This document shows positions 1 to 64,000 of a stretch of 64,000 nucleotides of DNA, in pieces. Every line of letters begins with the position of its first letter. Positions within the stretch are counted from its first letter, which is position 1. The notes below the pieces were generated by a model. The model saw nothing but the letters and a program-made list of their open reading frames with translations, was not told the origin of the DNA and searched no databases. A program made the translations under genes and the position numbers. The stretch lies in contig NW_002060960.1 in assembly GCF_000150275.1 (NCBI RefSeq), forward strand, positions 431,702 to 495,701, in the 5' to 3' direction. The stretch comes from Trichoplax adhaerens. Lineage: Eukaryota > Animalia > Placozoa.

Positions 1-766
1 CTAATTTCTTTTGTACTGTAATACTTAATTAAAGGCAATGTACTATATAGTAGATAATGTGGTCGTTTTTAACTTTGAATTGAAATCGTTCTGCTTTCCA
101 AATTAACTTGCAGGTTTTTTGCTTATGTAGCTCATTCAATTCTTGCACACGCAAGAGTTATTTCCATCTTATTAAGTTAATAAACATGCGTGAAATTCCA
201 ACTAGACTTGTCGGTACAATGACACAGCTTTGCAAATACTATTGCGTATTGCCTTAAGGTTATGTCGGCTGTAAGCTCTTTAGTAGTTGATAAACAAAAT
301 TGCACCTTTCCTAAGATTGTAAATTTTTCTTTGATTATATAAATTATTGCTAAAGCTTGGCGTTAACCTACCTCGTATTGAAGCATACTAGGGCTAATAA
401 CTGAAAATTAAAATCATATTTTAATCAGAAGCATTGATTCTTTTGATCACGTACGGATGCAGCAGTTTTATAAACATTTTACATGGTTAACAAGATCCAA
501 CCTAGGATAGGAGCTATTCTTTGATTACATACAAGAATTAAAAATAAATTAAATCTTAACATTTCCACTCAGTGTAATTTATAAATTCTTGCATTATGAT
601 CGATCAAGAGTGCTTAACACTGGGCCACAAGCTGTCCCAATAGCTACAACTCTAAATACTTTACATTCCTCCTTTTACAACTACTATAGACATATTTATA
701 AGGGTAAAAAATATACAAAGTAAAATATACTAGTAATGACATAAAATGATTTAGTTAGTAATGAAG

Positions 767-2769
<2,003 letters not shown>

Positions 2770-5337
2770 CTATACAACAGTATACGCATATAGTTGTGAA
2801 ATATTGAAAAGATTATTACCTTTAATGTTCAAAGCTTAAGATGGACATAAAGGAATTATGGCGATTAAATTGGATATAGTTTTAAGCAAGACCTCAAAGA
2901 CACTCTATAAAAGCCGTTATTTGTACTACTGACAAATGTACTGTAAATGGAGCCGCTGTATGCATGCTTTCATAGCGGAAAGCTAAAGCTAGGCAAACCC
3001 ACAAGCACTGTAGACACCAACTCGATCTTGAATCGTGCTGACTAATCATTACGAAGAGAGTACATTACACAGACAGCATTAAACGGGAAATAATAAAGAT
3101 ATTACTCTTCAATGTAGAACCAACGTAAGTGCAGTTGGAAAGTATCAACTAGATCGAGATCCTAAAATTACAATAAGTACGACGTAATTCAGACAGGATG
3201 GGAAAATGCTTTGCATGTACGCTTGGTGTAGCAATAAACTATTTCCTTTAACCAATTAATTAATTCGATCAAGCGCGGGACTCAACTACATATCCACAAT
3301 TTACTATCGATTTGCAGTCATGCTACTATCATCATGATCGTTGCGATGATAACAAATAACAATCATCACTTGACATAAATGTTCAATCTTACATTAGCAA
3401 TTGGAGTCTCCATACTTGATCGTTGAATAGCTGGCGTATTGTCGTCATAAGCATCAATATTATGCACCTTTTTAGCCAATTTGTAGATGTGTTTTGAAAT
3501 CCACGATGGAGTTCAAATTCGTAATAAGGTAATAAAGAGAATAATTTCTTAAGTGATTTAGGCTTAATAGTACATGCTATAAGTAATTTTACCTACGACG
3601 ATATATTTCAGTTGTATGAGTAGGTCTCGTAACAACTTGCTACTACACGTTGCAGTATAATATACGCAATTATACAATATAATTACATTTAAGCCTAATC
3701 GATAGTCTATTGCTTTCTAATAGCAAGATGAGTTGTCGTTATCATTTCTTTTCTATAAATAATTAGTCTATGAAGCTTTCTGTCATAAATGAATAAATGA
3801 ATTTTCAAAGCTTAAATTATAAGGGGAGAAAAAACATTAATCAGGAGCTGTTATTGCTGGATTGGAGACTGCTTATATACTGTAGCTCTCCATCCGTTAC
3901 TAAATTGGTTTGGTTGAATTAGTAGCATTAACTCCGTCTTACATAACTTAATTGTCTGTCCTAGCAGCATTTGAAAGAAAGAGTACACTGCTATGCTGTG
4001 TACTAGATTTGTTGGCGACAGTTTAAAATTGTTCAACTGCACATGCTGTACAAGTCCATCGCTGGAAAATAGACACTGTGAGTACTCGTTGTACACTACA
4101 GCTGCATCAACGTATATTGTCATCTATGAAGCAAGTAAGTTAAGTTATTGATGTCTCCAATAGCAAATTACGACTGGGCAGGATAACAATTTCTACTTTA
4201 CTACGATTTGAAATCGACTTTAGATCCTTTCTTTCTACCAATTTTATTCGTTTCCAGGTCTCTGTTTACTAAGCATTACGGATCGACAGAATGGATGTTT
4301 AAACAGTAGAAAAAATGGATGATTAAGGTGTCTATTTTTGGTTAGCATGGAGTAATAAGAAGAGTATTGTATTAGACTGTAATGAGATTGAACTTCTGCA
4401 TGTTTCTTGAATGCTATTAAGGAGAGAAATGGCATTCCGATAGTTTGATCGCTGCATTACTGAACAACACTAAACTTGACTTATTCCACTTACTCTTCAT
4501 CGCAAGCACTTTCTACCAGTCACTGCACAACAGCATCAAAGCAATGAAGGTTCGATTTAGCATCGCCATGTCATTGACAATGGCAACTATGTGGTTAAAA
4601 TACAGTCTAACCTCTATCAAAGCAATGCTTATATCCTATTTGATTAAGATCATTCGCCAAATATTCAACATACCTGTATTTCGCGAACTTCGCTGAAACG
4701 TAAAAATTTACCATCTGCCTCCATTGTCCAAATGTCCACTTTCGAGTTGATAAGGTACTAAAAACATCAGAAATTCACTTCATAACCTGCAATGGATTCA
4801 CTAATGTCCACCTTGAAAAGATTTTCTATATTTTACAGTCAATTTAGTGTTAGTAGTGACTAGTTGAAGATTTTCTGCTGGTAGAAAATGGCTGCAAAGC
4901 GATTTTGCTATGGAATCATTTCAAATACTGATGAAAATAATGGCTGAGCTGATTGCTGAATGCATTGCTCGCCACGAGCTTTGCTTCCTAGTCATTACTA
5001 TTAGGCGTAACTCATGTTTGCGTAGCTATCTTGTGCCTGGATCCCAGGAGCATCGTCCGCATGTCCCGTCCATCCAGTACGAGCCACTCCCGCTACAGCT
5101 CATTCTATTTTAGAGGCCCTTCGAGATCAGTTGCTATGGGCCATCGAGGTGAAAATAAAACTTTGCCTCTATGCTTTATTTTTATTGCAAGATGATGTAC
5201 TTATTAATTGGTCAAAATCATGCCTTTGGCATCCATTTTGTACAATTGCACTATCCAATGGTAGAAACGTCAGACCTCTGTGCTACCTAGCTTGCAATGT
5301 ACTCAATCGATCAGTAGAGCAGGCAAATATCGAACAC

Positions 5338-6157
5338 AGTTCGATTCAGATGATTGCTTGGATACACGGTAGTACTCTCCTAACTTCACGTAAAGGAGAG
5401 ATGATGAATAATTGCCAAATGGAACAGAAATGCTATTTGCAAAACGATTTTATCACATTATGCTGCGAACTGATATTTCACTACTTTAACAAAGTAGCCA
5501 AGGCAAGAAATAATGCAATCAATTCAAATAAGTCAGTCCAAGCGGTAAATTCGAGCAAAGAAATTGTGGTAAACTAATTTAGTCATTAGATGAAGTAGAG
5601 GAGAGTTTTAGACGAAGTTCGATTCAGATTATTGCTTGGATATACGGTAGTACTCTCCTAACTTCAGGTAAAGGAGAGATGATGAATAGCTGCCAAATGG
5701 GACAGAAATACTATTTGCAAAACGATTTTATCACATCATGCTGCGAACTGATATTGTGCAAGTGTACATTCATGAATTATTATCATTCATCTACACTTAG
5801 ATCATTCTAATAATATATAACATATATACTTATATTCCTTATTGATTCAATTTTATAGTTGATAGTAAATACGAGTAATTCAACACTCGCTAAGTGATTT
5901 AGGCTTAATACTACTACATACATTCATGAATTATTATCACTCATCTACACTTAGATCATTCTAATTATATATATATTTAATGCTTTATTGATTTAATTTT
6001 ATAATTGATAGTAAACACGAGTAATTCAATACTCACTACTTTAACAAAGTAGACAAGGCTAGAAATAATGCAATCGATTCAAATAAGTCAGTCCAAGCGG
6101 TAAGTTCAAGCAAAGACACTGCAGTAAACCAATTTAGTTATTCGATGAGGTAGAGGA
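5338..6157. repeat. Mosaic of local duplications (A-B-A-C-C-B)
   Basis: Block A ~5338-5477 recurs at ~5616-5756, block B ~5480-5602 at ~6034-6157, and block C ~5765-5889 at ~5919-6033. Confidence 0.85.
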
Positions 6158-6349
6158 TTTTTATATGTAGATCAATCAATCAATACTAAAATGTTAGAGT
6201 ACTGAAAACTAACATAAGGCTTTGGAACACTACTACTGTACTAGTTAAGCGTATTTCAACTCCAAGCAGAAATGTGAATGAATTCAACAAATGAATAGTA
6301 ATATCCACAAATCACGGATTAATTTAGCATTCGTCGACGATGTATCAAG

Positions 6350-7645
6350 TCAACTAAAATACTTTGGTATGATTTCAAAGCCCAATTGATACAATTGTCG
6401 AGCAAGTAAATTGCAATCAGTTTCTCTTATTAGTTGACTCAAGTTGATAGTAATCGAGACTTCGTTTTTTTTATGGATTTCTTGAAATTCGCCAGTGGCC
6501 TCGTCAATATTTATATATTCTAAAACATTGACAACTTTGACCACAGTGGCTGTTCGAAAATCGTCCACTAATAACGGTGCATTCTTGGAGAATTTGTATA
6601 TCTTTGACTTTTTATGTCTGACATTGGGAACAAGGTGGACATATTCTTTACCAACAACAACAGCCCCGGTATGAACGTTTCGCCTTATTACGGGTGCTTT
6701 TCCTTGCATGAATTGCTGCATTTTCGATGAAAATTCATTTTGACATGTAGTAATGGTATTGGAAAGACAAATTCGAACATCCAAGTCATCAGGAAAGTTT
6801 TTAATGTCAATGTTGCAATATCTTCCCTCTTCCCTACTCAACACTAACTCCATCTGCCTATTATAATCGACATAAAAGTGATCTTGGAACTGAGCCGTTG
6901 CTATCGAGACTCTAAAAGTTTCATCTTCACTATCCAAAATGAATAAATTGTCGTCTCTATTTTCATCCTCATTGTCACAAAGTTTGTCAAAGATTGGATA
7001 AAATCCAGTGGAAAGGTAATACGGTACATGACAACTGCGGGAGCGTAAAGGATTTTTAAGAGATAGAAAATAATCTTTAAATTGAGTCACTGGCATTTGA
7101 TCAACAAATGGATTCAACCTTGTTATATAGCTGTATCCAAATCGAATAGTAGCGTTGAGATTTTCAAATTTAGATTGATCAACACAGGGCACCATAACCT
7201 GATCTATCCAATATTGTATTACCTTTGCCAACTCTTCAATGTCTTGATCATCATTGCGTGCATCAGGGCTCTCCGATAAACAAGCTACATAACGCGGATT
7301 ATTGATCTCGCCATCTCGACGATAGGAATTATGTTGATGATTTTGAAATTCCACTATTTGATTACTATCGTGAGAGCCACGTAAAAGGCAAAATTTAAGA
7401 AATGGAATCTCTTGTGAAGATGATTCGATATTTTCTTGTCTGTGGTGTGAAGTTTTATTACCATACACCCGATTTTGATTCGGATCATTTCTGTAATTTT
7501 GTTGATTTCGACGATCGCGTCGATGCTTTCCTTTCGATGAAGGATAATTATTTGACGGTCGCAATGCTGGATTCTTCATATTACATAAAAACTGATTAAG
7601 AAAGTCTTCGAAGGAAACATCATCGCTTTCTCGACTGGAAGCCAT
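6350..7645 (-). CDS. Intronless 431-aa uncharacterised protein, possible CYTH/triphosphate-tunnel-like fold
   Basis: Long open frame in AT-rich DNA, with the ATG preceded by AAAAA. Low-complexity N/Q/R-rich N-terminus, then a globular region with IRFG, DVRICLS, RHKKSKIY and NEVSITI motifs. Confidence 0.75.
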   Translation of the reverse strand: MASSRESDDVSFEDFLNQFLCNMKNPALRPSNNYPSSKGKHRRDRRNQQNYRNDPNQNRVYGNKTSHHRQENIESSSQEIPFLKFCLLRGSHDSNQIVEFQNHQHNSYRRDGEINNPRYVACLSESPDARNDDQDIEELAKVIQYWIDQVMVPCVDQSKFENLNATIRFGYSYITRLNPFVDQMPVTQFKDYFLSLKNPLRSRSCHVPYYLSTGFYPIFDKLCDNEDENRDDNLFILDSEDETFRVSIATAQFQDHFYVDYNRQMELVLSREEGRYCNIDIKNFPDDLDVRICLSNTITTCQNEFSSKMQQFMQGKAPVIRRNVHTGAVVVGKEYVHLVPNVRHKKSKIYKFSKNAPLLVDDFRTATVVKVVNVLEYINIDEATGEFQEIHKKNEVSITINLSQLIRETDCNLLARQLYQLGFEIIPKYFS

Positions 7646-8424
7646 TTTTTATTAGTTGGATGTTCGATTGACAATCCGAATAAAATTGCTGACGACTGCT
7701 ATTTACTGTAAGTACTATAATTCAAGCTTTAGGCGTGGCAATCAATAAATTGCTCTATTTAACTCTATAGTGCAGACCTGATGTATCGAAAGTAAATTTG
7801 CATACAGTGATTGTGTTGGATCTTGAGGTAAACTAGTGATACTTTTCATAAAATGCAGCTCTCGCTTTGCTACAAATTAATTGACTTTATTGAAGGTTAC
7901 ACTGCACTGTATATACATTGGTAGAGTAATTGAATGATGGTGTAAAGCAATGGCCAAGAGGTCTTAAGACTTTCCTTTTTATCAGATTCTAGCTGTAATA
8001 GTAACGGATCGCTTTGCCACTTAGCTTCATCGTTCTATACATATATTGAAGTTTCTAAATTCCTAGACATAACACAGACAAGCATTTTGATAACATAACA
8101 TGTTGATAATTGGCAATTTAGGATTATTATAACTTATAACTGATCTATTATAATTATTATTATCAGACATGACATTGCACTACGGTTCGGACTTAGTGTA
8201 TTAGTGTAACGATATATATATTTTCATGATTATTCGCGACAGCGATGATGGTGTTAAACTAGACGTATATATGTATAATTCTGATGTAATCTTTCATCTA
8301 GCAAAATGATACGTTGATAATTTATCCCTTTAACCTTTGCAACGCTTAGTGCTATCCTTAAAGATGATATTATCGATTAGTGTTATTTCGTATGAAAGTA
8401 ATGAAACTGCACGCACTATCTCAA

Positions 8425-9610
8425 CGAATAGTCAATGTCATCATTAATTAAGGGCTATTAATATACTTAATTTAATATACTATTTGCTAAATTAAATTAC
8501 ATTAGATTAGATGATATATATACCACTACAGTTTTAATCACATAGTCAATATCATCATTAGTTAACGGCTATTAATATACTAAATTAAATTACATTAGAC
8601 TAGATGATCTACAGTAAGAAAGCTTTCGGAAGGTTGAGAGTTTGGCATTAGTCGCAATAAAGTCAATAGAATAGTTAACGGAAGAGTAATTTTTATTGAG
8701 CTAGTGTAAGAGAATAAACGTGTAAGATTATCGTGCGAGTAATGACGTGACTAGTCGAATAACTATAGTAGTGTAGAATAGGTAAAGCGTGCAAGCTTAC
8801 CGTCTAACTACCAGAACTAACTCATGAGATAGGCGAAAGAAGATAGCTTTTATAATGTTAAGAGCACAGCAAGAGGAAATTACTTCTAGACACGGATGAT
8901 TCATAATAATACGTTACTTCTACGTAAGGGTAATGCTACGGTATAATCTAGCTAGAGTCTAAGTGATTTTCACAAAGTCAATTGTTAAATATAAGTAAAG
9001 CATATTTAGAGTTATGTTGCAGTTTAGTGGAAATTCACGTTTCACTAAAAATGGACTACACCGTATTTAGAAGTAAACACTACACAGTAGATACCACTAC
9101 GGCTTTAACCACATAGTCAATATCATCATTAGTTAAGCGTTATTAATGTACTATTTGCTAAGTTAAACTAAATTAGATTAGGTAGCATACAGTATATACC
9201 ACTAGTTTTAACCGCATAGTCAATGTTATCATTAGGGAAGGGCAATTAATATATTATTAGCTACATTCGATTACATGAGATTAGATGATCTGCATACGAC
9301 TGCAGTTTTAACACCAACGCTATTCACCGATTCACTTTGACGAAAACAAGTCTGTCTATTCGCGAAATCACTGGATTTCGTACTTGCACAGTAACAGTAC
9401 CATTGATGATCATGAATCCAAGTTTGGATCCATGTTTAATCTGGTAGAATGTCATGATTAGCAAAAATTTATCGATTAATCCGGCTGATTTCACTCAATG
9501 ATTAGAAGCGATTTTATTTTATTTTAATTAATTTATGTATACGACTATAGTTTTAACACCGTTGCCGATATTCACCGATTCGCTGGACGAAAACAAGTCT
9601 GTCTACAATT
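8425..9610. repeat. Degenerate ~100-bp local repeats
   Basis: A 'tagtcaat(a/g)tcatcatta..ttaa...ctattaatatac...attaga.tagatgat' unit at ~8429, 8543, 9114 and 9217. A second unit 'agttttaacacc...tattcaccgattc...gacgaaaacaagtctgtcta' at ~9304 and ~9548. Confidence 0.75.
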
Positions 9611-9834
9611 CATAAAATGAAACACTTCTCTTTCAAGTTGAAGTACAACTAAGGACTACTAGAAATAGTCCTTGGTAAAATACGCTATTTATTTCAACCA
9701 TGCTACTCTCTGCTTACGCTGCTAATCATCCATTTGTCTTTATAAAACATGGTCGCCACTGAATTAGATTCATTATTAACGTAGAATTGCTCACAAAGTC
9801 AATTTACGGCTATGCTTCTGTAATATTTGTTATC

Positions 9835-10270
9835 CCTAGGCTATTCTGAACTACTGATTCACAGTAAAGCTGAGACGGGGTGGGGGGGGGGGTACTTTAG
9901 AATAAGAGTAACTTTATTACGTACATAAAAAGGTTCTAGAATATTAGCAATAAAAAGGCTATAGCTAGTAGTAAAATGTTCGTCTACCAATCTCTACTTG
10001 GCAAATCTGGGAGGCTACCTTAGCTCTCTCACTAAGACCTTTTTACCAGCAGCATAGGATTCGGGCCCATCTTATTTGTCAACATATTTTCAACCAATCT
10101 CGTAACACAATTATTCCCATACGGAGACTATCATTGATTGATATTTTACTATAAACTCTGGGCCCAGCTAGCTGCGACTCCTTTTCTTTCCCTTGATTCT
10201 TGTTTTGGACTTTCGAAACCAATCAGATTATTCGCCGGGTTCGCAACTTCGCCTCCCGCTAGGGAATTCT
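9835..10270 (-). repeat. Dispersed ~430-bp repeat, copy 1 (inverted relative to 22310-22735)
   Basis: Collinear reverse-complement anchors shared with copy 2: tattagcaataaaaa, ccttagctct, ttgtcaacat, ttttactataa, ccaatcag, tcccgctagg. Confidence 0.75.
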
Positions 10271-12190
10271 CGACATGTAGTTTGACCAAACTGAACTATC
10301 GAGAATTACATCATCGATGTCTTAACACCTCCTCGACATACTGACATAGGCTGTTCTTAGATCTTGGCTCACTCTACCATCCAAGAGAGTAAACATAGAC
10401 CTCCCAAGGTCATTTTTAATTAAAATGTTCATTCTCGTACTAGATAAAATTTGATACAAATCACGTATTAATCATGGTAAGGATTAGTCAACCATGTTTG
10501 CTTTCTTCTTTCAATCGATAATAATACGCAACTGTACAAAATCAACATTTCTGTTGCTTAACAAGGTCTTCGTATAGGAGTATTATCCAGTCCGTTTATT
10601 TGCTGACAACAAAGTATAGCTCGTCCGTTGACAATTTGTAAACAGCTGAAGATATTAGCTAATATTCGAGATCAGGTTATCAATTGAATATTGTATATTT
10701 TCCGTTGCTTATCCGAGCGCAGGTCAAAGAAACACGTCCTCGCCCTAGTACAAATCTACCAGATACCTTTATTTCTTGTCAACCACTAACGACTAATTCT
10801 ACTTGCATTTATTCGCATAAATTGCATTTGCAGTATATAAACGGCAGTATATATTGATCTCAGTTTAGAATCGCTCATGGCTAGCGGAAGAGTGAACACT
10901 AAACTAGTCGGCAAAAACACAGACTGAGTGAACAACGTATCGTAAACATTTATACCGTATAATCTACTGTAGATCGTATTAGTCAATTCTAACAAGAGGA
11001 AAGGCACGCTGTTAACCAATTTCTGCATAAGTACGAGTACAGTCATGATCCCTCTCTATTCTGTCAAACAAAATTTAAAAATATCCTTTAGCTGAAATAG
11101 ATGAAAGGGTCTGTACAGACAGTTTGAGCACTCTACTGTGTTTGTTCTTTCTGCTCCACTTTTTTATATCGTTTGGGTATTGCCATTTCTACCTCACTAG
11201 TAATCAGTCATGACATGATAGCACTTGTTTTAAGTGCAGACACAAGCTGAAAGCCATTAAATTGAGCCTTACTGTAGTAAATACCGAGATAAATTTAGAA
11301 TTACAAGACTGAAACTGCGTTTGCCTTATGGAATTCCAAGCCTAGCAATCGACCATATTTTATTAGTCAATATAGACAAGCATAAAGCATCAATATGTTG
11401 TTGAATATGTTTTAAGTATGGTTCAAGGTGATTATTCTTTTCTATGGATCTCGTGTTGTCTTTCTTATAATATCGAAAGTGTAAAATACCATGGAATGAA
11501 TAAATACATTTGCTATAAACGCGTTGTCGGATAATACTAACCGATAGTGTTGCAAAGTAGCTAGTAGCAAAGTAATCGCTTGCAGACTGTGTTAGCGTGC
11601 AAAATCGCATTGCCAGATGAGCTAAATATAACTCTTAAAGTCAACAATTTCCATTGAAATACAGCAAGCTGCTATGTTATTTTTAGTTAATGCCATATTG
11701 CATAGATGAAGTAATGAAGGTATTTAAAATCTTACAAGGCTAGAAAACCTAAAGTTTTTCCTAGCGTGTCGTAACGTAAATACTGTAAGCATTCCAGGGA
11801 ATTTAACCACTAAGTATCAACGATTTGAGAGTTCATAAGAGAGAACGACTTAAAATAAGTAGTATTTAAATCTTTAAACTATCAATTCTACCTCGTTTGC
11901 ATTAGTTGCTTCTTTAAAATAAGAAGTATAGCCTTCGAAGGAAAAGATTAACGTTGTTATTGTCACCAAAAAGCAGCCGGAGTGGTGATAATACTATTTA
12001 TAAATTCGTTTAACAGTTATCATTATAGTGATTTGTTGACCTACAGATTATCCAGCCAAATTTAAAGCCTTACGTCTTTATCGAAATAGACAGATTGTCT
12101 CTTATTCATTAAGCAATTTAATTCAAAAATTAGATATTACGATTAAAAAGCGCCCATTGCTAATACAAAGCTAAAATAATAAAGAAAATT

Positions 12191-15004
12191 ATGGATGAAA
12201 AACTTCTTGATTCTAGCGAGGAAACCCAAGTAACGATTAAATCATCTAGACCTAATCAACAATCCATCAATTCCAACGAGCTCATTATCATTGAGCAACC
12301 ATCTGAACAGCAAAATTATGGCACTTCGGAAGAATTACAAAACATCCAATGGATGCAGCCACCACAAGTTTGCCAACCTGATGCTCCACCTGGTCTTGAA
12401 TACTTAACACAAATTGATCAACTCTTAATTCATCAAGTGATTGAGATATTCGAAGGTAGGGAGGCAATCACTTTAAGTAATGCTGCTAAAGCGATAAAGT
12501 TTATAGTGCAAGACTGTCATACCTTAACTTAATAACAACGATAATTGCTATCGATCGAGGCATTTCATGTTAATTGACAATTAAAAAATTAAAATAGGAA
12601 TCCATCCTAGACTCCAAATTCTATGTTCCGTTAATACTTTGTTGGATGCTTATGATAGAGTACGCGTACAATTGGAAAGATTGAATTTACAGTAACAGTT
12701 CATTTATATGAAAATCAATTGAATTTTAACAATTTTCTCTTAGCCGTTACGGGGTTTCAAACACGAAAGCGATTTTTTGTAAAGAATAGTATGGGCCAGC
12801 AAGTCTTGTTTGCCTCTGAACGTAAGTTCGACATTTATTCAAATTGATAAGCACCTTCAAGTCAAAATTTCACTCTACTGTAGATCAGTTCCTATCATTA
12901 ATTAATTTTTAGTCTTTCAATCATGAACTTAGGTAATGACTGCTTAACCATGCAATGCTGTGGATCCATTCGGCCATTCGAAATAAACTTAACCGACAAT
13001 ATGAAACGAGATATTATCCATTTATCGCGCCCCATGCGATTAGGATGCCGTTGCTTTCCATGTTGTCTACAAGAATTAGAAGTTCAAGCACCTCCCGGTG
13101 AAACTATAGGTTACGTCCGGCAAATGTAAATCAATCTTTTTCCTTACTAAAACATCGCTTCATTATCAAATATTTATATCACATCAGCTAACATTCAGTC
13201 TATCTTCCATTTCTAATTAGACAAACCTTTGTTAAGCGAGAATTCAACATCTTAAATACTTTCAGAGATCCAGTATTAAAAATTAGAGGACCTTGCTGGT
13301 TGTGCTCATGCCTTACCGACATCGATTTCGATGTACGTAAATGTTATCTAACTCTTATTCAACCATCCAATATTGTATTAAAGTGGGCATACTGCTAAAG
13401 CCAAATGACTACGCTAGGAAAAAGCAGCCTTCTGCAGCTTCTAGAATATCGGCATTGCTAGATACTCAATTTGATTTGTAGATATTGCATTACTAATGTT
13501 ACAGTTATCTACGACTACGCCAAATTTTTAACTAGCTCGTATTTAATTTCCAGATATTAACGAGTGATGGAGAGACTGTTATAGGGAAAATAACAAAGCA
13601 ATGGCCTGGATTATGGCGAGAAACGTTTACTCTTGCAGACAATTTTGGGATAAGATGTAAGGAAATTTAAAATTTTGATCTCTTCAGGAGAACAACTACG
13701 CTAATTGTAATAAGGTGAAAATGCAAGCTTTCATTATATCGTCAAAAGATATTTTGGCCAATTAGTTAGATTCTCTGTAGTGAAATAATTACGAGTTATC
13801 TTCCACCCTGACGCTAACTAATGCAGCTTTTCTGCTGATTAAATATATAATTTAGCCAAAAATAGAATTCATTTAATTCAATAAATTTTTAATGCCAGAT
13901 CAAACTTTAGGAAAAAGTTTCATAAAAATCACAAGCACTATAATATTCGCACCATAAGTGATCAGGACCAGAAAGAAGCAGCGCATTCTAATATTACGAA
14001 TTAAAAAATGAAATCTAATAAATTAAATGGTTGATTCGAAAGTTGAAATTAGTTCCCTGTGTAATTAATATTAAAAATTAGAAAATGAAATTTAATTGAC
14101 TAGTCGATTCGGAAATTAAGATAAATTCGATATATATCAGATAGAAGCAGCACATAATATTAAGAATTAGAAAATGAGATTCAAGTAATTTAAATTTATA
14201 ATCGGTTCAAAAGTTAATATTTATTCGATATGTAGTGTAAATTTAATGAGATCAAAATTAAAACCGATACAAATAGACTAGGACAATAATTGAAAGGTTT
14301 CGCATATTCGATCTACGTATACATAGGCCTAACTCACTTATAGAACTAAAATCTTATACTGCCTTATTATTATTATCACCTATTCTAGTTCCAGTAGATT
14401 TAGATGTTAAAATTAAAGCAACGCTACTTGGAGCTGTTTTCCTCATGGTAAGTTTATAATCCAGAAATGATGTTAACAATTGTCCATCCATCGCCCTATT
14501 TTGATGGGAGATGAATAACCTTCCAATGTTAATCTAATCTAAAAGTTAGCGAATAGTACTTCTAGTGTCTTTATTAATTTAGTTTTGATTGTAAATATAT
14601 GCTATAGTAGATGGCAGTATTGAATAATTGTAGATGCTAAAACGCTCGCTGTATCAATAATTAAAGGCAGCTAGCCTCTCTGTAATCTAAAATTTCTTAT
14701 TAATCGTAAAGAGTTGTTGGCTCCATCAGTAGTAAGTTTAAAATTTCTTAACTTGATATAGTCGTCAATATCGTTGTTTATTACAATTTGATAAATTTGA
14801 TTTTATGCTTTTTTTCTACACTTTGATAATTCAATTCACTGACAGTTAATAATCGCCATTTCCTGTCGTTTTTAACAAGTGAATAATATAATATTTTATT
14901 TCATTCTTGCCGGTAACAAACGTAATTAAGCTGTTAATATTGAATGTTTATTTTAGGATTTCATGTATTTTGAAGGAAACAATCGACGTAGAAGACGCTA
15001 TTAA
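12191..15004 (+). CDS. PLSCR: Phospholipid scramblase (PLSCR family)
   Basis: Exons 12191-12455, 12744-12821, 12933-13125, 13221-13332, 13554-13656, 14389-14447, 14957-15004. Motifs [34 protein letters not shown], Cys-rich [59 protein letters not shown]. Confidence 0.95.
13970..14230. repeat. About three degenerate ~85-bp tandem units in a scramblase intron
   Basis: Recurring 'aatatta..aatta.aaaatga.at' followed by 'ttc.aaa' at ~13990, 14067 and 14155; 'agaagcagc' occurs twice. Confidence 0.6.
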
Positions 15005-16382
15005 CTAGGGCCTGGTTAAAATTACAGAAATTAATCTATAATGATTTAATTTTCAATATCTTTCACTAAGACTGATTGTACTAGTACTATAAGGAAAGTC
15101 TATCATTTTTTAATGCAGCTTTTCTATTACAAGAATTATCATTCAAATTGTCTTGCAGCGCCAATATACTCTCTTCCAGAATAGATAAACTTCATTCTGG
15201 CATTTTTCAGCGCTATCTGTTTGTCATCTACTTGCAAGATGACTACATTAGTTTTAAATTTCTATACCTTGGATATGATTTAATTGTATATTTGGTATAT
15301 AGAAACTGTTAAAGTCGTTTAGTTAGCAACATGCATATTATAATACTTCAGTTTAATTAAGCTGATGATAAAATAGATAATTTCCAAAAATATCATAGAG
15401 TATGATCTATTGTATAAAAGTAAAAGTGCATCATAATTTCTCGGTGGGCGTTTTATGCAAAGTTGGATTGATGCCTTAGTAAGTTAAAGATGAATTAAGA
15501 TTTAAAATGATCTATTTAATTTACGCGTATATTGCCCTTTCGACAGACTGAGATAGAGTGTAAGTAATTTCTGCTAACTTTAGAATATTGATAGAGGCTA
15601 GCACTGTTCTTTCTATCTTGATAAATTATGAAATTGTATTATATTTATCTTCCAAACCCGTATTTATTATTTTATGCCAGCGATTCTAGATCACTAGCTG
15701 TAAATGAAACAGCTATCAAACGAAGTTTGCGTCAAAATATTCAATCTAGTTTAGTATTTTAGATTTGTAATACTAATAGAAATTGAATCATGTTTAATGA
15801 AAAAATTCTAAATATGGCCATGAGAGAATCTTGTTTCAATGTGAATAATGTGAGCTACAATAAATTTGCTAAATGAAATTTATTGATAAAAACTGAAAAA
15901 TATGCTAGATTGATATTGGATGACTTCACAAATGAATTAAAAATGAAAATAAATAAAGTTTTCAAAGTTATGATATAAAGAATGAACATCTAATTATTCG
16001 ATTTTTACGTACATTATTACTTCATTTACTCTTGATATTAAATGATACGATAGTGCTCTTTTCACTATAGCAAATTGAAAAGTTTTTATTAATTTTCATG
16101 ACTATAACTAGAGGAGAGGTAATTTCAATGTAATTACAATAATCATCACAATTCCTATCAGTTACTCTTATCGTACTAAATGAATCTCGAACTTGACCAT
16201 TTTATGGGACTGTCTCTCGTTATTCGGAATATTTGGAACCTATCCATATTGAATAGTCTCGGATAGCTATCCATCGAAGTTTACTTAGATGTATTAGACA
16301 AATACTTTTTAATTAACTTAGCCATATAGGGATGATCATGATGAAAGATTAAAATTAAATGTTACAGCTTAGATGTTTATCT

Positions 16383-19300
16383 TTATTCATTATTGCTTAT
16401 ATTATCACGGCTGCATTCATCAGGATGATTGTGGTAATAAATTTGAAGTGATTTCTGAAACCTTGAACGAGCTTCTTCATGCTTGCCCTGATCATCATAG
16501 ATTTTTCCTATTTCGTAATACGATACACTAACATCGGGATGATTTTGGTCAAGCACTAATAATTGAATTTTCAGTGCTTTCTCACACATTGAAAGAGCTT
16601 CGTTATACCTCCCTTGACGAGAATAAATACTACCTAGATTACAATATGATTTAGCAATATCGGGATGATTATGATCAAGGATCAATAATTGAATTTGAAG
16701 TGATTTCTTATACATGGAAAGAGCTTCTTCATACTTGGACTGAAGATTATAAACGTTTCCTAGACTACCATATGATTTAGCAACATGAGGATGATTGTGA
16801 CCAAGAGCGGATAATTGAATTTGAAGCGATTTCTCGTACATTAAGATAGCGTCTTCATACTTCTTATCCTTTGCACAGACGAGTCCAACATTGCAGTATG
16901 TCAGGGCAACATTGTGATGATTGTCGCCATGGATTAATAACTGAATCTTAAGTGACTTCTCAAACATAGAAAGAGCTTCTTCAAGCTTATTTTTACGAGA
17001 ATAGACATTTCCTAGATTGTCATATGATGCAGCAATACTAGGATGGTTGAGATCAAGAATGGACAATTTAATTTTAAGCGAATCCTCATACTTAGATAGA
17101 GCTTCCTCATGCTTGCCCTGATGAATATAAGCGTTCCCTAAACTATCTAGTAACATGGCAACATCAGAATGATTTTGACCAAAGAATGACACTTGAATTT
17201 TAAACGATTTCTCGTACATAAAAATAGCCTCATCATACTTGCCCTGAAGATCATATACAGTCCCAATATTCTTATATAATCTGGCAATTTTAGGATGATG
17301 ATAACCAAAATTGAACAACTGAATTTTGAGTGATTTCTTGTACATAGAAATTGCTTCCTCATACTTACCCTGATCACCATATACAGCTCCCATATTGATA
17401 TATGTATCGGCAAGGGAGTGATGTTTGGAGCCAAGAACTGACAATTCAATTTTAAGCGATTTCTTAAACATAGAAATTGCTTGTTCATACTTGCCCTGAT
17501 TCCTATAGACAATTCCTAGATTGCCGTACGATGTAGCCACTTCGGGATGATTTTGATCAAAGGCTGATAATCTGATTTTAAGTGATTTCTGATGCATAGA
17601 AATTGCCTCTTCATACTTGCCTTGATCACTGTACACACTTCCCATGTTATTATAAGTTGCAGCAACATTGGAATGATTTTGACCAAGGACCGATATTTGA
17701 ATTTGGAGGCCTTTGTCAAACATAGAAATAGCCTTTTTAAGTTTATTCTGATAGTAATAAAGCCCTCCAAGGTTGTTATAGGATGCAGCAACGTCAGGAT
17801 GATGATGGCCTAGGACTGATAGTTGAATTTTTAATGCTTTCTCGTACATAGAGGTAGCATCGTTATACTTGCCTTGCTGAGTATAAACATTAGCTAGATG
17901 GCGGTATGATAGAGCAATATCGGGATGATTGTGATCGAAAATTGCCAATTGAATTTTGAGTGACTTCTCGTACATAGAAATAGCCTCTTTATGCTTACCC
18001 TGCTCTCTTTTAACAGTTCCAATGTTGTCGTAAGATGTTGCAACAAGAGAATGACGGTGACCAAGGATGGATAATTTAATTTTGAGTGACTTTTCATGCA
18101 TCGATATTGCTTCGTCATGATTGCTAAGATTGGAATAGGCAAGGCCGATGTTATTATATGTTGCAGCAACATCGAGATGATCGTGACCAAGAACGGATAA
18201 CTGAATTTTGAAGGACTTCTTATACATGGAAATAGCCTCCTCATACTTGGCCTGACGCAAATAGGTAAGACCAAGGTTATTATAAGATGCAGCAACATCA
18301 GGATGATTGCAACCAAAGACAGATAATTGAATATTTAATGATTTTTTATATAAAGAAATTGCCTCTTGATATTTGATTTGACTAGAATATACATTTGCTA
18401 GATTGTTGTAAGGTTTGACAAGATCGGGATGATTATGACCGAGGACTAATAATTGAATTTGGAGTGATTTCTCATACATACAAATAGCATTTTCATACTT
18501 GCCATAGTGAGCATAAACATTTCCTAAATTGCAATAGGATTTGGCAACATTGGGATGATTGTCACTAAAGACTGATAATTGAATTTTGAGTGATTTCTCC
18601 AACATAGGAATGGCCTCTTCATGCTTACCCTGATCATGATAGGCAAGACCAATGTTGTTATAGGATACAGCAATATCAGGATGATTATGTCCAAGGACCG
18701 ATTCTTTAATTTTGACTGATTTTTCATACATGGAAACAGCTTCTTCATGCTTGCTTTGAGCAGCATACGAGACTCCCAAGTTATTATAGGTTGCAGCAAT
18801 ACTGGGATGATTAGGATCAAGGATGGATAATTGAATTTTCAATGATTTCTGGTACATAGAAGTAGCCTCCTCATACTTGCCTTGATGCTTATACGCAGTT
18901 CCTATGTCGTTATAGGATGCAGCAATATCGGGATGGTTGTAGTCAAGGACAAACACTTGAATTTTTAAGGACTTCTCATACATGGCGATTGCCATTTCAT
19001 GCTTGCCTTGATCAATATAGACATTTCCTAGATTGCCGTATAATTTGGCCACATTTGAATGATGTTGACCATGAACCTTCAATAGAATTTTGAGCGATTT
19101 CTCGTACATAGCAATAGCTTCTTCCTGTTTGCCATGATCACGATATACATTTCCTAAATTGCCGTATGAATTGGCCACATCAGGATGGTCGTGGCTATGA
19201 ACGAACAATTTAATTTGGAGGGACTTTTTATGCATAGCAATAGCCTCTTCATATCTGCTCTGATGACTGTAAGCGATCCCAAGGTTGTTATAGGTTTTGG

Positions 19301-20225
19301 CAACATCGGGATGATGATGACCAAGGAGCGATAATTGAATTTTGATTGACTTCTTGTACATAGAAATTGCCTCTTCATACTTGGCTCGATCATTATATAA
19401 GGCTCCCATGTTGTTATAGGTGGCGGCAACATCGGGATGATGATGACCTAAGACTGATAATTGAATTTGAAGTGATTGTTTCAACATTGAAATAGCTTCT
19501 TCATGCTTGCTCTGATAAGCATAGCAATTTCCTAAATTGGCATAGGACGTAGAAATATCAGGATGATTGTGATCGAAGACGGCTAATTGAATTTTGAGCG
19601 ATTTGTTATACATAGAAATAGCCTCATCATGCTTGGCTTGATGACTATAAACGGCGCCCAGGTTGTTATAGATTGCGGCAACACTGGCATGATTATGACC
19701 ATAGATTGATAATTGAATTTTAAGCGACTTTTTAAACATAGAAAAAACGTCTTGATATTTACCTTGAGCAAAATAGACGAATCCTAATAGTTCATAAGAA
19801 TGGCTGATACCTAAATCGTTCCTGCCTACGCAACTTAATTTTAAATCCAGTGATTTCGTATAGTAATCTAATGCTTTACTCCAATCTTCTTGCATTCGTT
19901 TAATATCACCATGTCTATCTAAACATTGAGTAATGATGATTTGTTCTTGTGATTTTTCGGCAATTTCTCTTGCTTTCTCGTTGAATTCTTCCGCTTTCAT
20001 CCATTCACTTCTTCGTATATAAATCTCGCTAATAAGAAGACAGATATCGCTTTGAAATCGATAATAGTCTTCACTACATGCCAATATGGCTTGAAGGCTA
20101 TCCGAGAGTTGTGCGCAGCAAGAAATTGCTTCATTAAGATTATCAGATTGATGATTATTCACACCCTTTTCACATAGTAATTTTACTTCTTGAGGATTAC
20201 CGGACTTGACGGATTGGTTGTCCAT
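16383..20225 (-). CDS. Intronless tetratricopeptide-repeat protein (kinesin-light-chain/nephrocystin-3-like 42-aa TPR array)
   Basis: 1280-aa ORF made of about 28 tandem 42-aa units, consensus HPDVAxSYNNLGxVYxxQGKYEEAISMYEKSLKIQLSVLGHN, with 126-bp nucleotide periodicity. Confidence 0.93.
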   Translation of the reverse strand: MDNQSVKSGNPQEVKLLCEKGVNNHQSDNLNEAISCCAQLSDSLQAILACSEDYYRFQSDICLLISEIYIRRSEWMKAEEFNEKAREIAEKSQEQIIITQCLDRHGDIKRMQEDWSKALDYYTKSLDLKLSCVGRNDLGISHSYELLGFVYFAQGKYQDVFSMFKKSLKIQLSIYGHNHASVAAIYNNLGAVYSHQAKHDEAISMYNKSLKIQLAVFDHNHPDISTSYANLGNCYAYQSKHEEAISMLKQSLQIQLSVLGHHHPDVAATYNNMGALYNDRAKYEEAISMYKKSIKIQLSLLGHHHPDVAKTYNNLGIAYSHQSRYEEAIAMHKKSLQIKLFVHSHDHPDVANSYGNLGNVYRDHGKQEEAIAMYEKSLKILLKVHGQHHSNVAKLYGNLGNVYIDQGKHEMAIAMYEKSLKIQVFVLDYNHPDIAASYNDIGTAYKHQGKYEEATSMYQKSLKIQLSILDPNHPSIAATYNNLGVSYAAQSKHEEAVSMYEKSVKIKESVLGHNHPDIAVSYNNIGLAYHDQGKHEEAIPMLEKSLKIQLSVFSDNHPNVAKSYCNLGNVYAHYGKYENAICMYEKSLQIQLLVLGHNHPDLVKPYNNLANVYSSQIKYQEAISLYKKSLNIQLSVFGCNHPDVAASYNNLGLTYLRQAKYEEAISMYKKSFKIQLSVLGHDHLDVAATYNNIGLAYSNLSNHDEAISMHEKSLKIKLSILGHRHSLVATSYDNIGTVKREQGKHKEAISMYEKSLKIQLAIFDHNHPDIALSYRHLANVYTQQGKYNDATSMYEKALKIQLSVLGHHHPDVAASYNNLGGLYYYQNKLKKAISMFDKGLQIQISVLGQNHSNVAATYNNMGSVYSDQGKYEEAISMHQKSLKIRLSAFDQNHPEVATSYGNLGIVYRNQGKYEQAISMFKKSLKIELSVLGSKHHSLADTYINMGAVYGDQGKYEEAISMYKKSLKIQLFNFGYHHPKIARLYKNIGTVYDLQGKYDEAIFMYEKSFKIQVSFFGQNHSDVAMLLDSLGNAYIHQGKHEEALSKYEDSLKIKLSILDLNHPSIAASYDNLGNVYSRKNKLEEALSMFEKSLKIQLLIHGDNHHNVALTYCNVGLVCAKDKKYEDAILMYEKSLQIQLSALGHNHPHVAKSYGSLGNVYNLQSKYEEALSMYKKSLQIQLLILDHNHPDIAKSYCNLGSIYSRQGRYNEALSMCEKALKIQLLVLDQNHPDVSVSYYEIGKIYDDQGKHEEARSRFQKSLQIYYHNHPDECSRDNISNNE

Positions 20226-21329
20226 ATTTTAAATTGGATGATGCAGAAAATTTGATCAATTCGATACCAGACAATCTGTAGCTAATGTATAATTCAACTA
20301 TTCTGCTGTTAATAGGAATGGAAGGAAATTATGATAGCTGTTGAAGATGATTTTCCTATATGCTCAATCCACAACTTTATTATTGTTAATATCACTGTAT
20401 AGGTAAAAGAAAATCTTATAAACTACAGAAATTAGTGCCAGTAAGCCGTAGCGTTCCAGAATTTACTGACTGTAAAATAATCCTTCAAAGGCGTTTTCCC
20501 CTAGCATTTTATAGCTGAAAAAGATGAAAATATAATAATTAATATTGAAAAGTATCATGGGCACTCTACATGACTACGGTGGGTAACGAAGTACCATAAC
20601 AGTTAAAAGAATTGAATGATAAATGTGTTTCTAGAAGCGATATAATAAAATGTATTTACCGGTCGAATAAGACAAAATTTTTAAACACAACTACCAGTGC
20701 AAAAAGTAAACAAGAACGATCACTGCATATCCAGCCTCAACTACCAACAACATCCAGAGAAATGCTACGCGTAGAATAAAACAATTTATGAGCTGGGATA
20801 CTCTTCTTCTCAGTTCTGACAGGTATCATTTGGCAAATCCAACCTATAAGTTGAACTATGACACTACGTCTCTTTTTATGCTTTTCAGTTGGCTTCTACT
20901 TTAATGTAAAGTAGGGATAAAGTTATCCAATCAGACTTCAGCTTTATCTTATCCAGCTAAGCAACTATGCATGTGCTGCCACAAAGTTCAATTTATTACC
21001 ACCTACTCCAGATTTCCATACTCAATGACTAAGAATATTCCTATCATTCCTATCAAATTGGGAGACTCTCCTCACCAAATCCTCGACAGTCTACTCATCG
21101 AGTTCAATATTTGTCCATGTCGACTACCGGGATAATCATAACAAAATAAGATATCTAGTTACCAACTATACTGTATTTCGAAAATAATAATTATCAAAAT
21201 AAATCAATCTCTTGATTCAACGTATAAATAATGTTAAGTAGTCTAGACAAAAAAATAACATTAAGAATATTAATAATGAGCTACAAGTATAAAGAGGGCT
21301 TTTAAACTCTTCCTAAGATAGGAATCAAA

Positions 21330-21880
21330 ATTTCATGACTGTGAAGAGGCGAGTAGCTTTGACATCGAATCATAAATGATGTGATAATATATAACAAAAT
21401 ATACAGTATCGAGGAAGTGACCAGGCTAGTGCATCTGATCCAAACAAAAATAAGGCTAACATGATGGATTACGATCCATAACTAGTAATCTGTGAAGAAT
21501 GGATTTTAATTCTTCATTATAACGACATTGCAATTCCATGACAGTGAAGAGGCGAGTAACCTTGGCATCGAACTATAATTCTATGTGATACGATGGCATC
21601 GATTAAGAATATAAAGCGTCGAGCAAGTGGTCAGGAAGGTGTCCGACTAGTACATCTAATCTAGGCAAAAAGAACCCTAAGAATATTTACAACCATCTAT
21701 AACTAACTAATCTGTGTAAAGTGAGCTTTTAGCTCTTCCTTAGAAAGGAATAGCAATTACAAGATAGTGAAGAGGCAAGTAGCTTTGATATCGAATCAGA
21801 TAATCATAAGTGATGCGATAGCATACGTAAAAAATATGAAGTAAGTGGTCAGGAAGCTGTCTGGCTAGCCCATCTAGTTT
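21330..21880. repeat. Three degenerate ~205-225-bp tandem units
   Basis: 'gtgaagaggc(g/a)agta.c.ttg..atcgaa' at ~21341, 21544 and 21766, each followed by 'aagtg..cagg...ctag..catct'. Confidence 0.8.
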
Positions 21881-22309
21881 ACTTACGAAAAATGTAGAAT
21901 TTATTGTGCATAATTGGTTACTAAAGCAAACTATCATCAGTTAGATGCAATTACTGTTACAAAAATGAAATTTTATAAGACTTTTCACATTATGGAGTAT
22001 ACGCAGACTTTGACAGTTCTGTCCTCATCGTAATTAGCGAGGTTATGTTGCGTTAAAATCAGCAACTACTACAGCATCGACATGAAGTAAATGTGAATAC
22101 ATTCACCGGCAGTCTTGCTACCTAGGCTTTCTTAACTACGTCTTCCTACAGCTCTTAACCCTTGAATACTAGTGATAAATCACTGTAATAGTGTGATTTG
22201 TATCAGGATTAAATATTGTTTTGATGAAATATTAGCGCTAGGCTAGTTTGGTCTCGCGATTGTTGTTTATCTATGCCGATTAGATCTAGACTTGCTACGT
22301 CGCCAGGCA

Positions 22310-22735
22310 AGAATTGCCTACCTAGCGGGAGAAGAAGCTGCGAGCCTAGGGCCGAACCTGATTGGCTCTAAAAGGCCTTCAAACATTAGTCAGAAGGACG
22401 AAAACAAGCGATGGCTAGCGGCGGCAGAAGCTTATAGTAAAATGTTAATAAATGTTAGTTCCCGTGTGGGAATTTGTCTGTAAGAAATTTATTCAAAACA
22501 TGTTGACAAATAGATCAGACCCAGTAGTTTAAAGGGGTCTTGAAGGAAGAGCTAAGGCAGCCTCTCAGTATTGTTACGTTAAGAGTATGAGATTAGTTTT
22601 TTACGATAGATTATAGATTTTTTTTTATTGCTAATACCTGAGAACCTTTTAATACTATAATAAAGTTATTTTTATTCTCCGGCGTTCGGTCTCGGTGTTA
22701 CTGTGTACAATAGTCAAAGATTAGCTTGGAAGGAA
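22310..22735 (+). repeat. Dispersed ~430-bp repeat, copy 2
   Basis: Homologous to the reverse complement of 9835-10270. Carries ATTGG (22361), a TATA-like ttatagtaaaa (~22432) and AATAAA (22659). Confidence 0.75.
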
Positions 22736-25599
22736 CTATCATTACAATCACTTATTAGGGAAAATTGCAAACTGTAGCACAGATCCATTCCGATCCAATT
22801 TATTATGCTATCCAGCAAAGTTTGTAACCTTCGCCTAGTTTATACGCAACGTAATAGAGAAAAGGAATTGCAGCGCAATTATGAAGGATTTTTCATCTAT
22901 TTGCCAAGCGGTAACACTGTTTATCTACAGTAATGTGTAACTGGGCTACTCAATCATTTATTTTCTCTCCTCTGAAATGATATGAGGAATTGGACATATG
23001 AGCGATCTCTAATTGCGGCCAGGCAGTATGACTAAGTAACAAACACTTAAGGCCCTGAAAGGCCTTAATCTTCGATTTTCAACCGCGTACTTCTAGTTTA
23101 TTTTCCTTCTTCTTCAATATAATCTTTACTATAATTGGCAAAGTCAAACAATTACGATAATAAAATCAAGCTCGTCATTAATTAGTAATGATTTTATGAT
23201 TCTATTTTGTGTAGAAATTGAAATAATATTTCTGAATAAGTGCTGATCGTGTTTGGTAGTAATTCTCCTCTAGAGATTACAATAACCAATATCGAGGTAT
23301 TTAATAAAAGTACTGTACTGTAGTGATATATTTCACAATTTAGATGCTAACTAAGACTTAGCTATAATCAAGAACCCCCGTATCCATGATAAAAGTGCTC
23401 ACTATTAGTAATAAAATTTCACTAGGAAAACATAATCAAGGGACAAACTCGTTGAATTAAGATTCTAGCCATCTTTGAAGTAATATAATAAATGTCTGAC
23501 ATTGACATTTTGCATGTAAGAGTTAACTATAATATGCAAATTCTATAATATTATAGTCATCCGTTTAATTATTACTCGATTATTCATTAACTTTATGGAT
23601 GTCATCCATCATCTAGCTAGCTTAATTTACAAATTACCTCTAAACTGCCTCAATATAGTTATGAAGCTAATCTGTCCTTATTATAATTACTCCTCACAAG
23701 TTCGAGTATATTTATCCATTCCGACTCTATTAAATGACAAATAGAAGAACCATAAACAGTATTCGTTAAGATTCAGAAATGATGCCAGATATATATACAG
23801 TTAATAATGTATCAAATGCTGATAACAAAATATCTTTAGAAAAGACTTTTCATAGTTTCGACTTGTTTATTTCTAAGGCAATCTGAATTCTTGAATTTTG
23901 CTATAGCTATTACAGGCTTTTAGAACTTGAAATTGATTTTTTTACAATGAGTAGCATAGGCTAGTGAGTCTTTTTCGCTTGTAATTATGTGTCCAATATT
24001 CTTGACTTTACGTAAAATTAACCCTTTTCCATCTATAAAGAATATTATCAAAATTCTAATTAGAATAATAACGTAGTGCGGAGTCATACTAAAAATTATT
24101 CTATAAGATTTTTCTGCCACAAATACCGTATCTTTTATTTATTTCATTTCCGCATGGATCACCTTATAAAATCACACTTAAGGCTTTCTATCCGAGAAAG
24201 ACGAGTAACCCATGAAAATGAAATCTAATGTTTAATCTTTCAGTAGCAGTCAATAACTTGTTATAATTGTTGCACAGTTTCTCTCCGTCTAAATATGAAT
24301 CTCAGGTTTATCAAATGGTAGGACTATGTCTGGCTCAGGGTATCAAATCTTCATAATATCTAAAATGAAGGAGTAGTCGCAAGAATTCATGCTCCAAAAG
24401 TGTTTAATGCTACATTGGGAAATATTCTCTTCTTGAGTATAGCAGAAATGTTGGATTAATAATCAATCGTACACTTAATGCTTGAAAAGAAACGCTTTTT
24501 GTTTTAGTGTCGGACAATTTAATATTTTTAATCTATATTTTGCCCTTTATATTTATCTAATCAATTATAGCCTAAAATCTGGAGTAAGATGCAGCCAGTA
24601 CATCTACTGATGACAGCAAATTAAAACCAATTCATGGTATCTATATCACTACAGTAGTTCCATATGAGAATTTTTTACTGCTCATTTACTTAAGTTAATA
24701 ATAAAGTATAAACAATTTTTACAAGTGAATCAGGAGTAAATATTTGTTGTTAATATACAGCGTAGACACTTTTGTTGGATCACAGCCCTTGCCACCACAT
24801 ATGACGTAAAGTATAAAAAATCTAATAAAATTGCGATACGTGCAACAGCAAGCCTTCAAGTCTCCCTTTTCATCACATAAAGTCAATCATTACTGTAACA
24901 TGCATACTTATGATTTGAGATCATTTTTTAATTGTATCACAGCCTGATGATATTACTAGCATTTGATCCTGATATAACTGAATCAAATTAAGACTAAAAT
25001 CGATTTAAAACCTTCTATTTTCTTGAACGAGAATTTTTCACTTCCAATTTATAATGCAATCCATTTCTTCTTAGTGTTACAGCACGTAATACATCTCTGC
25101 GTTATATTGTATTTACTATCATTAAAATTGACTAATATGGATGATATTTTCGATTAAGAACTTTTACAGTATCCATTTAAAATTGTTTACAATCTTTAAT
25201 TAACTTTATATAGAATTTTTTTTACAAAATCTGTTTTTTGATTGCATGTTGACATCGTTGAGGATCCATTAAACTTTTTATCTTCAAATAAAATGAAGCT
25301 GATACCAATCTAGAAACGAATCACGGGATTAGTACTAACGCAAGCAAGTAAGAAATTCGCATTCGAATCGCAGTCATTTATCTATAGCAGAAGTAGGCAA
25401 TGGAAAACGCAGGACAAACCATTTCTGGATCGTCATTAGGTAATACTAGTTCAATGTCAAATCATCCTGTTCAGAAGAGGCCCTGCAAATGATAATTTTA
25501 TTCGTTTTTTGCCGGCGTGGATTCTAAACAGACTAACATTAAAGTGTTTGACGGGATATTGAAGGGAGAATTAATTCGTCACTTTTCTTTTTCCATATA

Positions 25600-26750
25600 T
25601 TTAGTTTAAAATTAATTATGAGTTACGTTACAGTCTTCTCGTCTTTTGAGCAATCTTTCATTAAAGTGATTTGGGTCTCACTCTATTTCAGTAAGAGCGT
25701 TAGAAATGAATCTTTAAGTAAAATATTCGTCTAGATATTTCTGCCCTATGTCGTTTATATGATTTTTTTTTATTATTCAATTTATCACCTAGATCGGATT
25801 AAATCATAATTCCCGAGCTAGAATCACTCCGTTTAGTAATGAACCCTTCAAAGCATTTTCAAATAGTTTTCTACCTTTTTAAATTTCAATTTGCGGTTCC
25901 GCGAAATCATTGAAATTGAATCATTAAATTATAATTATACATCAATTCACTCTCTATAGTACTATTTTTCTTTATTTCACCTAAGACGTAATCTTTAACT
26001 TAATTTTAAGTGATATGCAGTAATCCCTAGGGGGGCTACTTCGTTAAATAGTGGTCGCTAAAACGCCTTTTAAAAAGTCTTCTAACTTGGATTAAAAGCA
26101 TACCGTTTAAAATTTGAAAACAAACAATAATCGTTTATCTACTTCCTCTCCTTAACGTTTCCCAAATGATTGAATTTAACTCTACCTTTAATGCAAATCA
26201 TCAGCAGAATTATTACGGCACTCCCTTAAATAATTGGTCGTTAAAATGATTTCCTAACTGGCTTTCCTAATTGTGGATTCTTAGCATTTTCGTAACGATA
26301 TTTAAGATGAATCTTTAAGATAGAGTATCCGTCATTCACTTCTGAACTTTATGTCATACTTTCAATTTAAACGATACTTCAATTAAATTGTAACCATCTT
26401 CGAGTGGTTTTCTCTAATGATACTCTAGAAAAATCTTTAAGACAGAATGTTCATCAACTAGCTTTTGTACTTTATTTGGTATTTTCAGCTTAAACAATAC
26501 TTTCAATATCAACCGTATTCAAGCTGTTCACGCTAGTGATGTAATGTTTAAAATCTTATCAGTTTAAGGGATGTTACTTGATTATAATCTGAAAGAGCAA
26601 TAGTAAAAGATTTTATAATGTGGTCATTATGATAATATTCACTATGAAACATGGATCTTACGTATAATGCAGACGAATACCGAAAAGAGATTGGGTACTC
26701 ATCCTTTTTATGCTTCAACGCAATTCCTCTTCTACTCATTTTCTTCTATG
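25600..26750 (-). pseudogene. Possible decayed repeat-protein (LRR-like) coding sequence
   Basis: Repeated segments (aatctttaag... at ~25709, 26310, 26432) translate on the minus strand to related peptides broken by stops and frameshifts: LKVLFKLKIPNKVQKLVDEHSVLKIF and IEVSFKLKV*HKVQK*; also IALSDYNQVTSLKL and GEIKKNSTIESEL. Confidence 0.3.
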
Positions 26751-27588
26751 TACAAATCTTAATTGCCATAAGGATCATTAAAATACTAAGCTGCTTTAAT
26801 AGATTCACGAGTTCTCTATTTTTCAGCCATATTGACTCAAGGCTTCCCGTAATTATTAACAGTGGTCGATATCATTCGCAATGGTAGCGAAGACTACGTA
26901 GATTTGTCTGGTTATAACACAGTCTCAATCTCCTAGAATGGTTTTGAGAAGTGAACAATTCTTCTTACTTTCTTTCATGCCGTATATGAACTCAAGACTC
27001 ATAATATGTAATGATCGGAGTTTTAATTCACTTTGGTGGAATAGTATTCTATTGCATGGCTACTATGTACTATCCCGATAATACCGAAAAGGTTATAGTT
27101 TCGACCATACATGTCTAATAGTTAGAGAAAACCTGTAGATACCCCCATTTCTTACTTATCTGTGGTAATATTCTTTTAGTAACTACTAGATAGTGATTAT
27201 AGCTCGTAGATTGCTAAGACATACTGTGAATAATTATAAGCAGAAAATTTCAGACGTTACGTACTGTATTAGGTTACGAGTTTTATAAAATTAGGTCAAG
27301 GGAGTGCAGTTACTTTCACCATGTACAGATAACATCCATGAAAAGTAATATCAGCTATGCTCATTATTACGACTTGGCATGATTACAACCAAATTAGAAT
27401 TCCATGATTAGAATAGTATTAAATAATGCTCGATTTTGTGGTAGAGAAATGCGATTCTTCTACTGATGTTGTAATATTATAAGAAACAGACTATAACTCA
27501 GTTTTCTTATTCAAACTGAAATCTCTAAGTGCTCGTTACAACATTTCGTCAAAATATTGATCAGCTAAATCTTAATAAATTTAATTAG

Positions 27589-29573
27589 TGATTTGTCCTC
27601 CTGGGTACTACCTCCAGTCCGATCAAACTTGCCTGCCTTGTCAAGTTGGTACTTATCAACCTTATGCAAATCAATCCGACTGTTGGCTATGTCCGTATGG
27701 CTTAACTACATCGTCATCAGCATCGGTAGCTGTTGACCAGTGTCAAGGTAAGAATTCTAATAGCATCAATATCATGACATATTGAAACTGTTGATAATCC
27801 GTCTAGCCATAGCAAATTACAAGTTTAATAACCTTACAGATATAGAACTTACATTTGGATAATCTTTTGCATTTTTTAGTAGCGAACAGTTTAATTATCG
27901 TCTCCTACGTTTTATTTGCAACCTGTATCTTGATGGCTTTAATATTAGGACTAATACTTTTAATCGAGTGCTTAATACACAGACGGTAAGTTTTAAGATG
28001 ATAAATTTATATTTTCATCATAATTTTAAATCATATTGACAATAATTCATATAGTACTTTTAGCTGAGTGCTCAATACACCAACGGAGGTTTAAAAAAAG
28101 ATTTCTACGGATTTATATCATTTCTATAATCTTAAATAGTATTTTCATTTCGAAGATCCTCCGCAATCAAGATATAGAAAGCTGATCATTTTGCTTGATT
28201 ACCTCATAAAATTATTCAGATCTCACTTCATATCGATATCAGTGTATATCAGTAGCTAAAGTAAAATATAAAATCAATCTTTCTGTGTTACTTCATAGCT
28301 TGAATTCAATTCTCTAACGTTCAATTAATTCCATATATGGCTAATACAAAGCAACATGTAATAATAACAGCAGGGATAGTCGTCGATGCAAGAGTATTTC
28401 TTACTACACAATTAATACTAAATCTTTGGCTATCATTACTAAGTAATATCCTATTAACTTACCTTTAATCAATTGATAGCATAACCAACATAAACTTTAC
28501 CACTCCAGGAGTTTTATATAGCATAAACATTTATAATGACAGTTTCTCGATGATACTTGGTATCGTAGGAATTGCTGAATAAATACTATAAATACTGTAA
28601 TTACTCTTTAAAAACTATAGTCATATCCGAAATCTGTCCGAAAAACGTCAAGGCGAATGGAATGTTAAGTCATGTAATGATAAATCAATCTATCCAACTC
28701 AATTTAATCTTTATCGAAAGCAGTATAGTGAAGACGACGATGATTTGGAGTGGGATATTTTTCAAGTGCCGGGTAAGCCAAATTTTTCGAGGGTATATTT
28801 TTATCTTAATAAATTATTTTCCTTTACCTCTGTAACGGTTTATTTACCTTATCTTACTAGCATGGGAATATAGCGATATTGAGCAGGTATTAAGCCGTAA
28901 AATTAAGGAGAAAAATGAAGCAAAAAAAACATCGCAACAATTACCTGATACTAGAGACTTACATCAAACTAACAAAATGAAATTATCGCGTTGCCAGGAT
29001 GACAGTATTCGTGAATTTAATACTAGTAAAATAACTCAGCAAGAAAGACAGCATTCACCCGATAAAAGAAGAACGAGTAAAGTTCCCTTACCTGATACTG
29101 CGTTCGATTTGCCATTCGATAAAGAACTTACCGTTAATCAAGAAAATCAGCAATGTGATTCCAGTTCTTCTACGTTACATCAGCAAAATAACCAAGCAGG
29201 TCCTAAACAATCAAAAGAATTGATTGACCGAACTCAAACAGAGGGTAATATATTACAGTCTTCTTGGAATACGATTCCGCCTAAGTTCCCAATTGAGCAA
29301 CCGTTTGATAGTACTAGACGTAATAGTGACCATGTAAAACAAATAACTCCTCAGCACTCCCGAATTTTCCTTCCGACACCAATTACTAGAGGTGATTCCT
29401 GGTTCGCTTACGAATCAAAAAGAGCATTAGAAGGATTTTACAGGAAAAATGATAGGCCATTAAAGCACCCTGAAATACAAGAAGACATAGAAGAAAAACA
29501 AGAAAATGAAGAACAGTTTTATCTCGATGACTATCTACAACAGCATGATGACCATGAGGAGAGTAAAGACTAA
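27589..29573 (+). CDS. 3' part of a single-pass membrane protein with an ephrin-receptor-like (GCC2/GCC3) Cys-rich repeat and a disordered tail; 5' exons unresolved
   Basis: Exons 27589-27747 (CPPGYY..CLPCQVGTYQPYANQSDCWLCPYGLTTSSSASVAVDQC), 27879-27985 (TM: LIIVSYVLFATCILMALILGLILLI), 28621-28663, ~28721-28772 (YSEDDDDLEWDIFQVP), 28861-29573. Phases are consistent. Confidence 0.75.
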
Positions 29574-32220
29574 GAAATTCTAAACTATCATTTCTATAAT
29601 ATCTTATATCTTTTATCTGTTTCAACCGCAGACACGGCTCTGAAACAGTAATCAGTATACAGTGCTATATCACGTTTATAGCTCGTATTATTTCGTCGTT
29701 ACTCTAGAACTAAATTATTTGCAAATGAACCTGTTGCAAGTGAAAATGCATGCTCTTATAGATACGTCATAATTTCTGTATCAGCTTTATTGCTTTTTAA
29801 TCAAAGCTGGATCTTAATAGGCTCAGATGTTGGTATATTTAATGGCTATATCAGTTCCTCTGCTTATCATTTATCATCTAAGACGTAGAATTGTCTTAAT
29901 ATTGGATTTACCGTCCAATATAAAGCTAGGATGAGATACATGAACACACTTAAGAGTCAGCTATCTACGCTTACTGTTACGTTAAATACAGTATCTAACT
30001 GCAGTGTGCACCATTATTTACAATGCTTGCAATTACATTTTGCATATTTGTAAAGCACACAAATAATACTGAGCAAAATATTGATTAAAGCAATAAAGAA
30101 AGCAATCAATACTTCGATTAATTATTCTATTATGCAACTGTTGTTTATTGAATATTTTTGATAGTTGCAGATCATAATTAATAAGACATACAGGACACAA
30201 TGTAATGTGAGTAAAATTTGATAAATACGTATTTTATTTCATCGATAACGTTATTTACAAATCTCTAAAATTTCTTATTCTTGGAGATTAAAAGAGACTA
30301 ACTTTAATACTATATCTCTTTGAAAGATCTGATTGATAGCGGCAGCAAAAATTTTATATTGGACGTCCTTTTGCATTAGCAAGCTAGCTCGTCAAAAAAA
30401 TTCGTATTCTTCAGCTTGGTAATACGTAATTTGGAGGGTAGTCAAAAATGAAATTGAATATGCCCCAACTAAATGTGAACAGTTATGAAAAAGTTGCCAA
30501 GTTCATTTTTATACTTCAAGTACATCAATCATAAGTACAGAACACGCCATAAACATACAAACTTAAAATTCACTTTCAAAAGAGCCGAAACCTTCATAGA
30601 AACTATTTCTAGAAGTACTCAAACTTTCTTCAGTGAGAAAGCCCACAGGTATCACAGCACTCTTTACTGTTATTATGCAATTACATCCAGATGTTCTACA
30701 TGTAAAGTGAAAGTCATCTGGAGCTATACCTCATCGCAAAATATATATAGAATTATCAACAGAAAAATATTAAAATACAGTGCCGATTAATTAAAATAAG
30801 TGTTTCATAACCTACTTTAAATACGATTGAACACAGCGTATGCTTTCAAAGAAGATGTACCCTATTCGTTATTAGCAGTAAACCAGGAAATAGACCTTTC
30901 TACTAATTCTTTGATCAGGTGAAGCGACAGAAAAGAATTAATAACTCTAACCAATAAACCCTCTTCGTTTAAATTTTGAAAATCTGCATACGAGTATAAT
31001 TTTGCTATTCGTCATTACAATGAATTCTTAAGGTTAGGACTTAGATAACTCTCCTAGCACAACATATCCTTATCTTATATGTTCATTATAAACTCAGCTA
31101 TCTATTAACTTGATATAATAACTGTGTTCAAGAAAATTTATAACAAATTCAGGCATGCAGTATACAGTACTTCAGTGATCAAGGAAGTTAACTCAATTAG
31201 TGAAATTATCTATTACATTATCGAGATCGTAAATTTTGATGAATTTGAGGAACACCTTCGAACTCTTTAAGTATAACGATACAATGTAAGGCTATCAAAA
31301 ATGATGAAGCGCATAGATAGATTATAGAATCCATACATTTCAAAATCAAACCATATTAGATTTACTAGACCAAAAATTGTTATATTAATGTAGTTACTAC
31401 ACTAATTACTTCGGCAATTGCGATATGTAAAAAATATAGCCACTTAGAGAGTAACATAATTTTTAATTAGTAATATTTTAGTTAATATTTATAGGGTAAT
31501 ATATCACTTTGGTAAAAACTGTGCTAATTGACTAAATCTCTCTACGGTAATCATAATGGTGGAGTTTATATATTGCACTCTAATAAAGTAGTTATAAGTG
31601 GCAGAATTATTAACCTCCACATAATTCAAGCGGTGGATTTATACCAAACTATCTAATAGTAGCTAATTTTGGCTGTAATATTAGTAGACATAGATATCTA
31701 ATGTTTTATTTTAGATTGTCAGATTACATCATGTTTTTATGAAATGGTTTATTAACAGCACAAGATCTATCATAAACTAATTATTTAATTATAATCAATA
31801 CGACTAGCAAGGTAGATATGAGTAATGTACTACAACTACCTGGTACGATAACATGTAAAAATATTAGTACGGTGCAATGGAATAGGCTATTTACCGCAGT
31901 ACAATCGCAATTTGTTTTTCTTACTGTAAGCATTTAGGCTCGATTACTTTATGAGAGAATTAAAATTATTTAATTTACCAATCTATTTCTATGATAGTTT
32001 GTATAATAACATTACAATATGCATTTAGATTGCAATTATAAACCCATGTGTGCCGCCATTACCTAACTTAGTGTATGTGGACTGTAAAGAAACTCTCAGG
32101 ATAAATTTTACAACGAAAATCAATCCCTGAAATTTGCAGCTTTTGCATTACAATTAAAGTCTTTACGAAATAATAGCTAACATAACGAATATAATTCGAT
32201 GTAGCGCTATCTTTATAAAA

Positions 32221-32312
32221 GCTGTATTGGACAAGTCTGATTAATATGAATTCTAAAAGGTTATATAAGAGCTATATTGGACTTGTCCAATTAGTATGAA
32301 TTCTAAAAGCTT
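32221..32312. repeat. 50-bp tandem duplication
   Basis: gct(g/a)tattggac..gtc..atta.tatgaattctaaaag at 32221 and 32271. Confidence 0.7.
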
Positions 32313-33043
32313 GCTTGATTCAGTTCCCCATTCGTATACAAGTTTTCATACTATAAAATACATAGGTAAGCTATAGCTTAATAATATTTAAAATTTTTGC
32401 ACAGTTATTGTTAAGCAAATTATCAAAATTAGGTAAACTTGTTACTTACCGACATGAAACAATTTCATTTTATTATGCATCGCTATTTTTATACTATATT
32501 GCATAAATAATATCATAACTTACCTTAGTAATTCTATGATCACTGCTAGAAGAAGCTTTATCTTCTTTTTTAGCAGCTTTTAATAGAAAATAAAGCACTT
32601 ATGATTATACTGGGCACTGTGCAGTGTGCATATAGAGATAAGATTAAATTCTTAATACTGTTTGTCTATATAGTATTGCTATCAGTTAATCTATAAGGAT
32701 CCTTAGTAAATGACAATCGTTCGAATTTAAAGTTATCGAAACTACTGGTTAGTGTCTATGTATAATTATAATGCTCGTAGCTTATGCAGACATGACATGT
32801 AACTTTAAAATATATTTTGAAAATAACTTAGCAAGTTAGCTTAGTATAAATTGTAAATGCTTATTTTGATAAAACTGTTAGTATACAGCAGATACATAAG
32901 GTAAAATATAAAGTAATTAAAATGCTGCTACTCATTAACAAAAAATTTTGCTAAAACGTACTTACTTTCAAAATTTGGAGTTGTAGAATTCTCATTCTTA
33001 AGGTATGGTAATCTAGACTTGCACCAATTTATTTCTCCCTATT

Positions 33044-35643
33044 TTATCGCCATGACATAAAATGTATTAATTCATCTTCGATGTTCGATTTTTTAAAGTT
33101 ATTTACTGTTGATTTTTTTAAATTAAAATGTTTAACGCAATATTGACAAACAACCTAGTAAAATATTATAAAATAGATATTAAAATTAATTATTTATAAA
33201 AATGCTTCATATATTAGTGCAATTATATCCTTATTTATGAGATTTTCCGTAAGCTTCAGACAATACAAACTGCAGTGATTTACTAAGCTGATAAGAGGAT
33301 CACTTACCGTTTTAAGACCGTGATAAATTATATTTATACATCCATAGAATGCAAATACATAAAGTCCCTAGTGATATATAACGTTTATGAAGTATGTGAG
33401 TATTATTATTTAAGTCATAATCAATGTACATTTTCTATTTTCAGCAATTTCATCAAAAAATTACATTTATATTAATTATGCCTAGATGAAATAAAATATT
33501 TCCATATTTTCGTACTGTAGTAAAAATCGATCTTTAATTTATTTAAAAGCAAAACTGCTCTTGCAGCGGAAGATGCGGGTAGCTACTTTTTTTACAAGCT
33601 ATTGATAATATAGAATTTTCATACCTTTATAACGCACACTGCTGCAAAAATATGCTGCAATATTGTATTGTTGAAGGCAATAAATAGCACAAATAGTGTC
33701 CAGCAAATAGCAAGCATTAGCAGAAGAACGGTTGCTTCAGGCAAATATAGTCTATAATTTTGAAATTAGTTTTAATTATAGTCTTTCGGCAAAGTAGGGT
33801 ATTAATAATATGCTAAGTTTCAACTTCATAACATATACTTCTTAATGATATGATATTCATCCTCATGGAAAAAGTTGTTCATAATGCTCAGTTTCCTTGA
33901 ATTCTTATACCCAAACGAAATTGTGATCGCAGCACCCTGTATATTTCATATTTCGCAGAATAAGTCTCTAGGTTAGATTTACAAAATACACTAAATTGCG
34001 TCTAGAAGAAATCATGGCAGATTCGTTTTGATGTAATAATTATAATTACATCAATTTCTACATTGCAGCATATATGGAATTTCATTTCAACTGTACTAAA
34101 CAGTGAAATAATCAATTGATTGACATGGTAGTGATTACAATCACTAGTGCTTAAGTACTAATGGTATGAACAGATTCACTATTCTAATCTACATCTGCAA
34201 TACAGTAATTTAAAACATTAAGCTCATATGTATAGAATCCTAATTTGTCAACATATCATGAACAGATACGAAATGTGTGATAATGCGTCGCATAGAATAC
34301 GATACTGTATAATAATATAAGATATTACACATATATTTATGAAGAAATTATATTAAGATCTTACATTATAACATAATTAATCCTTACCAGTATCATGAGC
34401 ATTATAGAAATAACGAATATCAAAATTATTGGTGGATTAGTTCTCAGCCAGCACCTATAAATTGTTGATCGTCATAGATATTGTCAAACAAAATACAGTT
34501 AATTAATATGAATCTTAGTCAACCATTAAGAATTTAAGCCCTTAACATTACGTAAGAGTAACTACAAGCAGAGCTAATGAAACTAATACATACGTCAATG
34601 TCATTATTTGCACCGATGTGCAATTTAACTTACGAATTATCTTGTATGTAATTATCAATTCCTGCTATATTGATTGTAACAGCAGCGGTTACAACCGCAA
34701 TAGCGATCGCTAAAACTAAAATATAACCAAAACGAATATTTATAGTTCATTATACATATGCACTGGCCATAATAAAAAATTAATAATAAATTATTTTTGA
34801 GATTTTTTCTTCTCTTAACGTTAATATAGTAATCAGTTTACATAAAAAAATTAGCATGGTATATTTGTATATAGATACTACTTACCAAAGGTACATAATA
34901 TGAAATATTTGCAGGCTTTATTTGTATTTGACGCTCTACTTGCAGATTTAAACAAGTAGAAAGTTTGACACAGCATCCAAGCAAAAGATGCCAAAAGTAC
35001 ATAGTGTAATACGGTGGCTAATATTACACATTGTAACTGAAATATATTGTAAAATAGAGTATAAGATTGGTAATATAAGAGATTTAATCCACTAATTATG
35101 AAATACATACGTATTGAATAGAATAGCAGTTAAGAGATTTTATTCCTAGTTACGTGATATCAAACCTTCGATTCAGTTCGCGTTAATCCGAAGATGATAA
35201 TAAGATTAGCAATGAGCAAACAAATGAATATATTGAGGTTGATACTGCTAAATATTTGATGTGTTTGCCTAATTGAATAAAAGAAATGAACATTTATTTT
35301 GAAAAATTAGCTTCTAGCTGAAGTATTCGCTCTAACCATAAGTTTTTTTCTCTGGATAATTTAATTAAAATATAGTAATTACAGCATTAGAAGAACGATA
35401 CTTAACATCGCTTAAAATTCTTTGTATAACTCAAATACAATATTTCATATAACTATGACTAGTTATAACATAAAAGTGGTGAAAATGGCAGTCGTATGAT
35501 AATTTTAGCCATTGTAAAATATTCGATTTAGTAATACTCACATACCTCCAATAAATAACATGAATTGCGATGGTCAATACTAGAAAGAAGCTAGATAAGC
35601 CACAGCCAATGTAAGTTGTAGTTTCCAATTTAATTTTAGTAAT
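33044..35643 (-). other. Adhesion GPCR 7TM (secretin-like) exons and short C-tail
   Basis: Approximate exons: 35643-35545 (TYIGCGLSSFFLVLTIAIH), 35268-35166 (INLNIFICLLIANLIIIFG), 35036-34886 (CVILATVLHYVLLASFAWML), 34715-34634, 34454-34388 (CWL), 33936-33839, 33752-33625, 33367-33309, 33154-33044. Confidence 0.88.
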
Positions 35644-38600
35644 CTACATTTAAATTACAAACAATACCGTATTTAATTGATTAGATTGGCATTTACAGTA
35701 GTTTACTATCAATTGCATAGTAATTCAGTTCGAGATTATTTTACCTTAGTTTAATAGTGAAATTTTAAGCAATTGTTTTGCATCTTATATGAATCAATTT
35801 CAATTCATAAGTAATTTAGTAGTTGAATATAAGGATATCTGATTATAAAAGTACCACTAAATATCATGTCGAACTTTATTTACGTAATGAAACATAAATT
35901 CTACAATATAATTTTGTTGTTAATCATAGTAGTTCATTAGGTAAACTGCTATACAGCTATCAAAAGCTTTTCAAGACATAAACTTATATGTAATAAAAAT
36001 ATGAAGACATTTATGTTAATATAAGGACTCACAGGGACATTAGACAGGATAGTCGCAAAAGTAGTCGTATGATTGCAATAGCAGACGGTATGAGTTAAAT
36101 TGGATTCTAAACCCATCCAGCACCCTGTTGTTTCCCACGTGCAGTAACTGTAATGTTAATTAAATTTTGATAATTAGAAATATTTGCATCAATAACTACC
36201 TATTATTGGCTAGTTAATCATGATTAGTTCGTTTCTATGCCTCAAAGTAACGCTATGACTATTGTTAACAATAATAATAATGTAAGTTGATTAATACGTA
36301 TTATCGTTCCATTGAAATCCTTTCTTAAAAGAGGCAAATTGCAATTAATAATCAAGCATACATAGCGAAAAATTTTTACTTATTTTGAGATTTAAAATTA
36401 ATTTGTATCGCAACTATGCCGCTTTAGCACCTTAATTTACTTATTAATTTGAAAATCGTGAACCTATCTGTAGTTAGAATGAATCAATAATACTGGGCGC
36501 AAAAATATTAATCGTTGAAAACTTACCGGGATTGAGGTTGCCAATATGAACAATGTCGCTGACTGGATTGGCTACTTAAAAATGTCGACTGGAATCAAAA
36601 ATTAAATAGCGGTTACTTCAAATGAAGTAATGTATAATTTGGGCTTTATCATTATACAGAGAACAAAATTACGGTTTCTATTTCAGTAAGACTTTAATAC
36701 ATACTACAATGATTTAAATTTCGGTATTGGCAAATTATTGCAGCACATCCAAGTTAACAATAGTATAATCAGTAAACCTACATTTTTGTTAATAAAGGTA
36801 ATCTTCAACGGCTGATATAAATTTTTATTTATCTTTGGATACATTGAGGTAGAGATAATATGGGAATTAACGGAGTGTGTGCCAGTACTGGTTCCATTTA
36901 TCAACGATATGTCGTTAAAAACGATAAAATTAGATATACTGGTAGCATAAGCATGTAGAACTGTAGTCTGATAGCACTTGAATCGAAATAATATTCGTAT
37001 AAACGTCATGTCAACGTTGACCGCTCATTAAAATACCGGTAATGCTTCAGATTTTGACAATTTATTAATATATTACCGATTAACTTCCATGGTTGATGGG
37101 ATAACTGCATCAAGAGTTTTATATATTACCACCACCAGTTTTTGAACTATAAAATTGGTACATAAGTAGTAATAAGACTCGGATATTACTAAAACAATTT
37201 ACGATTCCTACTTGTATTAAATATTACATCTACGTACACTGATCATGTTGAACGGCTAGGCCTGGAATATTCATTTCAATGTTAGTTGCTAAATGGGCAT
37301 CGTCAACATAGGTAAGATTGCCTACGCTTTCAGCAGAAAAACTCAAATTCCTGACAATAATCGCTGAAGAGTAAATAATTTGGCTTAGATATTGTCAAAT
37401 TTACTCTTTAATCAACTATTTCATAGATTGTAACTTCTTTATAAAATAAAACATTTAATGTCGGTAATATATGAAAGAGTATATTACCTATATTATCGTT
37501 TGTAGTAGTAAATGTTTCATTGTCTGGAATGCTATTTAGTTTGCTTGCAAAATCTTCTAAAGTGTCCATGATTGGAATTTTATTGTTACTTGCATCTCGA
37601 CAAAACTGTAAACAATGAATACATTGTTTTAATGCTATTTGCTTGCTATATCTGTATAAAGCACGAATACTGTATAGCAATACATAAATAGAAGCTAATG
37701 CTTTAAAACAAAAATTTTCTACAAGTATTTAAACCATAATTTATTTATAGTCATGCCTACTTTATTTTCATATTTCCATGCTAATTTGTTTCGTAAGTTT
37801 AGAAGATTACTTTGTACCTTCATGAATTTCTATATAGTATAAGATATGAATTATGAATATAACGCTAAGAGCACCAATTTAAAGAAACAAATAATCTTAG
37901 TAATTGTAATTATGACCTATAAGGATTTAGCTAAATTATGATAACCGTAAAGCATCGTACTTATGAACTTACAGTAAGTGTAGTGGTGTTCACTGTTTTC
38001 GAAACCTGATTAATTTTAGTCATTATTTCTAGTGTTTGGACAATATCACCTCCATACAACGTTTTGTTTGCCGTAGCAGTATCCAACTCATTTATGACCT
38101 CATCTGAAACGCTTGGTCCACTTATGTTCAATCTGTTAGCCTAGAGAACAATTACAAAATTATAGTATGTTTACAGCTTTTAAAAGAATTTTAGACTAAT
38201 ACTTTACAGTATTATTGTAATTACTATAGTTTCTACTCTACTAAATGTATACTTGCAAATATAAAGCCGTAACTTAGCCGATAGTCTATGTGTTTAAAAT
38301 TGTAGCTTTTTCATTGGTTATTACCAAACTAGTCATGGCAGCAAAAGTTGGTGATTTACATCCTGTAGTGTCGATTGATTCCCAAATTGGCAAGCTACCG
38401 CTTCTAATACTGCATAAACGTGAAGCATTACCTATCCCACAAAGATATGACGGTCAATTTCTTATCAAAGTAAATAATATACTTTTCTATTAACTTATGA
38501 CCATATAGGTATCTATCTTTAATATCTAAGTTTAATTCGACAGTAGAGTTAGATGTGAGATAGGCTTAAGATATTAATGGCCCAGATAGTTGTCTATTTA

Positions 38601-41600
38601 GATTACCCTGAATTGAAGAAGGACAAGAAACTAATGCCGTTTTTCCACGATATGTTTTTGGCCATCGCATATCATTTGTTACTTCACCCAAACAAAAATC
38701 TGTCGTATTTTTATCTTTAAAAATATTTATTAGTCAAGCCTTCTATAGTATGCAAGCACGTATAATTAATTATTATCTGTGTATCATTAGCGTAATATCA
38801 TATCAAAAATCTAACCTTTAACAGATATAACTGCCATAGCTGATGATATGGACCCTATAACGTTCGTAAACTGACACCAATGTGATCCATTATCTCCAGT
38901 GTTAACATCTATGATAATTAATTTCCCATAGCCAGGACTAATTAACATGTTATATGCCGAACTAGTAAGTTCGCCATCTTTCATCCATTTAACACTCGGA
39001 ATAGGATCACCTGTTGCTGTACATTCTAGAGTTAAAGTAGCTCCAGCTTTAATAGAAATACTCTGAGGTGATTGGGTGACATTAGGTGCAACTACAATAT
39101 CAAAAGATCATCATATTAATACAGATCATTTTATCATTGCAGTAATTAGTGACATATGAGATAGTTAGCGAATAGCTGCAACGTAAACTTATTACCAGCA
39201 TTATGTGTTTCATATATAATCGATCTACTATAAGGTCCAAAACCAACTGAAGTCGATGCTGCCAATTGTATGGAGTAATTTTGTTGAGGTTGTAAATATT
39301 GCAATGTATGCTGAGTAATATTACCAACAATTATAATATTGTCAACAATCGGTTGTTTTAATAGGTTATATTTAATTCGATATCCGGTAATGATGCCGTT
39401 ATGATCATTTATAGGAGGTACATTCCATACAACCATAGCTGAGGTAGCACCCTGAGCGGTAGGTAATATTCTTATATCTACTGGTGTGGCGCTAGGTACT
39501 GTAGAATTATGTCAAGGAATTATTTACGCGGAATACGGTAGTATATTTATGATCTAATAAAATGACTTCAGCTCGATTTTGTAGAAAATAAAGCATTCTA
39601 GTAACATTGTGAGTTATTTATATTACTTAAATTACGAATAACACCAAGGTAATTTAAAAGACAATACAATATGGATTAAAACATACCTGATTCTAAAGTA
39701 TTGATGATATATTCGTTACTTCGTGGACTTACACCAGCTATTGTAAAAGCTTGTATGGATATCTTATATTTTGAAAAATACTTCATGTTGAAAACGGTAT
39801 AATTTCTAGAGTTACCAAGCAAGAACGTCTGATTTTCGTAGACTGTTAGATTGCTAACAAATTTATTGTTAGCATTATCAAGAATAAAGTGATAACCGAG
39901 TATAACTCCATTGCTAAATCTTTCAGAGATGACCTTAATTGCAAGTAATGAAATAGCATTACAAATAGCTCGAGAAACATCGTACTGTACAAAATAGGAT
40001 TTACTTAAATCATCTTATACAATGCTGACGTACTTGCCATCCGATATTAACACTGTTATTACTAACAAGTGAAATCAATTGCACCATAGGGCTTTCACTA
40101 GGTGCTATATTTAGTGATAATTTATAAAATGATTATACTTAGTACTTAGAAATAGATCACAAGTATAAGCATGGCATATCATATAATACAAGGATAGGTT
40201 ATAATGACATCGTTATCATCACCTGCTTGGCGTGTTATCACAGATATGACTGGACTTTCTGGCCCTAATCCGATAATTGTTGCCGCTTTCATGGTAATAT
40301 TGTATACAGTAAACGGTGATAAATTCATTAGTAATTTTGATGTTGTTGTAGCATTGACTGTAATGTTGCCGTAATCGTTCCACCGGGAAGAATTATAGCT
40401 AATCTTATAAGCGATAATAATGCCATTACGATCACTTAGTAAAACTGGCTGCCAGGAAAGGGTAATAGATGAGGCAGATATAACTAAACTTTTCACATTC
40501 TGAGGGTAGGATTGAGGTGCTAGAACATGACAGGAATCATTTACTTTAGCTAATTAGAAATGATTAATGATTTTATTAAGACTATCATATTTCATGCTAA
40601 AATCAGTTTTAGTTTAAACCTGCTTGATAAGTCGTTGATGATAGTGTAGGACTTTCAGGGCCAAAGCCGATCGCTGTTGCTGCTTTTATACCGATATTAT
40701 ATGACGTAAATGGACTTAAATGAGTTAATTTTACCGTAGTCGTGGAACTATTAACCATGAAATCTTTATTTGTATTCCACTGTGTCGAATTGTAATATAC
40801 CATATATGATACGATTACGCCGTTGCGATTGAAAAGCGCTAGTGGTTGCCATGAAAGTTCAATGGCAGTCGCAGAAATTACTCGTGAAATTATATTTTGT
40901 GGATAGGATCTGGGTACTATAATTCAATTAGAGTACAGTAGTATATTCCCAAAATTAGAATCAATAGAAAGCATCCGTTAGAAAATCAGACATTTAACAA
41001 AATAATTAATTATTATAGAAGACAGAACATTTTCTGATTATAATACGTAAAATTTTATTATATTTACGAGAATGGATCAAACCTGATTGATGTGTTGTAG
41101 ATGAAGTAGACGGACTTGCTGTCCCAAAGCCAGCTATCGTTGCTGCTTTGATGCTGATTATGTATTTAGTATAAGGAATTAAGCCATTCAATATCGCCGT
41201 AGTAAGTGACGAATTGATGTGAACTACACCACTATCACTCCACTGCGTAGAATTATAGTAAAGCTGATACATGATTATAACTCCGTTTCGGTCAAATAAG
41301 GGTAATGGCTGCCATGAAATGTTTATTTCTGCAGCTGATATTGCTGATGAATTCAAACTTGGTGGATATGATCTAGGCACTGTTTGATATCATTATCGAA
41401 AAGTAAATTTATAAGTTATCTATGAAACTAAATTTTATGATATCTATACTTTAAATATATAAAACCGCATAAGCTATGAGTGTATTTAGAAAAATTATAA
41501 TTTTAATACCCTAAAATTTTTGAATCAATTCTGTAAATAATTATATATATGCATAATTAATCAAACCTGCTTGATGTGTTGTCGATACCAAAGGAGGACT

Positions 41601-44600
41601 CTTAGGTCCAAAACCAATGATTGTGCTAGCTCTAAAGGTAATCTTATATGTCGTATACGGAATCAAATTTTGCAGCGTTGCTGAAGTTACTGAATTATTA
41701 AATTGCAGGTAACCATGATCATCCCATCGAGTAGAATTAAAGTATATGCTATATGAGGTAATGATTCCGTTACGATCGTATGGTGAAAGTGGTTGCCATG
41801 AAATGTATATTGATGTTGGCGATATCGAAATGGCGTTATCATTTTGTGGATATGATCTTGGAACTAATTAAATAGTAAAGAACTTGTTGGTAACATAAGA
41901 TACATAATTATGAAAATATTTATCACTGCTGTCTAAGAAATAATATGCATAATCGAAAACTTGGTTCTATAACTACGGTACAATCACTAGAAATAGCATT
42001 GTAGATTTTTGCTGAAATTCTAGCTATACGCGCAACTCTATTGATCCGTCATCCATTTATCTCATTTTGTGATAGATAAGTGAATATTTAAACGTCTTAT
42101 TCTATTGCATTCTTTATTTTACTGTATTATTTATACCACGGTATATTATTGTTTTATGATATCGACTTATCTCCTTTCGTGATCAAGATAAACTTAATTG
42201 CTTGACATTGGTAACGCTATTTGTTTTACTTATTTTCGCTTTATTATACAATCTTTTAATGCTTTATCTTTACCTGACTGTAACGTGGTTCCAACTACAT
42301 ACAGACTGCCTGGTCCAAATCCAATTGCTGTAGCTGCGTATACAGTGATTTTATACGTTGTATACGGCGTCAAACTTGGAATAACTACAGATGTTACTAA
42401 ATCATTAACGCGAATAACTCCATCAGTTCGACGTGATGTAGCATTATAAACCACTTTATATTCTGTAATGATGCCATTTCTGTCGAGTGGAGATAATGGC
42501 TCCCATTTGACACTTATAGATGTAGACGACAAATTCGAAATGGTAAAATCGGGTGGATACGAGCGTGGTGCTGTAACAAATGGTATAATTTATTATTAAC
42601 TTAAACTCAACTTTGTGATCTAATTCAAAACACAACCGTTTAAGCTATTCGAATAATATATAAACAGTGGTATTTAGTAAAGGGAAACTTAGTTATTTAA
42701 GTACGGTATCTGATAAAATCTGCGTTATAACGCACTGCTTATAGTTTATTAATAAAAGCCATCTTATAGAAACACAGCTTGGATGGGAACTCAGATTACT
42801 TTAAAATAGTATCAATCTAATATGGCCATTGTACGAAATTTTTAAGATGCGATGGCTGCCTTAACATTGGTTGTAACTCTATGTTCAAATTGTAATATCA
42901 AATCTATCATAGTTACGAACGATATCAAGAATTGAGTTTCCTTGATTTACGTACTGATATCAAAGGCCATAGTATTAAATGAAACATTTAATTCTTACCC
43001 GCTTCATAGGTCACAACCGATACATCAGGACTATTTGGCCCAAATCCTGCAATAGTAGCCGCTTTTACACTTACATTATAAGTAGTATAAGGTATTAGTT
43101 CCAGTATTATTGTTGATAAATCGGAATCACTGACTTGAATTGAACCGGTATGGTGCCACTGCAAGGATTTGTAGCTAATATTATATGTTAAAATAATGCC
43201 ATTCTGATTGAGCAGCATTAATGGATGCCATGAAACCTTGATCGAATTAGCGGTTAGCATCGTTGCATTGAGATTAGGAGGATAGGAACTAGGTACTGAA
43301 ATCACATAAATTAATGTTGATAATCTTATGACTATAGATACGATTTAAGAATAATTATTTGTACTGTAGTATTCTAGCTCGTATAGTAATTTTTGATTTG
43401 TTTTGATATATTTTACCTGTTTGATATGTCGTAGCTGATTCTATTGAACTTGCAGGCCCGTATCCTGCGATAGTTGTAGCTTTAAGAACAGCATTGTAGT
43501 TAGTAAACGGAATTAAATTTCTTATAGTAATATTCATAATCGAACTGTCCACGTATATGGTAGCATGATCATTCCATTTAGTTGAATTATAATTTATGCT
43601 ATAGGAATTTATAATGCCATTGCAATCAAAAACTCTGAGCGGTTGCCATGCCACATAAATCGAAGTTGGCGATACAGCAGTAAAGTTAATATTTTGAGGA
43701 TACGAACTGGGTGCTACAATTTATAAACCAATCAAATAAATTATTAGTTATGTTTTATGCAAACAATTCTTATAAGTTTAGCGTATTTTAAATCGTCGAT
43801 ACTGAATAATAGTTAATATTACAGATAAGCAAACACAGTTTTTACTGAAGAATTGAACAATTGATAGAGGTTATTTTAATTATATTCTGAGATGAAATTA
43901 TACAGCTTAAATTCTAAGTCCCAATCATTAGTCGATAATTAATCATTTTTAGCGACAAATCTACTAATAAAATAATTTATAAACATCTTTACTAAGTTTC
44001 TTTTGATATTGAGGCAAAGGTTTTAGAAGTACTTAATGTTTACCGGCTTGATAAGTGATAGTCGATGTATATGGGCTATTCGGTCCAAATCCAGCGGCTG
44101 TCGCTGCATTGATTGTCACATTATATATGGTATAAGGTATTAAATCATACAATATCGTATTAAAGGTTGTTCCATTAACTTGAATTATGCCTGTGTGATT
44201 CCATTGTAAGGAATTATAACTAACATTATAGGTTATAATAACACCATTGCGATTAAACAATATTACTGGCTGCCATGATATATTGATGGAATTTGCCGTC
44301 AAAGCAGTTGCGTTGAGATTGAGCGGATAAAAACTCGGCGCTAAAATAACCATTATGCATATAAATGGTAATAAGCTTTAATAACATCAACTAAAAGATA
44401 TTTCATTATACTTACTTTAAAATTCTCTTAATTGATTACATTAAGAGTCTAACCTGATTGATAAGTTGTAGACGATGTTACTGGGCTCTCAGGTCCAAGT
44501 CCAATAACAGTTGCAGCTTTAAGAGTAACATTATACGTAGTAAACGGAATTAAATTTCCAACAGTAACGTTTGTAGTTGAACTGCCAACTTGTACAACGC

Positions 44601-47600
44601 CATTATCATTCCATTGAGTCGAATTGTAACATATGGTATAGGAAGTAATTATACCGTTGCGATCAACAAATCTAAGTGATTGCCATGTAATATAAATGGA
44701 CGTAGATGACAAAGCGATAACAGTGATATTTCGTGGATAAGAACTTGGAGCTACAATTAATAAACACAGAGTTACATTTTATTAATTTAATAAAAACTTT
44801 CCATTATATAATACGTTAGTAGTCGGCATATTACAGTAAATACTGTTTGCAAATAATAACGTAATACTATAGATTTTGAGTATGTATAGCCGTAGCCAAG
44901 CGTATACTGTTGATATTTAGTTACAATACATATCAGTATGTATAACAATCACCAAAAATCATAAAATCTCTATATATGCAAATATATATGTACTCGCTGC
45001 TTTCATTTTACCTGCTTGATAAGTTGTAGCTGATATTTCCAGACTATACGGTCCAAATCCAGCTATAGTAGCAGCACTTACTGTCACATTATATGCACTA
45101 TAGGGCAACAGATTATGTAATACTGCTGAGAATGTTGAACCATTGACTTGAAGTACACCCCTATGATTCCATCGCAGAGAATTATAGCTAATATTGTATG
45201 CGATTATAATACCATTACGGTAAAGTAGCATTATTGGCTGCCATGAAACATAGATCGAATTGGCTGTCCATGCGGTTACATTGAGATTGGGTGGATAAGA
45301 GCTAGGCTCTGCAATGAAATACATTCAGAATGGTAATATTTTAAGGTAACAATGACATTACGATAAAGTTGATACTAGCACTTCTTTAATGACAACAAAT
45401 AGTCTAACCTGATTGCTGAGTTATAAAAGAAATAGTAGGGCTTGCAGGTCCAAATCCTGCGATAGTAGCAGCTCTAAGAGCAACATTATACGTAGTAAAC
45501 GGAATTAAGTTCTGCAAAGTCACGGTTGTGATTGAGCCATCAACTTGTAAAATGCCGTTTTCGTTCCATTGAGTTGAATCATAGCTTATATTATACATGA
45601 TTATAACACCGTTGCGATCGAGAATCGGGGGTGGCTGCCAAGTTATGTCGGCTGTTACAGGTGACGAGGCAATGGCACTGATCATTTGTGGATATGAGCT
45701 CGGAGCTTTTAATTTTCAAACAAAAATATTAAAACATAAATACGCACGGTAGTGGTTAATTTTAAGTTACTAATTAAATTTAGATATAATCTGCTATATT
45801 CTAAAGAGGGGTAATCTTTAATGTTAAAATTTATTACACTTTATTTTTGTTAGTTAAGATTATTCACCACAATAAAGAATTAAAAATATGTCTAGGCATA
45901 ACGATTTCCTGCTGAAAAGGGATAACTAATTGTATTAATATAGTTAGAATAGATGGATTATCGAGTTACCGTCTTCATGGCTTGTAGCATTAATAATGTC
46001 ACTAGCTATACCGTTATAGCCATACTTTATGTTATATGGTATGATTTGGTAGAAGTAAGTATGAGATTCATGTAGGTTTATCGAGTAAATTTCCGTTTCA
46101 AGTCCGTCGTATATTAAGGTCGAGTTATCGATTGTCCCATTTGTTGAAGAATTAGAAATCCATTGATACACACGATAGGCAAGAATACCATTTTGAATGT
46201 TTGGCGGTTGCCACACTATTTTAATAGACGTGGAATTATAGCCTAGAGCATACGGATTTCTAACAGAGCTTGCAGGAGCTATGGAATAATATAAGCAGCT
46301 TTTAAAATTATATATTAAAAGATCCATATCAGCTAATCACATAATATGCGCCAACTCACGTATAAATGATTTTAAATTTCGGTTTATCATTACATCTTAT
46401 TGCTTAATAATCCGTTCAAAATAATTCCAGCGCCTCATTAAACACAATTACCTGATTCATCTGTCCTGACTGATAAAACTTCTTTTCCGCTAACTCCAAT
46501 GGCATTTCTAGCCCATATTTGCAAGAAATAAGTAGTATATGGTGCAAGATGATAAAAAATTGTTAAGGTGCCGGTACTAGTAATTATACAGTCATTATTG
46601 CTTAAACTTGACAAGCAAGTACTGTTTAATGTTATGTTTAAATGATTATAAAGTCGAACTGTATAGTTTGTTATTGGAGAAAATCCATCAAATGCAGGAG
46701 GTAACCATGACACTGTCATATTTGTAGCTGTTACGTTCGATATATGTGGTTGTCGTATAGACCATGGCGATTCTACCCAAATACGATTAGTATAAAAATG
46801 ATAAATTAGAATACGCATAATGTTAGTAGTACCTTTGTGTAAAATAGATATTCCTACAGTAGTATTAAGATATAATCACAAGTGCATTAAATACCTTGAA
46901 TCATCACTGTGATCTCTGGAGATGTAGAGGAAATATAACCATTGCTAATATTACATAAGTAATTACCAGCATCTTCTCCTATCGATGAATTTAATTTCAA
47001 CTGACCAATAAATTCAGTTCCATTATTAATAAGTATAAGCGAAATAGAATATCTATTTTGTGTCAGTATTGTATTATTTCTTAACCAAGATATTTCAGTA
47101 ACAGGTGGTAGGCTACTTCCACGGCATTGTAAGATCATTGTGTGGTTAATAGGTACCAAATTTGGGGTTATGGGATTTTTAAAGCTTGGAATAGCTAAAG
47201 TATATCCGGTGTAAACGTTGAAAACTTAAGATTACTTTCTGAATATACCGAATCAAACGTCTAATGCCATATATTCACGAAGCATGAAGACACTGTAGTT
47301 TCGCTACACATACAAAATTTATAATTTAAATCAGTAAGTTATGTTAGAGTAACGGCTTTGAAAAACAACAAACACCGCGAATGAACTGTTATACATGTAC
47401 TTAAATTTAAACAAAAATAAGTAAATAAAGTATCTTCTAAGCCATTTGCAATTCTGTTGCATTGCTGGTAAATGGAATTACTATGATCATTTAAAAGTAA
47501 ACATCTATGAGTAAAATATGAATAAACTATAAATACGGTTGTATATGTATATAAAAATTACCAAATGTAAATTGTTTTTAACTGTGCTATATCTGTTACG

Positions 47601-50600
47601 GTCAATCCCGATAAAAGTGAATAATTGTAAACTGCGACGATAAGCTATTATGAGCTAGAAGATGCTAGCGGTATTGCTAATTGCTATAGCTTTATTAACG
47701 ATGTTATTATAATTATTGATAATGCTTACTTAATAAAGAATTCCATTCAGTACCGTACAGTATAGTTAGCCATGAATTTAGCATCAATAATCAAGATATC
47801 AAGTGTAGTAACGATATGTAACTAATAAGAATATTTGAAGAAATTTAACTTATATCTTTTCGTCAAATAAAGCATTGACTTTAAAAAAATTTTTTCTGCT
47901 TACCAAAAACTGTGACAATCGCGCTGTTACTAATAGTAATTCCTTCGGCAATGCTATAACGGCACTGATATGATGCTTGATCGTCTAAGGTTACATTAAT
48001 GATAGTAATGCGACTGTAGATGTAATTATTCCGAATGAACGTGCTGTTGTTGACATCTGACATAGGATTTCCATTCTTGAGCCATGTTATACTTGACACT
48101 GGATAGCTAGTCCCGTTACAATTCAAGGTATAGTCTTTACCATATAGTATATTGGCGCCCTGTGGATGTTGTGTTATAGTAGGATAAACTAGATTCAAAA
48201 AGTATAAATTATTAATTATTTAAATACTGCTCTTTCTAAATATTTTAAAATTGAGCTCTTTATACTAGTACTAATATCAGTTTCTATCATTATTTTCATT
48301 TATAATTACTAGTAAAGTTCCGTTCAAATGAACAGGTATATATTTTTCACAAAGCAAGACATGAAAAGGAAATTCACAGCCAGATTGTTTCTTACTACTG
48401 TATATATGCTTCTTCTGGGAGCTATACTGCTAAATCAGTTCGATAATATTAATTTCCTGTTAGCTTACAATCTTTTAAAAAATCACATGATATATCATTA
48501 TACAGTAAGGTACCTCATCCTTACTGGTAATACTGATATGAGTGCTTACGCCTTAAAACTGTATTTTCTCTTATATATAAGCGCAAATGAAATCTTTATG
48601 TAAATTCTGAACACGAGTATATGTTCTTCAACGTGACTACCGAGTGATAAATCTTCGACCACGCACCTCTCTAAAGTGCTTGGCTTAAATACCAGCAGAG
48701 AATCAATTTAAAACGCAACGTCTCTCTTATAAAATTCGCTTCTTAAAGCAGACCTCAGCAAATAATTTTAAAACTAATTACTGTGGAATTTATGCAACGT
48801 AAGATGCAATAATAAGGAGTACTGTATAATAAAGTAGGCTCAGTAACAGCGTATAACAAATTACAAGCCTCGGATAATGTATCTGAAAATTTTGCAAATC
48901 ACTACGACTGCAGTATCTCTTAATTCACTTCTAAATAACAGTATTTACCAGTTGGTAAAGAATTCGTAGAATCAAATTATATTAATGCGATAGTACTTGT
49001 GCAATGCTATCAGTGGTATTTGATCGAAAAATTACGATCCTGGTCCCAACTACATAATATAATCTAACAATAAAAGTTAAATATGCAGCTTAGTAAAAGC
49101 GATGATACTTCATGATCTACGAGTGCATTAATTTAAATTAAATAATTAATTAATGCGATACTATTATCTTTAATAAGTTACATTTCTTAAATTATTAGCG
49201 TGTCGTTATTCTTACTAGTGATATTTACTCAAAGCCGTTACCATGAGAATTCTTACATTATTCATACTTCCAAACTATGCAAGATAGCACTTGCAGCACC
49301 TGAGTGTATTTCACTACAATATTTCTTTCCTATCTTAATTTATACTGTGTTTAAATACTTTTCTCGTATAAATTAATATCTAAAAATTAGAATAGTAGCT
49401 AAATACTGAAGCTAGGTAATTATATAACAAGAAAACTACTCTTTAAGTTATGAAATATTTCGGTCTCTAAAGGAAAGATTATATAAGTCTGATACCGATA
49501 GCGACTTAAGCGTCTGATAAGCGAGAAATGACTCGATTTTGTAATAAGTAAATGAACCTGCGAATGATTATAGTTTAATATTACACCAGTAGTCCTAAAT
49601 ATAATTATTTTATGCAGAGCTAAATTAATTCATACATTAAGCATTCGATCTAAGTTCAACTCGAGTAAACTAAATAGTAATAAATTTATTCTAATTTCAT
49701 CGATATAATTATATTAAAAAATATCATAGTGTGATATTTAAATTATTTTATTCACATACATCAATTATAGACTCACCGATCACTTTTATCGATGTGTTAT
49801 TACTTCTTGTCGATCCAACTGTGTTAACGTATTCGCATTGATAATTCCCCATATCGTGTATAAACGTTTCTGTAATAACTAAACGACTATAAATATAGAA
49901 ACCTTCGACTATTGTCGTATTCTCATAGTTTATAACAGGGATTCCATCTTTTAACCAAGTAATAGTAGATATCGGCGAGCTTGTCGCGTTACACTCTAAT
50001 ACCGTCGTGTTACCTTCATACACAGATATGTTTGAGGATTGTTCAATGATTCGCGGCGCATCTATAGTCCGTCAAAATTTAAAATTATACCCAAATTAAT
50101 ACGATATGTGCATAGTAGATATCGATTAACAACAATAAGGCAATCATTTGTTTCTGTAAGTTTTTTGTATGATTCTCTTTCTGTAATTAATTATGCTACA
50201 ATATGTTATCGTCAAGTACAAGTTTGAATCATTTCTTATGGAGAATAATCAAGTTTTATTCTAAAATTACAATATTATTATTAACGCTTATATACTTGTA
50301 TTTTATGATAGTAACTTACATGGATAGATTCTAACAATTCGTATACCGCCTAAGTGACCGTATCCCGCGCTATTTTGACTCCAGCCGTAGTTAATTAATC
50401 CGTATAATGCGTTAGAATCGTTATGAGTTATTCTTATTCCGCCAATTGTAACAGGAACAGATGCAGCAACATAAGTTTCGTTAACAGTATTTGTAAGGAT
50501 TTGTCGCCATGTAATACCTTGTAGTATTACTCCGTTTAGCATCAATCCGTTCTTATATTTGTTTTGTATAGTAATCAACGCATAATTTCGATCAGTTCCT

Positions 50601-53600
50601 ATATTTGTAAGAGCAGACGGCAAGAATATATTGTAATCTCGACTATATTGTTCTATTGCTGGTACAATTGTCATGAATGGATCGCTTTTAGTATTATCTA
50701 CTTGGCCTCCTTTCGCGAATTGAATAACTAAGCATGGCTTATCGCATGTAACATACGAACTATCACCGCTGTTTAACTCAAATTCTACAAAATCTCCTCG
50801 AGACAGTTGATAATTTTGAGATGTTACTTTAACACTTACTGTCGTATTATCATGACCGCCGACAACACGATATACATCACCAGCTGTTCTATCAGCGAAT
50901 GTCGATATAATATAGTTTTTACCAAGACGTGTAATAGGTAAATGAAATTCTTGTATACTACTACAGCTTCCCACACTACTAAATATACGTGTACATTCAT
51001 TACCAGTCAAAACTCCAACATCTTTATCGGAATAGACAATAGCGCCAGATATGTCTGTTGTCGCTTTTAAATGAAATCCTTGCGAAGATTGTAAAGTAAT
51101 AGATAAATTTCTACTTCTTGAATAATATTGACCAGAATAGTAAACACTCACTGGGAAACTGATATTAAGATGTGTGTCGGCGTACTTAGCGATTATTAAT
51201 AGTTTGATATTAGAGTATGGTTTATACGCAGCGACAACATAATTCTTATCGTATAGATGACTCGGTAAAACTAATGTTGAAGCCATTTCAGGATAATCTA
51301 TATAAAAACTACTAACTGTTATATCTTCATCTGAGACGATATGAAAGATTTTAGAAGTCAATTCAGAATTAAAAATAAGTATAGTACTTGCGATTGTTAG
51401 TGTTTTTGATTCATACGATGCAATAGTGTATTCATTAACCGTATTAAGAAACTTATTTGTAACATTGACAACAGCTGGCTTATTATAACTTGTTATGGTA
51501 AGATAATATGATTGCCTGGTATTCATTCTTGGATAACCCACAAAAAACTCTCGTCCCGAACTTTTCTCAACTTTCGAATCTAGTAAACATAAGAACATAC
51601 ATATCTTAGTTAATTAACTACTACACAGTACATTGTAATCTTATCACCAGTACTATCTCTATTATATTTAAATTTAACAAACTTGTCGTTATAATATTAC
51701 ATAAATATTTATATAAACAATAATATACTCTATCGTAAAGACATCATCAGTTACAGCATAGCTAAACAAGTTGATGTAATTAAGTATTATATGTATTAAT
51801 ATAACTCTTGGTAATATCATAAACTATATACACGATATACGATACTAAAATACTACATGTCACTGTACGAGCGACTGTGAAGAGTTAAGTAACCAAGTTT
51901 AGCGAGTTTAATATTTACATATAGTGATCACAATTACTCACACTAGGAATCACTGACGTTACAATATGATGGCGTGTAATAGTTATTCTTATATAATAAT
52001 TGTTTATACTACAAGCTCTTGTAGTCGTAGTTCTAGCTAAAAGTAGATCGAAAGTGTACTGAAATAGTTCTGTGAATAGACATAATGTAGTCTGATTAGG
52101 TAATAACAATTGATACATGTGTATGTCTATGAGTATTATTGTAAGATGATTTATCAATGTTAGCCGCTGTCGACGTGTATAACATATATAACATATATAT
52201 AAGCCCGACAGATAGTTGAGTAAAATCAGCTCGCTAGCTTTATCTGATGTAAAGTTATAAGCTCATAAACTATTGTCTCTATTTGTACAAGTTAACCTTT
52301 GCGTTATCTTGTTACATAGCTGGCTTATGATACTGTAACACTGAGTTTCAATCTCGAAACTAAACTTTGTGTTTATGTAGTATTGATTTATATGCAGTAT
52401 TATTAAGTACAAGGTATCAATTATAGTATTGTTTAGGAAATCATGTAAACCAGTTATCAGTTACAAAAGTATTGTAACTATATTTGTTATAGCTACTTTA
52501 AAATATCGTTTTAACAATTATAATTTTTACTGTAACTAGAAATATCTAAACTATGATTCTATGCATTATACAGTACTTACCGTAAACAGTCACAATTGCA
52601 TCTTTACTTATAGCCGTTCCTTCTGTATTTCTATAACGACATTGATAGAATCCTCTATCGCGTACAGTTGCTTCTCTAACAGTGATACGACTATATATGT
52701 AAATGTTATCAATCGATGTAACATTATCGTAATTCGATATCGGATATCCGTTTTTGAGCCACGTAATGCTAGATATCGGATTACTTTTTCCATTGCAATG
52801 TAAAATCAGAGTGTTGCCATAGATAACGTCGGCGTTTTGTGGATGTTGCGTAATTACAGGATATACTATATTCAAATTAGATAGATAACAATAACTTAAT
52901 TACACTATTCAATGTACAGTATGTAATAAGTTTATAGAGTACAATAAGAATATCGAGACTATACATAAATAATATAGACTCACCGATCACTTTTATCGAT
53001 GTGTTATTACTTCTTGTTGATCCAACTGTGTTAACGTATTCGCATTGATAATTCCCCATATCGTGTATAAACGTTTCTGTAATAACTAAACGACTATAAA
53101 TATAGAAACCTTCGACTATTGTCGTATTCTCATAGTTTATAACAGGAATTCCATCTTTTAACCAAGTAATAGTAGATATCGGCGAGCTTGTCGCGTTACA
53201 CTCTAATACCGTCATGTTACCTTCATACACAGATATGTTTGAGGATTGTTCAATGATTCGCGGCGCATCTATAGTCCGTCAAAATTTGAAATTATACCCA
53301 AGTTACTTAATACGATATGTGCATAGTAGATATCGACTAATAACAATAAGGCAATCATTTCTTTCTGTAAGTTTTTTGTATGGTTCTCTTTCTGTAATTA
53401 GTTATACTACAATGTGTTATCGTCAAGTACAAGTTTGAATCGTTTCTTGTGGAGAATAATCAAGTTTTATTCTAAAACTACAATGTTATTATTAACACTT
53501 ATATACTTGTATTTTATGATAGTAACTTACATGGATAGACTTTAACAATTCGTATACCGCCTAAGTGACCGTATCCCGCGAGATTTTGACTCCAGCCGTA

Positions 53601-54790
53601 GTAAATTAATCCGTATAACGCGTTAGAATCGTTATGAGTTATTCTTATTCCGCCAATTGTAACAGGAACAGATGCAGTAACATAAGTTTCGCTAACAGTA
53701 TTTGTAAGGATTTGTCGCCAGGTAATACCTTGTAGTATTACTCCGTTTAGCATCAATCCGTTCTTATATTTGTCTTGTATAGTAATCAACGCATAATTTC
53801 GATCAGCTCGTACATTTGTAAGAGCAGACGGCAAGAATGTATTGTAATCTCGACTGTATTGTTCTATTGCTGGTACAAATGTCATGAATGGATCGCTTTT
53901 AGTATTATCTGCTTGGCTTCCTTTCGCGAATTGAGTAACTAAGCATGGCTTATCGCATGTAACATACGAACTATTACCGCTGTTTAACTCAAATTCTACA
54001 AAATCTCCTCGAGACAGTTGATAATTTTGAGACGTTACTTTGACACTTACTGTCGTATTATCATGACCGCCGACAACACGATATACATCACCAGCTGTTC
54101 TATCAGCGAACGTCGATATAATATAGTTCTTACCAAGACGTGTAATAGGTAAATGAAATTCTTGTATACTATCACATCTATCCGTACCTTTAGGTATATA
54201 TGCACATGTATTACCAGTCAAGACTCCAACATCTTTATCGGAATAGATAATAGCGCCAGATATGTCTCTGCCCGCTCTTAAATGAAATCCTTGCGAAGAT
54301 TGTAAAGTAATAGATAAGTTTCTACTTCTTGAATAATATTCACCAGAATAGTCAATACTCGCTGGGAAACTGATATTAAGATGTGTGTCGGCGTACTTAG
54401 CGATTATTAATAGTTTGATGGAATAATATGGAATATACGCAGCGACGACATAATCCTTATCGTATAGATGACTCGGTAAAACTAATGTTGAAGCCAATGC
54501 AGAATTAAAGATATAAAAACTACTAACTGTTATATCTTCATCTGAGACGATATGCACGATTTTAGAAGTCAAATCACTTGCAACAATATTCATAGTAGTT
54601 GCGAATATTAGTGTTTTTGATTCATACGATGCAATAGTGTATTCGTCAGCTGTATTATCAAACTTATTTGTAACATTGACAACAGCTGGCTTATTATAAC
54701 TTGTTATGGTGATATATTGTGCTTGGGTGGCACTCAGTTTTAGAAAACCTATAAAAAACTCTCGTCCCGAACTTTTCTCAACTTTCGAAT
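33044..54790 (-). CDS. Giant adhesion GPCR: [IgGFc-binding-Ig-Ig]x2, Ig, 15 FN3, Ig, HRM, GAIN/GPS, 7TM (about 3,500 aa; signal-peptide exon upstream of 54790 not found)
   Basis: Continuous chain of phase-compatible GT-AG exons on the minus strand from 54790 to a TAA at 33046-33044. All ectodomain modules are phase 1-1. Domain blocks are listed as separate features. Confidence 0.85.
36034..38699 (-). other. HRM + GAIN domain with GPS motif
   Basis: 38699-38607 and 38431-38325 give FCLGE..MRWPKTYRGKTALVSCP..GNASRLC..WESIDTTGC (HRM). 38140-37973 contains LYGGDI. 37829-37761 contains SNLLNLRNKLAW. 37605-37488 contains MDTLEDFA. GPS reads HCSYW...WETTGC...TVCYCNHTTTFATIL (36148-36034). Confidence 0.9.
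38816..39091 (-). other. Membrane-proximal Ig (I-set) exon of the adhesion GPCR, absent from the ORF track
   Basis: APNVTQSPQSISIKAGATLTLECTATGDPIPSVKWMKDG..., phase 1-1 exon. Confidence 0.88.
39196..46772 (-). other. Array of 15 fibronectin type III modules
   Basis: Exons 46772-46452, 46278-45970, then eleven exons of exactly 297 bp (45705-45409, 45308-45012, 44750-44454, 44340-44044, 43713-43417, 43295-42999, 42570-42274, 41863-41567, 41379-41083, 40916-40620, 40519-40223), a split module (40104-40034 + 39933-39687) and 39498-39196. Motif W.P...RNG.I..Y...L.P.T.Y...A.T..G.GP.S. Confidence 0.92.
46895..47194 (-). other. Ig domain exon
   Basis: LQCRGSSLPPVTEISWLRN...DAGNYLC, phase 1-1. Confidence 0.88.
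47904..51579 (-). other. Second IgGFc-binding-Ig-Ig unit
   Basis: Exons 51579-50320 (1260 bp; SSGREFFVG, STLVLP, GKNY, SDPFMTIVPAIEQY, GYGHLGG, FCGBP N-terminal-like), 50061-49777 (Ig), 48188-47904 (Ig). Confidence 0.85.
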
Positions 54791-54990
54791 CTAGTAAACA
54801 TAATAACATTGATATCTCAGTTAATTAACTACTACACATATCGTAAAGACATCATCAGTTACAGCATAGCTAAACAAGTCGATGTAATTCAGTTTTGTAT
54901 GTATTAATATAACTCTTGGTAATATCATAAACTATATACACGATATACGATACTAAAATACTATATGTCACCATACGAGCGACCGTGAAG
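49768..54990. repeat. High-identity intragenic duplication (~49768-51895 vs ~52975-54990), including intron sequence
   Basis: The Ig exons differ at about 3 of 285 nt by eye. Introns 50062-50319 and 53269-53530 align almost base for base. The upstream intron flanks also align, apart from an indel. Confidence 0.92.
52581..54790 (-). other. First IgGFc-binding-Ig-Ig unit
   Basis: Exons 54790-53531 (1260 bp), 53268-52984 (Ig), 52865-52581 (Ig); paralogous to 51579-47904. Confidence 0.85.
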
Positions 54991-57900
54991 AATTAAGCAA
55001 CATACGCGTATACATACAGTACAATGCACTATACCGCATACAGTATCCCTTCAACGTTCCAAATGAAAAGGCCCAATATCCCTCGAGAACAGCGTAGCAC
55101 GGCTAAAATCAACTGTGTGAGATATCGTATTTACTACTCCAGTGATGAACAAAATCGTAATGAAAAGGTAGCGGATGCATCATTAGAAGGAAAATTGCAA
55201 TCACGATACTGAAATTTTATACCCAACCGAACTTAAACTTATCAGTAAACTATTTCGCCAGAAAAAAAATTCTGCGACATTTCTTACGCAATATACTATT
55301 TCTATCTATATATGGTATGAAGATGGTAACGTATTCAATCGATTTCACACTAAATACGTACAGAACAAACATCAATTCTCAGTTGTTGAGTCGTGCCATA
55401 GTAAAGTATTATAAGCATAGATACGATATTATAAATAAACTCGTATTCTAAAAATAAATTTATTTGCAGGCCATACTATTAATTAATGTGTACTGTATAA
55501 GTAAATACGGTAAATAGAATTGATTATGTATTAACTTTTCCATTGGCCATCTTCAAATCAGTGCTTTGCACGATGAGGGTCTAGAGTATGGTATCATGGT
55601 TCTCAAAGGATTGAAATTAAAGAATTTTTGGTCTAGAGGATAATTAAGGATTTCAGTACGATGTTAACTTACATTTATTGTACGATGACATAATTATTTC
55701 AAGAACAAATAATTTTATTTTTTGTCTATAGCTAATATAATATCTTAACTATTTAGTCGCGATGCCTATCATTATAATGTGTCTAAGGATCGCTTGCGTA
55801 TGCAAGCAAAGCTTGCTCTGTCGATAACAACCGTTATAAGAAAATGTAACAATCAAAATGACTGTGTAGAAAACTCTATAAAGATTGTATGTTCATTCAA
55901 TTTTCATCAGAGTATTGCATCAAATCAAAATTGAAAGGCCCAAAGGCCACCCTTAGCGATATAACGAATACTGTTTTAAAAATCAGTACTCTGCAGAAAT
56001 GACTACCTTACAGCTATTTGTTTTACATGAAGAAATCTTGAGGTTAAGGTACTGTAAGAATCTTATACTGACCTATTGAAATGAACCCATAATCACAGCT
56101 ATCTATCAGTAGTATAAATGCCCCCCGCGCTGCTCGTTTAAAAGGTTGGGTGGGTGGGATATCACATTTCATTCTGTATCAAATTGATCCTTACTGACCT
56201 TCTTGCAAAGATAAGCCTACTAAATACAGGATAACCAGCCATCTTAACAGCGGCGCCATCATGCCGTTTCTGTACTGTAGGTACAAAGACTACAAAATCT
56301 ATTACATAGCAAAGCAAAAGACAACTATCAGCATAAAAAAGTGAGAATTTTCGATATTTTAGCAATAGATGCAATTCAAGATGTGGATAACATAGATTTT
56401 GAATTAGCGTTTTTCAGCATCAGCCAGTTCAATAAAGAAGACTTGTCGATTGTAGAAGGACGACTATTGAAATAAGGAATTGGTTGCATATCTTCTAAAT
56501 TTAGAAAGTACAGCATACGCTACGTGAACGACTATATTTACTGCCTGTTGATAAGGTCGTTAGCAATAGGTATACAAGGTTTCACATCTCATTAACCGAT
56601 TACTAAATAATTATTAAGTGTGCACGAGTATTACATTGCTGCTTGTAAGGACAAAATCTTAAAACTTAATGACTAAATAAAGGTTCTTAAATTAAGAACC
56701 TACTAGCATAAAATGATGCTTATGCCCTTAGAAGGCTTAGATAAATTTGATACATAGACTGTTAATACCAGGAACTAAACTTTGTTGTGGCTACATGCTT
56801 GGTATTACAACTCTAAAATACTAATTTGATAAAGCACTTAAGAAAAGCAGCATAATTTACATTAAGCTTACGCGTATTTAATTGTATTTGATAAAATTCA
56901 AGTAAAATTGCATGCAGCAGAAGAAATGATGGAACATATACTGTATCCTCGTTAGTACTATTTCTGGTTGACTGTAAAATTCTTATGCTATGCACCTACA
57001 AGATTGTCATCTATAGCTTTTAACATACCTAAAAATTTCACTTCGTATTCAATTTTATGAAATATCGAGAAATCGTTTAAATGATTTTTCTAAATCAGTG
57101 CATCAGGATCGTAGATTTACCGATCGTTATGCGTAGATTTTACGAATTTTGTCTATTTTAAAAGCGCTGCAGGGCACTTACTAGAATAAATTGTCTAGAA
57201 TCCCGCTATGACAGCTTCTAAAATGCCTATAGTCTAACATTTATTATAAGGCTACTACAATTAACGACCCTACGCTATTGTAATAAATTTTACAATCTAG
57301 CAATAGCGGGTAGCATATCCCGCAGCTATCATGCTATCATGGGGTTTTGATCCGATCCAGCTGAGTAGTAAATTAGCATAATTAATATCAAAAATATTAC
57401 GGTAAATTTGCGATGAAAACATAAAGCTTGTTAAGCTGTGATAATGTAGTCTTATTATTCTACAGTAACTATTCTTCGCCAAATTTTAGTTGATTATATT
57501 CGATATTAAGTTCATGATCAACTATCACGCAGTGCAGTCGATTTTAATTAGTGTTTTTAAGTACTCGAATTTACTGTAATCTTTTAATTAATAGGTTGTC
57601 TAGTTAGTAACATGATGGAAATAAAACCCTTAATGCTGGTAATTAATCGGAGACTAATGAAAGATAGTACAAAGTAACATTCGTCGCCTAGATTCCTATC
57701 CCGGCTACGTTCAGTATAGCACCGTAAATCACAATTGATCAGACTTTTCGCTATCCATAAGATGTCATCTTTTTGATCAAGGACTGATAAAATCACCATA
57801 ACTTTAGTCATCTTGTACAACGTAATTGTGCTAGATTTTATGTATCAATCTATTTTTGCGATTCCTTGTGGTTTAGTCGTGGAGCGACGCACCCCATATT

Positions 57901-58020
57901 TGATTATGTGGATTGCTGTATTTGATATAGTCAAGTTACTAAGAATACATATTTTCGTGAAGCTAATATTAGATGATTGATAACTACTCTATTCGAAATT
58001 GTTGATAACTAATATTAGTA

Positions 58021-58275
58021 TTATCGTAAAATAATATTCTAAAAGTATAATATTATAAGAACATAATCCGTCAGCAAAGCAACGGGAGTTTGTATAATTA
58101 TAACAACGTAATCCGTTTGCATAGCAACGCAAGGCCGAGTCACGTTTGAAGTATTATTGTAAAACAATATTCTATAAGTATAATATTATAAAAGCATAAT
58201 CCGTCAGCAAAGCGACGGGAGTTTTTGATATTATAACAATGTAATCCGTCAGCATAGCGACGGGAGTTTGTACTG
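58021..58275 (+). mobile_element. Cluster of four Helitron-3'-end-like hairpins in a ~133-bp tandem duplication
   Basis: ccgtcagca(a/t)agc(g/a)acgggagttt at 58068, 58201 and 58246, with a degenerate copy at 58113. Stem CCGTC/GACGG. Confidence 0.5.
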
Positions 58276-59578
58276 ATGAGGTTCTATTTAAGAAAAATTA
58301 TTTCATTTGATGATTTATGTCTGATTGCAGACTAATCAAGTTGTCGTAAATGGATTTAGCGAAATACATTTAAGAACTGCAGAGATGAGCTCATAAGGGA
58401 GAAGAGACTTCACTTCACTCTGAGCTTGGAATACTTTATATTTTAGACTAGATTCTTGCAGTAATCAATTATTGCTCTACTATTCCTAAAACCTTGAAAT
58501 GAAAGCCTTTTAAAATCTAGCATTGACTAAGACAGTTATTGTGAGACACTTTAATTACAGGTCGACATAAAAAAGTACTGCAAATAGTAACTGTTGCGAT
58601 ACGTAGTAAACTTTTTATTCCCTAAGCTAAAGCTATCCGATCATTCTTTCATACAAATCCGAGCCAAACAGTATCCATCAGTATCGTTCTCCAGCGATAC
58701 AAGATTAATTACCACGATCGCCATTGTAAGATGTAAAGTCAAGATCGTAAACAGATCATCACTAGCTCTTGAAAAATTCATAATAAATACTCGTTTCGTC
58801 ACAATTTAAATGGAAGAAACTATTGCCTTCTTCCTTAATTAAAGTCTTACGTCACTAAATAGTATGGTTACCATTTCCATAACTTAATAGCCGCTTCTAC
58901 TAAGAATAACTAATTCACCATCTTCTTTACAATTTACCAAACATCAACTATTTATGCCTTTTCAGATTTGATATAACAAAGTATTATGTTGAAGAACTAC
59001 GTATTTATGTTGATTTGGTAACTTTATTACAGTAGCATAGTCATATCTGATAATCTTGTATGACAAGGATAATAGTTATATGTTATGTTATATAACATTG
59101 GTTAATCATATGCATAGCTTTAAGTCTGATGAGGAATCTATGCTGTTATTTCTTTACGTAAGCGCGTAAGGCTATCTTCAAATTGTGTACTTCTACTTTG
59201 CCATTGCAACAAGCGACTCAAGATCAGATTTTTTTATGCTCCTTTTAAGATATTCTATGATTAAAGCTTAATTACTAGATTTGTCATGTTTGTTAACGAC
59301 CTCTAATCAAGCCTAGACCGTAAATAGGCGTAGTTGTTGCTTTCCTATATATGCGTCGAGAGAGTCTGCTTGAGTTTAACCTTTACCGAAAGCTAACACT
59401 ATGCTGTATTAGACAGTACTGTGCAACTTGATAATTTATTATGAATTCATGAAGTCCCTGGTTATGTATATCTATCTTCAGATACATCAAGATAGTAGTC
59501 CATGAGGGTGCATACTTTTTTCTAGTTTAAAGCGCAAATATAGCTATAAAAGTTAAAGTACTTATAACCGAGTCAAGT

Positions 59579-61855
59579 ATGGTTGGATATAGAGGTAAAA
59601 TTAAAATGGATACAAGAAGACTATCGCAGTCAAGCAATTCAACTCAAGCGGGGCCAAAAAGCTTAAAATATTCAAGTGGGAAAAAATTTGCTAAAGTCTG
59701 GAGGCAAGCAGTAAAGAATGGTGACAAAAAATTTTTCTTAAGAATTCAATATGATCCATTTGTCATTAGTACAATCACTACAACGGCTGAAGAACACTCG
59801 CATATGTCTTTTATGGCTAAGCTTGTTAAAAAAAATAATTTAGCCATCTTGGAAACCATTTTACAAGCTATACAGAATCCAAGATTGTTGGATAATCTAG
59901 CACAAATGGCTTGGAGAAGTAGAGAAGAAACTGCAAGGATAAAAACACTAAGAGCCGCCAGATTGCTTCAGAAAGAAACAAAAGCTTCCACATTGCTTCA
60001 AAATGAAAATGGAAGCTATACTGAATCCGTGAATCGAGATATTCAGGCTGCCTATCAGGATCAGGATAAAATTACAAACTTAGAAGATGATTCTTTAGTC
60101 TGCGAAAATCAAGAACATATAACACATTTAAAAAATCAAGGATATTTATTACACTTACTAAAAGCTCAAGATAATGATGGAAAAACTCTTTTGCATCACG
60201 CTACTAAAAAGAACAATGAAGATATTGTTAACCTACTTTTAGAACATGCCACTATGGTAGATAATCAAGATCGTGATATTTGTTCAGCTTTGGTAAATAT
60301 ACAAGATCATGATCATCATTCAGCTTTATCTTATGCAGTAATAAGTAAAAACGAAGAAATAGTTAAACTGCTTACAAAGCATGGTGCAGATACAAATATT
60401 AAATTTCAAGATAATTACAATATTCATTTACCATTCACTTTTACTTCACCTGGATTTTGTTTTACACTTTTGTTTATTGCGGTTTCACAAAACAATTTTA
60501 ATATAGCCAGGCTCCTTATAGAAAGCGGAGCGGATGCAAATATTAGTAATGACGATGGCACAACTCCTTTACTTTATGCAGCTAAGCAAGGACAATTTGA
60601 TATAGCTAAACTACTTGTAGATAATGGAGCTGAGGTAAATATTAAACAAAATAATGGTAAGACCCCCTTATATAATATAGAATTATACCCGAACGGCGGT
60701 TTTGATGATGACTTTGAAATCGTAGATGCAGAATTAGTTGAATTTCTTATTAATAGTGGTGCAGAAATAGATTTTAAAGATAGCAAAACACAACATTTTT
60801 TTATTTTTTTTGCTCAAGAAAATAATATGATAATGGTTCGGAAAATTTTAGAAGCTGCAGAAAATTATGATGATTTAAAATTTATTCTAAACGCTAAAAG
60901 CGATTGCAGAAAATTAGCTCTACACCATGCTGTAGAAAGAGGTAATGAGGAGATTGTTGAACTGATGTTAAAATATGGTGCTCCAGTGAATTTTCGAGCC
61001 TGTAGAGGCAAAACGGCTTTGCATTACGCATCCGAGAGTGCCTATGTGAAAATAGTTAAAACGTTGATAGATAGAGGAGCAAGAATACTTATGAAAGATA
61101 GAGATGACAACACAGCTTTGCACTATGTTGCTAGAAAGAATGTAGAAATAGTTGGCGAGTTGTTAAAAGGAATAAGAAATAGAGAAAAAGAATATATTCC
61201 AGGGCCATGGATAGATCAAAGAAGGTTAGTTGAATCACAGCAGCAGGCAGTTAGTAATTTCCTTCTTATACAAAATGATGATGGCAAAACAGCTTTGCAT
61301 TACGCTGCTGAATCTAGTAACACAAAAATAGTAGAAGAGCTGATAACCGCAATAAGGCCGCAAAAATGTATAGAACTCGAAGACACTATAGCGCAGGAGG
61401 AAGAAATACAGAAAATAAGAAGAACAAGAAATGGAGAAAAAGAACATATGCAAGGGCTAAGGGTAAATCAAAGAAAGTTAGCTGAATCGCAGCAGCAGGC
61501 AGTTAGTAATTTCCTTCAAATACGAGATAATGATGGCAAAACAGCTTTGCATTACGCTGCTGAATCTAGTAACACAAAAATACTAGAAGAGCTGATAACC
61601 GCTATAAGGCCGCAAAAATGTATAGAACTCGAAGACACTATAGCGCACGAGGAAGAAATACAGAAAATAAGAAGAACAAGAAATGGAGAAAAAGAATGTA
61701 TGCAAGGGCTAAGGATAGATCAAAGAAAGTTAGCTGAATCGCAGCAGCAGGCTGTTAGTAATTTCCTTCAAATACGAGATAATGATGGCAAAACAGCTTT
61801 GCATTACGCTGCTGAATCTAGTAACACAAAAATACTAGAAGAGCTGATAACCGCT
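59579..61855 (+). CDS. Intronless ankyrin-repeat protein, truncated by the assembly gap
   Basis: Multiple G.T.LH.A...G..EIV.LL...GA..N units. The C-terminal part is a 252-bp (84-aa) tandem repeat with anchors at 61283, 61535 and 61787. An alternative start is the ATG at 59606. Confidence 0.88.
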
Positions 61856-61905
61856 NNNNNNNNNNNNNNNNNNNNNNNNNNNNNNNNNNNNNNNNNNNNN
61901 NNNNN
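61856..61905. other. Assembly gap (50 N)
   Basis: Run of n bases. Confidence 1.
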
Positions 61906-62746
<841 letters not shown>

Positions 62747-64000
62747 ATAATTAAACAATGAACTTTGATAAATGTGAGAAATTTCATTTTATCGTAATGA
62801 CCTTTCAGTCTTTAATTTCCGACAGCTATATCCTTTATATAGGTAGCTTATTACGGTATAGCTATTTATTATGAGAAAAGAATATTTAGTAGGAAATTAT
62901 CAGTTGCTAAGTAGATGCTTCACTGCACAGTTATTGGGAAGGTGAAGAATTAAACGGAATTATTTTTCGGAAACATTCTTCTTATTCTATTATTTGTAAT
63001 AGCAATAACGAGAATAATTTCAAAATCTAATTACATGTATGTAATCTCATCCCAAACTGGTTTAGCATAAAAAACCTTCAAAATATACCGTAAGATATAG
63101 ATAAATTACTAAGGTGTATCCATTTGGTATGCAGGTTTGTATGCCAGTAATAAAAAATTGTAATTTTAGACATGGAATTGCTATTTGTTTGATGTTATAT
63201 TTACGACAATGTCCCTAGTCTTTGTTCGATGAGTATTCCCAGCTCGTACATATAGAACTAAGACTGGTTATTTTGAAGTAACTGCTATTATAATGTAATA
63301 AAACTAAAGTTTATAGGATTAGCGAAATAGTAAGCAGATAATTCGAAGTTATAGTATGATAATTGCTGCTATAGATGCTTAGGGTATACTAATATATACG
63401 CGTATATACCTCTACATTAATAATTTCACCGGCTTTAGTCGGCCAAAAATATTTTAAGTGCTTTTGTTAGCAACACCTTAAGATCGTAAATAATTATTAT
63501 TTATTGAGCTGAGATTATGCTAACATCTACTAATGAACAAAATAAAATACTGTGGTGCTATACAACTAATTGATTACCTGTACTGTACATGTCAGGGATA
63601 CTGTTGTACGGTTAAGAATAACCTTTATCCAAATTTCTTGTACAAAATAGAGATAACGTTTCCATTCGGTACAACATAAACTATAGCTAGAACAAACTTA
63701 GCAGGTATAATTCGAAGTTTATTTATTATAAAGAGTTGGCTGATAGCAACAAAAATAAAGCTAAGTACTATATGACAACTTTAAATTATAATACATATGG
63801 ACAGATATCTCAAATTTATCAAAAATATTTTAAATATTCGTGATATAAGTGTTTGATCATATACATAGTTATGCTAGGAATATACTGAAGGACAATATAG
63901 TCGCAGCTGTCTCATTTAAGAGTATAAAGTATTTAATTCGTTAATAAATTAGTAAGACAAAATGTATTTACATCAGTTCCTTACATGATAGCTACCGAGA

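Follow-up and report, generated by a model that had tools for sequence, protein, structure and literature searches.

A probable giant adhesion GPCR gene of Trichoplax adhaerens with one or two FCGBP_N heads on an Ig/FN3 stalk

Introduction

Most adhesion GPCRs are orphans, and it is their ectodomains that determine what is sensed. The window considered here is a stretch of 64,000 nucleotides from the placozoan Trichoplax adhaerens (contig NW_002060960.1, 431,702 to 495,701), in which the minus strand carries exons for FCGBP_N (IgGFc_binding) domains, Ig and FN3 modules and a seven-transmembrane unit; all positions are those of the window. The FCGBP_N domain also occurs in FCGBP, a mucus protein of vertebrates, and in gliding bacteria, where surface proteins carry it. 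The locus raises the question of whether these exons form a single receptor gene and how many FCGBP_N heads the receptor carries. A preliminary description had assigned positions 33044-54790 to one giant adhesion GPCR tipped with two such heads.

The gene and its transcription

The splice-site and frame check gives a minus-strand chain of 43 exons, running from 56262 to 33044 in a single open frame (Table 1). All 43 exons have GT-AG borders, and the joined coding sequence contains no stop over some 3,596 codons with the better-supported final two exons, or 3,597 in an alternative chain. The predicted order of modules is a signal peptide, an IgGFc_binding head, two Ig domains, a second head, three Ig domains, 15 FN3 domains, a further Ig domain, HRM, GAIN/GPS and a class-B2 7TM domain. 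The range first proposed holds at its 3' end, whereas the 5' start lies further upstream, at the signal-peptide exon.

It is likely that this chain represents a single transcribed gene encoding a giant class-B2 adhesion GPCR with one or two FCGBP_N heads on an Ig/FN3 stalk, with a predicted size of about 3,000-3,600 residues. The earlier reading of one gene joining such heads and stalk to an HRM-GAIN-GPS-7TM unit is upheld by the exon-wise Pfam matches, the unbroken frame and RNA contigs that lead from head 2 into the FN3 modules.

The RNA contigs, from runs X8 and X14 of two studies, fall on exons only. Four predicted junctions are present in them (50320/50061, 49777/48188, 47904/47194 and 46895/46772), the third of which had been proposed beforehand, and together they connect head 2, Ig3, Ig4, Ig5 and FN3-1 and continue into the FN3 array. 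A 2,729-nt contig spans from inside the array to Ig3, and X8 record 21 covers about 2 kb downstream of 46650, which is assigned by inference to the exons of FN3-3 to FN3-13. The 3' end of exon 1 corresponds to the 103-nt loose end of X8 record 24, which is attached to the head-2 acceptor. For the remainder, the frame, short phase-compatible introns and six collinear paralogues point to the linkage of FN3-15 with the 7TM domain, and the junctions 39196/39091 and 36034/35643 of the preliminary description agree with the splice sites predicted here.

Table 1. Exons and repeat units of the predicted receptor gene (window positions)
Feature	Position	Strand	Evidence
Exon 1, start codon and signal peptide	56199..56262	-	64 nt = 21 codons + 1 nt; phase-1 donor G|GTCAGT; sequence reading
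Exon 2, head 1, IgGFc_binding (FCGBP_N), 1,260 nt	53531..54790	-	Pfam E 5e-63; splice sites; AF2 model pLDDT 94
Exon 3, Ig1	52984..53268	-	I-set/Ig_3 E 1e-12
Exon 4, Ig2	52581..52865	-	Ig_3 E 5e-14; strong phase-1 donor ACG|GTAAGT
Exon 5, head 2, IgGFc_binding, 1,260 nt	50320..51579	-	Pfam E 9e-61; covered by RNA contigs
Exon 6, Ig3	49777..50061	-	I-set E 1e-13; RNA joints 50320/50061 and 49777/48188 in X8 and X14
Exon 7, Ig4	47904..48188	-	Ig_3 E 3e-14; RNA joints on both sides
Exon 8, Ig5	46895..47194	-	ig E 3e-10; RNA joints 47904/47194 and 46895/46772
Exon 9, FN3-1	46452..46772	-	fn3 E 3e-11; acceptor 46772 in RNA
Exon 10, FN3-2	45970..46278	-	weak fn3, 21.6 bits (below cut-off of 25); position-specific best match in six paralogues
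Exons 11-21, FN3-3 to FN3-13	40223..45705	-	eleven 297-nt phase 1-1 exons; fn3 E 1e-12 to 2e-16 each; splice sites
FN3-3 to FN3-8, single exons	45705-45409, 45308-45012, 44750-44454, 44340-44044, 43713-43417, 43295-42999	-	
FN3-9 to FN3-13, single exons	42570-42274, 41863-41567, 41379-41083, 40916-40620, 40519-40223	-	
Exon 22, FN3-14 first part	40034..40104	-	sequence reading and phase check
Exon 23, FN3-14 second part	39687..39984	-	fn3 24.1 bits on partial domain; 62% identity to paralogue C1402a
Exon 24, FN3-15	39196..39498	-	fn3 E 2e-12
Exon 25, Ig6, adjoining HRM	38816..39091	-	I-set E 2e-16
Exons 26-27, HRM (38714-38607, 38431-38325)	38325..38714	-	HRM 24.9 bits on first half; 53-70% identity to paralogues; splice chain
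Exons 28-33, GAIN (38140-37973, 37829-37761, 37605-37488, 37363-37238, 37146-37077, 36938-36782)	36782..38140	-	GAIN 21.4 bits on exon 28; splice chain
Exons 34-35, GPS (36588-36527, 36147-36033)	36033..36588	-	GPS 33.2 bits (cut-off 22.5)
Exons 36-42, 7TM (35643-35546, 35268-35166, 35036-34886, 34715-34634, 34454-34365, 33751-33625, 33367-33308)	33308..35643	-	7tm_2; splice chain
Exon 43, predicted short cytoplasmic tail and stop	33044..33154	-	splice sites alone: donor ACG|GTAAGT at 33308, acceptor 33154, both phase 0
Tandem unit copy 1: 163-nt intron piece, head exon, intron, Ig exon	52963..55001	-	93% nt identity to 49754-51893
Tandem unit copy 2	49754..51893	-	93% nt identity to 52963-55001

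The head domains

Both head exons have exactly the 1,260 bp first described, and both match IgGFc_binding (PF17517) over the full length of the profile (positions 2-297 of 297), the matches lying at 54824-53517 and 51613-50306. The AF2 model of the head is all-beta, with an N-terminal sandwich that resembles TM1070 (Z 11.1). Carbohydrate-binding modules occur among the weaker fold rows, where matches below Z 8 reflect common arrangements and give no indication of function. With the head as query, a PDB sequence search returned no match, Foldseek gave only generic beta-sandwich rows (TM-scores 0.1-0.15) and the ESM Atlas only plain IgGFc_binding clusters. A representative library holds 5,268 head relatives at E values up to 0.001; by a crude method, none of the best 150 of these has a 7TM-like hydrophobic cluster or a match to the GPS/TM exons of this gene. 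Two further protein searches are weak tests: head 2 retrieved three short public models only and no RNA-derived ORFs, and the 2,140-aa 'Hemicentin-2, partial' of Trichoplax sp. H2 retrieved only itself (lengths up to 3,745 aa). Among records other than those of the Trichoplax genome itself, no contigs encoding the public models P0151 and P0003 were found.

The two heads at the locus share 93% nucleotide identity, with a patchy divergence. The amino-acid differences between head copies are clustered, the observed value being reached in none of 10,000 permutations. Among four near-identical head copies, and on small counts, pN/pS is 1.4-1.6 over codons 1-210 and 0.4-0.9 over codons 211-419; a value above 1 could stem from patchy gene conversion instead of selection. 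At the sequence level the head domains are fast-diverging, and the clustered, mostly amino-acid-changing patches are compatible with a ligand-recognition surface, so that they may mark where binding is likely to take place.

One head or two

The complete exon chain implies a molecule that would bear both heads. Of the earlier phrase 'tipped with two heads', the two head exons stand, but in the sole RNA contig that reaches across the head-2 acceptor, head 1, Ig1 and Ig2 are left out, and single-headed isoforms probably exist. The two head units could be alternative cassettes, the signal exon choosing between head 1-Ig1-Ig2 and head 2-Ig3-Ig4, or unit 1 being skipped, so that each receptor has one head. 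Such an arrangement is a serious possibility, if rather less than an even one, and if true it would let the locus choose among recognition surfaces.

In X8 record 24 the signal exon is joined straight to the head-2 acceptor, with head 2 matched without a mismatch over 185 nt. The first 38 nt are, however, identical in both head exons and exceed the 31-letter assembly word, which means that the contig could be mis-threaded, though equal coverage should break it. The junction 52581/51579, by which Ig2 had been expected to join head 2, is absent from all RNA runs examined, but only a single run covers it. The exons of both units are all phase 1-1 and the omission of either three-exon unit leaves an intact frame of 2,987 codons. 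Ig1 and Ig3 share 98.9% nucleotide identity; the trailing Ig2 and Ig4 show no nucleotide similarity, yet their translations look like counterparts by eye, and the units resemble equivalent three-exon modules whose heads differ mainly in clustered patches. On the other hand, head-1-type letters are found in an X8 contig, and therefore head 1 or its twin is transcribed. Moreover, paralogues have Ig exons before heads, as in the order Ig-head-Ig-head of C1396, and the public models P0151, P0003 and P0004 splice Ig to head. Isoform ratios from contig depth (about 230-270 for head 2, about 118 for the head-1 type and 112 for the constant exons) were rejected, as the depths are not comparable and the copies share words.

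It is very improbable that the locus holds separate genes, namely one for a secreted protein of heads and Ig domains and a downstream one for an FN3-stalked adhesion GPCR. FCGBP_N proteins are typically secreted (PMC4948705) and the public annotation does model the pieces apart, with TRIADDRAFT_60863 consisting of the head 1 exon alone and TRIADDRAFT_62494, on a related scaffold, ending after the second head, albeit at the scaffold end. A split between head and FN3 is nevertheless contradicted by the RNA, which runs from head 2 through Ig3, Ig4 and Ig5 to FN3-1 and then for about 2 kb more, and between the Ig and FN3 exons the exon model has neither a stop nor a second signal peptide or start-codon exon noted. 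The module order is identical in six paralogues, and a head lies upstream of a GPS about ten times in the genome. The single exon chain corrects the public annotation, in which the gene is fragmented.

Least probable of all is that the 2008 draft assembly set two alleles of one head next to each other. The copies share 93% identity and the further head variants on the small unplaced scaffold C1337 mean that haplotype confusion occurs at the locus, but the unique spacer between the copies (51675-52649) is largely covered by DNA-like contigs of the independent runs X4 and X6, C1337 likewise carries a tandem pair of heads, spaced 3.7 kb from each other, and the trailing Ig exons are dissimilar in nucleotides.

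The stalk and the membrane-proximal unit

The six Ig and 15 FN3 modules counted at the outset are all recovered, the six Ig exons scoring above the cut-off along with 13 of the 15 FN3 units; the exceptions are FN3-2 and FN3-14, the latter of which, as a correction to the first account, is split by a phase-0 intron. The FN3 array is the longest among the family members mapped.

The Pfam scores of HRM and GAIN fall below their cut-offs because each exon carries only part of the domain; for GAIN, the best score of 21.4 bits on one exon compares with a cut-off of 26.5. All six GAIN exons are conserved in tblastx comparison with the paralogues and occupy the space expected for this domain. The GPS, with the motif Cys-x-Cys-Asn-His-Thr-Thr, lies directly before TM1 and is followed by a putative tethered agonist, Thr-Thr-Phe-Ala-Thr-Ile-Leu. 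An H-X-S/T triad is given as the canonical autoproteolysis motif in PMC13062082; it is His-Thr-Thr in this gene, and H-x-T is kept in eight of nine paralogues. Autoproteolysis at the GPS and activation by the tethered agonist are predicted for the receptor. The PDB matches of the GPS exons are all adhesion GPCRs (ADGRL3, ADGRG6, ADGRD1 and ADGRB2/3), as are 22 of the 23 for the TM2-3 exon, the remaining one being a weak match to Smoothened (E 0.2). The 7tm_2 profile gives 30.2 bits on the TM2-3 exon (cut-off 20.6) and 17.2 bits on the TM1 exon, and seven hydrophobic exon segments are conserved in the paralogues.

The gene family

The Trichoplax genome contains 23 head exons at about 15 head loci. 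A GPS lies on the same strand 5-21 kb downstream of the head at at least ten of these, six of which also have a TM2-3 match, against a genome background of 64 GPS matches in 105.6 Mb and an estimated chance rate of about 0.006 per locus. Six paralogues that were compared are collinear, in the order head-Ig(n)-FN3(n)-Ig-HRM-GAIN-GPS-7TM, and their best matches are position-specific. Other head loci are found at C1412:787-801 kb (four heads), C1369, C1414:8.55 Mb and C1410:1.17 Mb. The present gene is one of about ten head-bearing adhesion GPCR genes in the genome. Hence the architecture is no one-off, although the combination of an FCGBP_N/IgGFc head with an adhesion GPCR has no prior description in the literature searched, the receptor class itself and FN3/Ig ectodomains being known. 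The view of a lineage-specific receptor is borne out within the searches made.

Proposed working

The head may bind something outside the cell, for which a surface bearing glycans is the best candidate: food biofilm, microbes, mucus or another cell, for example. With its long stalk, about 80 nm if extended (an estimate from typical domain sizes), the receptor would hold the head well away from the membrane. Ligand engagement, or a pull on the N-terminal fragment, might then expose the tethered agonist behind the GPS, which would switch on the 7TM domain and G-protein signalling by analogy with other adhesion GPCRs. Placozoans are not known to have antibodies. The initial label of 'mucus- or microbe-binding' derives from the name of the human protein, and the FCGBP_N domain's function is not understood (Lang et al. 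2016, PMC4948705).

In this early-branching animal, which has neither nerves nor muscles nor immune cells, FCGBP_N appears on at least ten adhesion-GPCR chassis, which offers a tractable setting for the question of its ligand and for placozoan sensing of biofilm, symbionts and neighbours. It is conceivable, though unlikely, that the patch-variable head cassettes, two here and two on C1337, form a diversified recognition system that combines splicing choice, variation in alleles or copy number, and diversifying selection acting on a small number of surface loops. If so, a nerveless animal free of immune cells would have in these heads a polymorphic receptor, directly coupled to G-protein signalling, with which to recognise microbes, food or self/non-self, and the logic would be nearer to Dscam or allorecognition loci than to an ordinary adhesion GPCR.

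Comparison with known systems

The vertebrate ADGRA receptors (GPR124/GPR125) have the architecture LRR-Ig-HRM-GAIN-7TM. Compared by domain order alone, the membrane-proximal Ig-HRM-GAIN/GPS-7TM of the present gene is the same, but it lacks the LRR and has in addition 15 FN3 domains, a further five Ig domains and the FCGBP_N heads. The contrast originally drawn with vertebrate subfamilies is beside the point because the animal is a placozoan. In the available portions of the work on sponges and other holozoans (Krishnan et al. 2014, PMC4302439; PMC12716839), the adhesion-GPCR ectodomain modules already recorded include FN3 and Ig; fn3, Ig and HRM likewise precede GPS-7tm_2 and ectodomains are built by exon/domain shuffling, whereas those portions report no FCGBP_N head and no array of such length.

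Within the phylum, the placozoan C-type-lectin adhesion/secretin GPCRs are taken by Kamm et al. (2019, PMC6321704) to link pattern recognition with both GPCR signalling and endocytosis. These receptors share a recognition-type ectodomain on a class-B 7TM and a lineage-specific gene expansion, but their head is a C-type lectin, no long Ig/FN3 stalk is described and IgGFc_binding heads are unmentioned. Placozoan FCGBP_N proteins without VWD have been reported in a paper whose main text mentions neither GPCR nor 7tm (PMC4948705). As in FCGBP and other FCGBP_N proteins of that survey, the domain is full-length and comes after a signal peptide, either N-terminal or nearly so. Whilst FCGBP is secreted and goes on to VWD-C8-TIL, no exon frame scanned here with Pfam matches VWD, C8 or TIL, and the protein goes on to Ig/FN3 and GAIN-7TM, the chain being filled by Ig, FN3, HRM, GAIN and 7TM.

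Domain architecture and gene model

The gene encodes an adhesion GPCR of a family expanded in placozoans, with a type of head, the IgGFc_binding (FCGBP_N) domain, that was not found reported for such receptors. Stop-to-stop open frames of the minus strand between 56 kb and 33 kb were each scanned singly against Pfam, in a genome that is AT-rich (G+C about 32%), and two frames of 436 codons gave full-length IgGFc_binding matches (E 5e-63 and 9e-61; profile positions 2–297 of 297). Ig domains are found in six frames and fn3 in 15 units, 13 of which exceed the curated cut-off, with FN3-2 and the split FN3-14 slightly under it. Downstream of the FN3 units is an HRM match that covers only half a domain (24.9 bits), and matches were also obtained to GAIN in a single exon (21.4 bits), GPS (33.2 bits) and 7tm_2 (30.2 and 17.2 bits). 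These exon-by-exon matches bear out the architecture, from head or heads to 7TM domain, that the preliminary description had read from the sequence.

The GPS exon encodes the residues Cys-Tyr-Cys-Asn-His-Thr-Thr-Thr-Phe-Ala-Thr-Ile-Leu, and the H-x-T is retained in eight of nine paralogues; a passage of PMC13062082 gives H-X-S/T as the canonical cleavage motif. When compared with solved structures, the GPS exon hits adhesion GPCRs exclusively. Of the 23 matches of the TM2-3 exon, 22 are to adhesion GPCRs and the remaining one is a weak match to Smoothened (E 0.2); a secretin-type receptor is not among them.

All Ig, FN3 and head exons have phase 1-1 AG/GT borders in the splice-site analysis, and FN3-14 is interrupted by a phase-0 intron. 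The small HRM, GAIN, GPS and TM exons were located by tblastx conservation against paralogues and are joined by one unique phase-compatible set of splice sites. A signal exon lies upstream of the range first proposed for the gene (33044–54790). In the computed model the 43 exons read through without a stop for about 3,596 codons, and the frame stays open, at 2,987 codons, when either three-exon head unit is left out. TRIADDRAFT_60863 (445 aa) consists of head 1 alone, and public models thus break the gene into pieces. The closest relatives of the head exon are Trichoplax proteins, namely RDD35776.1 of Trichoplax sp. H2, which is 87% identical, and TRIADDRAFT_62494, TRIADDRAFT_61038 and TRIADDRAFT_60085 of T. 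adhaerens. The genome that holds the window is taken to be that of T. adhaerens.

Features of the receptor gene, in window coordinates
Feature	Position	Strand	Remark
Signal exon	56262–56199	minus	64 nt; starts Met-Met-Ala-Pro followed by a hydrophobic stretch; phase-1 donor at end
Head unit 1	52963–55001	minus	
Head 1 exon	54790–53531	minus	
Unique spacer	51675–52649		separates the head units
Head unit 2	49754–51893	minus	
Head 2 exon	51579–50320	minus	
RNA joint	50320/50061	minus	X8/X14 contig placement
RNA joint	49777/48188	minus	X8/X14 contig placement
RNA joint	47904/47194	minus	X8/X14 contig placement
RNA joint	46895/46772	minus	X8/X14 contig placement
Last exon but one	33367–33308	minus	
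Last exon	33154–33044	minus	

A family of headed receptors

The gene is not one of a kind, a point on which the preliminary description needs correcting. The 105.6 Mb searched (1,414 contigs) contain 23 exons with an IgGFc_binding match, spread over about 15 loci, together with 64 GPS matches. Ten head loci, the present gene included, have a same-strand GPS 5–21 kb downstream, a pairing with an estimated chance of about 0.6% at a random locus, and at six of these ten a match to the TM2-3 exon of the present gene is found there as well. The DNA of nine loci was examined by mapping the exon peptides of the window onto each. Six proved collinear (C1402 at 1.63 Mb and at 1.68 Mb, C1396, C1401, C1410 at 0.7 Mb and C1412 at 2.8 Mb), with the order head(s), 0–16 Ig, 5–15 FN3, Ig, HRM, GAIN, GPS and 7TM, and in all of them the last Ig and the two FN3 exons at either end of the array correspond position for position. 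Two heads, each preceded by Ig exons, are present in C1396 as well. The remaining three loci combine head and GPS with differing stalks.

The Pfam name of the head derives from human FCGBP, and the function of the domain is not understood (Lang et al. 2016, PMC4948705). Kamm et al. 2019 (PMC6321704) describe secretin/adhesion GPCRs that bear a C-type lectin as their head, and regard these as peculiar to placozoans; IgGFc_binding, the head type of the present gene, is not mentioned there. Both Krishnan et al. 2014 (PMC4302439) and a 2025 eLife survey (PMC12716839) count fn3, Ig and HRM as modules of adhesion-GPCR ectodomains and emphasise the shuffling of domains. A full-text literature search returned no paper joining IgGFc/FCGBP with adhesion GPCR, 7tm_2 or GAIN in the present sense, and a crude test for a 7TM-like region was negative in all of the best 150 representatives of 5,268 head relatives.

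Elsewhere, C1412:787581–801744 holds four tandem IgGFc_binding exons within 14 kb, in larger open frames of 637–715 codons. The genome-wide GPS search gave no match near them, and the head may be put to another use here, outside GPCRs.

Duplicated head units

The two head units are 93% identical in nucleotides. The introns flanking their exons are about 93.5% identical and the Ig1 and Ig3 exons 98.9%; between Ig2 and Ig4 no nucleotide similarity was found. Heads 1 and 2 differ at 109 nucleotides and in 69 of 436 codons. That the tandem heads are an assembly artefact is argued against by contigs of two sequencing runs, X4 and X6, which cross introns without joints, as DNA does, and cover much of the unique spacer. 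An X4 contig lacks 36 nt at 52157–52192, an indel polymorphism between cultures that falls in the intron separating Ig2 from head 2.

Another scaffold of the assembly, C1337 (28.6 kb), is a mosaic twin of window 27393–61855. Its bases 1–2401 correspond to the 3' end of the receptor gene (window 33905–31506, 97%), bases 14975–21518 to the upstream region and signal exon (window 61855–56159, 96%), and bases 23060–28654 hold two additional head units (93–96%). Either the scaffold is an uncollapsed haplotype, or a second, nearly identical copy of the gene lies in tandem somewhere.

Transcription and splicing

Contigs of four runs were placed on 46650–52649. Those of X8 and X14, which come from separate studies and of which X14 is a declared RNA library, are confined to exons in this interval and have GT..AG joints on the minus strand, among them the predicted junction 47904/47194. 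One X8 contig of 2,729 nt (record 21) extends from about 2 kb within the FN3 array into Ig3, with FN3-1, Ig5 and Ig4 between them, so that the FN3 exons and the head/Ig exons share one RNA.

The preliminary description had also put two heads on one molecule, for which the RNA gives no support. The predicted joint 52581/51579 is absent from the listed joints of all four runs, and in the only informative run, X8, the signal exon is spliced straight to head 2, so that head 1 and the Ig1 and Ig2 exons are bypassed. The contig concerned (record 24) consists of the initial 185 nt of head 2, with zero mismatches, and 103 nt that match nothing in 46650–52649; the printed letters of this loose end correspond, in reverse complement, to the final part of the signal exon. 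A mis-threaded assembly could possibly account for this contig, since the first 38 nt of both head exons are identical, a stretch longer than the 31-letter word of the Logan assembly. Head-1-type letters occur in another X8 contig placed on head 2, which indicates that transcripts also come from head 1 or from its twin. The main X8 contig has the letters of the second C1337 head at three positions within 51141–51145 of head 2, and further upstream matches head 2 of the window exactly. The heads expressed in the X8 culture are therefore mosaics of two assembled variants.

Proposed working and divergence of the head

In adhesion GPCRs that have been studied, a tethered agonist following the GPS is exposed by ligand or pull and activates the 7TM domain. 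By analogy, the N-terminal fragment would be held via the GAIN domain until ligand engagement or a mechanical pull uncovers the tethered agonist behind the GPS, which would then switch on the 7TM domain. Ligand binding would most obviously fall to the head, and the Ig/FN3 rod would serve as a spacer.

With the two near copies on C1337, four heads can be compared. Across them pN/pS is 1.4–1.6 in codons 1–210 and 0.4–0.9 in codons 211–419, and the amino-acid differences are strongly clustered, the observed value being reached in 0 of 10,000 permutations. The counts are small, but the pattern is consistent with diversifying selection acting on a small number of loops; it could also have arisen by patchy gene conversion.

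The AlphaFold model of head 1, built from a 47-sequence alignment, is of high confidence (pLDDT 94.4, pTM 0.93) and all-beta. Foldseek gave no specific match to this model, and the head sequence found no match among solved structures. For the first 105 residues of the head, into which several of the variable patches fall, VIA-align placed TM1070 nearest (Z 11.1, rmsd 3.8 over 101 residues), followed at Z 8.1 by the Anabaena sensory rhodopsin transducer; macroglobulin domains and carbohydrate-binding modules lie at Z 5–7, within the common range. The more interesting question is whether the patch-variable heads are used alternatively.

Repeats upstream of the gene

A 252-nt tandem repeat occupies window 61170–61855 (2.7 copies, 94% match), and staggered BLAST hits point to more copies of it on C1337. 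Short tandem repeats, with periods of 133 and 45 nt, are present upstream of the gene at window 58017–58269.

Follow-up and report, generated by a model that had tools for sequence, protein, structure and literature searches.

Gene conversion and probable diversifying selection on the duplicated PF17517 head exons of a candidate adhesion-GPCR gene in Trichoplax adhaerens

The window analyzed here, a stretch of 64,000 nucleotides of the Trichoplax adhaerens genome, carries on its minus strand two copies of an exon encoding an IgGFc_binding (PF17517) domain that have been duplicated, have a mosaic history, and display an excess of amino acid changes at fixed loop positions that is repeated in a second group of paralogues. 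We consider it likely that these "head" exons arose by tandem duplication within a single adhesion-GPCR gene, at its 5' end, and that gene conversion and diversifying selection on loop patches have acted on them together.

Gene layout and the duplicated head-plus-Ig unit

The predicted gene starts with a signal-peptide exon (56199..56262, minus strand like all features below; with an ATG at 56262 or 56259 and a phase 1 donor behind 56199) that lies outside the duplicated segment and was found at only one site in the window by a six-frame search with the N-terminus of TRIADDRAFT_60863. Downstream follow the membrane-distal head exon A1 (53531..54790), 100% identical to this T. adhaerens protein (P0001), and head exon A2 with the second IgGFc_binding domain (50320..51579). 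Splice signals confirm the length of 1260 bp that the first-pass annotation had given for both, with one exon end placed a base too far (51580 instead of 51579), and show phase 1-1 borders; the exons are enclosed in two stop-free frames of 431 codons (53514-54809 and 50303-51598). The Ig exon Ig-B (52984..53268; 285 bp, phase 1-1, Pfam I-set/Ig_3) is part of the upstream duplicated unit, and the Trichoplax sp. H2 protein P0002 shows the splice from the head exon to Ig-B; its twin Ig-B' is located at 49777..50061 based on blastn and splice borders. A further Ig exon, Ig-A (52581..52865, Pfam Ig_3/I-set), occupies the 1067-bp spacer between the duplicated units and has a counterpart, Ig-A', at 47904..48188 (Pfam and splice borders). 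As judged from splice signals, all exons of the head region share phase 1-1.

According to the list of open reading frames, the adjoining stalk (39146..47159) consists of one more Ig exon (47159-46887) and ca. 13 FN3 exons, with a Pfam fn3 match on 46438-46818 and the repeat families D1/D2. Pfam matches then place an adhesion-GPCR core at 33619..38984 that comprises exons for Ig (38984-38811), HRM (38691-38566), GAIN (38131-37961), GPS (36116-35949), and 7tm_2 (35628-33619). GPS at 35949-36116 reaches 25.2 bits (cut-off 22.5) and 7tm_2 at 34878-35108 reaches 30.6 bits (cut-off 20.6), while GAIN (21.6) and HRM (20.3) both score below the Pfam cut-offs on single exons; all domain and homology searches were made exon by exon. 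GAIN/GPS directly precede 7tm_2, the arrangement of class B2 adhesion GPCRs. The resulting order would be signal peptide, A1, Ig-B, Ig-A, A2, Ig-B', Ig-A', Ig, ca. 13 FN3, Ig, HRM, GAIN/GPS, and 7TM. Because the only signal-peptide exon lies outside the duplication, phase 1-1 is kept throughout, and the GAIN/GPS/7tm_2 exons follow downstream on the same strand, we infer that these exons form one gene. The related protein P0009, which is two-headed, fits such a gene. That heads and 7TM core would also be joined in one transcript is suggested by the order of the exons, their common strand and phase, and the presence of just one signal-peptide exon.

A blastn comparison of the window with itself delimits an upstream duplicated (or converted) copy at 52961..55001 and a downstream copy at 49756..51893 that are ca. 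93% identical except for a 103-bp indel in the upstream intron, where the downstream copy carries the additional bases (at ca. 51628-51730). The upstream copy comprises part of the upstream intron, the head exon, a 262-bp intron, the Ig-B exon, and 22 bp beyond. No transposon was detected at the duplication border in the window, and the shared 163-bp upstream segment has no copies beyond the four that were expected.

Two further head variants, one of A1 type (B1) and one of A2 type (B2), are carried by the small scaffold C1337, which may be an allele or a paralogue of the locus in the window; in its second contig, Ig-A is linked to the downstream head. A multi-copy element occurs in C1337 but not at the duplication border in the window. 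The existence of this small scaffold, itself a patchwork, reveals poor assembly of the region in what is an old Sanger draft genome. This would fit an assembler that had placed two haplotypes of a single-copy exon in tandem, a scenario that we nevertheless regard as very improbable. The copies in the window are parted by 1067 bp of unique spacer with an in-frame Ig exon, the sequence between 49 and 56 kb is free of N runs (the window's sole run is at 61856-61905), exons of both A1 type and A2 type occur independently in C1337, and in the 5' part of the exon the four copies are grouped by position at 26 informative sites and by scaffold at 4. In addition, related two-headed proteins exist, such as P0009 with its two PF17517 domains in one chain.

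A different reading of the same layout is that the two head-plus-Ig units are alternative cassettes by which one gene would produce different receptor tips in a Dscam-like manner. Since all exons are phase 1-1, skipping either unit would keep the frame, and this idea is also compatible with the single signal-peptide exon and with a divergence of the units that falls mainly in the putative binding loops. In a Dscam-type cluster, though, a single exon exists in several tandem versions and each transcript takes up exactly one of them, whereas the units found here are two-exon blocks parted by a distinct Ig exon, and the family includes proteins with two heads in series. We therefore give alternative use of the units only a small probability; it would agree with the evolutionary conclusions on duplication, conversion, and selection.

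Gene conversion and probable diversifying selection in the head exons

Between A1 and A2, 364 of 431 residues are identical in a gap-free BLASTP alignment of the 431-codon frames; the head exons themselves differ at 105 of 1260 nucleotides (8.3%) and 66 of 420 amino acids (84% identity, no gaps). All pairs of diverging amino acid patches that had been quoted for the two copies are indeed present, and the proposed clustering of amino acid differences held up, with variance and maximum in 15-codon windows exceeding those of 10,000 permutations (p<=1e-4). The longest identical run is 65 residues at the amino acid level and an unremarkable 68 nucleotides at the DNA level (p=0.22), and the background, previously described as near-identical, shows ca. 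4-5% nucleotide divergence. The patches lie in the 5' part of the exon (54171..54790 in A1, codons 7-213) at codons 19-33, 69-80, 99-107, 125-131, 150-153, 178-182, and 200-214. The head exon diverges more than the neighboring intron (8.3% versus 4.7%, or 14/296, for the intron between head and Ig exon), but the contrast is mainly one between the two halves of the exon, with 81 differences in the 5' 660 nt against 24 in the 3' 600 nt. The upstream intron differs at 14 of 211 positions (6.6%) and the Ig-B and Ig-B' exons at only 3 of 285 (one amino acid), while Ig-A and Ig-A' are merely ca. 66% identical (66.6% by blastn to 47899-48199).

The analysis of the exon covers five close sequences, i.e., A1 and A2 from the window, B1 and B2 from C1337, and one copy from a Trichoplax sp. 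H2 contig. Informative sites in the 5' part pair A1 with B1 and A2 with B2, that is, by position (26:4; 26/32 by position), whereas those in the 3' part and the next intron (53269..54170 in A1) pair A1 with A2 and B1 with B2, that is, by scaffold (2:11 for position versus scaffold), and this switch is significant (Fisher p=1.4e-5). Because its sites group by scaffold, we interpret 53269..54170 as a gene-conversion tract. Divergence drops from the 5' part of the exon toward the Ig exon, and A1-A2 synonymous divergence (pS) is 0.185 in the patches versus 0.052 outside. The switch of site patterns within the exon and this difference in pS support the earlier suggestion that gene conversion has spared the patches. 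A Sawyer-type longest-run test, similar to the GENECONV check that had been recommended, was weak (best pair A2-B2 with p=0.007; A1-A2 with p=0.10), and it was the site-pattern switch that proved informative.

Diversifying selection, the other process that had been put forward, is supported by several lines of evidence and seems to act together with conversion. The A1-A2 dN/dS ratio (NG86) is 1.26 when the whole exon is taken and rises to 1.55 over codons 7-216; across the pairs of the four copies, it ranges from 0.9 to 1.26 for the whole exon (1.15-1.26 in five of six pairs, with 1.38-1.62 over codons 7-216). Three of four pairs have pN/pS ratios of 2.0-2.9 inside the patches, compared to 0.45-0.7 outside; the exception is A2-B2, which shows no patch excess (1.2 inside, 1.18 outside). 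For A1/A2, the patch comparison is circular, this being the pair from which the patches were delimited. Site models favor M2a over M1a with 2dlnL=51 when run on the 5' part and 2dlnL=77 when run on the entire exon and assign an omega of ca. 12.5 to 9-14% of codons, values that come from our own implementation and from few sequences (five close ones and three paralogues) with demonstrable recombination, which can inflate such tests. Three or four different residues are found among the four copies at 21 codons. The H2 copy differs from B1 by 15 nonsynonymous and 3 synonymous changes, and 11 of its 13 amino acid-changing codons fall on positions that already vary among the four copies.

A second group of paralogues (L005, L006, and L008) replicates this pattern. 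These genes vary at the same columns (29 overlaps versus 11.9 expected, p=1.2e-8) and show pN/pS ratios of 2.0-3.4 in the patches predefined on A1/A2 but 0.6-0.7 outside. In all three pairs, pN is 4-5 times higher inside the patches, and pS is equal inside and outside for L005-L006 and L005-L008. M2a again outperforms M1a (2dlnL=34.6, three-taxon star tree), so that omega exceeds 1 at a defined subset of codons in both groups, with the same reservations on sequence number, recombination, and our own code. More distant family members (L014/L015 and L018/L019) are under plain purifying selection.

Could relaxed constraint without positive selection have produced the same picture? Redundant heads with permissive loops would then drift at an omega of ca. 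1 around a constrained core, and conversion would create the contrast to the intron. Whole-exon dN/dS of just 0.9-1.26, the weak pairwise Fisher tests (p=0.10-0.22 for the 5' part, which is not significant, and 0.016-0.06 for the patches), and the A2-B2 patch ratio of 1.2 are in line with such drift, and the variable positions are mostly in loops, where permissive sites would gather neutral changes too. We consider this explanation unlikely, since M2a fits far better than M1a, which already includes a class with omega=1, in all three comparisons. Moreover, the raised pN/pS of predefined patches in an independent group of paralogues, with pS equal inside and outside in two of its pairs, argues against drift, as do the 21 codons with three or four residues among copies that differ by only 4-8% of nucleotides and the preservation of all five 1260-bp copies without stop or indel.

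The raised pS in the A1-A2 patches, the two or three nucleotide changes found in 21 of the 66 changed codons, and the presence of ca. 24 PF17517-family exons in the genome as potential donors could also indicate a mutational origin of the patches, either by short ectopic conversion tracts from diverged family members or by multi-nucleotide mutations. Imported neutral blocks should, however, show pN/pS near the family average, i.e., well below 1 and not 2-3, and the nearest other paralogues (L005 to L008, 46-48% identical) have no patch sequence in common with the heads. Together with the second group, in which pN is raised inside the patches in all three pairs and two of these have the same pS inside as outside, these observations render a mutational origin quite improbable.

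Under the preferred scenario of tandem duplication followed by conversion and selection, the two head-plus-Ig units would be old, as suggested by Ig-A exons that are merely 66% alike, and repeated gene conversion would have homogenized the segment from head to Ig-B. Homogenization would have peaked at the Ig-B exon (1% divergence), been weaker along the intron and the head's 3' half (ca. 5%), and had its least effect in the head's 5' half (dS ca. 0.10). In that half, seven short loop patches with ca. 10-14% of its codons under diversifying selection would have escaped it. The locus would also be a compact case of gene conversion and diversifying selection on the same exon.

Variable loops and a possible role in recognition

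The AF2 model of the A1 head (pLDDT 93.7, pTM 0.93) places the patches in loops and hairpin tips, more precisely in every second loop of its secondary structure. Counted along the loop order of the model, 35 variable positions fall in the even loops L02 to L16 and only one in the odd loops L01 to L15; the Cys-Cys loop L17 departs from this rule. The variable loops may be gathered at one pole of the two beta-sandwich subdomains and there make up a putative ligand-contacting surface of the receptor tip, the binding face envisaged by the first-pass annotation. Comparisons to solved structures detected no relative of the head by sequence (phmmer against PDB sequences), only strings of Ig-like domains with TM of 0.1-0.15 (Foldseek), and, for the whole 419-residue domain, a best Z of 5.0 without a solved relative by fold (VIA). 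The first subdomain (model residues 3-108) aligns with 1nc7_A at Z 10.2 (rmsd 4.1 A, 101 aligned residues) and with macroglobulin (MG) domains at Z 6.6-7.0. The head subdomain shares the general beta-sandwich arrangement with TM1070 / Anabaena sensory rhodopsin transducer and the MG domains of C3/TEP1 but merely 9-17% sequence identity.

Loops that change faster than silent sites while the rest is kept alike make this gene a candidate recognition receptor. Contact of a ligand with the variable loops would be read out via the GAIN/7TM core, and the putative ligand might be a receptor of another cell, a microbe, or a food cue. It is conceivable, though we would not count on it, that the PF17517 heads are variable recognition modules of a placozoan system for self/non-self or microbe discrimination, with CDR-like loops kept diverse by balancing or diversifying selection, shuffled by conversion between tandem heads and haplotypes, and signaling via the adhesion-GPCR core. 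If true, this would also open a first way into the function of the FCGBP N-terminal domain. In any case, the ca. 20 loop positions apparently marked by selection provide a concrete hypothesis for the PF17517 binding site. Placozoans are among the simplest animals, and a fast-evolving head coupled to a GPCR would offer a candidate, open to testing, for how cells, clones, or microbes are recognized at the base of animal evolution.

Known invertebrate allorecognition receptors with a hypervariable membrane-distal domain are Hydractinia Alr1/Alr2 and those of the Botryllus fuhc region. Like the Trichoplax gene, these are surface receptors from families of related genes in which hypervariable positions cluster at the tip, variants that have diverged do not co-assemble, and variants are shuffled by recombination or conversion, a parallel that on the Trichoplax side covers two putative haplotypes and one sister lineage. 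They differ in using Ig-like domains where the Trichoplax gene has PF17517 beta-sandwiches and a GPCR signaling core, and we know of no allorecognition phenotype or population polymorphism at this locus in placozoans. In the MHC peptide-binding region and in KIR/LILR-type evolution, a few contact codons are selected with omega >1. As in the head exons, inter-locus conversion homogenizes the remainder and the surroundings of the selected sites show elevated synonymous divergence, although fold and organism are unrelated to the Trichoplax head.

The PF17517 family and FCGBP

A1 and A2 are clear members of PF17517, with 213.5 and 206.2 bits (cut-off 25.6) over model positions 2-297 of 297. PF17517 is the family of the FCGBP N-terminal domain, human FCGBP included, and to our knowledge it has neither a solved structure nor a known ligand; nor do we know of any IgG in placozoans. 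Our literature searches found no description of hypervariable loops in PF17517, of Trichoplax PF17517 domains or selection on PF17517, of an adhesion GPCR with PF17517 heads, or of a placozoan recognition receptor with variable tips. The family name "IgGFc-binding" gives no functional lead, since a recombinant fragment of human FCGBP comprising the N-terminal domain along with a pair of VWD domains did not bind IgG (PMC8267560).

Compared to class B2 adhesion GPCRs with ectodomains rich in Ig and FN3 domains, the Trichoplax gene has the same long modular ectodomain with HRM, GAIN, GPS, and 7tm_2 downstream, but its heads are fast-evolving PF17517 domains. With vertebrate FCGBP it shares, besides clear PF17517 membership, a head domain (A1) that directly follows the signal peptide in a large protein of the surface or secreted type. 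Unlike FCGBP, which goes on with VWD-C8-TIL repeats, it has the domain twice on an Ig/FN3 stalk ending in GAIN/7TM, and the heads are followed by Ig, FN3, HRM, GAIN, and 7tm_2 instead. Thousands of surface proteins from animals and bacteria carry PF17517 at their head, with 5229 representative clusters from a library search, and VWD/C8/TIL are confined to family members other than the Trichoplax gene, e.g., P0038 and P0043.

Duplicated PF17517 head exons

The minus strand of this 32% G+C, intron-bearing window holds two 431-codon frames without a stop, each enclosing one 1260-bp exon with AG/GT borders and phase 1-1, which we call the upstream head exon A1 (54790-53531) and the downstream head exon A2 (51579-50320). 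Both encode a full-length PF17517 (IgGFc_binding) domain (A1 213 bits, A2 206 bits), and A1 is 100% identical to TRIADDRAFT_60863. The two frames align without any gap at 364 of 431 identical residues, and this protein alignment contains all the pairs of amino-acid-changing patches that the first-pass annotation had quoted from the two copies. While the head domain belongs to the family of the N-terminal domain of FCGBP, the Trichoplax gene lacks VWD-C8-TIL repeats and is therefore not an FCGBP; the name IgGFc_binding carries no function because IgG was not bound by the N-terminal domain of human FCGBP (PMC8267560).

Comparison of the window with itself matched a duplicated segment at 52961-55001 to 49756-51893 with about 93% identity, each unit comprising part of the upstream intron, the head exon, an intron of 258-262 bp, a 285-bp Ig exon and another 22 bp. 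The unique 1067-bp spacer separating the units contains a further Ig exon (52865-52581), which shares only about 66% identity with its counterpart (48188-47904), a finding that suggests that a unit of one head plus two Ig exons was duplicated long ago. A recent simple tandem duplication fits less well than an old one in which the head and the first Ig exon were later homogenised. The intron preceding A2 contains a 103-bp AT-rich segment (51628-51730) that the intron preceding A1 lacks and that also occurs upstream of B1 and B2, the counterparts of A1 and A2 on scaffold C1337.

The sole signal-peptide exon found (56262-56199, minus strand) lies outside the duplicated unit, and downstream of the heads the same strand carries a further Ig exon and about 13 FN3 exons followed by Ig, HRM, GAIN, GPS and 7tm_2 exons, with phase 1-1 in all exons checked. 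The most economical reading of these exon-by-exon searches would be a single adhesion GPCR with two heads on one continuous transcript. In a related protein, P0009, Ig and FN3 domains follow a pair of PF17517 domains. The FN3 exons of the stalk (41000-45710, minus strand) alternate between two repeat families, D1 and D2, of 61-71% identity, indicating serial duplication of a two-exon FN3 unit. Elsewhere in the window, a single open frame of 1280 codons (16383-20225, minus strand) encodes TPR repeats of the kinesin-light-chain (TPR_12-like) type as judged by eye.

Selection on the variable patches

The 66 amino-acid differences between A1 and A2 are far more clustered than expected from random placement (p<=1e-4), as had been proposed, and at the nucleotide level 81 differences fall into the first 660 nt of the exon and 24 into the last 600 nt. 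The near-identical background assumed in the first-pass annotation did not hold up, as it is instead 4-5% diverged, with a longest identical run (68 nt) that is not exceptional (p=0.22). Across the 105.6-Mb assembly the head exon has 24 matches, including B1 and B2, both from the 28.7-kb scaffold C1337, with 88% and 86% identity to A1, respectively. A1, A2, B1 and B2 all differ in the same patches, with 21 codons showing three or four residues among the four sequences; the upstream head is the more variable one (53 amino-acid differences for A1 vs B1, 37 for A2 vs B2), and the downstream head shows almost no variation in patches 1, 2 and 4.

Pairwise dN/dS of A1 and A2 (NG86) is 1.26 when the whole exon is considered, rising to 1.55 in codons 7-216 and dropping to 0.71 in codons 217-426; the other pairs behave alike. 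In the patches, pN/pS reaches 2.0 for A1-A2, a circular value since this pair served to define the patches, as well as 2.2 for B1-B2, 2.9 for A1-B1 and 1.2 for A2-B2; outside the patches it is 0.45-0.7, but 1.18 for A2-B2. In our own GY94/F3x4 implementation of the codon site models, M2a, which includes a positively selected class, is favored over M1a, which does not, by 2dlnL=51 (codons 7-213) or 77 (all codons), and puts 14% of codons in the former case and 9% in the latter at an omega of about 12.5. The M2a sites are codons 28, 51, 77, 102, 126, 130, 152, 153, 179, 180, 204, 215, 299 and 410. A contig of Trichoplax sp. H2 carries a B1-like exon of 98.6% identity that differs from B1 by 15 non-synonymous and 3 synonymous changes, with 11 of the 13 amino-acid-changing codons falling on positions that also vary within A1, A2, B1 and B2; for comparison, dN/dS between H1 and H2 across the whole genome is 0.37 at a dS of 0.024 (PMC6057997).

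The pattern recurs in a second group of head exons, L005 (C1369:56941), L006 (C1402:1634526), L007 (C1369:16928) and L008 (C1369:21989), of which L007 entered the alignment only and the other three the selection figures. This trio is 46-48% identical to A1 and 87-90% identical to each other, and varies in the same alignment columns (29 overlaps vs 11.9 expected, p=1.2e-8). Its pN/pS is 2.0-3.4 in the patches defined on A1 and A2 and 0.6-0.7 elsewhere, with pS being the same inside and outside the patches for L005-L006 and L005-L008, and M2a exceeds M1a by 2dlnL=34.6 on a three-taxon star tree, which is free of topology errors. For L014/L015 and L018/L019, which are more distant pairs, the signal is one of ordinary purifying selection. 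FN3-like matches adjoin the second group (C1402:1638553 and C1369:24430), so that its members are probably the heads of paralogous receptors, and scaffolds C1369 and C1402 may relate to each other like C1337 and C1397, the contig whose positions 431702-495701 form the window.

The head was modelled confidently by AF2 from a 44-sequence alignment (pLDDT 93.7, pTM 0.93). Neither sequence searches nor comparisons of the entire fold yielded a solved relative of the domain. The first subdomain forms a beta-sandwich similar to TM1070 (1nc7_A: Z 10.2, rmsd 4.1 A, 101 residues) and to macroglobulin domains. Mapped onto the secondary structure, the patches correspond to loops and hairpin tips, and among the first 16 loops 35 variable positions fall into even-numbered and one into odd-numbered loops, with the Cys-Cys loop L17 as an exception to this rule. 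Assuming up-and-down beta-sheets, this alternation would place the variable loops at one pole.

Gene conversion between the copies

Among A1, B1, A2 and B2, informative sites in the 5' part of the exon group the sequences by position (26 sites) over scaffold (4), and those in the 3' part and the intron by scaffold (11) over position (2; Fisher p=1.4e-5 for the switch). Divergence of the tandem copies falls stepwise from a dS of about 0.10 in the 5' part over 0.05 in the 3' part and 4.7% in the intron to 1% in the Ig exon. Synonymous divergence of A1 and A2 is 0.185 in the patches and 0.052 outside, as expected if the patches keep an old divergence and the rest has been renewed by conversion. 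Diversifying selection and gene conversion that spares the loops had been offered as alternatives, and the evidence for each (patch pN/pS and M2a; site-pattern switch and falling divergence) shows that both operate.

The feature is real and best explained as a duplicated head of a putative receptor, kept alike by gene conversion except for loops under diversifying selection. In its behavior the locus would resemble variable recognition receptors such as Hydractinia Alr and the binding region of MHC. We found no literature on Trichoplax PF17517 heads or on selection on this domain.

Origin of scaffold C1337

Scaffold C1337 matches window positions 49308-61855 at 92-97% identity, and both its N gap and the second contig's ends coincide with places where the near-identical Ig exons 3' of the heads would collapse in assembly, so that we read it as the same two-head layout. 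For the remainder of the gene (34000-49300) the assembly contains no second copy, which fits C1337 being a divergent haplotype assembled separately. The 4-8% divergence at the head locus, if allelic, would be exceptional compared to a genome-wide SNP rate of about 1% (PMC6057997). Since further stretches of C1337 are 67-100% identical to distant regions of C1397, the scaffold may be either an allele or a paralogue.

C1337:5765-12465 (L021:5765-10000 plus L023:1-2465) matches window 24034-31034 at only 66-71% identity, while the first 2.4 kb of C1337 match window 31506-33905 at 97%, which points to either an old paralogous block or a chimeric scaffold. A repeated element of about 380 bp at C1337:22728-23059 (L022:2728-3059), with at least 40 copies at about 90% identity among the matches listed (498 first-look candidates), is missing from the window, where its position corresponds to the upstream border of the duplicated segment (55001/55002). 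On C1337, adjoining blocks homologous to window 56161-55762 and 55767-55002 stand in swapped order. Three 252-bp tandem repeats (61164-61919) and a 50-N assembly gap (61856-61905) lie within an ankyrin-repeat ORF on the plus strand (59579-62101), and homology between the window and C1337 ends at this gap; C1337 is then 98-100% identical to C1397:565-568 kb, a switch that suggests paralogous ankyrin genes and a possible mis-join.
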